DNA from: Bugula neritina
Taxonomy: Eukaryota; Animalia; Bryozoa
Direction: 5' to 3'
Length of the DNA stretch: 64,000 nt
NCBI GenBank assembly: GCA_964035545.1
Contig: OZ037767.1
Span: 29,342,628-29,406,627 of the forward strand
This document shows, piece after piece, positions 1-64,000 of this stretch; within the stretch, counting starts at the first letter, position 1; the number at the start of each line of letters is the position of its first letter. The notes below the pieces were generated by a model. The model did not search any database, had not been told where the DNA came from, and saw nothing but the letters and a program-made list of their open reading frames with translations. Both the position numbers and the translations under genes were made by a program.

Positions 1-672
1 AAAGGAATTTTATAAGACACCATACCTGTTACAATTAAACTGCTGAGGTAACACTTTATTGGTGGGTTTTTGAATTGAAACAGGTGAATATATTCACATA
101 AATTAGAATTCTACCAAAACTACATGTCAAATTCCACCAACTTGAGAAAAAATCTTATTCAGTTTGGCCACACACATTGATTTAAGCCAGTTGGTTTGGT
201 TAGCAGGTGAAGAGTATGACTGAAAAAGATGATGGATGGTGACAGGTAATTATCATTGTCAATTTGAATGGTAATATACACTTATTAGACACAGCCGAGA
301 AAAAACCTTGCGACTAATACAGAAATAAGGGAGGAGTAGATAGGCACATGAGTCCCTTGGTGAGAGCAATTTTAGCAATAATGAACAGTTTGGTCAGCTA
401 AAAGGTTAATCGCGAGGTTCATTTCCTGTTGAAAGTCGGGCAAGGTCTGCAGCAGCAGTTCATTAGCTACACGGGACTCATTTTCTTGGTCAGCAAAGTT
501 GATGAAATGAGACAAGAAAGAAAAAGCAGCAAAACTAACTTAACAGGAAAAATATGCCATACTCTGGGTTGATAGAGACTCTTGGAGATGATAAGTGGCA
601 ATTCTAATTAATTTCTATAACTCTGATGGTAATAAATTCTTAGTTTAGTAACCGTCAGCTAATGCCCTAAAC

Positions 673-947
673 CAGGGGTGTCCATTCGAGGGCCACATTC
701 TAAAACTTAGCTTGAGCTGAGGGCCACATCATCAGTTTTTAAATTAATTTATTCCAAATTCCTATGAATCATTACATAATAAAGTCACAATAATTACTGC
801 AGGCTGCATGTTTTGTAGCATATATAAAAATAAATATTTTAAAAGTTGTTTTTTTATTTTAATTCATATATGTGTAAAATAATTCTGTTTATTATGCCTT
901 TGAGGGCCACATAAATGTAGGCTGGGGTCACCTGTTGGACAGCTCTG
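673..947. mobile_element. hAT/Charlie-like MITE (degenerate)
   Basis: Imperfect TIRs CAGGGGTGTCCA ... TGGACAGCTCTG; flanking 8-mers CCCTAAAC / GCCTAGAC resemble a Charlie-type TSD; internal repeated GAGGGCCACA motifs. Confidence 0.65.
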
Positions 948-1519
948 GCCTAGACTATAGAGACACCATGTAAATTATAATAATTATAACTCCAATTTTT
1001 CAAATAACAATATCCACGACAAATGGATAAAATTGCCTACAAGTTGGTGATGTTAGAAGTATAATTTTATCTGTTGTGAAAAGTAGCACCTAATTTGCAA
1101 TTTTTTCATTAAAAAACACAAAGATAAAAGTACTAAAACCTCAAATTTTGTCTTCGTAAAGCCTATTTGCATTTTTCGCCATAGAATAAATTATTTGAAG
1201 TAGATTTTTCAACAAATATATTAATATTACAGAAATTGCAATAATTAAATAAAATATTTAATTTGATATAAATGCAAATTATCTGTTATATTTATATCAC
1301 AATAATGACATTGACTAGCTATCAAACTGTTGCGTGTTTTATCATAAAAATACTTCAGTTGACTAAACGTAACCTAGTATTTAAGAACTATTATACTCAT
1401 AAGTTATAGCTATACAATGCATGGGCGTGCTCCCATGTTAGCCCTAAAATGAGCTCACAATGATGTAAATATTTAATGGTTTAGAGTTTGAATAAAGCAA
1501 GAGTATTTCTAACACAGAC

Positions 1520-4500
1520 CCAGAACACGCTAGAGCTCCATCATTCTGAAATGTCAGACAGTAAACCTCCTTACTGTGTCCCTCCTGGTGGATTATCTCC
1601 TCCTGGGCCTCCAGATCCCAGAACCTCCACGACTTGTCAAAACTAGAACCCACAATGCAAAGAATAAGCCACACTTTATATCGGTATACTTATATGCTAT
1701 GCCACACTCTATGTTGCTATAATATTTATATGCTAAACCACACTCTATGTTAGTATAATATTTATATGCTATACCACACTCTATGTTGCTATAATATTTA
1801 TATGCTAAACCACACTCTATGTTGCTATAATATTTATATGCCATACCACACTCTATGTTGCTATAATATTTATATGCTAAACCGCACTCTATGTTGCAAT
1901 GATATTTATATGCTACAATATAGCCTATATTTGTATAACAATGGATGAAATTAATGTAATTATAATATTATTTACTCAGTCAAACTATGCAAATTCTTAT
2001 AAAAAAAATTAATTAAAATAAAATATAAATTAAAAGAAACTTTTAAAACTTATTAGATAACTATAGCTTCTACTATCTCCTCCATGTACATAAAAATGCA
2101 TACAATCACAGGGCCACCCAGTATTTTTTTTTAATATAGGTTTTGGGACGGTTTTTGTGTACAACGAATTCAAACTGCACGTGCAAGTAAATGCATTGCA
2201 GCTTTATAAAAAGATCTTGTGCTTTTTTCAAAAAGTAGACAATTTGACTAAAGTTAACAATAAACTCATAAAAAATACTTTCATACTTCCGAAAATACGA
2301 AACATCAGTTTATGAAAGCTGTTCAGGTTACAAGAACTAGTAGCTGTCTTCAAAATTTTGGTTGAAAAACAACACCATGTATAACAAAAGAGAAGAGAAA
2401 TATTAAAAGCAATTAATGTGTAGGCAATGCAGCAATATTACTAAAGTGATGATAAGTAAGATCTGTATATAACGCAAAACAAATAAATCTAAATATCGTC
2501 AAAATGATAATATTTCGCTCCACAAAACTTACATTCAAAAACATGCTGGCATTTATATATTTTATTAAACTTTATTCTATTAAATATGGAGCCTATACTT
2601 GATGGGCTAGAACTTGAAATGGCACACATTTAACAAATTTTAAATTCTTGTTTTTTGATAAATTGCCCAGCGGTTTTAAAAAATGCAAATTCATTCAATT
2701 TTTGTAGTTATTATTTAAATTACTTTTTTAAATATTTTCATTCCAATATTTAAAATAACCAACTTCAAAATTATAATCGGGAACTTATTATTTAAAGTTT
2801 AAAAATGACTGTGCTAGCAAAAAATGGTTTCGGTATCTGTTAGAGTCTTAGTTATGACCATATATTATTTTATCCAATCAAGAAAAGTAAAAATATCATG
2901 TAACAAAAAATGCAAGTGCAAATCGATTAGCCGGGCTGATGGTAGCAATTGACATTTAAAAAGTATTATCTTGCCATAAATTTTCCACCTTGTTTCAAAT
3001 TATCAGTGAAAACAAAAATAAAATTTTTTAGGAGCTTGAAATATGATAAATAACGTGCTTTTTGCTCATCTTAGGTATAAATATTAAATCATAATAAACA
3101 TCAAAACACTAGAAGATTACTTGTAAAAGAGAAATGAAGCTATTAGTTTTTGGGGTACACCTGACAACTTTCATCCATTAGCCACTGAAAAATAACATTG
3201 GTCAGATTTTCACTTTTAGTGATTAATTAAATTGAGTTTAAGCAACTGTTACATATATGGCATTTTAAATATTTGTAACTTTACTCAAAACCCATTATTT
3301 AAATTGAAGTAGACAGAGATACCATCTTTTTACACAGTACTCAGAAAACACCAATAAACTTGAAAGAGAACTTGGAGGTATTGCAAATATCCTGTCAATT
3401 CATCAAGTATAGTAAAAACAGTTCAAAGCAGCCCTGCAAGTTTTATTCTCGATAACATAAGCTTTTGGTAAGCTTTAAGAGGACCAGAAAAATCTTGTTA
3501 GGCTTCTCGCAACTTATTCCGATTAAAATAAGTTAATTTCATGGCGCCTAAAGCCAGATTTACTTTAAGCTACAACCAAAATGACTCTGATGGAAGAGCT
3601 CAGTGGGTTACACTTCCCTTGCCAAGATTTAAAAACCGCAAATTATAAATGACCTTCAAGCCCTCGAAACCCTCCAGTGATGTTTTTGCTGCACCTGTTA
3701 GCACCAACGGAGTAACAATTTGGTTTTGCCTTTTGGTGTGGGCTGCAACAGCTTACATTATGCTAATAGAATGGTTCCTCAACATTTTTATTTCTAAAAG
3801 TTGAGCATAAAATAAAACTAGAGATGAATGAATTACTAGAAGATAAAAGATAAAACAATAAAAAAGCAATTAAGTTTAAAAAAATGAAAAATTAAAATTG
3901 CTATATTTTTTTCCTCCTAAGACAGCTAATCAACAACTTTAATAATCAAGTATAAACTTTCCCATATGCCAACTATGTTTAAATTGATAAAGATGTCTAC
4001 TTATTTTGATTTTTCATACCTGAACAGAAATAAGAGTGTGTTTGTGATCAGTATAAATTATTTCCTTCTATAACTATTATTATTTGTTCCCGTAAATATT
4101 CTTATTACTTTATAGAACCTATATATACCCACGTTTTGTGCATAAATAGTACATGTGAGTCATACAAATTACAATTAGACTGGTAGTTTATTTGGAGAGA
4201 AAAAAGTATTATGTTCCATAAACACTTTAATTTCGTATTAGTGTGATAGTGTGATAAGGTTTTGCCAATAATAAAAAAAATACTTTTATGCATAGGAATA
4301 AATTCACAGTACATTTAAAAATTAGAAACAATAAAAAACAAAAAGTTATATAAGCACCAAAATACCAAATGCTATAATATAAACCACCCTGGCATCGGGT
4401 TTGCAGAAACATGCTGGTTTTAGAACATGGGGGTAGAAATACCTGCAGAAAATGTGTTCAGGCTAAAGTAGTGAGTCTTGAATGACTTTATATAAAAAAG

Positions 4501-7500
4501 ACTTCAAACAACCCCATAAAAACCTGAAATAAAAACTAAAGGCAATTTTGAAACTCCTTTAATGACTTTCCATGGATGGTTTATATATAACAGAGACTAA
4601 CTCTGTAAACAGTTGACCTGTGAAACTAGTTTGTAGTCAGTAAAAATTTTAATTCTCAACTTTGACAGCTCTAAAACTAATAAAAAATGAACACCAATTG
4701 ATAGGCTAAAAGAGATCATTTCTAAAATTAAATGAAAAATACTAGGAATCATATTACCATCAATTTTACAGTAGATTTTAAAGACTTATACGTGTAGATA
4801 CAAGAATACAGCTAATCACCATTTTTCCATGGATTGATCTTAGCAAGATCCATCCATGGAAAGACGTCAAAGATTGATCTGAGAAGTAGAAAAAGACGGC
4901 CTCAATAAAATGTTGCCTGCTAATAAAAATTATAACTTATTATTAATTACTAAGCAAAGTACCAATTAATTACTATAGAAACCTTTTCAGAAGTTAAAAT
5001 TTGACTTTCATCACAATGATTAAAAAAACTCAATTATATAAAATTATAGACGGTGGAAGGTACAAAAATGGGAGCATTTAAATTGAATTTAAATGACTAT
5101 TAAAACTTACTTTCATTTGCTTAACTTTCACTTACTTGATGCGTAATTTAAAGCCTAACAATCCTGTAATTTTATGAAAAATCTGCAAGACAGCTAGTCA
5201 TTATATATAAGCTGCCAAGCTAAAAAATTAAGAGTAGTTATCTTAAATTGGCCAAATTACTTCATACTAAACGCTTTGCTGGGTATAGTTTATAGCTGGC
5301 GTTAAATTTTAGACTGCAAAAATCTTGTTTTTTAAACCACAGTAGCTTTAATCACTCAGATGGGTGAACAAATTATACTATTAAAGTACCCTTCACTTAT
5401 GAAGAGGCAGCTCCGTGAGATTGTTTCATGGAAAGACGGCGAATAAGGAAATTTTACTAGTTCTAGCATTTCACACAGTGTATGATTAATACCATATTAT
5501 TTAAAAGCTTTGAATTTTACAAGTACGAAAGAGAATAACAGCTTGTTAAAGAGTATAAACAAAGAATTTAGTGGGTAAGAAAAAGAAAGCTCACAAGAAC
5601 TTTCTGATCAAAACTTTCACAACAATTATAGTGGTGGCGATAGCAAGTTCAACGGAACTGTAATACAGCAGACATGGCCCTTAGCCCCAGTGCTTGTGTG
5701 ATATTCTTAGTGTCAACTAATAAATCAAACCATAACTCTACCGCACTGTCACTACGTTTCTATTATCGCATTATTCGAATGGATTTTTTCATTCGCCCCA
5801 TGGAAATAGTTGCATCGGAGCAAAACAGCAGCAGGAAATTCAATGTAAAGACTCCTTCGATGAAAATTTCCTTCGCCTTATTCGAATCATGGAAACGGGT
5901 CTGTAGCTTAAAGGATTGCTCTATCTTAGTTTATTACAATCACATTATAATTATGAACTATAATCTAATGTGTATGCAAACAATTGTGACTTTGCAAAGG
6001 GATATATGCCTAGAAAACAGCTTTTCAAAATTCCAATTTTGAGGGAGGTAAAATTTTCAGCCATGAAAAAGAATAGCCTAATACGTGACGTGTGAACGCC
6101 AGTAACTATGCTGCACGTGCTAACTATAACGCTAGTATTCAAGGTTGCTTAGCGCAACATCAACCAATAACGCTCAAGCAGTTACAGTGCGCTATATAGG
6201 TCAGCTTTGGTGCGCCCGTAATATTGCACAATCTGACCTAGTTTAGATCGATCGCAGGCATTCATCCTAAAGAATGCATGTTTTTGCAATGCTTTTTTCT
6301 ATGTTTACAAGCAAAATATGGCCTAATGTTATCACATACATGTTATTTAACATGTCAAAAAACTATAGATTGAGATAATTCACATTTGCACTTCTATAAA
6401 TATACAAATTACGGGCTGAAAGATCACATCTCACAGTCATATTTCTATAGTTATTCCTTTGTATAGTCACGTGACCAGCAGGAATGCTGGCGCTGTTACG
6501 TCACATTTCCCAGCTCATTTCAAAATCGGCGTTTTGGCTGTTACCAATCTACACCCTCAACTTCAACTAACTTTTTCTACCTTTGGTCAAATGCTTTTTG
6601 TCAATGCATGCTTAGAAAAACACAATATTATGTGTGTTTGACCTAAATGGCCATTTATTAGACAAGATAGAGCAATCCTTTAAATTTAATGAAACCTTTT
6701 GTGACGGAGGCAGAGATCAGCAATTGTAGCGGCTAGTGACGTAGTTACTCGATGTAAACAATAAGTATAAGTTATAACCTACGCTAAGGTGTCTCATAAC
6801 AACTTAAATTTTATTTATCTTAGCTGCTATTATTTAAAATAATTACCAATCATTTAAATTTATAAAACTTTTCTGTAAGCCGGAGCATCCCGAAGCTAAA
6901 AATAAATTGACAGCTATTTTCATTTTGAAGCTTCAAATTACTCTTAAAATTTAGTTTACGCCACGAAATACTTTATGCTTTCATTGGTTTGTGCTTTTTC
7001 AAGTCAAAATAAATTCATCGGCTCAAAGTTTGTGTATTTAATGAATTTAATCTAGCAAAAATGGGGCAAAAGCGGTAATTAATTTGTCATTAAGCATGAA
7101 CACTAACTCAAAGTTGGCCATATTAATTTACAAATTTTAATTCAGCTGGCATAATTGTAAAGAGAAGATAACTTCATGCGGATTGCATAGAAACGTATGG
7201 TTTTCCCTCGATGTAATCAGGGTGTCATCTCAGATAGACGCTATTTATTTATTTTGGTATAATATATATTCTATGTGCAATTTATTTGAAAACATTATAG
7301 AAATATATGTATATTTAAATAAAATTGAATCAATTGCTTGTTACTTAGCACATGAATAAATTCCTTTGATCTGCATTAACTTATTAATTTTGTATTTTCT
7401 ATACCTCTTGTTCTTTAAAAAGACATTGTGTTAATAAGTATTCATTAAAGATCATATCTATGATTAATGTATTACTGCTTTTTTTCATACACATATCCAT

Positions 7501-10500
7501 GAAAATAGAAATATCATTCCAGATAATTTATATTAGCTATTATAGCTATTATAAGCTATAGCTATTTAGTAATCAATGCAACATCTATGTAAGTATGTTA
7601 CTATATTATGTAATTGCACCAAAATAAAAAATAGCGTCTAACTGGGATGAAACTGTAATCAGTACGGGTATACACTTTCCTAACTCAAGCATTGAAAATT
7701 CTTATGAAGGAAGAAAATGTTCAACTAACAATTTGAGTTAGTATTCAATATTTGCGCTCAATGTAAATGATCTCCATAATGTTGAATAAAATGGTAACTT
7801 TTTATCATTAAATTTTTGTATATTTTTAACAAAATGCTATGTTAGTTGAATGCATTGAAGTACATATTAAAATTCTATTTAGCTACAGTAACAATTCACT
7901 GACATGAGTTTGGTTTGCTTATGGTAATCTAACAACCAAAACCAAAATTATAGCTCGTTCCCCTACCAGATAACTTTTTACTGAATTCATATTAAATAAT
8001 CGTTTCATAGCCAGATATGGTAGCTGTAAAAAGTCAGTTTTTTTCCTTTTTACCATAATTTTTTAAAAGTTAAAAAATGATGCAGCTCAATGCTTTTATG
8101 GCTTTATTGCTAATACTTCTAGTGGAACAATTTGAAGTCCTGTACATAAAATACCATGACACTGTTGAGACATCTTATAGCTCTAAGTTAAAAGCAGAAA
8201 TTTTAATCTACAAATTTATCCATTAGTAGATTCTGTATTATTTATAATTTATATTATAACAATAAATATTTTAGCAACTTTTGAATAAAATATTAAGCAA
8301 GTTAGTTAACTACTTAAAAGTTTGTGACAACTAGTATGTTAAGCTGATGGGAAGAATTAGAGGTTTTCTATTGTCAGCGACTAAAATAGCTGTATTGAAT
8401 TTGAATGAGCACTAGCATCTCAAAGTATGAAAGATGACAAGCAAAAGCTCTACCCTACTTGGGTGAGTACTCCATCACTTTGTTAACCTGATTATACTTT
8501 TACTAAAGAGATTTTCAGTATTAAGGTAATTATTTAAAAGTACTGACGGAAACTATATAACATATTATTAATTAGCAAAATTAAGATTGGTTATAAAAAT
8601 ATAACCACCTTACTCTGGTAAACTTAAAGTAGTCCTAACTTTAACTCAAGTTACTAACTTGGCGATCACTAATTGGGACAAATTATGGCCTGATCATATT
8701 TGGCCCTACTTTTATCTCTAACAACCCATATGGCTGTACTTTAAATCATCGAATAGAGTGTTTGAGACATAAGTACAGGTGTCCAGAAAAGTGGATGATG
8801 ATACATCAAAGAAAAGTTAGAAGGTGTTTCTCATAGCCTACTGACCATGCCGTCCCGAGGAACCTTCCGCTGGGGTGAAATGCAACCCGACTCACTCTAA
8901 ATGGAGAGTGGCCTTCGATATCAGCTATGGGTTCCTCACTCTCCAAGTTCCACAACTTCACCATGCCGCTCTGGTCACATGACGCCATGTTGATAGACTG
9001 TGGAGACTGAGTGAGACTAGCTTGTGGGTGGAAGGTAATACAGGAGGCCTGGCAGAGGTGCCCTAACCAACACAAAGTTACAAGAATTGATTCTCTGTAA
9101 AACCCAGGCCATGATTTAGTCAAAAGACTAAGTCATTATTATTAAAAAATAATTTTATAACTAAAACTGTACTTTTATATATACATGCTGACATGTAGAG
9201 CAGCTACTAAACAGGGCATTTATAACTTGGAACAATGAAAGGAACTTTTAAAAGATGATCGCATGAGGGTTACTTGAGATGAAATACTTGAATGAACAGG
9301 AAATGGTGCCACAATAGTGTTGAACTCTAAACTAATTAAGTGCTGCAAGGAAGAGAGAGTGACGAGTGAAGATTTGTTTTCAGCAACTCTAAGTATGAAA
9401 TAATTAATATCAGTAGAAATTAGCAGCGAAACTTAATCATGCAGATAAAGTACAAAAAAGCTCCTGAGAAAGAAGTGCTATCAAATACAGTTAGAAATGT
9501 TACAACTTTCAATAAAATTTTGAGAAGCTATTTTAAATATACATATTATACTAAGACACGTGCAGGAAAGTGGTAACATGAAAACAGCTGTTATTTTTAT
9601 AGTGTTTAATCTAAATCTTACTGCACATGCAGCACATTCAATTACAAAGAGCAAAGCTTCCAGTGGCCAGTCTTCTAATGATAGAATAAAATATAATAAA
9701 CATAGCAAACATATATATTACATAATGAAGGTGCACAGACTGAATGTAAAGCAGCCAATACAGTTCTCTCTGTTTTAGTAGCTAAAGAGTTAGCTAACAC
9801 AGACTACCATCAACTAGAGAACATTGGATAAGGATGAATATAAAGACTTCCATTGCCGTTTGATGGCTGAGTTATAGGAGTAATAGGAGCTTAAAGTTGA
9901 TCACTTGCTGTGACAAAACTGAAGACGGATGATTTGAAAGGAGTAACAGTTGAATGACCTGCCCATGTATGGTATTAGTTGAGATAATCTCCACAACAAA
10001 ATATGAGACTGAGCGATAAACTCCAAAAGTGAGCAATACACTCAGTACTACCACCAAGCTAAGTACATCCAATGGCCGATAACAGAATTGTTCTATACAT
10101 ACTGCTGAAATGAAAATAAAGGAGATAATCTACAATGTCCAGTATTCCATCTAACTCCAGGGTTAAACACACATTGTAAGTTATTGAAGTGATTAGAAAT
10201 TATCGAGTAGAACTGGTACAATGTGAGTGCATAAAAATTTCAATACATTTAATGAAAATTTAATATTATTTAATGGAAAATTATTACAGAGTTTAATTAA
10301 TTGAGAAATAGATCAAAATTGTGATAAAAAATTTTTCTAAATTTTACATTTTACAATTGAAACTTCCTGTTTAATGAACTATATATTATTTCATTAACTC
10401 AAGAAATGCAAGCTTACCTTTGAGTGTACGTATAAGCATACCTTTGAGTGTACGTATAAGCATACCTTTGAGTGTACGTATAAGCATACCTTTGAGTGTA

Positions 10501-13291
10501 CGTATAAGCATACCTTTGAGTGTACGTATAAGCATACCTTTGAGAGTACGTATAAGCTCACAGTCCGGGACAGACCATAACTTGCAGAGGCCCGACCAGC
10601 TAGCTGTAGCCAACATCTCACAGTTTGGGGAAAACTCGCAATACGACATCGGCCTGCTGTCTCCAATCTGACTCGCTTCATTTGTGAACGACTTGAAAAT
10701 CATATATTATTTATTGATACTTTCAAATGAGGCGGAAGCAATAAGATGGCAAATAGCAATAAATTATTAAACAAGAACAACTGTTATATAATACCTATAA
10801 CATTGTTAGAAAAAACTTTATGTGAAGCTATTAGTGATAACCATAAAGAAGTGTTGAAGATAAGTGCAATTATAAAATCAAAGAAGAAAATTGTAGAATA
10901 TATATGTATCAGCAATGGCCATTCAAAAACCTTATATCAGTTTCTGACCGGCATTGAATGGCCTCTGATAAAAATAGACATTGCCACCATATCTTACATG
11001 TACTACATATGTAGTTGCAGGAAGCAAAAAGACCACATCAAAGCTAACAATATAAAAGTATGTATTGCAAAGCCAGCATAAATGCTGTTCCCACCTGCAT
11101 GGTCTTTGTGAGCTCTTGCAGTTTGGCCTGCTTCTGTGTGTGAGTCACTAGAGAGTCAGTTTTCTCACCTTTCAAACGCCTGGCAGCGCGAGGCAGCGAG
11201 TATTGGGCTAAGACGATGCGAGCTTCTTTCAGAGCGAGTGTCCCCTCATGATACCAAGTCACATTTTCCTAAACACATCAACTCTTAAATTAAGACATAG
11301 TTTTAATAAAACCAGAGGCATAAAAATAACACTATTACCATGTGTTATGGAAATTGTGAAACACTAAACATTTCTATATAAAATATGACAAAACTGCAGC
11401 ATTAAAAATATAATTTGGATTGAAAACTGTAGGCATATATCTCACGGAGTGTTTACATGTAAACACACTGTATAGTTATATGCACACGTACTCCGCACAC
11501 ACAATATTTTCGATCAAACATTATATAATTGATAAACTCAGGTGGATGAAAACGTTCAGCTTTGAAAAGTCCTATCATAAAATACTCAAGTCATTGAATG
11601 GTCTCATTATTAAAGCACATAGCCAAGATATTCTAACACTGCATAAATTTAACTAGCATAGGCAGTCTTGCTTTAACTATATTATAACAGATCAATTATA
11701 TTATAACTGATGGAGACAAAACTAATGTATTGTCAGGGTTAGACCACTATAAAAGTTTTAAAACAGTCTTTACTCCAATAAACCTACTACTGTAATTTCT
11801 CTAAGTTTTAAAATTAGTTTCACCTATTTTCAACAATAACATATTTTAAATTAGAAGACTTTAGTTCAACTTTTTGTCTGTAAATAGAGTGTCTGAAATA
11901 AAAACATACCTGTTCTTTCTTCATAGACTCTTCACGCTTTTTCACCTCATCCTCTTTAGCCTGAATTTCTCCAAGTCTTGAGAGATAGTCTCTTAGTCTC
12001 TCCCTCCTATCTGCCGGCCCTTCTCCAAAGTAGCATATAGGCTCACCGAGTGACCTCAGTTTGACCTTCACTTCCGCGTCGTCTGTAGGAACTGCGATGT
12101 GCCGGGCCTGAAAAGTAAACCACACAGCTAGCTAGCTCACCAATGCTAAACACAGCTAGCTCACCAATGCTAAACACAGCTAGCTCACCAATGCTAAACA
12201 CAGCTAGCTCACCAATGCTAAACACAGCTAGCTCACCAATGTTTAGAAAATAACACTCAAAACAAAAAACTCACAATTATTGAGAAAAAAAATAGCAGCA
12301 GATTGCAAACTCGTTAAAACTTTCAATACAAATACAAACAATTAAAACACAGGTGATGGTTGCAACTTGTAAACAGGAGAAGGCAACTCTCAGACAGTTG
12401 TAACTAGTCGATGCAATGGTTTAGGATGTTTGAGGAAGTAACTATTTATGGACTTTTAGGAATTGTTTTACACTGAAAAAAGTACCTCCCCTTACTGATG
12501 TACTTACTTATGCGCAAGCTTTCTTATGAACTTTCGCATGCATTACTCATGCACCTACACATACACTTACTCTTTGACCACATAATAATTAGTGAAAAGC
12601 TTTTTTATTAACAATATCAGTATAAAATTTACAACAACTTTTGAAAGATTGTGTTTTATGTGTTAATTTGTGGCTCATTTCATCGCAGCTATACTGTGGT
12701 TAATATTGACGCTGAATTGAGAGAAAACTTACTCTCCTCCTTCTGTCAAACTCTGCTAACACAGCCTTTGTACTATCACTGGGCTCACCCCCACTAATTT
12801 CCATCGTCTTTCCTAAAGAACAACAACTATTTGAACTAACAAGAAAAGCTCTACAATTAGGAGTTGCCTAACCAATTCCATGAGACAACAACTAATAATA
12901 AATAATGTTTTGGACACAAAACTAGTTTCTTATTTTACCAATATTTACTGTAAGAAGTTTTGTACAAGAATTTTTCTCCTGAGAATTTTGGAGCCATAAA
13001 ACCAGCAATAAAACGAGTTATTTTTTAGTACACAAACTGGCAACATTTATTGAGGGGATGAGTCAACTTGACTACAAATAATGAACATGACTGTTGGAAT
13101 GAAAACCACGCTAAAAGGTTACACAATATAATCTCACCATCGCTAATATTAATGTTTCCTGCATCAATGCCAGTTTGTATTAATGAGTCTGTATTTCTAC
13201 CATGTTTCTTCATATGCTCTTCAAGGGTGCCATGATGCACCAACTTCTGCCTTTTTGGGACGGACACCACTTCGTCATCTGAGTCAGACAT
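1520..13291 (-). CDS. PRPF4: U4/U6 snRNP Prp4 (PRP4/SFM domain + WD40 repeats), 5' part; 3' exons lie left of the window
   Basis: Phase-consistent GT-AG exons: 13291-13138 ([20 protein letters not shown]), 12812-12733 ([19 protein letters not shown]), 12107-11910 ([36 protein letters not shown] motif), 11268-11095 ([15 protein letters not shown]), 10691-10538 ([34 protein letters not shown]), 9062-8846 ([30 protein letters not shown]), 1642-1520 ([20 protein letters not shown]). These motifs match Prp4 as I know it. Confidence 0.96.
1669..1915. repeat. 36-bp minisatellite, ~7 copies, just upstream of the PRPF4 exon-7 acceptor
   Basis: Unit CCACACTCTATGTTGCTATAATATTTATATGCTA(A/T)A; it explains ORFs 1593..1844 and 1766..1948. 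Confidence 0.95.
5912..6679. mobile_element. Non-autonomous TTAA-target DNA transposon (Kolobok-like)
   Basis: Perfect 16-bp TIRs AGGATTGCTCTATCTT / AAGATAGAGCAATCCT, each flanked by TTAA (5908-5911, 6680-6683); interior richer in CpG than the flanks; no transposase ORF. Confidence 0.8.
10413..10557 (-). repeat. 24-bp tandem repeat x6 duplicating the PRPF4 exon-5 5' splice junction
   Basis: Minus-strand unit CTTATACGTAC(A/T)CTCAAAG|GTATG; possible exon ends at 10538, 10514, 10490, 10466, 10442 (GTATGC) and 10418 (GTAAGC). Confidence 0.95.
12131..12241. repeat. 24-bp minisatellite, ~4.5 copies, just upstream of the PRPF4 exon-3 acceptor
   Basis: Unit TAGCTCACCAATGCTAAACACAGC starting at 12133, 12157, 12181, 12205 and 12229 (partial). 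Confidence 0.95.
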
Positions 13292-14714
13292 ACTTGGCTT
13301 TTGCACTCACTTGGAGAGAAACTACACTTTCTACAACTAAAGTAGTAAATACTCCCTTTGGTGCTTGTTGCTCTTCACTTAGAAAGACCGATTTTTATCT
13401 GATTACCAGATTTAACAGTAGGTAATTAGTAGAATACTAAAGCACTTTTTAAAAAAGTAAAATTTCGACTGTCCAAGCAAAATCTTACAATTTTCAAAAG
13501 CTTTATGTCACTTGTTGTATTAAAACAAGGCTTGAGACTTCTGAACCTACTTGGCATCAGAAAAATAAATATGTCATGTTAGAAGGGGACAAACGTGGCC
13601 TTTGAATGCGCATACAACTATTTGATACTTACACCATAATTTGTTCTAGAATTATTGTCTTTCTTTATTATAGAATACAATATTTACAGTGTACAATACT
13701 ATATTATTGGTTAAAATCACAAGCTTTCCAATGATGCAACAAGTGCTGGGTAGCAGACGACTCCAACTACAGGAAATATATTTTTTTCACAAATAGCAAA
13801 AACAAAGTTGTTGAAGACTGAGCACCCAGAAAAAGTGGAAGAGGTAAGTGCTAGTAATCACCTATAAAAACTTAACACAACAGCAAGACAGATCTGCAGA
13901 CATAAGAGTGAAATCTACATCACTGATGCTTAACATATCCATGCTGCATACAAATTTCTTGCACCACATATTTTGTGAGCTACAAGACTGTCAACTTTAT
14001 ATTGTTTTGCTTTTTAAAACTGAAAACTTAGATGTGAGAAACACATTGACCGTTATTCCGTCTGATTGGCTATCACTAATCACTACTTTATATCACATAG
14101 TATGAAACATAGTATGAAACATAGAGTGCTAGATTTGCTAGAAACATAATATAATGCAACAAGGTTCACCAACAGAAATTCACAAGTCATTTCAAATTAC
14201 AACCATTTAAAAAAACTTATCTATAAGAACTCAAGGCAGCTATCTCAAACTCAGATATTATAAAGCAAGCAGCATTTATAGAGAGAAATTCAGTTGGTAT
14301 AGTTTCAGTCAGATTCACATACTGATCCTGTCAATAAATTACTGTTGACTTGCAAACCTATTTATTTACTATGTCTATAGTTCCTTCCATTCACTTTTAT
14401 CTATGCTAGATATATCAATATAATCTTTAAATATAAATATTTAAGTTATTTCAGCAGGTGTAAGAAAGAGAGGATATAACTTCAGTAATAGTAATACAAA
14501 GTTTATTAGCAACATCTATATTTAATTCTATTATAACTATAAAAAGTAATATGCACCAAAATTAGTATCACCCAGTGGCTAGTATGTTGAACTTAATCAT
14601 AATCCAAATGTTTTAGCTTTATTACTATCACTCTCGCTGCAAAGATGGCAAAAATATTAAGTTTAAAAATAACTATACCAATAGCAATGGCCAATAGCCA
14701 AAGCTATAGGCATT

Positions 14715-15165
14715 GTTAATACTGATAGTCATACTGATAGTCATAGGGCAATGCAGCAGAAAATGACTATCAGTATCACTATGTCTATGAGGATGGCTAC
14801 CACAATTACTATGGTAGTGACTATGACTATCACTATGAGTGTGGGTATCAGTATCACTATGAGTATGACTATCAGCATGACTCATACTCATACTATGAGT
14901 ATCGGTATGAATATGAACTCACTATGACATTGGCTATGACTTAGTAATAGTATGAGTATCACCAGTATCACTGGTGAGCATGAGACTGAGTATCATAATG
15001 ATGATCATTATCATTATGATTATCATTGTAAATCAAAATGTAATTCTAAGTGTGATAATAAAATTGAAATTCAACAACATTTTGATTTACATCATCATTA
15101 TGATAATGATATTCATATTATAATTAACCATGTCTGATTAGTGATTATCATAATGATAATCAAAT
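14715..15165. repeat. Degenerate 3/6-bp-period low-complexity repeat (ACT/ATG/ATC-rich); a related tract lies at ~15705-15810
   Basis: Runs such as GACTATCAGTATCACTATGAGT and TATCATTATGAT; they generate the spurious His/Ser/Asp-rich ORFs 14673..14891 and 14952..15137. Confidence 0.8.
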
Positions 15166-16808
15166 ATCAGATGAGATAAGCTGGGACTTTTATTTGTTGA
15201 ATAAAAATTAACATTCAGAATAAATCGTTGTTATTTTCAAATAAATTTGTTTTGTTTTTGCCAATATCAATATTTTGTTTTAATAAAAAACAATAATGAA
15301 AAAAAAAGGAATTGATTATATTATGCGTTTTTTATGAAGGAAGGCGGCCTTGACATGAAATTGGCAAACCTCACCGTCATTGGACATCGAATATCCTATT
15401 AACTGCACATTTTACACACATTAACCAATTATTGTTCAATATGTGTTTCTACACAAAATTACAAAATCATATAACTGTCGTGGACCAAACTTTCGTCAAA
15501 TGACGGTTAAGATGCGATGCTATTTTTTAGCACGTGAATTATCATGAACACCAACTTGAAATTATAATTAGATGTTCAGGCAATTTATTTAGTTATATTC
15601 ATATTAGTAATACTACTAATAAATATTGATTATATTATGTATGTATGTGTATATGTAAGTGTAGTAAGTAAGAATTTGAGTTTATTTCATTTTATAACTT
15701 TCGGTACGAGTATCAGTAAGAGTAAGTGTTAGTGTAACTCAAACGGTGATACTCATACCGATACTCATACTGATACTGATACTGATAGTATCACTGTGAT
15801 AGTGATATAAATGATAAATTTGAAATATTTAATACTTATTAGTTATTTACAATTATTAAATTATGATTTTGGTTTTTTCTTTTAGAGTTTTATTTTAAGT
15901 TCAGCTTTTTGACATCAACTTTTTATTAACATTTATATTAATATTATTCTATTAATATTCAATTTAAATTTCATATTCATATACTAGAATTTCAGTTTCA
16001 AGTTTAATGATTTGATCCCACAATGACAAGAAGTTGAACATTCATTAGTTTTAATCATTATAAATATATTTATGTTAGTATTTATAAAAATAAAATACTA
16101 AATAGTAAATATTACGATGGTAAATTAATTACATTTGCGTTATAATTATTCTCTTATAGTTATTAATAATAATTGTACTATAATTAATTAATTATTGAAT
16201 TTTATTAATATTCATATTGTTAATATATTTAGAATTTATATTGTTGATATATTTTGCTAAATTTATAATAATTGTTATAATTATTACTTATTTAATTTAA
16301 TAAATAATAATATAATAATAATGTTGTGTGAAACCTTATTCTGCTTATTTGATGATAATTTACTACCTTTTAGTATTAAAAACATTAGTTCTCAATTGCA
16401 ACCAAAACACAATCTTAGAGACAAAGTAGAAAGATTTAACTGGTAAAAGTTATATAATAAAAAGTAGTAAAAAGTTCAGCACTGCAGTTTCACAAAATTA
16501 TGCGAGATATATCTCAGAAATTGTCTTCCTCAATTAGCCTACATTCATAATTGTGTTGGTTAAGAATTAAGATTGCACATTAAATACAAGTATGGGAAAT
16601 ATAATTTGTTACTTTGAGTCAATGAGGCTGTAAATTTATTCTCCTTTATAAAAAAGTTCTCTTATTAATTTGTGGGTAGTTTTTATCTGGGTGAGTTTTT
16701 TAAAACTGCAATATGTTTTCATGTGTATTCTTAATTTGTGTTTCAAAATTAATGTCTCTATTTTAGAAGAGGTGGCCTTTGATGGTAATCGTAACATTTA
16801 TTTCGCAG

Positions 16809-19800
16809 AGCTCATGGTTGTGTGCGGTTTTATAAATAGTGTCCAGTGGCTGCTACAACGGCAGCTACATATTTTTATAAAAGCAAGTAATCACTGTAAC
16901 TTCCAAAGAGCGATCTGCACATCAGCACCTTATTTCAATAAGCAGCTGACTTTAGTTGAAGCTCAGCAGCAGTGGAGACAAGATATCATTAACTGTTTGC
17001 AGCAGAAATTTCAAAGGAAACTATTTGGGTTCGAAAATGGTAACATAAAGGAAGTGTTTAGTGACTTCCTTGTCCCAACTTGCAGAGTTCTGGGCACTGA
17101 TAGATATATTCCTTTCGATCACGTGGACGTCTGCAAGACATTTAGGGACAGAAACAGTGAGTCATACAGGTTCCGGCTGAACAATCATGTAGAAAAGAAT
17201 TCTAAGCTGCCCGTTGAGGTTTGTTGGGCTGAGATGAGCGGGAAGTATAACAACATAATAACCGTAGAGGAAGTGCAAGCTCTACTTCCTCCAGCTGTGG
17301 CTAGTCTTTACAGTACCGACCTTCTTCGCAGCTACCTTCTGGCTACAGAGATGAACAGTTACTCAACATTTTACTTCAGTAAAGACGTCTTCGGTTAGTC
17401 AGTTACTGCCTATGTTCATAACGAAAGGTGCTTCTGTCAGGTTTAAAAACCAACAGCCAATTAAGTAACTAGTAGAAAATGCTTTAGTCTCGTTAGTTTG
17501 CCATAGTATCTGTAATCATAATTTTCTCTTTCTTTTATTTTTTGCTTTTCTATTTTTTTTTATTCGTCATTCCAAATTTATATCCGCTATGTTACAATTA
17601 CTGCACTGCGATCTTCATTCATTGCTTTTAGTTTTATTTGAATCTGATAAGTTTGGAGTTGTCTTTTCTTTTTAAAAAGCAAACTACTCCGACCCACATT
17701 GTGTTGTAGCCCAGCATTTTATTAAATGAACAGTGTGCTCTTAGCTTTGATGAAAGTAAATAATATTATAGTGAATCAGTTAGATGAGATCAGGGAGTGG
17801 CTGGACTCTCTGCTTCAACTGGTGACTCATGTAGCCAGTCTCAAGTCAACTCAGAATGTGCCGGAACAATGCGAGTTGTTGCGCATGAGAGATACTAAAC
17901 TGAAGATTCTTGGATATCTTGACTATTCTTTCAAACTCCCAACAGCTTTAGACTGGCTCCAATATTTAACCAATCAAATAAAGGTAGAATGTGACTGTAT
18001 TATATATTACTTCTATGTGCCCATTGGTCACGTCCATCTACTAAATAAATTCAAATTTAGAATTTAATAACTGAGAACGGTGTTGCTTGGTTGTAGAAGT
18101 TATCTAATAATTCAAGCATACCGCCTGCCTACATGTACAAAGCGACAAGAGATGTGTGTGTCATGTCGTCTGTGATGGCTCCTGCAACTGCTACTGTATG
18201 TTGGCAGTTGCTTCATACAGACACCTGTTGGGCAGGTAAGTATATAGCAACCTTGACTACTTGAAGAAACAAGTGTAAGCTACTTTCTATACCATATCCC
18301 TTTAAATGACAATATTCTAACTAATCCAAGCTTGTGTTTCTCACTAGAGCTGATTTGTATTGTCTAGGTTATCTTCCAGTAGTACTTGCTCTTTTATGTG
18401 GAGTTGCGATCTCAGACACACTAGTTTCTCGCTAGTAGTTGGATGCAGAGCAATAGATGTGAGGGTTTCGTCTCTTCTTCACACCAGTTTGACAAATATA
18501 AAACGCATGTAGACCTGAAATGCATTTTGTAGAGTACGCTGGAGGGGATCTAATTCAGCAGCAATGGCCGCCAGTATCCACAGATCACGACCGGTGGCCA
18601 TTTGTCTTCCTGTATCTCGACAGCACCGGGCAGCATCTACTTCATAGACGAGTTCTACGACCAGCAAGTATTCTGGAGAGATTGGATGATGAGATGCTGA
18701 AGGATATGGCTTTAGGAGTTAAACATTTTCAAAGAAAGTTTGGCGACATTGAGCCAGAGGTACAGTGTTGCTGTGTAGAGATAGTGTAGTGTACACAGTG
18801 TAAAGATAGTGTAGTGTACACTGTGTAGACGTAGTGTACACTGTGTAGAGATTGTAGTGTACACTGTGTAGACGTAGTGTACACTGTGTAGAGATAGTGT
18901 AGTGTACTCAGTGTAGAGATAGTGTAGTGTACACAGTGTAGAGATAGTGTAGTGTACACAGTGCAGAGATAGTGTAGTGTACACTGTGTAGAGATAGTGT
19001 AGTGTACACTGTGTAGACATAGTGTAGTGTACACTGTGTATAGGTAGTGTAGTGTACACTGTGTAGACGTAGTGTAGTGTACACTGTGTAGTGTAGTGTA
19101 CACTGTGTAGACGTAGTGTAGTGTACACTGTGTAGTGTTGTGTACACTGTGTAGTGTAGTGTACACTGTGTAGAGATAGTGTAGTGTACACTGTGTAGAC
19201 GTAGTGAACACTGTGTAGAGGTAGTGTATGCTGTGTAGAGGTAATGCAGTGTACACTGTGTATAGGTAGTAGTCTGCCATATTCCATGTTAAAACTGCTG
19301 TACTTAGACTTTGTGTTTGATTTGCAGTCTAGACTCACTAATTGTGTTTGGGTTTGAGTCCCTGTCCAAACATAACAGTCTCTAAGTGGCCCCTTTAATT
19401 AAATTAAAACAATAAGTTTACATGCCAGCAGTCCACATTAAGGGCATGGCTTCCTTCTAATCAGAACATCCTGGCTTTTACATACAATTCTTTCTGGTCA
19501 GTACACATTTACTTTTCTATTCAAACTCTTTTTCTTTATCTCCACCTTCATTCAATAGCACCACTTGTTGAGCTATTGTTTATTTTTACAGTAGATGTAA
19601 CACACAAGTGTCTAAAGCCCCAATTTTAGTATATTACCTTGTTCACTTTGTCTAAGCCTAACCAGTGTAACTTTTGCCCTTTTACCTAGCTGGTACATAG
19701 TCACATACCATTACCATTACATACATTGTACACATGTGTGCTGGGTATGTGCATGCATACATGTATGTACATATGTGTGCTGCGTATGCATGTATACATG

Positions 19801-20635
19801 TATACATGTATGTACATATGTATGCTGCGTATGCATGTGTACATGTATACATATATGTACATATGTATGCTGCGTATGTACGCACATGTGATACCAATTG
19901 CTGGTACATCAATCAAACACTTTCTTGGAGCCACAATGGGGTCAGCTTGTATATCATTTAACTAATGCTTTAAGATGGTCTTGCAGATAGAAGGTGTGAC
20001 ATGGCACATTGATAAAGTCAGCACGGCTGTTAGAGTGAGAGTCGCCGTCAAGACCTCCAGTGAACTGACTAGCAGACTAGCATATTTTCGGAGTCTGTGA
20101 ATCTGTTCAAATACAAGGTGCAATCCAGTTGGTCTTACTTGAATATGCATAGTAAAATCACTTGTAACAGATAGCTTTTAGCATTGCATTAGTTTTTTCA
20201 TGAATTTGTGACTTGAAGAAAAATCTGGACATCATGAGATACTTTCAGTCTGGTTTTTATACTCACTTATATTACAAAATGCTGGGACTAGTTCCACTGA
20301 GTTGAAGTTACAATGAGCTCTCGCTAGAGAAAGGTAATATTGAAGTTTGCTACACAATTCAAAGTTGTATTCATGCTTAGTGTAGGAGGCTACATTTTAT
20401 TAACTCATTTTAAGCTGTGTTGGATGTTACACATTTTAATGAAATGCATTCTTTTAGTGATTCGTTGAGCATTTAGTAATTTCAGACTGGCCTCTACTTC
20501 ATTCATTAATAACTTTCTTGTCAATGGTGAAATGTAACAAAGGTTTGTTGCAATAAATACTACACATTTGTTTACTTTGTGATCTGAATATTACAGGAAT
20601 TGTTTCTGGGAAGTTGGGGAAAGGTTAAAGACTAA
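16809..20635 (+). CDS. Divergent cyclin-fold-like protein; 3' part of the model does not join cleanly (possibly degenerate)
   Basis: Exons 16809(ATG 16814)-17393, 17772-17983, 18097-18235 and 18368- join in phase. They give SLYSTDLLRSYL / LLQLVTHVASLK / ELLRMRDTKLKILGYLDYSFKLPTALDWLQYL / GYLPVVLA, which follow the order of cyclin-box motifs. There is a TAG at ~18433. Further exon-like segments 18533-18759 and 20597-20635 have good splice sites but cannot be reached in frame. Confidence 0.5.
18772..19270. repeat. Minisatellite built from GTGTA blocks (units of 15/20/25 bp, e.g. GTGTAGAGATAGTGTAGTGTACACT)
   Basis: Directly visible; begins ~12 nt after the donor GAG|GTACAG at 18759/60; explains ORFs 18712..19338, 18729..19280 and 18908..19147. 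Confidence 0.95.
19720..19890. repeat. ~36-bp alternating purine/pyrimidine minisatellite
   Basis: Unit approximately CATGTATGTACATATGTATGCTGCGTATGCATGTAT, ~4 copies; explains the four overlapping ORFs at 19682-19965. Confidence 0.9.
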
Positions 20636-22311
20636 GGCTACGGTAATCAGTGGACGGAAGGTGAATTTGTTGGCACACGCTCCCTGATGGCTGAGCTAGC
20701 TTCATGATTTGATGGGAACATTCCGGTGTGGAATTCATTCACTTATGCAATACAACGTCACCTTTAAATTAGTTGAAAGCTTGTGATGTTATTTTTAGCA
20801 AGTTTTGTTATTTTAATAGATGAATGGGTGTAACAGTTTTGTTACAACTTTGTGTCATAGAAATTGAGCTAATTTGATTTTTAATTGGCTCATTGATTAG
20901 TCTAATTTGTAGCATTTATAGTATTTATGATAATGGAAACAATGGTTCTATTTTTGAATTTTCACATGATTATGATATTTGGTTATCAATGACAATTATA
21001 ATAGAAGTTTTTAGTATAAGCTTACATTTATATTGTGACGTTTCCTAAACTTAATGATGAGTTGACAACAATCCTTTCTGCAAACAATTTTTCATTCACT
21101 TATGAACGAAACTGGTTTAAATATGTATAAAAGTTCCATGGACCGATTGAAAGCCAGTTCTATCAAACCTGCTTTCTACCACAGCCGATGACAGCCAGCA
21201 ATTAATGTATAATGGAATCAGCAATATGTAAATAATAAAATCTGATACAGATACAAGTACTTTAATGTTGAAAAATTATTAGATAGGAAGTCTTACTTAA
21301 TCCCTGATTAGTCTAAGTTTCACTTTTAAGTAGAATCAAATTCTGACTCCATTGAGATAAATCAATTTAATTCGATGAATGGAGACTGTCCCAATAATTA
21401 ACCAACGACAATGATACTAGATTGGTCAATCCGGGGATGGTGTACTCAATAGCAGGTGATAAAATACCTCAAAGATGCTAATTTACTTTTAAATATAATT
21501 TATTGCAAATAATTCATAAACTTAAATCTCCAATCTAGTAATTAATTGATGAAGTTTTCAATTTGTGCATAGCTATTATATTGAAGCAATTACAAGTATA
21601 ATTTAATTAAAAGGGCTTGTTAAGATTTTAAGATAAATATTGTGCTACAAATAGCCACTAATAATCCTAGAGATAGATTTAATAAAATAACAGGTGATGC
21701 ACCTTTACTTTATCAAAATAATTTGCTTATAGTTTCCATTAGCTTCCCTAAACACAAAACTATGCTCTCTGTTTTTAATAATATTTCTAAATACCGGTAG
21801 GTTTTCAGTTTAGCTTATGATTTCGTTTCAACTACTGTTACAGAGTTGTTTTTTAAACAAATAGCATTCCTTTCAACATACGACACTTAACATATAATTA
21901 CAGTTGCTTTGTTAGTTAAAACAATGGCAGTCCTTAAAAAGTGTGTGAATTATTACATGCAATGTATTCATTAGTTCAATGAAACATCGGCTTAAAATCT
22001 TAAGAATGCGTTTGACTTGTAAGGTTGCAAGGTTACATGCTTCATACACGCATCCCCTTACTACTTCTTGTATTCAATTGGTTGTTTGTGGTGAAGTTAT
22101 TATTTAGTAATAAGACACCATTTAGTGTAATTAGGCCTACACTGATCCAAGCAACTGCACCATATAGTTTATGCTCTTTAACTCATTTGTTTCAAATATG
22201 ACGGGATTATAACTCTGGTAAGTAACTTTTTAACATCAAACTACCCAGTTTTATTTGCATATTTATTTTACCATTAATTTTGTAAATAATATATTCGAGG
22301 TTGTTTTAAGT

Positions 22312-22680
22312 CAGGAGTTTCAAACCAGAGATACTTTTTTCTTAGGGGAAATTTTGAACATTCAGGGAAAGCAAAGTTGTGTCTGATTCCTAATTTTTTG
22401 ATCCTGCAGTGTGAGTGTATTGCATGCCTGCTCTATTTTTCCACATGTTTCTGTTTCTACCATGTTATAAAGAGCAGCAACAGGAGTCTTAATAATTACA
22501 GGTGGACAGTTCTATGTTGTTTGTTAAATAAGAGATTTGTGTATGTATGTGCCAGTATACTTTTATAAAGAGAAAGTTTATAATTATAATATGTATTTAT
22601 TAGTTATGGTTAAAAGTGTAATTTAAACTTCTAAACACTTCCGAGGGGAGAGTAGATCAAGAAAAGGTTGGGAACCCCTG
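22312..22680. mobile_element. hAT/Charlie-like MITE (degenerate)
   Basis: Ends CAGGAGTTTCAAACC ... GGTTGGGAACCCCTG form an imperfect inverted pair; flanks TTTTAAGT / TTTTAGGC fit a decayed 8-bp TSD. Confidence 0.65.
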
Positions 22681-23059
22681 TTTTAGGCTGAATTATGTTG
22701 GCAAAAATTAATTTCACAGAAAATACTTGAGTATCAAACTATAATAATGTAGTAACGTATATTCTTTTTATCAGCTTAGTTCCTTCGTGTGTGTAGACAT
22801 GGCTTTAGTAATCTTAATTGATAAGACATAACAATTATATAGAGATACACTGAGCATCTACAATTACTTGTTTAATCTGCCTATTAAAGATAAACCCAAT
22901 TACTATAAGTCTATTCTTTCTTTAGTTGTTAGTCTTGCAGAGAGAGAGCAAGACATGAAGTAATTTAACAGCTGAACTACAACTACTAGATAGTATAATT
23001 ACTCATGTCTTTTTTTATTTGCTAGTAAAGCTTTTTGACTAGGTTAGCCAAAAGCTATT

Positions 23060-23175
23060 CATCGCTACAGGTAGTTCTGTAAGCTACATCATACATTGCC
23101 ACAGGTAACTGTGTAAGTTACATCACACATTGCTACAGGTACATGTAAGTTACACATTGCTACAGGTACATGTAA
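23060..23175 (+). repeat. Four-copy 27-34-bp tandem repeat, each copy with YACAG|GTA
   Basis: AG dinucleotides end at 23070, 23104, 23138 and 23165, immediately upstream of ATG 23195. Confidence 0.85.
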
Positions 23176-23194
23176 ACCTGTGAAATCAAGAGAC

Positions 23195-23275
23195 ATGAGT
23201 TACTCTGGTAAAGCTACTAAGAAGAAGTCATACTTCAGGCGTCATAGTCTGGATACAATACTCTTTCCTACGCAG
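23195..23275 (+). CDS. RhoGAP variable first coding exon A1 (MSYSGKATKKKSYFRRHSLDTILFPTQ), phase 0
   Basis: gacATG, 27 open codons, CAG|GTATGT donor; a possible non-coding upstream exon ends at 22217 (CTG|GTAAGT). Confidence 0.65.
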
Positions 23276-26200
23276 GTATGTATCTGTCTGTTTGTTTGTC
23301 TGTCTGTCTAAATACCTTTAATATACACTTTAATTGCTATTATTTAATATACTGCTAGCAAATTTTTAGTAAATTTTCTCAAAGTGTATTTAACTTAAGT
23401 TGCATAAAGCTGTTTTACCTTTTGGCAACCTACACTTTTGAAGGCGGTAATTGGGCAGCAGCTGTTTAAAGAAACATGTGTAATTGCGGACACAAAGGAA
23501 ATCACTCTAGTCATCTTTCTAGACAATGACATTTGGGTTGTTTGAGCTTCTGTTTGCTTAACATTATATTGCATGAGTGTTGGAGTTGTAAAAGATGTGT
23601 TAATGAGTATTAATGAACGCATCCTTTGGCAACAAGACCCTTTTAGTTTCTCACTGGGGGTGCAGGTCTATTTCATGCCCGAAGTATAGCATAGCCCAGT
23701 TACATGCACTTTATCAACTTGCACTGACTACATACTTAAACTTAGTAAGAGGACGTGGGTTGTTATCGAAAAATGCACCAACAATGCTGACTGACTATTA
23801 ATGTGAAAAATATTACTCCCAGCAATGGCTAATTTGGATATCAAGATAATAGCTAATTTTAACTAGTATTTAGGGAGAATGATGTACTCATTTATAGTCT
23901 ATTGCAGCTAAATAAATGCATACATCAAAAACATCGGACAAACACATTTGCCAACAAGGAAATTATTCTCCAATATTTCTGACTGTAGGCTCTTAGTAGA
24001 TTATGGGTGTCACTAATTGGGTAAATAAATAAAGTAGTATTATAGGATAATCTGATGGTGTTGTTTAAGCTGTGATCATAACGCTATTAATATAACTAAT
24101 GATGCATCTATGCCAGTGTAATGAGAAGCTTGTGGTCTGTAACAGCGTATATTGTGTATCCCAATGACCTCTCCAGTCTGCGCAGTATCTCTAGTGGGGT
24201 ATAGGAAAATGTTGAAACATAAATAAAGCACTCTGTAGTTCAACAAACGATAGAATATCTCATTCCAGAACTGGACATCTAGGTAAACTGAAGCATTAAA
24301 GTTTTCTAATAATCCTAGAGTTGAAATTTTTAAAATGGCCTTTCAAAGAAGGTGGCATAGGAAATCATGATGAGGAATTTAGGCCCCGTTTTTTGTAACT
24401 TTTTTTTCTATGGGGGTCAGTACAACGTACAAGTAGATATATTCTGTAAACTATAGCTGAGCTGCATTTGATGTCAAAGTCATTTAAACTGTATGATTTT
24501 TGTAGCTGAACCAACTATACAAAAATCTAATGTTAGTAGTATATATTACAGTTAGTCCGTATAAAAATGTATATGTACTTTAGTATTACTGTAGCGAGTG
24601 CATATTAAGAACATGTATTACTGCAGTAGTATTCCTGTATAGTTGTTGAAAAACTGAATATGGGCTTATTGTTATTGCTGGCAGCTATCCAGCTAAAGGT
24701 GCCAAAGACTCATTTCATAATTGCTTACACTTACATGGTTTTGCTCTCTCACATCAACTCACCTGAATTAGCAATCATAATAATAGTTACATAATTATTC
24801 CCAATAGAAATATCTCGGAGTTAATTATGTGAAGTTAACCATGATATTAGCATAAAATATTAACTTCTAACTCTACTCTTATGGGAAGCGCAGAATACCT
24901 CAAAAAGGTCTCCTTTACACAGGTACTGGCTGATAAGAAGGAGGGAATAAATGATTTTGTTACCACTTGGACAATATATTCCTAATAGTAAAAAACAAAA
25001 TTTAAATTTTATTAACATAAGTTGTGGTGTTTTCTACAAAAAATTCAATAATCTCACAGCTTTCTCCTACCTTTCTTTTTACCGGAACAACTTTCTCTGT
25101 AAAGTATATAGAGCTCTGTTATTTGGCTGGTAACTTAGTAGAAAAGGGTCCACTGCTCATGTCTAAGTAAGCTCATACTGCAAATTGAATTCAAACTATA
25201 ATGTACTGTTTTTTGCATAATGCTTTATTACCAAAGATTTTACTTAGTAAAGCTCTATGTTATATCTTGACATAAACTCCATTGATGAATGAGTGTTGGT
25301 GCTTATATGTAAAATAATGCTGCCATAACCTACCATTATTATCAGCTGAATTCCATACAGATAAAAAGAGCATCTATAGAAGCGAGTCTATTTAAAACAT
25401 TTCCTGTACAGCTGACAGCTAGTCCAGTTGGCTAGTTGGTCATTAATCTATGGTTTATGTCACGGATGTACTAGGATATACCACTACATTCATGGATTAT
25501 CAAATTTTCAAGAAGATTTTCTGTAAAAAAAGTGCAAAGTTTATAGCCTTTATCAAGGTTTTATATACACACATTTCTAGTTAGAGGGGTGAGAACTATA
25601 AAAAATGGAGTTGTTAGTTCAAAGTTTGTGTAGTGAGCTGAATTATGTTTTATATTTCATTAAAATTTTAACCGGTGCAGCGTGCTGTCACAAGAGCTTT
25701 TTCGGGGACTCTGGTTTGATCCTTCATGCCAGATAACTCAACAATTTTACGACATTTAGGAAACTGTAGGTGGACATAATAGGATTCTCTCTTCAAATAT
25801 TGATATTCTCTATACACTTTTCAATCTTTGTATTGTCAAAACTTTCCTCTATTGAAGGCAGCGTGCCCAGTATACTCTTTGGTTGGTCCATCAACACAGT
25901 TTCTAATTATTTTGTATACTCTTTGGTCCATGCAGAAACACATTCTCTAATTATTCTATTGATGTACAATCACTCAGTAATGCAATAAATCAAATATAAA
26001 AGAGTCTTTTATTGATTGATTAAGGTATTTAATTTTCAAGTTTTGTCTCCAGTGCTCCTGCATATTTACCTACTGAAAGTTTTTTTTTAACTTCATAGGA
26101 TACAAATATGTGCCTTCGGGTTATTTTTTTACCATTTATTATTTGTAATTTATAAAAAGAGAAGCAAACATCCTGTTTAATATACAGTACCATTATTAAA

Positions 26201-29200
26201 CCCATGTGTTTAAGGGATAGAATTCCTATAGGCTGAAATAACATATGGTTAGAAATAATCTAGTTAATATAGAAGGCTTTATTTTGTTACATTTCGTTAA
26301 AAATTTACCTATGAAAGTTATTCATGCATAGCAAAACATGTACTGGCCTTGCGGGATCAGCACATTGTTAACTTAGCCTAGGGCCACACGGTGCGTATTT
26401 TCGCATGCGAAAATTGAAATCACGAGTAGCAAAGGTGTCCACTGTACGCGTTGAGAAAACATTCGCACTTGTCGCTCAGCATTCTCAACGCAAGTGCGAA
26501 TCGTCTTTGTCGTCGTCACCTAAGTGGCTGGTAGTTATTCAGCGAGCCCAATTTCTTCATTTTAGTGCTACATTCCAATAAATTGCGTTTTAGTGAAAGC
26601 GAGTGCTATTTAAAAATGAAAGCTTTATTTATCACGCATCACTGACGCTACAGTGGACACCTTTGCTACTTGTGGTTTCAATTTTCGCATGCGAAAATAC
26701 GCACAGTGTGGCCCTAGGCTTAATGTGCTGGAATATATCTCGTAATCAACAACTGTCAAAACTGGAGTTGTCTTTTCTTGGATTAACATGTTTACGTTTT
26801 ATTTTAATGTATATAATGAGAATAAATATATGAATACTGACTAGCTAACTCAAACTTGATTAAACTTTTTTACTAGGCAACTCAGCAATGTCTGGTATTT
26901 GTGGGAAATAGTTTTCAATTTCTGCTAAAAATTAACTAAATCTATTTCTTATGTTGTCCCAGCTTGGTTATACATTTCTCTCATTGACATGCTTGTAATA
27001 TTTTGCTTGCCATTGTTTATTATATTTGTTTTCTTTAGAAAATTGGTGTAAATAGACAAAATTATTTTTGCGGTTTTCTCTCTTTTTCTCTCTCTCGGTG
27101 ATAAGTCACATAAAATACAAGAGTTGAAAGCACAACTAGACACACAAACAATAATTTCTAAAAAGAATATCTGTATTGTACACCTATATATTCACTCTAT
27201 TGTCTAAACAGTACAGATCACCAACATAATACACCTTTCATTATTCAATATTTACCGTTTTGTATGTAACTGTCTAAATCAGAACCCAGTTTAACTCTCA
27301 GTGGTGGTTAGGAATATGATACAAAATATTTCTATAATGCTGTTTACAGCTGCTGGTACACAATTTCAATACATTCTATATAACTGTTAGTAGAATAGAC
27401 TACTACTTTATTCTGGTGTGTGGTGTTTGACTTATACTGCTACAGCTTGTGGTGTGTGTTATATAAGGGGTGTTCTACCATGCAGTTAAGGCCATGTTAT
27501 ATTATGAGTAACATTTTGAAATTGGAAATTTTATTTAATTCCTTGCTTGTAAAAAAATGTGATAAGAACTTTTTATTGACGTTGGTGGTGCTGAAGCACA
27601 CTCAGTGAAATAGATATACATATATAATTACATGTATACATACAGGATATAAAGAACACGGTATATATTCTGTATACAGTATGCAGAATAAATAATATAG
27701 AATACAGCAAAGTCATTTGTTAAAAGCTTTGCCTGTTTAAATTTATCTACCCTTGGGAATAAACACAAGCTTATGTAGCTATGAATTTGATGCATACTAA
27801 TTTACTTACTGAAACAAGTGGATTTTGACACCCAAGTTGTTTAGGTTTCGTCAACCATAGAGATTGACACGTACATGTTGTTTTAGCTAAACATTTTAGG
27901 GTATAATATTATTCAACCAACACATTATATTAAAACCAATGTGCGGTTACTTGCTAAGTTTGAGATATTATTTAGTGCAGTGCAATTAATATATTATATA
28001 TCTATTGTGTTAAGTAAGATACTAAATATACTTTAGATAATGCTTACCTTACAACATTCAACTGTTCAAATTGGTTCTCAAATAAAGAAATAACTTATTT
28101 GTTTGTGTTTTGATAAAGGATATCATATTATAAAAATAACAAATAACAAATAAGTAACTGTGAGTTTGCAGGTATGAATAATACCTGTAAAATAACAATG
28201 AGAATATTACCACATGCAGTGAATTGTTCACCTTAATGGCTGTATTCTTGTTACATACTTCTTCAAGTGTTATAAAAAACTACTTGTCTAATATAGCAAT
28301 AGTCTGAATTCAAACTTATGAATGTGGAGATGATTGCTACATCAAAATGGAATTTTTATGGCACACAGTTGAGATAATATCATGCAACTTACTCAAGTTA
28401 AGGACATTGAACTGTGTATTCTTATCACCATTTGAATCAAGCAAAGTCAACGCTTTTGCTTGGCCTATAATACAACACCTGACACCAAAGTTCCACTGCT
28501 AAAACCTCTATCTTTATGGTGTTTGGTTGTTGATAAGAGTTAGGTATCATTTTGCCTTGCTCTGCCAACAGAGTGAGATACTGACAAATATCGTTTCAAC
28601 GCTAAGTAAAAACTCAAAATGTCGGAGTTAATAACTGAGGAGGAGATGGTAAATAAGATCAAGTTTCCTACTGGTAGAGGTAAGTGAAAATACTCTTTGT
28701 TTTTATCTTCATCGTAAATATTACTTTGCTAATTAATAAAACTTGTTGTAAATTTCCAAATGGTTATGGGTTTCAACAAATATCTCGTTTATATTTGCAG
28801 ATCGAAAATATGGCACAGCATCTACGTCTACTTCTACTTCCACCACATGCAGCTCACCAACAATTCACATCACAACAAATGAATTGGTCAGAAATAAGTT
28901 GCCAATCCGTCCTTCTCTAGAAGTTGCAATCAGCTACGATTCCCAACTAGATGATGTCTTTACACCAACTAATACTTCAAATGCTATTAGGGAAACTTCC
29001 CTGCCAACTTGTCCTGAAGAATCTGGTCATAATGGCACCAGAAGAGCTTTGGAGAATATCAAGACTGCATTCAAAGAACTATCTCCTAAAAACCGGCGAC
29101 GGAAAAAGAAAGCTTACCAGCGTTCTGCAACTGATGAATTGACTTTTCTATCCAAGTCCAAGAGACCGTTTTCTGTTGGTTTGGACTACAAGAATTCATC

Positions 29201-32200
29201 TACTGTAGATTCAGATGGCACAGCTGAAGAAAAAAGTTACTATAGTGACCAAGAAACGTATAAAAAAACAAATAATCGTAGAAGCTCTGATGAAATTCAC
29301 AGCAGGAAATCATCTAATCTAACGCACAAAACCGGTCTCATGTCCAGTTTAAGAAATTTGTTTCAGTCTTCAAAGCTGGAGAACTCTAATTCCTTCGTCA
29401 AAGTAGAAAAACTTAAAAAGCTGCCCGCTCATAAACATGGCAGACAAAGCAGTGATAGTTTAGTTGAAAATATAAACTATGACTCAAAACACTCCGATGG
29501 ACTTCAATATAGGCGGTCTACGCTAGAAGATGGAAATGATGCAAAACTTCGCTGGAAAACTGCCAAGTCTCGGAAACAAGATAAGCCTGTGGTCATGTTA
29601 GACTCAACTGAGCTAGAAAACCAGAACACAGTCTGCTTGCTATCTGCGGGTTTGATTACAGTCATGAGTCAAACTAGCCTCGAGTTTGAGGTGAGTGAGC
29701 AAAATTTGGGTAGGTTGGCGGCGCAACCTCGAGTAGTATAGAACACTTAATATTAAATTCTTAGCCTACACATCATGTATACAAAACAATTTGTATTTGC
29801 TGTACCATGAAAGTGATCGATTTTATAGGAAAATTTATGAATTCTAATAAACTAGTAATTGTACTAAGATTAATAAAAAGAATTTATTGAAGGCTGCAAC
29901 TGGGGTAGTTTCAAAAAGCTTGTGTTCAAATGAAAACTTTAACAAAAAGCTGAAATTTGATTCAGGTATTCTAAAAATGATGACGTTTAAGGCCGTTACA
30001 ATCAATCTAGTATTACAAGCACTTACTAGTAAGAATTCATACATTATAAGCATGGCTGCTTTCTCCAAGGCAATTCTTTTGAATAATAGTATGAAGTGTT
30101 GAAAGCTCTACAATAACAATAGGTTCACCACTTGCTGTTAGCAGTTATCTACTAAAATAGCTACTAGGGGAAAGATAACATGCCACTGGTCAAGTTTCCA
30201 TGTGTGTGTAACTTAATGTGTTATATCTAAAGTTTTAGTGGAGCCTACAAATTTTATTCTGGTAAACATTTCAAATTTGAACTTGGCGTCTCCTCTGGTG
30301 TAAAGCATTTGGTGTAAAGGATGGAAGTTGTAATATATATAACTATGTAACAATTCTTCTATTTTCCCCCAAGGAAAATAATAATTTTAGTTTAATTGAG
30401 CTCCATCTGCCCAGTCAAAACATTTCAAAGTTCATTTTAATAATTTATATGCTCTTTGGTGGCAATCTATGTAAGCCTTTATATACCATCTTTTGTACTG
30501 TTGGATCAAACACTTTTGTACGTCCCACTACTGACACTAGCATTTATGTTGATTAATATATATATATTGTGATATGATAAAACCAAACTTAGCTATAACA
30601 TGCAGATATTTTATGGGCTTCATATACAATCAAGCTGGATAGCTATCATTCAATGTGATGGAAATTTGGACAAACTTTCAGGCTGTCTATCTTAGCTGTA
30701 GTTCTTAGTGTGCTCACAGCTATATTTATAATATTATTATGTAATAACATGAAGCAAGATCATAGACCAAACAATTTGTTGAGGACATACAGAAAGTGGA
30801 AAAGTGCAGGGGCCGTGCACTCGGTAAGGCTGTTATAGGCTGCTGTACTTCCGTTGAAAATAATTATTTTGTATTGATGTTGATATGTTTTATTATTTCT
30901 GAGCCCTAAAGTTGTACCCGTAACTGAATGGTTATTTGTTTACATCTCATTCATTAATGTCAGGTTCCCATTCAAATACAGCTAGTTATACTGGAGTCTT
31001 TTGAATGGCATCAAATTTGATTAGTCGCTTGTGTGAGTAGCAACAAATGGATATGAATTGGCTTCTGGATATGCTGGCTGTATCAAATGACGGGCATTAC
31101 ACTATAAGGGTTGAGTAAACATTTGGCAGCTAAGCTTTGTGCGATTAACTTATCTTATTTGCTCATGGGTGTTACTGTGTGTGTCTAAAGACAGCTTGGA
31201 AAGCATTGGGGACAAACACTTTTAGTTACACTAATCACTGATAGCAGAGCTCTTTTCTGCTACTGGATTGCTGCCTCAGTTCACATCAAACACATTTATT
31301 GTGTTCAACTAAAAGGATGAGATATTAAAGGCGCTGAAAAAGACAACAAATTTCATAATGTCTCAAACTCCAAAGACCCCTCGGAATAAAAAACTTTACC
31401 TGGATATAAAAATGCACAAGAGTCACAGTTTCAATGCTATGGCGGATCTTAAACTTCCCTTTTCAAAGTTCCGGAGACCTAAAAATAAAAAGGAAGTGTA
31501 TCAGTCGAAACTGGCCGATCTGAGTTACACGTCTGCTAGTAGAGCAGTGTCAGACGACTCCACTTCTGTTGACTCTCTGGATCTGGACGTTTCGTTAAGT
31601 TATTCGCCTCTTCCCGGGGTGAGTTCTCTTCTGCTGACTTCCTGAGTCTACGTGTTCCTTCTAGTTAATCATCTCTTTGAAGGGTTTGGGGGGGGGGGAG
31701 TGCCTCACTTTTGTTGAATCTTTGAGTCTGAATTTTTCTTTGAGTTACTAACCTTTGAAGAAAAGGGGAAAATGATATGAGTCCTTTCTACTAACCGGTA
31801 TTAGTCAAAGTTTTAAACTGCTTATAGGAAAAGAAATTTCATGCAAAGTATGTCTTTTAGCTTGCTACGTAATATAAATACATTACAACTAGTCGCTATA
31901 AGTTGCTGATTGTGAAGTGGTGCAGACCGGACTAACAGCTTATTTAGATAGCCTTGAATCTAGTAGACACATCCTTCAGCATGGTTCTTAGTTCATGAGA
32001 TTTGATTATTCTATTTCAACTTCAAAGGACTTTTAACAGTTTGTTAAAGCAAATATTGAGGTAATAAGGTACCATTTTAAAGTGCACCAAATGGCAAGGT
32101 ATAGGTATTGTCATTGTGATTAGTGTGTTTGCATTTATTAAATTTGAAGATCTGCTTTTACAGAGACTTTCACTAGATAAATCATATTACAAGCAACCCA

Positions 32201-35200
32201 TACATTATATCGAAACTATTATAGGCTATTAAATTTGTGGGGTTGTTAATTTAATTGTTATAGCCCTTCAGGTTTATCAAATCATTGGTCCCAGGTTTAT
32301 TATTTTCAAGGACATTTTTGTTGTATCTGTTTTTGCCATCTAGTTGTGCTGGTGGTATATTATTTTGCACTTTTATAGCACGTAATTGTGGTGTAGAACA
32401 TAATGTTCTTTAGAAAAGGGGCTGTTCACCTTACTTTGGCTGTTATTATCTAACACTAGATTGTCATCAGATAAATATCGGCACACTTATGACCTCTAAA
32501 TTTATCATTGATGCATTCAGGTATTTCTAGTTTTTCCTAATTGTCACAGATTGCATTTAAGGAGCTGTTATTCAGCTAGAAAATGGTCTGACTTGGCACG
32601 CACAGATCTCTAACCTCACTCGGATAATATGCTGTATACATTCAGGTTTAATTTAGTTCAGTTTTGTCGAAGGTCAATAAGGTTATGACTGGAAATCTTA
32701 GGAGAATCTATACAAATCTGTCTGCCATACAGCATTGTAATTTTCTATGCAAGTTGAATGTCCTCTTTGTAGCTCTAATGCTTATGTTTATAGTGTCTTT
32801 GCTATGAGTAGCTGTAGACAATATTGACTTCAATGTGTTCTATTTGTTATTACAATGTTTTATTATTACTAAACATTAGTACTGTACTTATATGAATCTG
32901 ATTTGTGTCTGTTCATGGATTACACCATTTTACTAGCTACTGGAAGACAATACTAGTCGAAATTTAACTTGATGACCTCAAAACAATACGTTAACCCAAA
33001 AGAAAGACAGCTTTTATATAATGACACTCATTAAAGATAGTGTCAAAAGATTGTTCAATATTATTAATTATTGATAAAGTTTCATCAACAGCTGTGGTAC
33101 TGTGACAGTACAAATATATTGATAAGAATTGGGCTACTCTATACATATGTTGCATTTAGTAGTACAGCTGATCATTCTTTTATAAAAGGGTCTATAAAAC
33201 ATTAACTATTGTATAAACTATAGTTTGCTCTGAAGTTTATCACAATGATCACAATGATCACAATATTATTATATTCCCTTTAGTCGGTCTCTTTAAATGA
33301 TTCTACCTCCTCATTGGCTAATGCATGTGATGTTAAAGCAAGAGACTGGTGGGTGCACTTAACACCTCACCTGATTGAAGCACCTATCTAAAGCCCAAAC
33401 ATTATCTAATCATTGTTGATACTATCAAAAGCTTCATTCAGTCATTTGATATGACTTTGTAGCAGTTTGTTATTTGGCAAGAGGCATTGTTATAGTATTC
33501 TCGTTGGAATGAAGTCATTACTTCTACAATCTCTTCTTGGCATGTTGTTTTGGATATAACCAATCTTCGTTGATTCCTATCTCTAGTAATCAGTTCATAT
33601 TTACCAAAACAGTCAAAAGAAATGGTGAGTTTTCTATTACTAGGATTGTTGACATAGCTAATACAGATTTTATTTCCGATGATGCTGGTACAGGCACCGC
33701 TGTTGGCAAAATGTTTTTACGTTTACTCATAGCAACTTTAGTATAATGCTGCTAGCTGTAGGACTTGCTGTAATGGCGAGCTATGCTGAGGGTAGATTAT
33801 CTCCCCATTCTCAGCCGAGTGTGTACATTGTTGACCAGTAAATGAACGTAGGCATAGCTTCTGTTTTATGGGAATATAACTCAGAGTTTTGATTGCTCTG
33901 TCCAAACACTGCAGCCAATGCTGCATCAGATAATGCATAATGAGTGACTGTACTTGTGTAAAGATGTTTTATAGATATCTGTTGTAGACAAATGCTGCTT
34001 AGTGTAATGCAGTGTGGTGTAGTGCAGAGCAGTGTTTCATAGTGCGTATTGCATAGTGTAGTGTATTGTATTGCAGTGTGGTGTAATGTAATGTAGTGCA
34101 GTGTACGGTAGTGTAGTGTATTATTGTATGTAGTGTAGTGTAGTGTAGTTTAGAGTGGTGTAGTGTAGTGTGGTGTAATATAGTGAATAGTGTATTATTG
34201 TATGTAGTGTAGCAGAGATGTTTCTGTAAAAGAGAGTCTACTATAAAACAGTGATACACTGAAAACAGTATCAAAGGTTAGTAGGACTATCTGGTGAAAG
34301 GTGTTGAGGGCTGATGACTTCACCCATTAAAAACTTCAGAGTATTACTTCTTATCATTGTGCTAGACTTTATGAAATACTTCTGCTGTAGACTGCAGGGC
34401 TATTTCTAGTATTGCCATTAGCATTACTATTCAAATTGTGTAGGCGATATATTTGTTTGAATAAAGTATTATATAAAATGCTGATTACACATTGAGTGAA
34501 CCTATTTGCCTCCCTACATCTGCCATTGTGAATTTAATGATAGACTTCTTCCGACACCAACTGAGGGGATTGAATGTAATTGGGTTGTGCATCTCTTCAT
34601 TTAGTAGCAAGATGTATGTAATTTACTCCATTCATAAATTTGCATCCAGTAATTTAAAATATGGGACCATACAGCCCGGGATATGTGTCACCTCATTCCT
34701 TTCTTTCAAACTAAGGCAATTTTGAAAAATCTTGTATAGCATCTTTTTATTTAAAGAATCTATTTTTTCAATTTAAATTTTGCGTTTTCAACTGTGGCAA
34801 CAAAATGAGCAAAAGTTTTTTGATGCTGCTGGCAGTGAGGAAATAACTTCATAGCCTTTCCTGGAGAATAAAATGATTATTTTTATAGATAAGCATACAA
34901 AAGTGGGTTTATATTATTTCTAGTTTTATAACGAATTAGATAGTTGAGTACCGATAATAGTGTAAAGTTGACAGTTCATGCAGAGTCTCACAAGCTGTAA
35001 CGGCAGCTCACAACCTATGCTTTATTGAGACCACAACTCCCAATCATTGTTCAGAATGAGTTACCAGACCATACACTAGAGCCAGTCTGGTAAATATATA
35101 AAGAAATAGAAATAAAGGGAGAAAGTTATTATCAAACAACATGTAAAATTAGCACCCACACTCTCTTGTTAGCATTTGACATGCATTTTAAAGACACATA

Positions 35201-38200
35201 TTTAACAGAACTAATCCTGTTGGTATTCCAGTCTTAATATTATAACCTATTGCATTTCTCATGCCAAAAAAATAAAACTTGCTATAATCACCACATTATA
35301 CATCTTGTAAGTAAAGAAAAGCAGGAACTGCATTTTTGCAACATCATAATATTTTCTCACTTTTTATCTGTCAACCACTAATTGAATTTGTTTCTGGATT
35401 AGACTTTTTGCATTCACCTTTTGCTAGTTCAAAATATAACTGTAAGTGAATGTTGAAACATCTGTCTACATTTTACTGACTACCCCTAGCCTATTCAGAA
35501 CGGCCACTACTGTTTTTTTACAGATCGAGTCTACCAACGTTATTGTCACCTCTTATATTATATTTTATAAATTTTTGACAGGTCCAAAGACTGGAGTTGT
35601 CGGATGTTGCAGCAGGCATCAGCAAACTTAGTCATGCAGAATCGGATGAGCAGCTGAACCAGGTGGGTGCAGGTTCTTTGGCAGCAATTTGTGTCTGCCA
35701 TTTGTGTCAGCCATTTGTGTGGATCAACAAACATAATTGAAAAAATCACAGTAAATAAATATGATTTTGTAAGTCATAGCTAGTAGATAATGCAAGCTCT
35801 TTCAACTTTCAACTATAACATAATTTTTTATGTTATGAAACAGAACATAACATGATTGAACGAAGACAAATTATGTTAAAAATAGCAGCTATGCCAAATT
35901 TGGAGTTACTAGCTCAACAAGCTGAAATGACAACTCTCGGATTATTAACTATGACTATTGTAATACTAGTTATATTATTATTAGTAATAGTGTTAGCTGT
36001 AATATAAACGGTACTATTCAAAGCAGTAGTAATATTAGTAAAAGTTGAACTAGTGGTACTAACAATCATACAGCAGAATATTTTCTCAGATCTATGAAAC
36101 TTAATAACTGATTAGGAAATACGCAAGATGTATAAAGTAATGTATGGTAATAGGCAAAAATAGCAAATACAAAATCAAATACTTTCTGATATAAGCACTT
36201 CTTGCGTGCATGTGGTAACTATCAGCTATCTTTAGTTCACATGATGACAGTTTAGCTAACTTGGGTTTTTGTTCTTATAGTTTATGAAACATTTAGAACT
36301 ACAGGAGCCTGTCTTATAAGCTAAATATCGAGTAATTGTTAAACAGTTTGAGATTTAAATGTAGCTTCCCTCTTAAGCAATACTTGTACGCCTTTGAAAA
36401 TTAAAAAAGTTTCAAAAGGTTTAATTCATTTGAAAATGTTTGAAACAAAGCTTTAACATTGAAGAGTAGTAAACAGACTACCCAGTGTTCATGACAGATA
36501 ATGAAGCAATATTATTTGTTTGTCTGATATGGGCTACTATCTAAACACAAATGACAAAAGCATTTTCACAAAATAAAATTAGTAATCACTGTTTGTGGTT
36601 ATTCTCAGGGGTATACACTGTATACACATTTGTTTACAGAATCGGCTTCTATTGTTTATGATAACTGATTGATTGGTCACACTTGATTGTTTGTATACAG
36701 TTTATGTAGCAGTAAAATTATCTCTAGTTTGAATCTCATAGCCATAGCCTAGATATATTTAGTGTTGACTGGCATCTGCTCTCTCATTGTTACACACGTG
36801 ATTCCACCACTCAAGTGTATTTGGCTAAAAACATGAATATTAAAAGCCCATGAAGTAAGGATTAATTCAATTATAGCTTTTCCAGTCTGATATTGCTGCA
36901 ATGTCACTGCTAAATCATAAGCTTTTATTCGGAGTTATGTCATCTAATCAAATGTGATCACCTTCACTGATTTATATAAATTTATCATGGAGCCTTGAAA
37001 GCTGCCACTCGCCATATCTTGATTGCTGTTTTTATTTCAACAGACACAACTATGCATTCCTGCATTCTCTTCATCACGTCACATACCTTACTAGCATGAA
37101 AACACTTTTTGGCCGAGTGTATAAAACATTGAATCATAACATCATGCATTCAGGCATTCGATAGGGTTCCAGTGTTAGGTTTCTCTTTCAAGGATACACT
37201 ATTATTCTCTATTATATCACTGTTATCATAGTAGCTATCTGGAAATACTTGGGCTAAATAACGTACACAGGATACAAATATTGCACTACATGTTGCCTAA
37301 CCATGAATAATCCTCATGAAATGTGTCAACCTCTGAGTTAATTCTTCAAACATTCACTATCATTTGATAAGACTGTTAACTAAAGGATAGTCCAGGGTTG
37401 AGGTGTAGTCTGAGTTTCAGATATGATGTCGGATAAACCAGCAGCGGCAGCGAGGTTTGCTGCCAATAGGCAGGTGTCTGATAGCGCATTACTCGATCAT
37501 AAGAAGGTAAGACTATGACACTTTTTTAGCCAAGGTGCTTGTTGGACTAGAGAAAATCTTATTTTCGTAGACTTCAGTTACAGATAGTTTCTACATCTAG
37601 TAGCTTAATTATTTTCAAAGTCTTCGTTATTTTTGTCTGCTTTCCCAGAACAGCGTATGTTTCACATAGTTACTACCATTCTGTTACCAGTCAATTGAGT
37701 TTGAGACATGAGAACATAGTTACAAATGAATTGGGCAGTGAGTCTATTAAATTGTAGTTGAACACTGCTTACCATTAAAATCAGCTAGTTTCAAGTCTTT
37801 AAATAGTAACATTGAAAATATATTTGTCTTAATATATTGTGTCTGCCATTGCTGACGGTGAAAGGTTTTGGGTTCGAAGTCACCTGAACTTAGCTCCATG
37901 TATCATTATTGATTTAAAAAGAAAAAATAAGTTTCTAAACACTAAATATAGTATATTCTTACTAGCTTGTGTATAATGCAAAGCCCAAGGTTCAAAATAT
38001 AGTTAATCAGTTGTCACTCATGGACTGATAATATACCAAAGGCAGCAAAATTCATAAAACTCTCCATCTTTAGAAGGAACTAAAATAGCTGCTAGGCTTG
38101 CAAAAGTGTTTAGAGCACTATCTAGGAATATCTGAAAAATGAGCAAAGTTTTTTTTATATTTTTTGCATATGTTTTTGCAATCAAAGCAGAGTAATGAAA

Positions 38201-41200
38201 TAACTAGAGGAGATAAATTGCTGATGGAAATAGTTTGTTTAATAATGGCTATGCTAAAACTGCATCCTTTGAAGATAGTTAATGAATAACCTATTTTAAT
38301 TCCACAGACATGTAAACAAAGAAGAACTCAAGAGCTTTGTTGGCAAAATATCAGTAATTAAATCAGCAAATTTTAATGATCAGACAGAAATGCTGTTCAG
38401 CATTTGATCATTGTTTTTCGAAGAAGGGCATGTTGCATCAGTCTACTGCATGGGTTTTGTCTATAGTACCCAGACCTTTACGTAGGTTTTGCTAGATATT
38501 TTCAAAAAATTTTGACTCTTGCTAAATTGATTACCACAGAGACACTGCAATAGTTTAAATTCTTATAAATCCTATATGAACTTTGGGTTGAGGTTGTTAC
38601 AACTGTGCCTTTACTGTAGAACATTGTTACACAAGCTATGATTGGATACAAGGAGACAATTTTTGTCATACTTTTCTTGGTTGGCTGAAAAGCTCTCAAA
38701 TGGAACCAAAGTTTCAATTGTCAAACATTTATAGAGGCTTTTGGTTTATTATAGATAGATACTTCAATGTTTGTGGAATTGCTGAAATGACTGAAAATAT
38801 TAATTTTCTATAGCTACTAGAAAATTGGTATCTCAGCAAGTATTTGGCTATATTATTATTATTATGTAATCCTTGTTAGATAAATAGTTGGCCCCACATC
38901 AATTGACTTTAAATAGTATGTCAATATAACAGATTTCGCCATCTAAACTTATTGCCAAACTGATGCAACATAATAATAATGAAACATCCTCTTGTTTTGG
39001 CTCAATTAGATAACATTTGGATGAACCACCTCTTTTCTAATTTCGTGAGGTTTAAAATAAATTATTTTTGTGAATTTTCCAAATTTCAAATGTCACTACT
39101 TGAAAGCTTAGTGTAAAATATTTTGGCCTTGCAAGTATGGTTTTTACGGCACTCCCACGCCTAAAAGCTTAAAAGTTTGGCGGGTTACCATTTAATGGTT
39201 ACATACTTTTATATAACACATATAAACATTGATAGTATGACCATAGTCAGCTTTTTTGTAAATTGCTTTACTTCTAAAGCGGTAGCAGTTAGTGGAATGT
39301 TTAAGGAGGTGATAAGCTGAACCTGTAAACCTCTCAGAATGAAACTACTAAACTTGAGGAGCTTTGAACTGCCCTCCATATTCCATCCACCATTGTCAAT
39401 TGTTATGATAATGGACACTACTATCTTATCACTGATAGCAAAACTGCCTGAGTATTTTCACAAGGTTGGGGCACGGCAGAGGGCTTCCAGTGTTTAGTGA
39501 TGCGAATAGTACCGAGACTATTTATGCTTACTGCAATTTGTCGAATGCTATTGAAGAGTAGCTCACCACAAAGTGTTTTTAGTATCCCTTCACATTGTTT
39601 CATAGTCATTGAGTATTAACTGGGCAAACAATAAGATCTGCTATTAAAATTAGAATTTCTGCAGCTGCTAAAACAGTTTATCAACAATCAGCTAGTCAGT
39701 TACGATGAGATCCACTCAAGTCACCCTTTCAGTTCTCTAGTGGGTAGATAGTTTGTTAGTTTAGTATCTTTTTAATGGAGGACAATATGTCAGCCAGTAA
39801 ACCGAATAAACCACCGCGATTGCATGGCAGGAGTGTAAGCCTTGTAGAGAAGGTAAGATTACGTAATTCCAATGTTCACATGAAATCAATACCTCTCAAA
39901 TGTAACAGAATTTGTGAGAAAGTTGCTATATATTTGACTGCTATGTATCAGTTACATGTTGTATAAACACTTTCCCACTTTATTGCTGACTTCTTCAGTG
40001 CTTGTCCTGCCAACATACGCTGCTGATTTCAATCAACTTGGTTATGTAACTAGCAATATTTATGTTGATTTATAAGACTATTTGTTTAGGCAACTATTCA
40101 TGTCCACTCAACATCCAAAATATTATTATATTGAAGAATAGTTAAGAGCTCAAACCATATCACCATGGTTACAGCAAGCTGCCCATTGTACTTTAATCTT
40201 AAGTGTTGGCACCTCACAATTGTAACATTATCAAGACCTCTGTTAGTAACTAATGTGTAACAGTAAGAGCTGCCAGCTGCAGTAATTATTATCTAACTCT
40301 CAGCAATTGTTCATATTTTGGCAGCGATAATACCTTTTTATCAGTTTTCAGTCGGTGCCTAGTACATGATTGTAAATACAGTGATTACATGATATCTCCT
40401 TATCTGTCGACAGCTCTACAATGTTATACTTGACACAGTACATGTATGCCTATATGTATTCAAGTAGCCATCTCCTAGCGCCTAATGTTACACCATATAA
40501 GTTGGTGGTATAGTTTAGTATGTACTTGCATAGCATTGTCATTGAAATGCCACTAGATGTTGTTCTGAGTTTCATTTTCTATCAAATTCATGTTCCTTCT
40601 TTTAGATTGTAGTTTTGAAAATTCCAACGGAGCTTAGATATTAGGCACCTACTAAAATCAACAAACCTTAGCATGCATCCTTTAGGCCCATTGTTCTACT
40701 AATAGCTAATTTCCAGTATATATGCTGTATCAATCTACAGTGACAAGCTATTCTTTTATTTAATTGAAAGCCCTGAGCCTGGGAGTATTTGTTGAAGATC
40801 TTGGAAAATGATATCTGGGACAGTTAGTGTTGTACCAGTTGGGCTCAGAATAGATCCACAAAACTGCAACAGTGCCAAACTTGCAAAAAATTAATCAAAA
40901 GTCCTTGTCTTTTAATTTCTAAAACTTCTAAAGGCTGTTAACAAAATTATGTCTTACGAAATTCCCAGCTATAGAGTTTCCTGTAACACAGAGAATTGGA
41001 TTAAATGGAAACACTGTGTGCCCAGAAAAGGGAAAATCTGTAAAGTGTATCTGAATACTTTTCCTATAATAAAATGATTGCAAGACAGGGGAAGATAACT
41101 TCTTGGTGCTACGTTTTTCATATCACAATCATGTCTAGAATTTTTGGTAACCTTCTTTGCAAACCTAAATCTCATATTTATGTCAACGGACAGTTTAATG

Positions 41201-44200
41201 GTTTTACAAAGACGCCATATTTAAATTAACTAATAAAACAATAAAATAATAAAATGCATGGCAATTTCTCAGTAACCCTTTCTCTATCAAATGTATTAGT
41301 CACTGCAGTGCGCTGCTTGCCAATCTAAATGTACAAACACACTTGGTGCTGAGCCATAATTTTGGCCATAATTCATATAGAATATATGACTAAAGTCAGT
41401 TTAAATCACTATTATCAAACTTTTTGGCATAAATTTACCTTATCTCATTTTTGATCTGGACAATGGAATCAAAAGCATACATATCCACAGCTATTCATAT
41501 GCTCTCATGTTTGTGTTTTGCTTTCATGTTTGATGTTTTCTTTCCATTTGACACCTTAGCTAGCGTTATGGCTGACCTAACATCAATTATGATGTAAAAC
41601 TATTCTCATGGAGATGTAATAATGGTGTAATTGTTATCATATTAACAGAGATCGCTATTTGATTATCTGGTTGCAATTGTTGTAAGGTGATATACTATTG
41701 TTCCAGTGTCCTGAGTATTTTCGATTGACAGGAGAAGTTAGGTTATATAGAAATGAAATTGGAGAAGATAATTTCTATAGGAGAGTGAACTAAATAGCTT
41801 CAGTGTATCCGTTTATGATAGTTAATATGATAGGCTTGTGTTTAATCGTGTTTTTGTGACAGGAGATAACTTTGCGCTGTTTTGCAGTTAATTTTTCAGT
41901 TTTTTGTGAGAGTATAGAGTTCTAACAGGTGCATGCTTTAGCTGTGACGATGAAGCAACTAATAACCAACAGAATGTCAAAGGATAAAAAAGTTCTGAAA
42001 CTGTTTAAAAGCATGATCTATATTTATCTACTTCTTATTGAATTAGCAACTATATGTCACTTCCAGTGGCTAAATCTGCATTGAGGTCTTTTAGTGGTTG
42101 CCATGCCAACTGGCTGTTCACCAGGATTATAGGGCTACTACACAACACTCCTACTACCCTATAAAGTGTATACTGTTCACAATGGCACATCTTTGAAAGC
42201 CAATATGCGGGTAACTCCCCAACGTTTTTGCTAATTACTTGGCAAGTTGAACGCAATGGTCCTGCAAAGCTATTGCGTAAACTTTACATGCCAAATTGTT
42301 AGCATAAAGAGGATGTTGGAGGCATTTAATAGCACTTGGGGAGAAATATTGCTATGAGACTGATCACATCGCCTGCATCTCAAAGAGATTTACTTAAAAA
42401 TTAATAAGTTATAAATTTTGAGGAGTGACTAATATATCCTAATATCAGGAAATGCCTCGTACTTTTCGGTCAAAAAGTTTAGTTCCTTTGGGTATATCAG
42501 CCCTTGGCTGGGGTTGCGATTGCTACAACTGTAAGCTGGGATTATGGTCATATATGGGGGAAGTGAAACTGCTGAAGGTTGGTAGTGTGATCCATGTTGG
42601 TTGTACGGTTAGTAGCATAGTGAATCGGCTAATGTTATTTGAAAGGTTTTGAAGAAATGTTACATTTTTTCACTAGGGAAGGTTTTATTTTTCTTGCAAC
42701 TAATCAGGAGTTTAGCCTATTTAATTAAATCATAACAATATATCAGTCATTACTCTACAACATGCAAATCCGTTGACACAAATATTTGTAAAATTCAATG
42801 GTAAGAAAAACACATTCCAACACTTTCACTTGCTCCCTCAAACAAGCTGGTGAAACAGGATATTACATGTCAGGCATTTCCCTCCATTTTTATGATAAAA
42901 TTGTCTGTTGACGTAACCAATTGAGTCACAACCCCACTACTATGACTACATTGTTTATATATTGTGTAACAAGAATGATTATTTATGTTTGTAGTCAAAT
43001 GAGCAGAGTACCCTCTCAAGGATTGAGAAGTTGTTCCCACACGATGACTTGGAATTAAATTCTTCAGCTGATAAAAAACCTCGGAGAAGAAGATCAGCAC
43101 CGAGTCAAATTTTGCTTAAAAACTTATACAGACGAAGTGGTACTGGCGATGAGGTGGGCATGAGTAGGGTACCCCCACCTTCTTCAGAGGTTCCAATGAC
43201 AAACCCAGACTTTGTGTCAAGGAAGTTCATCTGTGAGTCGGCGGTGCAGCTGTCAGCTGGAGTTCAAACCCAACAGAGATACATCTTCCTGTTCAATGAT
43301 TTACTATTCATAGCCAAACAGAGGTAAACATAATCTGACATTAAAATTAAATAATCTTGAAACATTGCCGAAGACTTGCACCTCATGATTGGCTTAGGTA
43401 GAATGGATTATCTCTATTCTCATAATTTGTAGTTTATTAAAGGTTATGGTAGAAGCTAATCTCAAACGATTTAATGCCCTAGTTTCCGTTAATACATTTT
43501 TAATGTCCATTGTCAAAATTTAGATCCTCATAAATTGTTATGATGTTATGTCATTAATAGAGTTATCAAATTTATTGTTATTTTATTTCCCTTTATTATG
43601 TGAGCTATTTGATTAGGATAGTTTGTTTATCTAGTGCTATTCCATGTAATGATATATTGTGCAGGTCTTCCACTAGTTATAAATTGAAGAATAAGCTACT
43701 AGTGTCTGAATTGTGGATCACAGACTACATAGCTGGAGTGAGTGAGAGCACAGCTGACCCAACCAAGTCATTTGTAATCGGTTGGCCTACTACCAACTAC
43801 ATTGCTACCTTTTCCACAAAAGAGTTATGTGACAGATGGAAAGACAAATTGAGGCAGTAAGAATTTAGCCATCTTTTCCTAATTTTTTAAAGTTTGTCAA
43901 CAACAGAAGCCTAACATTTCAGGAGTTGCCTGCTCCTAGAATTTGTTAAATTGATACGGTCTCTGTATTCAGTAGATTTGTTTTTATAATAGTTTTGGAT
44001 GAATGCCAAAATACTACCAACTCCATGGAAAAATATATTATGGCATGAGATCAACTTTTGTAACGAGAATATTTTGACTTTATGGCAAGCTGCATAGTGG
44101 GTAAACTAGTTGCTGTTTTCTAACTTATTTTTCATCACAAAAAACAGTTTTCATGTCATTGTTACAGTTAGTTTCTAAATCAGTGAAACTGAAAGAAACG

Positions 44201-47200
44201 ATGCATGGTCAGGTTCTTTTGCATCTCTAATGATGTGTTGCTAATTGCAGGATGTTTTGACACTAGAAAGTTGTGTAGTAATAGCTCTAGATTCTGTTCA
44301 TCATCTCTTTAACAGTCAATGAGTTCAGATCATTAGACAAACGAATTTCTACCATTTGATCACAAATTAATATGCCATTATTGAATGAATCAGGGTATTA
44401 TTTGGAATGCTGAAGCTAATAATGCCTTGCCTAGTTTAAAAATAACATCTTCTTGCATTACAGTTTCAACATTGTTGTTTTCAAAACATAAATCTGCACT
44501 AGAGCAGCAGAAGCATGTATTGCTGATTTAATTTCACTGGTTCTCAAACATTTTCTCTGTAGAAGCCCATTTTGCAATAACTTGTCTTTTGATATAAAAA
44601 ACAATCCAATATTTGAGATGTAAAGGCCATTTGATTTTGTATTTCTGTAGACAAATCAACGAGGAGCAGTCGAAAGATCTCTCTTCAGAAATTTCTGTCA
44701 CAGTAGCTCACAAGAATACATTACAAGAGCACATGTCTGACACTATTTCCATAGAAAGAGATACAGATGCTGAAATGCTACTGGATTTGACGATAAAAAA
44801 GTTTGAGATTCAGGTGAGAAAGAAGCTATAACTGACAGAACTGTGGGGCATGGAAGAAAATTCTAAATTCTAGAAATGTAGAGTCAGTGTCAACATGATT
44901 GGTCAGGTGTAGGGTGTCTGTGGTAAGACTGGGAGTCACTCAGTCATTTTACTGTAATCAGAGTGATAAGAAACTGGGGTTTGGTAGAAGACTGTCTCCC
45001 ATCATACTCATCTTTCATGAGAAATGCCGAACCCCAAGTATTTCTCAACTCAGTAATGTATCATTTTTCACTAATTGCTAGTTTATGATAACTGACCAAG
45101 GCCCTAATTGCTTATATATGCCCCTAAATGTTGATGTTATCTACCTACCTTATAGATCAACTACTACAAAAACCACCTACTATCTCTCCCTTTTAATCAA
45201 CCACTATATCGACTACAAATAACAATCCTAATCATACAGTATTCTTAAAAATGTGTTGCAGGACTGATTTGTTGATAATTCAACTAACTTTTTAGCTAAA
45301 TTTAGAAAAGGAACACGGAAACTTATAGTCCAGAGTCTCTAGTAACTGACATGAAGCTGCTACTATTTATAATGCAAGCAACATGCCAAATGTTTACCAG
45401 TGTATCTAAGCCTGCGATGACAACTGTATACATAATGGCAGTGTCTGCATAATTAAATGTATTTTAAGAAGTTTAGTGTTACAATTAAACTAATTCCTGG
45501 CATGACTTTTTGACTTGAGTTTTTGAAACTAAAATAAAATAGTTTCAAGTGGCTTGGAAATGATCTTTGAATAATTTATTTTATTTATAGAACGCTAAAG
45601 ACACGGAGTATAGGTTGTGGGTGATGTCGCCCAAGGATGAATCTTTCTACCCCTTGTTTGGTAAGCTTTTTGAATATTAGTGATGTATCAGTATCTGCAC
45701 TATGCCATATTTGTTTCCAAGTGTTTTAACAATGCTAGTTGATTACCCAGTGTACTATGGCTAGTTCAAGGTAGAGAATACTACATGTGGTACTAGAAGT
45801 TTTATTTGTAATTATGTAAATTCTCTACCATCATATTGCGTAGCTACGTTGAAGTCAGAATTAGTCACTAATAAATAACAGTAGTCTCCCAGCGGGGAAA
45901 CAAACGTCAAGGGTGGGTGGATGGCTTCTGATTTTGACCTGAGTCTGTTTGAGTCTACTAATATCGAATACAAACACCTGTATAAGGATGTCATGCTACT
46001 AGGCCTGGTTTAGCTTCATAAATTATACTTCATTCAAGTATTAAATCAAATATTTGGCATCAGTTTAGTTTGTTATGCTAATGTAGTCTTTATAATATTC
46101 TACTTTAAAAGACAGACCTACATGCTATGCCAGAAACTAGCTCATATTCTATGGTACAGATTTGTTCCCTCGTTAAAATTGATTCTTGAGGTTTGTTGTT
46201 GGGGCATTCATGGCTATTGTAGTCCATTTAAAATTTAAATAAACTTTTATGCATAATTTTTGCATTAGTTAACCCTCACAGTAATTGTCTTCTCTATAAG
46301 CCTAACACCTGCAGCTTCTATAAGACTAAATGCTATTGACTATTTCCTTATTTATCATAGTCACTGTGAGAAGATCTTACATTATTGAGCCAAGGCTTAT
46401 TGTTTACGCAAACATGTTGTGAAATAAGCTACAATGTATTTCAAAGAAATAATCTGCACAATTAAATTTGTTCAAAGGGACACAATTTTTGAGGCTTGTC
46501 TCTAAGTTTGTTGAAGGAGGTTGAATGAGGATGATAATGGTAAAATGTAGGGTGGAATGTATAAGAGTACGCTTTGCTTGGGGTGCTACACCTATATTAA
46601 CATTGTCTTTTCGTCTGACTGTCTGAGTGTGTTTGATTGTTGTTCGATTAGCTAGCACTTGAACTTTTGCTTATCACTTCTAAACAATCTAGTAAGAGAT
46701 AAAATGAAAGCCGTGATGCTATTATGGAACTCATCAGTTTAAAGATGTTGCACTGAGTTTTGGCAACAACAATTTTGGTAAGAAACTGGGCTATTTTAAA
46801 GTAATGGGCTCATTGAATATGAATGGAACTGGGAGTTATATTGTAGCTATTAAGAATATTACCACACTGGTGCGAAGTCATTGTTAAGATGGCATAATGC
46901 GTCCTTCTGCTGGAGTATCTTTAATGATAGGGTTTAACGGACTGGTGATTATAGCTTGCTGGAGTTAAGCCTCTTGTTCATTCCAATAGAGTAGTGGCTT
47001 CACACACATCTAGCACTTCTCTTAGTCAGGTCTGCTGAGCTTTTTCTGCCTAGTAGTTTGTAGTAGTCTGAGTCTAGCAAAACACTGTCAGGTTTTAAGG
47101 AACGTAAATACAATGTCTCGTAAAACAGGGAGGTTCAGGTTCTCATTAAAATTAAAAAGTAAAAGCTGCACGGATTTATTACATTCTTCAAAAAGTTCAT

Positions 47201-50200
47201 CACCTCTAAACTCTACAAATTATGATTTCTCGTCAATGTTGTCTCAACCTTGTGTCATGGACATTGATATTGGTGAAACTCCATCCAAGTTATTTCGCTC
47301 TACCAAAGAATTGAAACGAGGCAGATCTGTTCCTTTGTCTGGTAAACTTTTTAGCTAATTTACTCATAAGCTATATTCTTATTCTATACTATGCTGTTAG
47401 TTATATAATACTATGTATTATAATAGTATCTTTCACATTAAACTGTAAATTGTAAAGGTTTTTTGATGAGCACTTAGAGAAAGACTATCGGAAAGCCTTG
47501 TACTAGTTTTCAGACATAGTGTACTAGTTTTCAGACATAATTTAGACTTATTCCCTCAGATCAAAGTAACAGTCTAGTAAGTTTTATAATCATAAACATT
47601 GAGAGTACCAGCATGAGTCTTACGATTACCATATTATGGTTACTAAAAGCATTGATTTTGTTGATGAAACTAATAACTAAAAATATTTCTCTAAACTTAA
47701 ACTAGTAGTAATAGCATTTAAATAAAAGGAGGATCTATAGGTACAGGTCAGCTGGTAGCAGTATCAAAATGAATGCACAAATATTATTCATTGCATAATA
47801 GCTGTTTAAAACCATGAATGAATGACTGAATGAGTGATGCAGTCACTAATAGTTAAGATCTGTTTGGTGCACTTGCCAGTTCACTCTCTTACATACGTGA
47901 ACATAAACACTAGTGTGCTTAAGGACAAATATATTGGATCTTATTGTTCAATTCAATGCAGCTATTCAATTGCTCACGAAAAACCTGCATATTTTTGACA
48001 TGATTTTTACTCTGAATAAACCAGCTGTTTACCTTTAATGCAACTTTATCTGTCAACCGGAAAGCAAGTGCTTTGTTTACACTAAACTTAGATATGCTCT
48101 ATGTAACTAGCTCACAGCTTTTTCTAATTTTTAGCTGTATTGTTGTGCAACTAGATCTGTCATGAGTGCAGAGAAGATAAATGTTTTTATGGGCTACTAG
48201 TCTAAGAATTCAGGAGCAAAATATTACTTATCCATTGTCTGGTCAACACACTAGTGCATTTATCAATCTCCCCAGGCTATTACTGCTTATTATCACGTAT
48301 TTTTTTCTTTTGCTTGTGTAGGCTATCTGAATATCGGTGTCACGTTTTCTGTTTGTTCAATAGCGTGCATCTAAAAATATCAAAGTAATGTTTTATTGGC
48401 GGCATCATTGTCAGCAACAGCTGACTTAGTCTCTCCTGATGAATCAACAGACTTGTTATTTTCTGCCACTTGTTTATTGTCATCTGAACTCTCCAAGATT
48501 CTACTTTTGATTTCCTTTTGTCCTGATGTTCTTCATCTCCTTCATCTATCATCTTTGTTAAGCTATTTGATGACTTCCCTCAGTGTTAACCTCCACTAAG
48601 GTTCGATTTTTACCTGAATATAGTTTTATCATATTTTCGTTCTTGTGGGCTGCCATTTCTAGATTTTTTACTTACAGTTGTAAGACGCAGCGTGTATAAG
48701 AAACGACCTTGAACTTGGTTTGCAGTCACATCGCAACCTCTAATCACTCGTAATATCTGGCACAATTGAAAATATGCTCAGCTTAAATTCCGAGTTTAGA
48801 GTATAGTTTTGATTAATGGCTGCATTTGCTTATGCTAAGTTTATCTGTTATATATTGGCTTTGAAAATTAATAAAAGATTTTTTTTCAAATACGTCTGGT
48901 TCAAAGAGAAATTGAGGGAGTAGCTGTTGGCATTCTGCCTTTTTGGTGGCCTATAAACGTCACCAGAGTTTACTAAAATATTAACTCTATATTCCTATGA
49001 TGATATACCCCCTGTTGCAAGAGCATAATAATACAAAGATTAACAAAAATTGGATATGGCAATCCACATATAATTGTAGTGTCAGTGTGCCCTGCGTTAG
49101 AGCAGGAAACCATTGATGGTAACAAATAGACATTAGATTAGTCATAGCACCTTATAGGTTACAGCATCTGTAATTTTCTACACCAGATTAAATGTTAACC
49201 CAGATCGTTCCTCTCTGCTTATCATAATGAAAAATCTTAGCAAGTAAATTTTGTCAAGTCTTCGTAGTCTGAGTATTGTCTTTAACTTAAGCAGACTGTT
49301 TTGGCAATTTGCAGTACTTTGAGCAAGCTGTACATGGGTTACTTCAGGGGCGCCAATACTTTGAATATCGATTATAATGGTCAGACGAACCCACTGAACA
49401 AGCTAATGCTGATATGTTATATAATTATTGGGTAAATGAGGCAGAGAATTTATGAACAATGCCTTGTCCATTTGTTTTCATTATTTTCACAATATTAGTC
49501 TTTTATTGAAGTATTGTTTGTTAAGGCGTATTGAATTATATAATAGTTCTACAATTGATATATTTTTTATTCAATTGATTGCCGCATTGGCAGCTGACTA
49601 CGCGTATAGCATGGCTGCTATTTAGTTATTCCTTAGCTACACAGGTTAGGCATTTGGTGAGAAATAGTCCAAATTGGCTGAAAGCCACTATTCTCTTTTC
49701 AAAGGCTTTCAATTTCTTTGATCTCTTTAACTAAAAGTAGTTTTCGATAAACATTGAGCTGCTTTCATTTGACAAGCCCCAGTATTGATACACTGGCCAA
49801 TACTTTTGCATTAAAATGGATTCGAATTGGGACCCTGACTGGGACTCTGTGCAACTTTCGGACTTGCGACAGAGACGACCGCCTAGGCTTAGAAATCGTA
49901 CTAAATCAGACCCACATCTGCAAGTTCATTTGCCAGAACACTTGCTAGTGACACACAAGCCGAGGTTCGAGTCAACTTTCACGGGAACCGAGTTTCGGAG
50001 GCTACGAGAGAAAGAAGGTAGGCTATGGTTGAGCTTTAGGGTTTACAGAGAACTAATTAGAGAATAGAATTGGAAGTGTGAATCTTATGTATGCTTTTCT
50101 ACTCCAGTTATGAATTTGTATGGTAAAATTTCCCCCTCCATTTTGTTAAGTGATTTCCTTAGTGGTAGGTTGAGTAGTGGTGTTCCAGGTGGTTGTTGGT

Positions 50201-53200
50201 GACTGACCTGCTGATAAATTAATTTGTCATTAATCTCTGGCACAGACCCTTATTTTGTCACAAAGTTTTTGAAAGGTTAAAGGTGGATTTTTTTCGAAAA
50301 CAGAATGTAGTTACGCAATCAACTATCGGAATAGCTTGTTTAAAAAGTTTATTTTCATTGCTCAACTTTTGTTTAAGTTGAGGGCGCAATGTAGGTGTGA
50401 TTTTTTAAATTGGAAAAGCAACCCTTTTGTTAAAATTCAACATTTCTCTGAGAGCCACTGATGTAAGGATATCTTAAAGTTGACTAAAGCTGGGGGAACT
50501 AACCTGGGATACATTCGGCCAATGCTCCAAACATGGCTGCCAACTTGTAAAACAAGAAAAGACTTGCTGACGACTGGCAAACGTTTAAAGATGCCATCCA
50601 CATCGGATTTGATTATTTTTCTGGCTTTCTTATAAGCACATTGTATAAAGTTAAATGGAGTAAGTCTGGCTTAGATTTATAGCTGTCTCAGACAGCATTC
50701 AATCTGACTCTCAAAAGTCTACTGCCCAATCTAGATTACCTTTCATCTAAATTGTTGAAATAATTCAATTACTGTAAATTAGTACTATTTGTTACACGCC
50801 CTTGTCTACTGCAATTTGGTTGAGGGTTGTTTGCTCGTGTCGATTTGGACCACCTACTATCAGTGCCACCATAGGTTGAAAGCTGACCCATAATTATAAT
50901 AGCACGTTGATGCGAGCAACGCTTCGAAACCTACCACTGGTATATTGTGTGCAACCAAGCATTTAGAATGCAAGGTAGGAGCGCAATACCAGTTGCGGTT
51001 GTTGAATACTAATTCATCTTAGAATATCACAGCATTAGCTGTTTGTTGGAGGTAGATGATGGTTTGCTAGATTAAAAAGCCTGTATAATCACTCATGATG
51101 CAGAATAAATCGAGATCAAGCCGAAATCACGTATCGTTGAACTTTGGGCAACACAACAGATCTATCTCTAGCTCCTCTATTAGTAAGAGAAATAGGCACA
51201 AGAGCGAAGGGAGTCTAGGGTGTACTCTGGATGTTAGTTATAAAGACATGAGGCTCAGCGAGTCTCCACATTGTGGGGTATTCAGCCCACCCGTAGTTGG
51301 ACGAAATGGTAAGTGACTTAGTGGGTAAACCTGAATCACCTTATACAGCTTAGGGTTACACACACTTATTAGTCTGATTGCATAACACACTTAGAAAACT
51401 TAATCTTGCAGCAACTTAGAGTGTAATATAACAAATGTTAGAAAATATCATAATTACTGTGAGAAATAGTTTCTGCTTAGGTGTACTACTACTAGTACTA
51501 GTGGCATTAACTTAGTGCAAGTTTAACTTTAACCTAAGAAAGAATTAGATGTCCACATTGACCAGGTCGTGATTAAGATGTAATCAGGGATGTAGTGGTA
51601 CCCATACGGTCCCATACGCCGTATGGCCTAGAAGAAAATGGACTGTTCTAGGCCATACGCCCGTATGGGCATAAAATTTTTGAAAGATGGTTAGTGCACA
51701 GGGTAGTTAGGGGCATCCTCACTGAGAATATCATAAATTTCGCTCACAATCTAGTTTAAGTTCTTGTTATGTTGATGCTATGTGGGTGGCATGCGTGTTG
51801 CCTACTTGTGATTGTTTAGCCTGAGATTACACTATGAATAATAAGAGCTATCAACATTCCGTCTTCTCATCTTTACGTGTTCACTGAAGCGTGAAGTGCT
51901 GTGCATTGGTGATTACTTGGGAAAAATATTTCATTTCAGTGTGTAAATCACTAATTTGTAGAAAATCTATGAAAGCTATTGAAAGGATCAAAAAATTTGC
52001 TATATGCATAAATTTTTCAGGTTTCCGACAGTGTTTGTTCTATTCCAATACCATACTTTCCTGCTGAGATATTTGGCAGATTTTGAAAAATAAACTTTTC
52101 AGATAAAATTGGCCAAAATGGGTAGTTTTTTGTCTATAACTTTGCAAAAAAAAGTATTGAAAACTCGAAAAAGCAGGTGCTCTGAGGAACAGGAAGATCT
52201 AAAACATGGTTTTGAAATTTTTATTCTAGCACAATTATAGGCAGTGACAGCTAGAAGGCTGCCCTTATCTATCTTGTGTGGACTTGTATTTTGTCAGTAA
52301 GCAATGGAATTTAAAAAACCAACATGAAATCCAGAAATAAAATCAAAATGTCTTCAAGAAACAGTACCAGTTGTGTAGGAGAGGTTAACGAAAATTTATC
52401 ACTGAGGTCTACAGGTACTATGTCCACATTTTGCTCAAAAACCTAGCGTTATTGCATGTTAATTATCAATGCAATGAGGTTTTGCAAACTGCATGTACAC
52501 CACCATAAGTAACCTTTCATGTTTGATTGTACTAACCTCTGGCTTTATATTTTTTCATCTTCTAGGTTAACACATATTAAACCTGTCAAATTTGTTCTTT
52601 TGGGGTATGTTTCCTTTATGTGTCTAGTGTAAGTTCAAGGGTTTTATTTTAAAACCAAGTTAACATACTCTTCTTGGGTGTACTTTATCGTGTGTTAGAA
52701 GGTGTGGTGGTATCTCCTTATGGATTAGACAAAGCCTAGGGCCACACTGTGCGTATTTTCGCATGCGAAAATTGAAATCACAAGTAGCAAAGGTGTTCAC
52801 TGTAGCGTCAGTAATGCGTGATAAATAAAGCTTTCATTTTTAAATCGCACTCGCTTTCAATAAAACGAAATTTCCTGGAATGTAGCACTAAAATAAGGAA
52901 ATTGGGGTCGCTGAATAACTACCAGCCAATTAGGTGACGACGACAGAGACGATTCGCACTTGCGTTAAAAATGCTGAGCGACAAGTGCGAATGTTTTTTC
53001 AACGCGCACAGTGGACACCTTTGCTACTTGTGATTTCAATTTTCGCATGCGAAAATACGCACCCTGTGGCCCTAGGCTAATACTCTAATAAACTCCAATT
53101 AGGTTTTTTTTAACCAATTGCTGCTTGCTAATGAGTTATCAATTCAAATAGCTCGTTCTAAATAACCAACACACATTTTCTGATTTGCAATCTGCCACTC

Positions 53201-56200
53201 TTCTGATCTATTATTCTTTTTCTGGGCACGTCAGTCTATTAGTTATTAATAAAATAATCAGGTTGCATTTGGAGAGCACTTGTTACCTGCCTCTATCCTT
53301 CCATCTTTTTGAGATCTTCAGCAATTTTTCTGTACAGTTTGGACTTGGTGCATGTCAGAACAAACCTAACTGCAGTTGAGTAAGACTACATTTAAAATTA
53401 CAGTCAACAATTAGGTATGGGACAATACTGAATATTTATATAGTTTGCAGCAATGCCCAGTCGTCATGTAGCTGGTATGGTATGAAAATAATAGTGAGGT
53501 GTACATTTCAACACAGATTTTTTCAGAAGAATTATAATTCACAATGGCTTTAAATTGCATAAATTTGCATCAGAAGAGCTCTGAGAGCTTTGGCGGCCGG
53601 GGCGCTGCCCCGGACCCCGCCAGGGGGCCTGGGCGGCCCCCTGGACCCCCGGCCTGAGAGTATGGCCTAGAATATTTTTGCCACTACATCCCTGGATGTA
53701 ATTACTAACATGGATGGTACTAAGATCACAATGCATGTAGAAGCACTCCGATTAGGAATATTCTTCAAATCTCTCATCAGGAAATCTAAGTACACCTGTC
53801 AAAGTAACACACTAAATGGGAAGCCATCATAATGTTCATATTTATAATGATTTTTAACTGTCCAAGACTTTAGCCAACACTAACTGGCTTGCAACTGACT
53901 GAGTCTGGTCCTAGAGTTGTCTGAAATTCTGCGATCTATGAACCGTCTGCTAATAAAGTGCTGGTATATCTCTATATGCTAGTAGTATATTTCAGTTTGT
54001 ACTGGCCACCGTATTCTATTATAATATACTTTATTATACAGTTACTTGTAGTACTAACTGTCTTTATTATCTATTTTGTGTGTTTTTAAAATTTGCTTCA
54101 AAGTGATCCAATTATAGGATAAGTTAAAACGTGGTAAGACTTAAAATAGCATTTCCTGGAAAACCTTTTTCACTCCTAAAACTTTGTGGTATAGAAAATT
54201 TTATAAATATATTACATACTAAAACTATAGCCGTGAGCTTAGCATGGGGTTGACTGACATTGTGACTATCAGTAGGTTATGCAATGTTTAGGAATGCTCT
54301 TGCAATATTTAGTAATAACACAAGGATATTGCTGCCGGAGTTGCTGCCAAGCGTTGACTATCACCACATCTCTGCCTCGCCCTCTCTGGCTAACAGATTA
54401 TCTGACTAACTACTCTGAGTTAATCTATTTACCAGTCTTCTGATTCCACATCGCACCCCATCTGTTGGCTTGTCACTTTTTGGCAATAGTTTTATCAAAA
54501 TGTCATGTGGCAAAAAGATTAGTCCTATTTCGACATTAGCTGGCCTGGTTTGGAGGAAAGTTTACATAAATAGTGTTTGATCAGCTAGTCATAAATGTAT
54601 CATGTTATCATCAACTACCTCATCTATTGTTCCATTTACACTAGCTAATTATGTCGAATACTGTTTATTTTCTTGTATTGTGCAAATACTAGTTTGCCAG
54701 AAGACTAGAATTTTATTGAGTGAGATACACATAAAATAATTGTGCTCTTTGATCTATCTGTAACAAAGGTCAATTGCTGTTGCTGACGCACTGAGATGCA
54801 AATAGAAGCAGTAGCATCAAGTAACTGCTAGCTGCCTTCTGAGTATCTCATAAAGACTGAGTGAGATATACGCCAGCTAACTCCTTTAGTAAAAAGAAAT
54901 AGTAGATTCAGTTCATAGTGAGATTCAGTGAGCAATATCTACTGAACTTCTTCATCATTGAACCAAAACCTTCTGACCTCTTATGTAGTCTGATCCATAC
55001 TGATACAGTGCTGGTGGAAATTAAGTTATCACCAGCAGCCGCTGCTGTTTCTAAGTTTGAAGCACCCGAAAATCATAATTAGATGATCCTCTTCAATTGC
55101 ACTGGAGCAGGAAATTGGGTGAAAGCCTGCAGCTAATAATCTGGGATATTCCCACCAACACGGCCAACAAAGAGTGTATACTTGTAAAGTATATGTATGG
55201 TCTTTGTGTTGTAGGGCACGAGCAGCCCTTTGCAATCCAGCTCAGCCACCAGAGAGATGATGAGGACCTAGATTCCAGCCTCAAATGCCAATTCATTTTG
55301 AGAGAAAATAAAAAACAAGTCAAAACAGGTAAGAATAATTATTATTGGGTTTTCTTTTCTTAGTAGCTTACAAAGATGGAGCTTATGCAATATTTTCATT
55401 GTCTGGGTGAAATAACATGAAATGGCTGCATGCATCAAGCGTAATCCCAGTTTCGGCTGCCAAAGTTGATTATTCTCAAAATAACTACAGATAAACGTGT
55501 TGGTAGGCAGCTGTAGTGTCCCATGTGGTGTCACATATATATGACTATAGATCATGTAGCGTCACATGTATGTCACATGTGTGTCACTGTAAAGCACACT
55601 AGCAGCTGTAGCGTCAGTAAACAGAAATCATTGAAGTTTAAAATCTAACATATGGACTTAATTTACAAAAGCATTCTTACGCTATGATTGCATTTATTTG
55701 GATCAAGTTGGCTAGCCTATATTTCTATACCAAGTTAATACAAAACATAAGGCTACATAATTAGCTGCGACTTAATTTAATAAAGTTTCTCTAGTCTGTC
55801 TTATTCAACTGAACAAAGTAGGTTGAGATATGTAAGTGCATAACACTGAATGTATTTACTGGTGTAATACACGACCCATGTGTTGCAAGTACAGTTGAGA
55901 GCTACTAAATTATTATAACTAATCATGTGACAGTGTAGTAGACTAGTAGTATACGGATGCATGATATGCAGAATGATCATATTACAAAAATTATATAATG
56001 TAAGGTATAGTTTTATATTCTGTAATGATAATGTAATACACGTAGTTCATCTCTTGCTATTGCTACTATTATAATGCTATCAAACTCATTAAAAACCAGA
56101 CTAAAAATGTTATCAATTTTTGGGGCAATAAAGCAAAAGAGTGTTTGTTTTACCATAATTTAAGGAGCATAGCATCTCTACCAGAATACTGAATTTTTTA

Positions 56201-59200
56201 AAACATTGAAAAAGCAGCGAGAAGATTGAACTTGGAAAAGTTGATTATGTAGTGAAGTGGCGGAATAGGATGAATTAGAGTATTTTGTGTGGGCCATGTA
56301 TGTGTTGTAACACCATTTATTCACGAATAATGGTTAGATGAGCTTCATTGCCAGCAATTACTCATCGAATCCAAAGATTCATTAAAGGATATATATTCCT
56401 GAGATTACTAAGTTAGCATCCACTGCATTGGTCCGGCTTTGAGGGAAAGACAACCCTGGGTATTGTGACTAATTTAAACAAACTCAGCCAAAACATCTGA
56501 CTCATTGGCACATTTCCAAACAGGTTTTAATTATATATTTTACTTTCAAAGTGCCTAAATTTATTATTTGATAAAAATCAGACTGAAAATGGTTTACTAG
56601 TTTGCTACTAGTCTAAATGAATAATGTGCACGAATTCTAACATAAAGCTTAATTTACAGATTTGAAATGCCTTGCATACTTGTAAGCTTAGAGTTTTGTT
56701 TAGTGTAGAAAGGTGAGGAAACTGTGACTTAGTTATTGTATGTTCAGTTGGAATATGATAATATGCCACAGTTGAGTAAGGGGGTGAAAAAAGAGGGCTT
56801 CAACTATTAGTAAAGTGAAAAAGAGAAACTTTCTCATGAAAGTAGTTATGATATAAATTAATGATAATTTAATTTACTTATTGCAACAATAATTACTAGC
56901 AAAACTACATCTGATTATATCTAATAACAATGCAATGTCTCAATTATTTTCAAATTCTGGCATATTTCATTTAGTGTAATGTAATATGTGCCTGGCAGTT
57001 TTATGTTACCAGCCAATTATTTTTCAAGTTGAGTTGATCAGTGCAAGGCCTGGCAGCCCTACATCTGCATAGCTTACAGTGCAGAGTTATTAAACCTGGG
57101 TTGTGGTTATGTTTTATTATTGATTTTTTTTCAGATCGAAAACCACAAAAGTCAGGAAAAAAGAAGAAGTTGCCCTTATCTAACATTTTCAGAAAAGCAT
57201 CAGGCAAACTGCCTCTTTCTCCCAGATCAACCTCAATATGCGAAGGAAAGCTAGTTGGACACCCACTGGATGAGATATGTGACCCAGATATCCCCACACC
57301 GTTGATGGTAAACTCATTGTATTCTCATTTAAATTGCTGCCTGTGAAAGTTGAGGTATGCTGACAGAAGGTTAGCAAAGGGTGGAGGGTTCAGCTACCTT
57401 TTTTGTGGCGAACATTTGGTTACGTGATTTGCTCATTGTGATCTTAAATGATTAAAAATAGAATGCTGCATGTCACTTGGTTTAGAAATAGGTCAGTGTT
57501 GATTTGATTTAAAAATATGTCAGTTTTTTTATTTGATTTTAAAAATAGGTCAGTTTTTGATGAGATTTAAAAATAAGTCAGTTTGTTATTTGAATGCCTA
57601 GTTTAGTCACTAATTGATTTATTGTCTTATTGATACATTGAACTCTGAACTCCATGATTGTTTTTATTTAGTTGAGTTGCTATCCCTGGGCACTTCAATC
57701 ATTTGCTAATTTATCAGCTAAAACAGTTATCAATTACTTTACAATTAGGTATAAATGTGGTTAAGGTTATAGCAACTCTTAGATACCAATCTTTCGGACA
57801 TCTGCAGAGATTGTCATGTTTTGAGGTGTGATAAATCTTAACTGCACTATTGTTGTGGGTTAGCTAGTAAAGAAAGTGATAAATTGCATATTTGCTTTTC
57901 AGACTTTCAAGACTGTTTTTCCAGGACTAATGGAATCACGTTTCTAGTACACTTTTCATTAATCAACCATTACAATTCCATTTAGTTTCCATTGGTTAAC
58001 TTTCTTGTATTGTTAAGTGTTTGGTGAATACTAATGCTACTGTATAAATTATATATTAATCATTATTGCATATTTTGCTTGAATATTTCAGGAACTGTTG
58101 GAGACTCTCTACAACTGTGGTCCTTTCACAACGGAAATATTTAGGAAACCTGCAAACGCAAAACGATGTCAAGATATGGTCAACCGAATGAACTCGAGTG
58201 AACCAGAAGGCTGGTGCAATGGATGCCATAATGGTATCCTCCTAGCCTCTGTGCTAAAGGTTCGTGAAGATTCCTCTCAGCATATTTTTCTCAAATTATA
58301 ATCATTAGATGCGGATTATATGCCTTTTTGAAGCTTAGTCAAACAGATGACAACTCTGTACTCACACCTATTCTTAGCTGCGTTGCATATTGACGATCGT
58401 CTTTTGGGCGTATTGACTCCCAAAGATATAATTTAGGAAATGCCATTAATTTCGTTTTTCCGAGATTTCTTCAGGTGTGTACCGGATCTAAGCGGAATTA
58501 AATCCTTATAGTAGTTACTAGTGGAGTAAATGTGAATGAAAAGATTATGCAAAGTGCTTTCCTACAGGTTCCAACATTGACGATAAATTAATGCATGAGC
58601 TAATGGCCTTTGGGCCAGTGCATAGTCCTATTGTAATATTTTGCATACATTTCATCGATGCACAATATTGGGAAAAGATTGAATTATATAATGAAGTCAG
58701 TCGATAATTTATTCAATTGTGTAACTCAGAAATTGTTGTCTAGAAATCAATGATGCTATTAATTATCTTACACACATCGCCAACAATAAATTGTGAAAGA
58801 CGCTCAATCAAAATAAATCTGTCTTATTTTTATGGAATATTGAAAAACTTGTCAATAATTTACTACAATCAATTGTTGTATTGAATACTCCTTGCATCAA
58901 CGACTTTTTGCCATGCTCCAATTTTTATGTAATAATCTTTCTGTATTACATGATTAATAATCAATGTTGAGTGCTCCTCATGACCTTAATAGCCAGAAAT
59001 GTTCAGTTGTTTGTTGCGGAGGGGGTCTTTTGACCCTTGGCATTTTAAATGAAGAATGTGGCGGGCGCCAACATGCTATTAGAAGTCAAATTATAAAAGA
59101 TTACTCATAAATTTACATACAATGGCTAAAGTTCGGAAGCTGGAGTTTCATTTGCATTATATTAAAAGTGCAAATTTTCACCTATTTTCGTGGTAATGAG

Positions 59201-61879
59201 TTGATAGAGTTATAATTTTGAGTTCATTTGTAGACATATTTGAGAGAGTTACCAGGAAAGCTATGTTGCTCTGAGTACTACGGTCTGTGGTCAGATGCCA
59301 TTTATCTTTCAAATCATGAAGACAGAAAAAGCAGCATCACCAAGTGAGTTTAGCACCATGACTTTCACATATTACAGTTTTTATACTTAGAATGTTTAGC
59401 CTCCTCCATGACTCACAAAGTAGTACTAACATTTTAATAAATATTCAAGGAATGGATTTATATTTTATAGTTGACAGCTGAAAATTTATGTTGATAGGTT
59501 TCATTTAACTGGGCTTCACTTTTTGGCCAGTAAACGAAGCATTGTCCCATAACTGCAAATATTAGTCCCTCCATTGACGCAAATCAAAACACAATTTGTT
59601 TTGCAATCACCTATACATGACATTTTATTAATACCTCTACAAAGTCAACTATTTGGTGCCATCATTTTAAAATTTTTCCTTATGATTGATAGATGTCAAG
59701 CTAATAATATATATGAAAGCAATTCGCCATACCATACTGTAGATATTTTAATTTCAATTCGCTTCTGGAATTTTTACAGAATTGTGGAAACTCTACCGAG
59801 AGGAAATCAGCTAGTGCTGCGACACATCATCTGTATACTCCATTACATACAAGACAACTCTGAATACAACTACATGACATCGTCCAACCTCGCAGTGTGC
59901 CTTGGTCCTAGTCTTCTAGCCAATGAATCATTGGAAAAGTCGGAGCAAGAAGCTTCCTTAAAGACAGTACCACAGATTGTACAGTATCTAATAGACAACT
60001 GTCAATCGGTGTTTGGCAAAGACATATTAGACACTTTTGGTCATCTTCCAATAGAACCAGTTGACAGTGACACAGAGGAGGTTTCTGCTAACAGCAGACT
60101 ACTCACCATATACAATGACTCACTCGAGTCTCTCTCGGACACTGAAGGCGAGTCCAGAAAAGCAGGCACTCTTACGCAGATGAGTCCTTCATCCTGTTCG
60201 CGCGACTCTGGTCTAATACTCAGTGATCCCCACGAAGGAGAGCATTCGGATGAGCACTCACTTCGACAAGAGATAATCAAATCCAAGTCTTGCGACTCCA
60301 TCAGTCAGCCGGAGCAGAGAAGCATAGGTGTCAGAATGGCACCACTTCAGACACAAGTGTCGAGTGACTCACTAGATTGTGATGATGAGTTCGGAGAACT
60401 CGGTAATGACTGTACCTTCTTGTTGACCAAGTCTAAAAGTGGAGGGCATTTGTGTTTTGACCGAAATGTTGAAAAGTCCTCTGTCAGGATACCCAGTGAA
60501 AGACATGCTAATTCCTATCCTATAAATTCAACCTTTAATAAGTTGCAAGAAGTGGAGTATTCAAGTAGCGACTCTGAAGACAAACCGTCTGCAAGGTTAG
60601 TGTCAAGTTAGACTTGAACTCATTTATAGAAGTTAGCAAATTCTTAGTACTGAAACAATTATTTCGGTTAAGCAGCTAAGATTATGTTTAAAATGAAATT
60701 TGGTCGTTAAAATTTTTTCTACATTATAAATGCATTCAAAGTACTTTTACCTTACTTACAAAACAGTGAGTTGAAGTTGTCACATCTTTGCATGATTTAT
60801 GGAGTCATTGTTGATTGATGCCTATATTCATGTTTATTCACAACAATTATTTGAGTTTGTTTATGAAAATACTGGTTATATGTTTTAGCAATGAGAAGAC
60901 GCAGTGGTTGAATACAGAGTTACAAAAGTCAAGTACAAATTCTTCCTTGCAACAAGGCTCAAGTTCGAGTGACGATATTCACGGACAAGAGTTTGTTACC
61001 CACAGACACATCAACTCACCAAAATTCTTCGAGTCAGAAAATGGTCACCATCCTCGAGATTTTCTTCAACAGTTCACCAACAAGATTGAGAGTGAAGAAT
61101 TGCAAAAGAAAAAGTTGCGAGAGTTGGTCAGACAAAAAACAGAACCGCTACTAAATACGGACACAGACGATGACGATGTCTTGCGATCTGCTAAATCATC
61201 CTCAACATCTAAAAACTTTTCAGGACGCCATCTTAAACACAGTAGCAGCACTAGTAAGGCGTCGCCGAAGATAATGCGAACCAACACTTACGGCGGCCGA
61301 GGTGATCGCCGCCAGCGAGCTCCAGATGTCAGCATGCTTCCAAATATGGCCGAGACGAAACCCATAATGCCTCAGCAGTATAGACCAAATCGTCCGCCAC
61401 CATATCGCGAGGCCTTGGAAAGGAAAGAGAAAATGAAATGCAATGTGTCTGAGATGGAAAAGATAAAGCAGACAGTCAACAGTGCAAGGGCGAAGCAAAT
61501 GTATGCCCAGTCAGTGCATCTATTTGAGCAGGGGGCTAAAGCCTCCACTACTAGTTCCAGTGCCTCTCATGCAGCTGATGTTACAGACTCCAAGCTATCC
61601 CAAGCAAGTCTGTACAATAACAATAACACTATTGGAGTTGTCAACACACAAGACACTAAATTTATCTTCAAGCGTTCAGCGAAACCAGTGAATGTCGATT
61701 CAACCAGCCGAACAATATTCTATCAGCCAAACAGTTCACACCGAATAGCAGGGCATCCCAAAAGTTCCGGCAACTTATTCTACAGACCTACACAACCTCC
61801 ACCATACAAGGAAGCCGTGAAAATTAGGAATAACAAACCAGATCTGATCGATCGCCTAGGTGGAGAATCGCTTGTATAG
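23195..61879 (+). CDS. ARHGAP20: ARHGAP20/TAGAP-family Rho GTPase-activating protein (PH-RA-RhoGAP), with many predicted alternative first exons
   Basis: Constant exons, all phase-consistent: 42995-43323, 43665-43856 (PH: QRYIFLFNDLLFIAK..KSFVIGWPTTNYIATFS..RW), 44651-44813, 45591-45660 (RA: YRLWV..YPLFG), 55215-55328 (HEQPFAI..KCQFIL), 57135-57307, 58092-58259 (GPFTTEIFRK arginine finger; LASVLK), 59234-59343 (YLRELP), 59780-60595 (LPRGN..NYMTSSNLAVCLGPSLL), 60889-61879 (ends ESLV*). Confidence 0.9.
26376..26719. mobile_element. PIF/Harbinger-like MITE, copy 1
   Basis: ~70-bp TIRs beginning GCCTAGGGCCACAC; TTA on both flanks (26373-75, 26720-22); near-identical inverted copy at 52734-53077. 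Confidence 0.9.
28619..29690 (+). CDS. RhoGAP variable N-terminus A2, two exons (28619-28679 and 28801-29690), ~317 aa, Ser/Lys-rich, ends phase 0
   Basis: caaaATG MSELITEEEMVNKIKFPTGR-G|GTAAGT (phase 1); TTGCAG| acceptor in frame with the 285-aa ORF 28884..29741; GAG|GTGAGT donor at 29690. Confidence 0.8.
30749..30823 (+). CDS. RhoGAP variable first exon A3 (MKQDHRPNNLLRTYRKWKSAGAVHS), phase 0
   Basis: aacATG, 25 open codons, TCG|GTAAGG donor. Confidence 0.6.
31358..31618 (+). CDS. RhoGAP variable first exon A4 (MSQTPKTPRNKK..SYSPLPG), phase 0
   Basis: ataATG, 87 codons with protein-like composition, GGG|GTGAGT donor. Confidence 0.75.
33998..34212. repeat. Degenerate (GTGTA)n pentanucleotide microsatellite
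   Basis: Directly visible; explains ORF 33999..34274. Confidence 0.9.
35582..35662 (+). CDS. RhoGAP internal symmetric exon (VQRLELSDVAAGISKLSHAESDEQLNQ), phase 0-0
   Basis: T-rich tract + GACAG| acceptor, 81 nt open, CAG|GTGGGT donor; GC-richer than the flanks. Confidence 0.7.
37423..37506 (+). CDS. RhoGAP variable first exon A5 (MMSDKPAAAARFAANRQVSDSALLDHKK), phase 0
   Basis: ATGATG start, 28 open codons, AAG|GTAAGA donor. Confidence 0.7.
39775..39852 (+). CDS. RhoGAP variable first exon A6 (MEDNMSASKPNKPPRLHGRSVSLVEK), phase 0
   Basis: 26 codons then AAG|GTAAGA donor. Confidence 0.75.
47113..47341 (+). CDS. RhoGAP internal variable first exon B1 (MSRKTGRFRF..RGRSVPLS-G), phase 1
   Basis: acaATG, 76 codons + G|GTAAAC; phase matches the acceptor at 55215. 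Confidence 0.7.
49816..50017 (+). CDS. RhoGAP internal variable first exon B2 (MDSNWDPDWD..RRLREKE-G), phase 1
   Basis: aaaATGG, 67 codons + G|GTAGGC. Confidence 0.7.
51095..51308 (+). CDS. RhoGAP internal variable first exon B3 (MMQNKSRSSR..PPVVGRN-G), phase 1
   Basis: 71 codons + G|GTAAGT. Confidence 0.7.
51585..53694. mobile_element. Non-autonomous hAT-type DNA transposon, 2.1 kb, carrying a nested MITE
   Basis: Perfect 14-bp TIRs CAGGGATGTAGTGG / CCACTACATCCCTG; perfect 8-bp TSD GATGTAAT (51577-84, 53695-702); subterminal CCATACG/CGTATGG repeats; GC-rich patch at 53592-53654. Confidence 0.93.
52734..53077. mobile_element. PIF/Harbinger-like MITE, copy 2 (inverted relative to copy 1)
   Basis: Same ~70-bp TIRs; interior is the reverse complement of 26376-26719 with scattered substitutions; flanks AAA/TAA. 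Confidence 0.9.
57483..57592. repeat. ~28-30-bp degenerate tandem repeat x4
   Basis: Unit approximately TTTAAAAATAGGTCAGTTTTTGATTTGAT. Confidence 0.8.
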
Positions 61880-62452
61880 CATGCCACATGCGGTTGTAAT
61901 ATTTCTGTATTTATCATAATGCTACTCTTGTGATCAAAATTAACTTTCTGTATATAGTATCACTTAAGTTGTGGGCGGAAAGCTCAAATACAAATATGTT
62001 CAGTGAAGATCAACAATATTTCAAGTTGTATTCAAGGTGCTACAGTTTATTTATAAATATTTTTTGCAATTATTTCTCTGTAATTTATACTATTTGCCAT
62101 AACAGGCCATAATTTATATTACATCATTTTTATTAACATGTTATCTACTAAGTTCATATTTAATCTGAAATACATTATTGTCTCCATTACTTATATTTCA
62201 TTTGTTTAAAATATTAGCTAGTCAACAAAAGTTATGGCTATGCCATCATTTTTACACCAAGAGTGAGAAATTTAACATTGCAAAAAAACAGGCTGTGGCA
62301 ATAAATATTTTTACACAACAACATATATAAAATGCAAAGCTCGGTTCAATGTGATATTGTACGAGAGCGCACAACTTCAATGTCATCAGAGATGGATTTT
62401 AGCCATCAGTCACCATAGATTTAAAGAAGCAAAGAATGCCAAACAGAATATT

Positions 62453-63862
62453 TTATTCAAACAGAGCAGCCTACAAGTAGAAAAGGATGGGGAAAGGAAT
62501 AAAAACAAATAATCCTTTGGCTATATTAATAAGAAATTACACGACCAATATACCTTTACAGGAGTTGTCTTCTTTCAAACTAATATTGGACCTTGTCACA
62601 AACAAGTGAAGGGTACTTTATAATGTGCATCATAACTAATTTCTAAATTCACATGAAGTAGAGCTTGAATGACTCAATGAAACACAAAAAATATTTTTTG
62701 CAAGAGGACACAATTGCTTCGCTTGCATTCAATTGGCTGCCACCGCACACGAGTACAGCAGAGCAACACAAGTTCCTTTTTGCATGCATTTAGTAAAACC
62801 TGACAATCAGCTCTATTTTCCCCAACAGTTCATCAACTAATTTATTGATGGTGTTTCATGGTAAAAAATAAACAAATCTTGATTGTTCAGTAAAGAAATT
62901 AACGGAATTTTGATCAGCTTTTAGTTCTTTAGACAATTAGTTTGTCCAATTTAAAAATTGTTGATCAGGTTGTCCAATTAAATTAATTAATTAATTAATT
63001 CAGTAGAAACATAAAGACCATAATCAGATAATAGTGTCAGTCACACAACTGTCACACTGAGTTCTGATAACACCGATCATATCAAATATGGCAACCAATA
63101 TGCATAATTTGACAGTAAACAATGTTGTTTAGACTAAAGAAATATGAATATTACTTTTAGCTCATCCAAGCGTTGGTAACCTGCTTTTTCTAGATCTAAC
63201 ATTTTCTGGTAACGGGCCTCATCTGCCTTTGCCTCCTCTTTAATGACCCTCTTTCTGTTTTTTAATTTGTCAATTTCCTCCAGCAACTTGCCTTGTGTTT
63301 CAGTCTCATCTCCCAAAACACTACATTGTACAAACTAGAGATCTTAAAAACACCTCAAAACACATACTTATGCTCTGTGTATACGTGCAATTCATACATT
63401 TACACATTTCCCGTCAAATATAACCAGTTTCAACTTAAATAGTTGCACAAATTTTTCACAAAGATCAGCTCTAGAAAATTTACTGAATATAATTCACAAG
63501 GTTTTATAACAACTTTTTAAACAAGAACTATCTTTCATTACTTCTAAATGTCAATTCCATGAAATAGTAAAACTCTAATGAAAACGGCCACTCTCCTACA
63601 CCAAGAGGAAAAGAGAAGCAAAAAAGGTAAAATAACTTCTAATTTTAAAAATTGCAAATAGTGCTAATAAAGTGCTCACATTTCCAGCTGTTCGTTATCT
63701 TTCATGATGTCCTTTTTTGTCATATTTTTGGCCATCATTTCAGACTGATGAGCTTCAATGTGATTCTCCATATCTCGCTGACAGGTTAATATCTCTGCCT
63801 GCACATCCTTCGTAGTTGCCAACAGAGACTGTATGGCCGCATCACAACTATTTTGCTCCTCT
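62453..63862 (-). CDS. 3' exons of an unidentified coiled-coil protein; 5' part lies right of the window
   Basis: Exon 63862-63680 (EEQNSCDAAIQSLLATTKDVQAEILTCQRDMENHIEAHQSEMMAKNMTKKDIMKDNEQLE, phase-2 AT|GTGAG) joins 63320-63155 (IVLGDETETQGKLLEEIDKLKNRKRVIKEEAK..RLDELK|GTAAT); tentative last exon 62470-62453 (AALFE*). Heptad-like E/K/L/Q composition. Confidence 0.75.
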
Positions 63863-64000
63863 CTGCAAGCAGATGCATTTAGATATTGTATTTATACGCC
63901 ACAACGCAAAATTCTCGACTATGTGTAATCGATGCTTAACTTATTAAAACATTGATGAAAACTTGATTGTTTTTAGCGCACAGATTTATCCGTTTTTAGC

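What the first reader, a model, noticed from the sequence alone, without database searches (positions are those of the whole stretch)
23195..43323. Cluster of at least six phase-0 variable first exons feeding one constant RhoGAP body (variable-constant locus)
Seen: over 20 kb there are six ATG-initiated, mutually non-homologous mini-ORFs, each cut by a strong donor exactly in phase 0 (ending at 23275, 29690, 30823, 31618, 37506, 39852). The first constant exon (42995) and the shared exon at 35582 both have phase-0 acceptors. Known: variable-first-exon arrays exist in plectin, UGT1 and clustered protocadherins. Inference: this ARHGAP20-like gene makes many isoforms with N-termini of 25 to ~317 aa from separate promoters. 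Unlike UGT1 or Pcdh, the variable exons are not paralogous, so they would have arisen independently. I do not know of such an array being described for this family. Caveat: I found the exons by eye, so selection for the expected phase is possible.
Basis: partly seen in the sequence, partly recalled or inferred. Interest (0 to 1): 0.88.

Follow-up and report, generated by a model that had tools for sequence, protein, structure and literature searches.

The report
Alternative first exons of RhoGAP gene
One invertebrate RhoGAP (ARHGAP20-like) gene really carries a row of interchangeable start exons that give the protein different short front ends, two of them seen spliced in RNA of a sister species; the design is real but is a common, well-known way of building genes.

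Summary
All six phase-0 donors are at the stated coordinates. An unbiased ATG-ORF-donor scan of 21-43 kb finds exactly these six in phase 0, against 1 and 0 in the other phases. Simulations expect 0.8 per phase, and none of 500 reached six.

One correction: the 29690 unit has no ATG of its own. A 61-nt mini-exon (28619-28679, phase 1) supplies it, giving 317 aa.

RNA-bearing contigs of a congener (about 90% identical) show three splices: 28679>28801, 37506>42995 and 39852>42995. So two variable exons join the constant exon directly and exclude each other.

Related taxa conserve ATG, frame and donor for the units ending at 29690, 30823 and 31618, and conserve the 35582 cassette. The 23275 unit has no support beyond the scan.

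In this lineage the constant exon has lost the ATG that nine related taxa carry, so the variable exons must supply the start codon.

Separate promoters remain untested, as do the junctions of the four upstream units.

This is a plectin-type alternative-first-exon locus: a new member of a known kind. The scan noted similar arrays on other DNA of this genome (a TIR gene and a guanylyl cyclase gene).

The parts
23195..23275 (+). E1: candidate first coding exon, 27 aa (MSYSGKATKKKSYFRRHSLDTILFPTQ), phase-0 donor CAG|GTATGT. Prediction only.
   Evidence: found by the unbiased scan. Single copy in the genome. Two wobble-tolerant pattern scans of metagenome contigs found no relative. No RNA evidence. 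Plausible phase-1 acceptors lie in a short tandem repeat just upstream, so an internal-exon reading is not excluded.
28619..28679 (+). E2a: mini first coding exon, ATG plus 20 codons plus 1 nt, phase-1 donor GAG|GTAAGT. It supplies the start codon for E2.
   Evidence: the only phase-1 unit in 22 kb. In-frame stop 3 codons upstream of the ATG. ATG, frame and donor kept in the congener. Spliced to 28801 in congener contig L004 and protein P0003.
28801..29690 (+). E2: 890-nt internal coding exon (296 aa, Ser/Lys/Arg-rich, no Pfam domain). Phase-1 acceptor, phase-0 donor GAG|GTGAGT.
   Evidence: Against the congener: 32 synonymous and 18 non-synonymous codon differences and no indels, while the flanks carry indels. 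34% identity over 305 aa in a distant taxon (L002/L003, E 5e-41), with acceptor position, phase and GTGAG donor conserved. Single copy. No Pfam hit.
30749..30823 (+). E3: candidate first coding exon, 25 aa (MKQDHRPNNLLRTYRKWKSAGAVHS), phase-0 donor TCG|GTAAGG.
   Evidence: ATG, frame and donor kept in four congener contigs, although divergence is near neutral (8 of 75 nt). In distant taxon L003 a syntenic unit lies between E2 and E4: ATG + MDKHRKWKSVWSIYP + GTGAGT in phase 0. Shuffle p = 0.001. No junction evidence.
30900..31357 (+). Conserved non-coding block upstream of E4: putative promoter or 5' UTR.
   Evidence: 97-98% identity to the congener against about 87-90% in the surrounding intron. 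The function is inferred.
31358..31618 (+). E4: first coding exon, 87 aa, phase-0 donor GGG|GTGAGT.
   Evidence: 6 differences in 261 nt against the congener. 49% identity over 78 aa in distant taxon L003 (E 2e-14), starting at the same ATG (MSQT...) and ending GGG|GTAAGT in phase 0. Only unspliced contigs were found, so there is no junction evidence.
35582..35662 (+). S: 81-nt (27-aa) phase 0-0 cassette exon. It is available only to transcripts that start upstream of it (E1-E4).
   Evidence: 56% identity over 25 aa (E 5e-7) in a third taxon (L005/L006), 7.7 kb upstream of that taxon's constant exon, with an AG acceptor, a GT donor and a length of 84 nt. No junction evidence.
37423..37506 (+). 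E5: first coding exon, 28 aa (MMSDKPAAAARFAANRQVSDSALLDHKK), phase-0 donor AAG|GTAAGA. Spliced to 42995.
   Evidence: the joint listed as 37504>42993 is GT..AG with a 2-nt ambiguity, so it equals 37506>42995 (run X2). In run X1 the loose end after 37506 reads the first 17 letters of the constant exon, and the loose end before 42993 reads the last letters of E5. In-frame stop 3 codons upstream of the ATG and no usable acceptor.
39775..39852 (+). E6: first coding exon, 26 aa (MEDNMSASKPNKPPRLHGRSVSLVEK), phase-0 donor AAG|GTAAGA. Spliced to 42995.
   Evidence: an X2 contig covers 39786-39852 and runs on with the first 15 letters of the constant exon. In-frame stop 5 codons upstream of the ATG. 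A similar unit (..THVRSFSLLDE|GTAAGA, phase 0) lies 2.9 kb upstream of the constant exon in a third taxon; that similarity is weak (p = 0.046).
42995..43323 (+). C1: first constant exon. Phase-0 acceptor, phase-2 donor. Encodes the RRRRSAPS motif and the start of the RHG20_PH domain. No in-frame ATG at its start in this lineage.
   Evidence: Pfam PF22286. Junctions from E5 and E6, and onward to the next exon. In nine related taxa the exon starts ATGGAT.. directly after the AG, whereas here and in the congener it starts TCAAAT...
43665..43857 (+). C2: second constant exon, the rest of the RHG20_PH domain. The 3' end given is approximate.
   Evidence: Pfam PF22286, profile positions 33-92. The loose end after 43323/43325 in X1 and X2 reads the start of this exon. 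Frame.
58086..60227 (+). Exons of the RhoGAP domain in the constant body, with an intron between them. Includes the EIFRK arginine-finger segment. Given for context.
   Evidence: Pfam PF00620, profile 5-61 in 58086-58259 and 96-147 in 59655-60227. tblastn of full-length homologues.

Best explanation
This is a single ARHGAP20-type gene (PH, RA-like region, RhoGAP) whose 5' 20 kb holds an array of alternative, mutually exclusive coding 5' exons.

Each variable unit brings its own ATG and ends in a phase-0 donor:
- E1, 27 aa
- E2a+E2, 317 aa
- E3, 25 aa
- E4, 87 aa
- E5, 28 aa
- E6, 26 aa

All can be joined in frame to the phase-0 acceptor of the first constant exon at 42995. The four units upstream of 35582 can also pass through an optional 27-aa phase 0-0 cassette. 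The products share the PH-RA-GAP body and differ only in a short, basic, Ser-rich, probably disordered N-terminal peptide. That peptide sits just before the conserved RRRRSAPS motif and the PH domain.

In this lineage the constant exon has lost the ATG that related taxa carry at its first codon. A full-length protein therefore needs one of the variable exons.

Shown: exon boundaries and phases; non-random phase bias; splices E2a>E2, E5>C1 and E6>C1 in RNA of a congener; coding conservation of E2, E3, E4 and S in other taxa.

Inferred: that each unit has its own promoter; that E1-E4 splice to S or C1; that the N-termini tune tissue expression, localisation or regulation. At least five of the six units are taken as real. 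E1 is about even odds.
For: - Phase bias 6:1:0 on the gene strand against 0.8 expected per phase; 0 of 500 simulations reached six.
- The single phase-1 unit fits the phase-1 acceptor of E2 exactly, and the two are spliced together in congener contig L004 / protein P0003.
- Read laying on 37400-43399: a GT..AG joint 37506>42995 in X2. Loose ends at 37506 (X1) and 39852 (X2) read the start of C1. The loose end before C1 in X1 reads the end of E5. Exon depth exceeds intron depth: C1 3,500-4,800 against about 710 in X1, and the E5-C1 contig 2,559.
- E5>C1 skips E6, so the two are mutually exclusive.
- In-frame stops lie 3-5 codons upstream of the ATGs of E2a, E5 and E6, with no usable acceptor.
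- Purifying selection on E2: 32 synonymous against 18 non-synonymous differences, no indels.
- E2, E3 and E4 stand in the same order, with the same ATGs and phases, in a distant taxon.
- S is conserved with both splice sites in a third taxon.
- The constant body is one gene.
- The ATG of C1 is lost here.
Against: - No junction was seen for E1, E2, E3, E4 or S. Only one 6-kb stretch could be laid.
- The one transcript-like contig through E2 (L004) runs on into the intron after 29690.
- All RNA evidence comes from a congener, from one sample, as assembled contigs.
- Those runs also cover introns evenly, so they hold DNA or pre-mRNA as well.
- No TSS data exist, so 'own promoter' is untested.
- E3 diverges at the neutral rate between congeners.
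- E1 has no support beyond the scan, and about one chance phase-0 unit is expected in 22 kb.
Confidence: 0.8

Rival explanations
1. Some units are chance ATG-ORF-donor coincidences and not exons. This applies mainly to E1, less to E3. The true array would then be four or five units.
For: - About 0.8 chance phase-0 units are expected in 22 kb.
- E1 has no comparative or RNA support and the second-weakest donor score of the six, 5.75 bits.
- E3 has the weakest donor, 4.6 bits, and near-neutral divergence from the congener: 8 of 75 nt, 6 non-synonymous against 2 synonymous.
Against: - E3 keeps ATG, frame and donor in four congener contigs.
- E3 has a syntenic counterpart with ATG, the RKWKS core and a phase-0 GTGAGT donor in a distant taxon.
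- E1 has a good start context (A at -3), and all six units fall in the one phase that fits the acceptors.
Confidence: 0.45
2. E2a+E2 is a separate nested gene, or a terminal isoform. Its transcript would run on past 29690 and end in the 'intron', giving a 333-aa protein without the PH-RA-GAP body.
For: The only transcript-like contig through E2 (L004, protein P0003) has the 121-nt intron removed. It then continues 412 nt past 29690 and reaches a stop after 16 more codons.
Against: - The GAG|GTGAG donor is kept in three taxa, while the read-through tails are unrelated (VSEQNLG.. against VSLHLF).
- Its phase matches the downstream acceptors.
- The same contig also extends 576 nt upstream of the ATG, as expected of partly processed pre-mRNA in runs that cover introns throughout.
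Confidence: 0.12
3. The units are used from one or a few upstream promoters rather than from one promoter each. They would be mutually exclusive internal exons behind shared non-coding leader exons.
For: - No TSS evidence exists.
- The X2 contig carrying E5>C1 extends more than 1.4 kb upstream of 37400.
- L004 extends 576 nt upstream of E2a.
- E1 and E3 have possible acceptors upstream of their ATGs.
Against: - E2a, E5 and E6 have no usable acceptor and carry an in-frame stop just before the ATG.
- A block conserved at 97-98% lies directly upstream of E4, as expected of a promoter or 5' UTR.
- The upstream extensions are equally explained by the DNA or pre-mRNA present in these runs.
Confidence: 0.15
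4. The exons chain serially into one long N-terminus.
For: All donors and acceptors are phase-compatible, so a chain would stay in frame if acceptors existed.
Against: - Direct junctions E5>C1 (skipping E6) and E6>C1.
- Stop codons 3-5 codons upstream of the ATGs of E2a, E5 and E6, and no good in-frame acceptors.
Confidence: 0.03

Closest known systems
Plectin (PLEC) 5' region: twelve alternative first exons spliced into common exon 2 (PMC8468861, read)
   Same: - Several non-paralogous first exons, each encoding a short isoform-specific N-terminal peptide.
- All spliced to one common acceptor.
- Small optional cassette exons nearby (2alpha/3alpha there, the 35582 cassette here).
- The body of the protein is unchanged.
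   Different: - A different gene family, and six units rather than twelve.
- In plectin, promoters and isoform functions have been shown experimentally. Here only two junctions, from a congener, are shown.
- One unit here (E2a+E2) is two exons and 317 aa.
Clustered protocadherins and UGT1A (variable-constant loci)
   Same: A tandem row of alternative first exons joined to shared constant exons.
   Different: Their variable exons are large paralogues that encode whole domains. Here the units show no significant pairwise similarity and encode short, domain-free peptides.
Multiple variable first exons as a general feature of animal genes (PMC2780955; Zhang, Haws & Wu 2004, cited there and in PMC8468861 but not held in the library)
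   Same: Alternative TSS and first-exon use that changes the N-terminus. In that study 30% of newly sequenced human full-length cDNAs differed in TSS, and 261 first-exon variants were tissue-specific.
   Different: None in kind. This locus is simply one instance, with more coding first exons than most.
Vertebrate ARHGAP20 (PH-RA-RhoGAP, Rap1 effector; from my own knowledge)
   Same: RHG20_PH and RhoGAP domains, and the RRRSAPS motif just before the PH domain.
   Different: - No array of this size was found described: no paper holds both 'ARHGAP20' and 'alternative first exon'.
- The closest full-length homologues in the protein library are mostly DH-PH-RA-GAP proteins, and no DH domain is encoded in this window.
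Other arrays noted by this scan in the same genome (s1-451012, TIR gene; s1-441597, guanylyl cyclase gene)
   Same: Rows of phase-0 alternative first exons upstream of a shared exon.
   Different: Different genes. I did not test those notes.

Membership tests
ARHGAP20-type RhoGAP (PH-RA-RhoGAP) | RHG20-type PH domain (Pfam PF22286) | tested here: met
   43031-43324 matches profile 1-33 (38 bits). 43600-43857 matches profile 33-92 (62 bits). The curated cut-off is 27.7 bits.
ARHGAP20-type RhoGAP (PH-RA-RhoGAP) | RhoGAP domain (PF00620) with the arginine-finger segment | tested here: met
   59655-60227 matches profile 96-147 (46 bits). 58086-58259 matches profile 5-61 (21 bits, below the cut-off for that piece alone) and contains EIFRK. 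Whether the GAP is catalytically active was not tested.
ARHGAP20-type RhoGAP (PH-RA-RhoGAP) | Ras-association (RA) domain between the PH and GAP domains | tested here: inconclusive
   One weak tblastn match of a homologue's RA region lies at 45573-45791 (E 3.6e-4). Pfam RA was not detected in the single exon tested.
Variable-first-exon / constant-region locus (plectin type) | Three or more alternative 5' exons, each with its own start codon | tested here: met
   Six ATG-bearing units. Five have comparative or RNA support.
Variable-first-exon / constant-region locus (plectin type) | All variable exons splice to one common acceptor | tested here: inconclusive
   Shown for E5 and E6. Phase-compatible but unobserved for E1-E4.
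Variable-first-exon / constant-region locus (plectin type) | Mutually exclusive use | tested here: met
   The E5>C1 junction skips E6, and E6>C1 exists separately. Stops lie upstream of the ATGs. Shown for this pair only.
Variable-first-exon / constant-region locus (plectin type) | Each variable exon has its own promoter or TSS | not testable with these tools
   Only assembled contigs were available, and they show no starts. The conserved block upstream of E4 is indirect evidence.
Protocadherin / UGT1-type variable-constant locus | Variable exons are paralogues of one another | tested here: not met
   No pair of window units is significantly similar in Smith-Waterman alignments against shuffles (best p = 0.019 of 55 pairs, uncorrected). 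E2 has no paralogue in the genome.

The most novel reading that the evidence does not exclude
The array is an old module, conserved across several divergent taxa, of at least five non-paralogous coding first exons. It has become obligatory in this lineage because the constant exon lost its own start codon. It stands where the closest full-length homologues carry a DH (RhoGEF) domain. On this reading, interchangeable short N-terminal peptides replaced a catalytic domain as the regulatory front end of an ARHGAP20-type GAP.
Probability: 0.3. Interest if true: 0.45.

Novelty: new member of a known kind. Interest (0 to 1): 0.3.

Why it matters
For annotating this genome, the gene needs at least five or six 5' isoforms, one 61-nt start exon that is easy to miss, and one cassette exon. 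Automatic models are likely to pick one start or to fuse several.

For biology, the locus gives a clear case in an invertebrate RhoGAP of N-terminal diversity made by first-exon choice. The start codon can come only from the variable exons. That makes isoform-specific knock-outs straightforward: one ATG per isoform.

It does not reveal a new mechanism. Alternative first exons are among the commonest sources of isoform diversity in animals.

Tried and rejected
1. Shared phospho-motif. The N-termini looked as if they shared a basophilic R-x-x-S or HxRxSxSL motif. R..S counts are no higher than in shuffles of the same peptides (p 0.17-1.0). Pairwise similarity among the window's units is not significant. 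The idea is dropped as evidence and kept only as a remark that E5, E6 and a third taxon's unit end alike.

2. E1 in relatives. Two wobble-tolerant patterns scanned against metagenome contigs found nothing. A blank there says little.

3. Spliced E4 products. The protein search with E4 found only unspliced read-through ORFs.

4. Congener proteins through C1. None is in the library. The search did yield genomic fragments from nine related taxa.

5. DH domain in the window. A profile built from the homologues' DH regions, searched against all six frames, gave nothing (best E 0.41).

6. The plus-strand gene at 16.7-18.8 kb as a possible 5' part of this gene. No Pfam hit, no PDB hit, and only a weak Atlas hit (0.86). 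It stays unidentified.

7. No RNA run of the window's own species was on offer.

Full report
**What the window holds**

The DNA is AT-rich (33% GC) and has long introns.
- On the plus strand, from 42995 on, lies an ARHGAP20-type gene. Pfam RHG20_PH is split over 42995-43323 and 43665-43857. RhoGAP is in 58086-58259 and 59655-60227.
- Full-length homologues from the protein library match only from 42995 onward.
- A PRPF4-like gene lies on the minus strand at 1-13 kb.
- An unidentified plus-strand gene lies at 16.7-18.8 kb.

**Checking the observation**

- Five units begin with an ATG: 23195, 30749, 31358, 37423 and 39775.
- The sixth, ending at 29690, has an open frame from 28752 but no ATG before 29340.

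It took every GT with a generic donor score of at least 4 bits, preceded by an ATG-ORF of at least 20 aa, in all three phases.
- The gene strand of 21-43 kb gives 6:1:0.
- The opposite strand gives 1:2:0.
- Markov simulations give about 0.8 per phase, and none of 500 reached six.
- Other thresholds give the same picture.

The one phase-1 unit (ATG 28619, donor 28679) lies 121 nt upstream of a good acceptor at 28800/28801, and that acceptor is itself in phase 1. So the '29690 unit' is really two exons.

**RNA evidence**

No RNA run of this species was on offer. Two runs labelled metagenomic RNA-Seq (X1 and X2, one sample) come from a congener about 90% identical in introns.
- A 1.9-kb contig from the same series of runs (L004; its product is P0003) lacks exactly 28680-28800. 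This proves the E2a>E2 splice.
- Laying X1-X3 on 37400-43399 gave a GT..AG joint 37504>42993. With its stated 2-nt ambiguity this is 37506>42995 (X2).
- A loose end after 37506 in X1 reads the first 17 letters of the constant exon.
- A loose end before the constant exon in X1 reads the last letters of E5.
- A loose end after 39852 in X2 reads the first 15 letters of the constant exon.
- Depth over the constant exon (3,500-4,800 in X1) and over the E5-C1 contig (2,559) stands well above the intron level of about 710.

So E5 and E6 are each spliced directly to 42995, and E5 skips E6.

Caveats:
- These runs also cover introns evenly, so they hold DNA or pre-mRNA too.
- Contigs cannot show transcription starts.
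- Everything comes from one sample of a sister species.
- X3 (this species; library type not on record) shows no joints. That argues against retrocopies.

**Comparative evidence**

Against the congener (L001, 6.1 kb):
- E2 has 32 synonymous against 18 non-synonymous codon differences and no indels, while its flanks carry indels.
- E4 and the 450 nt upstream of it are 97-98% identical, against 87-90% around them.
- E3 diverges at the neutral rate but keeps ATG, frame and donor in four contigs.
- E2a keeps ATG, frame and donor.

A far more distant taxon (L002/L003) has only 34% identity in E2 and 69% in the constant exon. It carries E2, an E3-like unit and E4 in the same order:
- E2 has the same phase-1 acceptor and GTGAG donor.
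- The E3-like unit is ATG + MDKHRKWKSVWSIYP + GTGAGT in phase 0.
- E4 has 49% identity, the same MSQT start and a phase-0 GGG|GTAAGT donor.

A third taxon (L005/L006) shows:
- the 35582 cassette with both splice sites (56% identity, 84 nt);
- one ATG unit ending ..THVRSFSLLDE|GTAAGA, 2.9 kb upstream of its constant exon. This resembles the ends of both E5 and E6.

At least part of the array is therefore old. E1 could not be found in any relative and remains a prediction.

**Are they first exons?**
- E2a, E5 and E6 have an in-frame stop 3-5 codons before the ATG and no usable acceptor. They start translation and are very probably 5'-terminal.
- E4 has only weak acceptor candidates and a conserved upstream block.
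- E1 and E3 have possible acceptors, so an internal-exon reading is not excluded for them.
- A separate promoter for each unit is an inference.

**An added point: the constant exon has lost its ATG**

In nine related taxa the constant exon begins ATG GAT GA. directly after the acceptor AG. Here and in the congener it begins TCA AAT. The next in-frame Met lies after the RRRRSAPS motif. In this lineage, then, the start codon of the full-length protein has to come from a variable exon.

**What the N-termini are**

They are short, net-basic and Ser/Thr-rich, with no Pfam domain. I looked for a shared kinase or 14-3-3 type motif. R..S sites are no more frequent than in shuffles, and the units are not significantly similar to one another. 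E5 and E6 may still be old duplicates.

The likely role, by analogy with plectin, is promoter-specific expression plus isoform-specific targeting or regulation next to the PH domain. This is inferred, not shown.

**Comparison with what is known**
- The architecture matches plectin: twelve first exons into exon 2, short isoform-specific N-termini and small optional exons (PMC8468861).
- It does not match Pcdh/UGT1, whose variable exons are paralogous.
- Variable first exons are widespread in animal genes (PMC2780955).
- This scan has noted similar arrays in two other genes of the same genome.
- I found no paper that describes such an array for ARHGAP20.

The finding is real and now better supported, but it is a new member of a known kind.

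**Limits**
- Only one 6-kb stretch could be laid.
- No junctions were seen for E1-E4 or for the cassette.
- No TSS data exist.

Noticed in passing
window 42995-43000; L005:10001, L008:2071, L012:4913: The first constant exon begins ATGGAT.. directly after the acceptor in nine related taxa. In this genome and its congener it begins TCAAAT.., so the exon's own potential start codon has been lost in this lineage.
   Followed up: yes
proteins P0012, P0013, P0014, P0016, P0025, P0028; window 1-43000: The closest full-length homologues carry a RhoGEF (DH) domain directly in front of the RHG20_PH domain, giving DH-PH-RA-RhoGAP. No DH domain is encoded anywhere in this window. The variable exons stand where those proteins have the DH domain.
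   Followed up: partly
G000:C5:8635884-8636540 (minus strand): A second RHG20_PH-type locus exists in the same genome. A DH-domain piece (E 7e-9 to a profile of the homologues' DH regions) lies just upstream of its PH match. This may be the DH-bearing paralogue. No RhoGAP match was seen within about 20 kb downstream.
   Followed up: partly
window 49816-50017, 51095-51308, 55193-55328: The same unbiased scan finds three ATG-ORF-donor units downstream, all in phase 1, inside the constant body. They fit the separate note s1-472256 about internal first exons. I did not examine them further.
   Followed up: partly
window 16670-18789 (+): Three long plus-strand open frames (242, 113 and 89 aa) lie between the PRPF4-like gene and E1. 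They have no Pfam hit, no PDB hit and no convincing Atlas match. This is an unidentified gene. Whether it has any link to E1 is unknown.
   Followed up: partly
window 37400-43399, runs X1/X2: The runs are labelled metagenomic RNA-Seq. They cover introns evenly (about 710 and 110-140 word depth) and also contain spliced junction contigs. They therefore mix cDNA with DNA or abundant pre-mRNA.
   Followed up: no
window 40862-40930: In the congener, 67 nt here are replaced by 34 unrelated letters: an intronic replacement, not a GT..AG splice.
   Followed up: no
window 18712-19338 and 19682-19965: Long open frames on both strands are made of repeated short units (..HSVHYT....MYTCIH..). These are minisatellite-like tandem repeats just downstream of the unidentified gene.
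   Followed up: no
window 23100-23190: A short tandem repeat (ttgctacaggtacatgtaagttaca) lies directly upstream of the E1 ATG. Each copy carries both a cag|GT and a GTAAGT motif.
   Followed up: no

Follow-up and report, generated by a model that had tools for sequence, protein, structure and literature searches.

Conserved alternative start exons inside an RA-domain intron of a Bugula neritina ARHGAP20-family gene probably give domain-stripped RhoGAP isoforms

Vertebrate ARHGAP20 is described as a Rap1 effector that inhibits RhoA (passages of PMC3507925 and PMC13419509, citing Yamada 2005 and Kurooka 2011), and binding of Rap1-GTP to its RA domain is described, for the mammalian protein only, as stimulating RhoA GAP activity (cited in the same passages of PMC3507925 and PMC13419509). 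The protein carries RHG20_PH, RA, and RhoGAP domains, and its relative TAGAP is an ARHGAP20-family RhoGAP that lacks a PH or working RA domain. The gene analyzed here, which lies in a 64,000-nt stretch of the bryozoan Bugula neritina genome (contig OZ037767.1, positions 29,342,628 to 29,406,627 of the forward strand; hereafter the window), has the three ARHGAP20 domains in the same order. With searches run exon by exon, the ARHGAP20-type PH domain (Pfam PF22286) was matched above the curated cut-off on exons 42995-43324 (E = 1.8e-9) and 43561-43857 (E = 6.7e-17), and RhoGAP (PF00620) on exons 58083-58298 and 59553-60608. Pfam RA gave no match on the single short exons; the RA exons are collinear with the Pfam RA region of vertebrate ARHGAP20 (P0096), showing 52% identity over 45591-45659 and 43% over 55217-55327, with the intron between them falling at G259|H260 of that protein. 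Among solved structures, ARHGAP20 itself comes closest to the GAP exons (3MSX_B, E = 1.9e-13 versus ~5e-6 for other RhoGAPs), and the arginine-finger IFR motif aligns between the two. Having a PH domain, an RA domain between PH and GAP, and a RhoGAP domain, the window gene belongs to the ARHGAP20/RA-RhoGAP family.

A RhoGAP-domain tree, built on 90 residues of the window protein (the row of a distant relative, L006, starts with one flanking-intron stop symbol), placed TAGAP as a clade (98/94) inside a vertebrate ARHGAP20 plus TAGAP clade (99/96). Unlike vertebrate ARHGAP20, the window gene, together with L006, branches outside this larger clade with amphioxus and arthropod sequences, and it does not fall in the vertebrate TAGAP clade of this GAP-domain tree. 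By sequence, vertebrate ARHGAP20 and TAGAP thus share, in the window gene, a single invertebrate pro-orthologue, and the co-orthology with both that had been proposed from the letters of the window (the sequence-only reading) is borne out.

The subject of this analysis is an intron inside the RA domain. Reading both splice junctions from the sequence gave a phase-1 intron of 9,554 nt that splits YPLFG|HEQPF, as the sequence-only reading had it (~9.5 kb). The exon before it ends in ...TAC CCC TTG TTT G|GTAAGC (YPLFG, phase 1), aligns to the stretch '..DYQLWV.SGK..APYPLIG' of vertebrate ARHGAP20 within the Pfam RA match, and is used by the long PH-RA-GAP isoforms only. The exon after it, entered at ...TTGTAG|GG CAC GAG CAG (reading G|HEQPF) and ending at 55328 in phase 1, encodes a C-terminal RA remnant and is common to all isoforms. 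The features of the region are as follows.

45591..45660, plus strand: constitutive RA-domain exon, NAKDTEYRLWVMSPKDESFYPLF-G, phase 0 to 1
45661..55214, plus strand: intron hosting E1-E3, phase 1
47113..47341, plus strand: coding part of alternative first exon 1 (E1), 76 codons + 1 nt, donor CTG|GTAAAC
49816..50017, plus strand: coding part of alternative first exon 2 (E2), 67 codons + 1 nt, donor AAG|GTAGGC
50952..51094, plus strand: 5' untranslated part of the E3 exon, minimum extent, from contig starts
51095..51308, plus strand: coding part of alternative first exon 3 (E3), 71 codons + 1 nt, donor ATG|GTAAGT
55215..55328, plus strand: common acceptor exon, G-HEQPFAIQLSHQRDDEDLDSSLKCQFILRENKKQVKT-, phase 1 to 1
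57135..57307, plus strand: next constitutive exon, 173 nt, phase 1 to 0, basic cluster KKKK and start of RhoGAP

This gene structure is shared with vertebrate ARHGAP20, which has a phase-1 intron at the identical point, YPL(I/F)G|HE, and equal phases in the neighbouring exons. In a fish ARHGAP20-like gene, the counterparts of 45591-45660 and 55215-55328 are a 67-nt exon of the same phases and a homologous 156-nt exon of phase 1 to 1, respectively; in the one vertebrate (fish) ARHGAP20-like gene threaded, the homologous intron, at 152 nt, is too short to hold first exons. The bryozoan intron, by comparison, holds three ATG-started ORFs of 67-76 codons with phase-1 G|GT donors at 47341, 50017, and 51308, exactly as had been claimed, and the frame set by each continues through 57135-57307 into the GAP domain. 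An upstream cluster of first exons in the same gene has phase-0 donors (29690 and 31618, from sequence) served by a phase-0 acceptor (42995, TTTGTAG|TCA AAT GAG), which upholds the earlier remark that donor phase tracks the local acceptor, being 0 upstream and 1 here.

Could such ORFs be chance products or transposon remnants devoid of function? In 1,000 first-order Markov sequences of the intron's length and composition, ORFs that start with ATG, span 60 codons or more, and end in a comparable phase-1 donor occurred 0.29 times per sequence on average, so that one is expected by chance about once per four introns of equal size, and a Pfam scan of E1-E3 returned no family. Three or more, however, were found with a probability of 0.002 under this model, and no such ORF lies on the other strand of the actual intron. 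Each of E1, E2, and E3 is present as a single copy in the 216-Mb genome, which, with the lack of a Pfam match, contradicts the transposon origin named beforehand as a possible refutation. Together with the synonymous-biased substitutions, the conservation in a distant relative, and the splicing of two of the exons described below, this leaves the chance or transposon explanation hardly credible.

A genomic contig of a sister lineage (L004), 90-92% identical and differing by 8-10% in introns, allowed coding constraint to be assessed. Across E1-E3, we counted 24 substitutions, 20 synonymous and 4 non-synonymous, with 18 of the 24 at third codon positions (binomial p = 3.6e-5), no indels, and intact donors, versus 25 synonymous to 40 non-synonymous in 11 control ORFs from the same intron, most of which carry indels (Fisher p = 2.4e-4). 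By exon, the synonymous and non-synonymous counts are 6 and 2 in E1, 8 and 0 in E2 (all at third codon positions), and 6 and 2, free of indels, in E3, and the constraint starts at the ATG of each exon. The parts conserved include MSR..RFRF.LK..SKSC.D(L/I)L.SS at the N-terminus of E1, MDSNWDPDWD and RPPRLRNRT(K/R)S(D/E)P in E2, and LGCTLD(V/I).Y....SES..C...SP in E3.

The same arrangement persists in the more distant L006, whose constitutive exons are 50-81% identical at the protein level (81% for the acceptor exon 55215-55328). In its homologous intron, which is 6.2 kb long and flanked by the same pair of exons, homologues of E1, E2, and E3 follow one another in unchanged order, and every one of them has an ATG and a phase-1 G|GT donor.

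2001-2151 of L006: E1 homologue, donor G|GTAAGG, phase 1, first ~25 residues kept
4070-4274 of L006: E2 homologue, 45% identical, donor G|GTAAGT, phase 1
5069-5234 of L006: E3 homologue, donor G|GTGAGT, phase 1

When the two introns were compared by tblastx, only the E1-E3 segments matched, and blastn found nothing beyond the acceptor exon and short stretches of E1 and E2.

Splicing was examined in assembled contigs, rather than reads, from runs presumed to be RNA of a sister lineage 4-10% divergent from the reference. E2 is joined to 55215 in one contig (run X1; 5,197 nt skipped), and E3 is joined to 55215 in contigs from runs X3 and X6 (3,906 nt skipped), with 24 letters on the short side of the junction and one contig per run; the E3 exon is also present in a contig of run X4. 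The junctions were mapped as 50019->55217 and 51310->55217, and the skipped lengths equal those of canonical GT..AG cuts at 50017|55215 and 51308|55215, the two-base offset arising because the donor is followed by G while the acceptor exon begins with GG. Given one genomic copy per exon, the joined form is not a retrocopy in the present assembly. Unspliced, genomic-like contigs occur in sibling run accessions (L004, L005, and L007), and no full-length isoform was seen among the contigs. Word searches with E1, E2, and E3, in which products up to 1.75 times the query are visible, yielded no spliced product, returning only the unspliced read-throughs P0001 (E1) and P0003 and a distant homologue, P0002. 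Hence, two of the three predicted junctions have been found in RNA-like contigs (X1 for 50017->55215; X3 and X6 for 51308->55215), so that an own ATG combined with the shared acceptor is backed by junctions for E2 and E3 and by conservation for E1. The view of the ORFs as real protein-coding alternative first exons is sustained, by these junctions for E2 and E3 and by purifying selection and deep conservation for all three.

This difference in the type of evidence raises an alternative in which only E2 and E3 are in use, whereas E1, though conserved as an ORF, would seldom if ever be spliced to 55215, for example because it is decaying or restricted to a tissue or stage outside the sampled ones. 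The contig comparison covered the stretch with E2, E3, and 55215, with both E1 and 45660 lying outside it, and the sole database product of E1 is its unspliced read-through, leaving conservation as its support. Of the three donors, that of E1 scores lowest (6 of 9 consensus positions by hand count), and its selection signal taken alone is modest (6:2, ~p = 0.04 in a binomial estimate that takes the expected synonymous share from the control ORFs). Nevertheless, E1 is free of indels over 229 nt with its donor kept, whereas both of its flanks carry indels relative to the sister lineage, and in L006, its ATG, first ~25 residues, and phase-1 donor are preserved although the surrounding intron is unalignable. 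We consider disuse of E1 unlikely and retain all three as start exons.

Another possibility is that E1-E3 are not driven by three promoters but follow one or more non-coding leaders, located in the intron or farther 5', which would make them alternative second exons. The contigs are without information on transcription start sites, strand, or abundance, and on E2, the X1 contig reaches 880 nt or more beyond the ATG on the 5' side, which would be a long 5' UTR for a first exon. Against this, the E3 contigs from three runs and two studies have ragged starts at 50952, 50958, and 50982 (X3, X4, and X6, respectively), 113-143 nt upstream of the ATG, with no unaligned upstream letters attached, and no joint into the 5' side of E2 or E3 was reported in the contig stretch. 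Inspection for promoter motifs upstream of E3 was uninformative. A leader-exon arrangement is accordingly given a low probability, slightly below that of a disused E1, and first-exon status is preferred.

First-exon status is also at odds with the inclusion of E1-E3 after 45660 in long transcripts, as internal cassettes or poison exons. Upstream of the E2 ATG, an in-frame TGA occurs 9 codons away, and upstream of the E3 ATG, an in-frame stop occurs 2 codons away, with no phase-compatible acceptor between stop and ATG in either the window or the sister lineage. For E1, the reference leaves 29 codons open upstream of the ATG with four phase-compatible AGs, as a cassette would need; in the sister lineage, though, the ATG is preceded by a stop at a distance of 4 codons and by a 1-nt deletion, 10 nt away, that shifts the frame. 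Constraint that begins at the ATG and the lack of an upstream joint onto E2 or E3 in the contig stretch (45660 itself lying outside) likewise count against internal use. Included in-frame cassettes, which the sequence-only reading had listed as a threat to its proposal, are therefore contradicted for E2 and E3 in two lineages and for E1 in the sister lineage, and we regard this explanation as very improbable.

Taken together, E1-E3 are very probably conserved alternative start exons that give domain-stripped RhoGAP isoforms, presumably from separate promoters. In this arrangement, each exon has its own start codon and putatively its own promoter, and each is spliced through its phase-1 G|GT donor to 55215 (a predicted step for E1). 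The proteins made from the three mRNAs would open with distinct peptides of 67-76 residues and continue with the final third of the RA domain, a basic linker, the complete RhoGAP domain, and a long C-terminal tail; they would have no PH domain and only the end of RA, its N-terminal two thirds (~62 of roughly 100 RA-aligned residues) being absent. By analogy with vertebrate RA-RhoGAP, such products would not be switched by Rap1 or by PH-lipid binding, and regulation or targeting may instead proceed via the short conserved motifs in the exon-specific peptides. Of the earlier claim that one gene encodes both Rap-regulated and Rap-independent architectures, the structural part stands, as the E1-E3 products are missing PH and most of RA while RhoGAP is in frame; the Rap-independent part keeps the conditional standing just given. 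Tentatively, the E2 motif RNRT(K/R)S(D/E)P and the E1 motif RGRSVP may be read as basophilic-kinase or 14-3-3-type RxxSxP sites, resembling the RRRSAPS site of the long form.

The comparison with TAGAP took a different course from the one proposed, in which vertebrate paralogues would have partitioned this split and the intron would correspond to the first intron of TAGAP. Exact threading of TAGAP genes, with TAGAPb taken from the whale shark, places the homologue of the YPLFG|HEQPF intron as the third coding intron of TAGAP rather than the first, and the partitioning idea is not upheld. TAGAP retains this phase-1 intron, and the RA exons that precede it have their homologues in TAGAP coding exons 1-3; in shark TAGAPb, compared with shark ARHGAP20, these three exons are relics of RA strands (BLASTP E = 2e-13). 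Shark TAGAPb further has a 64-nt exon that matches 45591-45660 in phases and nearly in length, a 144-nt exon of phase 1 to 1 homologous to 55215-55328, and, in the whale shark, an exon 5 of 173 nt with the same phases as 57135-57307. Bony-vertebrate TAGAP lacks the phase 1-to-1 exon that all E1-E3 isoforms share as their first common exon; sharks keep it. An alternative equation of the TAGAP '..CQLI(D/E)' segment with the CQFIL strand of the acceptor exon was rejected, as exon threading and alignment assign it to the exon before the intron.

The start of TAGAP likewise lies elsewhere. Its MKV(L/I)S start corresponds to an internal Met encoded in the PH-RA junction exon, at a position two coding exons before the intron, and in a carp tagapb model, a PH domain is still found upstream of that Met. 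As the long carp tagapb models keep the PH domain and the crucian carp X2 model starts at the internal MKVLNGNTT, TAGAP arose from an internal start, a PH-less form with the same final architecture as the E1-E3 products, made in the same manner as here but at a different place. No similarity to the TAGAP N-terminus of the MKV(L/I)S..K(T/S)L.. type was present in E1-E3, and a local search of ~240 retrieved ARHGAP20/TAGAP proteins found no N-terminus like those of E1-E3 beyond the two lineages. TAGAP is thus a truncated ARHGAP20 paralogue with an RA-relic N-terminus and an internal-Met start, not a descendant of the intronic cluster. Tentatively, PH-less, Rap-uncoupled ARHGAP20-family GAPs may have been invented at least twice, in the vertebrate PH-RA junction exon (TAGAP) and here in the RA-splitting intron, with the three N-terminal peptides as distinct targeting or regulatory modules; we hold this joint reading to be possible, though on balance doubtful.

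Among other N-terminal variants in the family, predicted truncated vertebrate isoforms start inside the RA domain (Geotrypetes X2) or inside the PH domain (Hoplias X2), at other places than E1-E3. Closer in design are the first-exon arrays of the gene's own upstream phase-0 cluster and of the amphioxus and starfish orthologues, which, like E1-E3, combine mutually exclusive ATG exons with a common acceptor and phase-matched donors. None of the listed amphioxus and starfish RefSeq isoforms starts in this intron, their alternative N-termini lying only upstream of PH. Unlike those arrays, the E1-E3 cluster lies inside a domain, and its use therefore removes domains rather than merely changing a disordered N-terminus.

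Alternative promoters that remove regulatory domains are common, and the cluster will therefore be unsurprising to a specialist: it is real, but an ordinary mode of isoform building. Selection has preserved its N-termini across a deep split, and it provides a well-supported natural case of one gene from which come a RhoGAP regulated by Rap and lipids and three domain-stripped versions, each with an N-terminus of its own. These versions could serve directly as constructs for testing how the PH and RA domains bear on the function of the ARHGAP20 family.

The window is AT-rich animal DNA (GC 29-42%), and its plus strand carries an ARHGAP20-type RhoGAP gene, one intron of which contains three ATG-bearing candidate first exons (E1, E2 and E3), as listed here:

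~28 kb to 62 kb, plus strand, multi-exon RhoGAP gene, with its stop codon near 61879
42995-43324 and 43561-43857, plus strand, ARHGAP20-type PH-domain exons (Pfam PF22286, E = 1.8e-9 and 6.7e-17)
end at ~44813; 45591-45660; 55215-55328, plus strand, RA exons between PH and GAP, collinear with the Pfam-defined RA of vertebrate ARHGAP20
47113-47341, plus strand, E1, ATG ORF of 76 codons
49816-50017, plus strand, E2, ATG ORF of 67 codons
51095-51308, plus strand, E3, ATG ORF of 71 codons
57135-57307, plus strand, 173-nt exon (phase 1 to 0) carrying the E-exon frame on into the RhoGAP domain
58083-58298 and 59553-60608, plus strand, RhoGAP exons (Pfam)

Among solved structures, that of the ARHGAP20 GAP domain comes closest to the GAP exons (3MSX_B, E = 1.9e-13; other RhoGAPs ~5e-6). 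The host intron (9,554 nt, phase 1) splits YPLFG/HEQPF (slashes mark splice junctions), which aligns with YPLIG/HEYPY (G259/H260) in the vertebrate ARHGAP20 protein P0096, within its RA match (197-277). In a neighbouring PRPF4-like gene on the minus strand, the ORF list also shows ..LIRTLKGM.. tandemly repeated six times in frame (10386-10703).

The upstream exon closes TTT G/GTAAGC at 45660, and the acceptor reads TTGTAG/GG CAC GAG, opening the common exon at 55215. E1, E2 and E3 each close one base into a Gly codon, directly before a GT, so that the sequence-only reading of a phase-1 intron holding three ATG ORFs of 67-76 codons with phase-1 donors is exact; its switch from phase 0 upstream, where the donors and acceptor of another cluster in the gene are all in that phase by sequence, is likewise borne out. 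Markov simulations of the host intron gave a mean of 0.29 ORF-plus-donor combinations (P(>=3) = 0.002), and its opposite strand contained none comparable. Transposon remnants, which the same reading had named as a possible refutation, were ruled out as the source because each exon is present once in the 216-Mb assembly and a Pfam scan of E1-E3 matched no family.

A search with E2 retrieved P0002 (45% identity), encoded on a 14-kb metagenome contig, L006, the orthologue of this locus in a far more distant relative (constitutive exons 50-81% identical in protein, introns unalignable). Homologues of all three exons lie there in the window order, between the YPLFG/ and /HEQPF exons:

2001-2151 of L006, E1 homologue, ATG and phase-1 donor G/GTAAGG
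4070-4274 of L006, E2 homologue, ATG and phase-1 donor G/GTAAGT
5069-5234 of L006, E3 homologue, ATG and phase-1 donor G/GTGAGT

In a tblastx comparison of the two introns, the E1, E2 and E3 segments matched in sense frames and no conserved segment was found beyond them, which gives E1 support equal to that of E2 and E3 and makes the original count of three first exons complete. The conserved parts are short motifs: MSR..RFRF.LK..SKSC.D(L/I)L in E1, MDSNWDPDWD and RPPRLRNRT(K/R)S(D/E)P in E2, and LGCTLD(V/I).Y....SES..C...SP in E3.

Closer comparison was provided by contigs obtained through word searches with the exon peptides. One of these, L004 (9.4 kb), is collinear with 46340-57838 at 90-92% identity and differs from the window by eight substitutions in each exon, with no indels and every donor intact. 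Synonymous to non-synonymous changes were 6:2 in E1, 8:0 in E2 and 6:2 in E3, and third codon positions account for 18 of the 24 substitutions (binomial p = 3.6e-5). Eleven control ATG ORFs from the same intron total 25:40 (Fisher p = 2.4e-4), most of them with indels; the coding constraint between window and L004 ends at the donors. The RNA-like runs and the Logan contigs of the locus (L004, L005 and L007) all lie 4-10% from the reference and carry five amino-acid changes in the constitutive exon 55215-55328, because of which they appear to represent a sister lineage or a cryptic species and not the sequenced individual. L004 also lacks a 2.1-kb insertion (51583-53694) present in the window. 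The insertion is a ~1.77-kb interspersed repeat, of which the genome contains at least 35 near-full copies (82-96% identity), and the repeat is split in turn by a 346-bp element whose 71-nt ends (52733-52803 and 53008-53078) are inverted. In the RNA-like runs, contigs pile up over the insertion to a very high depth.

RNA-like contigs from four runs in three studies, all of the lineage 4-10% divergent from the reference, were compared with 49400-55399, which spans E2, E3 and the acceptor and leaves E1 outside. The proposed junctions 50017 to 55215 and 51308 to 55215 were both seen, in contigs rather than reads, with a short side of 24 letters at each joint and with the RNA status of the runs a guess: a contig from X1 joins the end of E2 to the acceptor exon and omits the 5,197 nt between them, and one contig each from X3 and X6 runs through E3 from ~50955 and resumes in the same acceptor exon 3,906 nt further on. 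A contig from X4 covers E3 and stops at its donor. The reported cuts (50019 to 55217 and 51310 to 55217) fall two bases right of the canonical positions with equal skipped lengths, because a G comes after the donor and the acceptor exon opens GG; at the canonical cuts, both skipped segments are GT..AG. Unspliced genomic-like contigs of the locus are L004, L005 and L007, from three run accessions apparently of the same series. Since E2 and E3 have no second genomic copy, spliced RNA best accounts for the joined forms.

The exons could instead be internal cassettes, included after 45660. E3 contigs from three runs start at 50952, 50958 and 50982, 113-143 nt before the ATG, and carry no further sequence at that end. 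The E2 ATG is preceded by an in-frame stop 9 codons away and the E3 ATG by one 2 codons away, and no phase-compatible acceptor occurs between stop and ATG in the window or the sister lineage. Upstream of E1, the reference is open for 29 codons and contains four compatible AGs, but in the sister lineage a stop precedes the ATG by 4 codons and one nucleotide is deleted 10 nt ahead of it. Given these stops, the missing E2 and E3 acceptors and the sister-lineage E1 changes, cassettes were set aside and coding begins at the ATGs of E1-E3. We are highly confident that E2 and E3, at least, truly serve as alternative first coding exons; E1, judged from its sequence, is probably also in use, and we infer separate promoters for the three.

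An in-frame ATG also directly precedes the common acceptor in both species (55193-55214, MYGLCVVG/HEQPF; L006 6590-6620, MSSCYICVFVG/HEQPF), and unspliced contigs lie across or beside the acceptor (X1, 54970-55240; X6, 55005-55210). The site may be a fourth start, used by exon extension, or the contigs may be no more than pre-mRNA or DNA.

A HMMER search with a 90-residue GAP exon piece recovered vertebrate TAGAPs and ARHGAP20s, identified by source names. In the GAP-domain tree these form one clade (support 99/96), with the window gene, L006, amphioxus, starfish and arthropods outside it; because of this placement, the window gene is, as far as the tree indicates, co-orthologous to vertebrate ARHGAP20 and TAGAP, as had been proposed. 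Four vertebrate genes were threaded exactly onto their own DNA.

RA-region coding exons of the four vertebrate genes (nt, with phases in brackets)
Fish ARHGAP20-like: 85 (ends ..GNCAY, phase 0); 78 (0 to 0); 67 (0 to 1, ends YPLIG); 156 (1 to 1, starts HEFLY); 191 (1 to 0); 162
Whale-shark TAGAPb: 27 (ATG, MKVLSNSGL); 78 (0 to 0); 64 (0 to 1, ends SLIG); 144 (1 to 1, starts NERPF); 173 (1 to 0); 162
Snake TAGAP: 27; 54; 67 (0 to 1); 170 (1 to 0); no 1-to-1 exon
Sardine TAGAPb: 27; 54; 70 (0 to 1); 149 (1 to 0); no 1-to-1 exon

Residues 11-132 of shark TAGAPb match residues 211-345 of shark ARHGAP20, a stretch that begins near the start of the ARHGAP20 Pfam RA match (196-273) and runs past its end (E = 2e-13). 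The TAGAP N-terminus is an RA-domain relic whose exon layout still follows that of ARHGAP20. The alignment and threading together make the intron homologous to YPLFG/HEQPF the third coding intron of TAGAP, not its first. TAGAP thus starts two exons upstream of this intron, whereas E1-E3 start inside it, and the fish ARHGAP20-like intron is only 152 nt, against 9,554 nt in the window. The E1-E3 isoforms all continue with the 1-to-1 acceptor exon, which bony-vertebrate TAGAP has lost but sharks keep. Long models of carp tagapb retain RHG20_PH with MKVLNGNTT internal; the canonical TAGAP MKVL start corresponds to a Met inside the PH-RA junction exon, and a crucian carp isoform, X2, begins at this Met. 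The suggestion that vertebrate paralogues may have partitioned this promoter split therefore fails on intron mapping. The broader idea, of a PH-less form made from an internal start in this family, does find a parallel in vertebrates, where it came about independently and at another position. Rabbit and ruminant genomes carry many ARHGAP20-like copies (P0004, P0005, P0006, P0008, P0120), some with several GAP-like stretches (nine in P0004); some models start at or near the YPLIG/HE junction, such as Bos indicus P0120 (45 unique residues, then G/HEHPYGIKMS).

It is common for genes to change or drop N-terminal domains through a choice of first exons. In the amphioxus and starfish orthologues the annotated N-terminal isoforms are numerous and all start upstream of PH, and among the retrieved proteins E1-E3-like peptides were found in none outside the window and L006 lineages. 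The cluster is a well-supported new instance of this gene structure. In each short isoform, the peptide encoded by E1, E2 or E3 would lead into the last third of RA, followed by a basic linker, the whole RhoGAP domain and the C-terminal tail; PH and the first two thirds of RA would be missing. PMC3507925 and PMC13419509 (citing Yamada 2005 and Kurooka 2011) describe ARHGAP20 as a Rap1 effector inhibiting RhoA. Because PH and most of RA are absent, the short forms may be independent of Rap and lipid.
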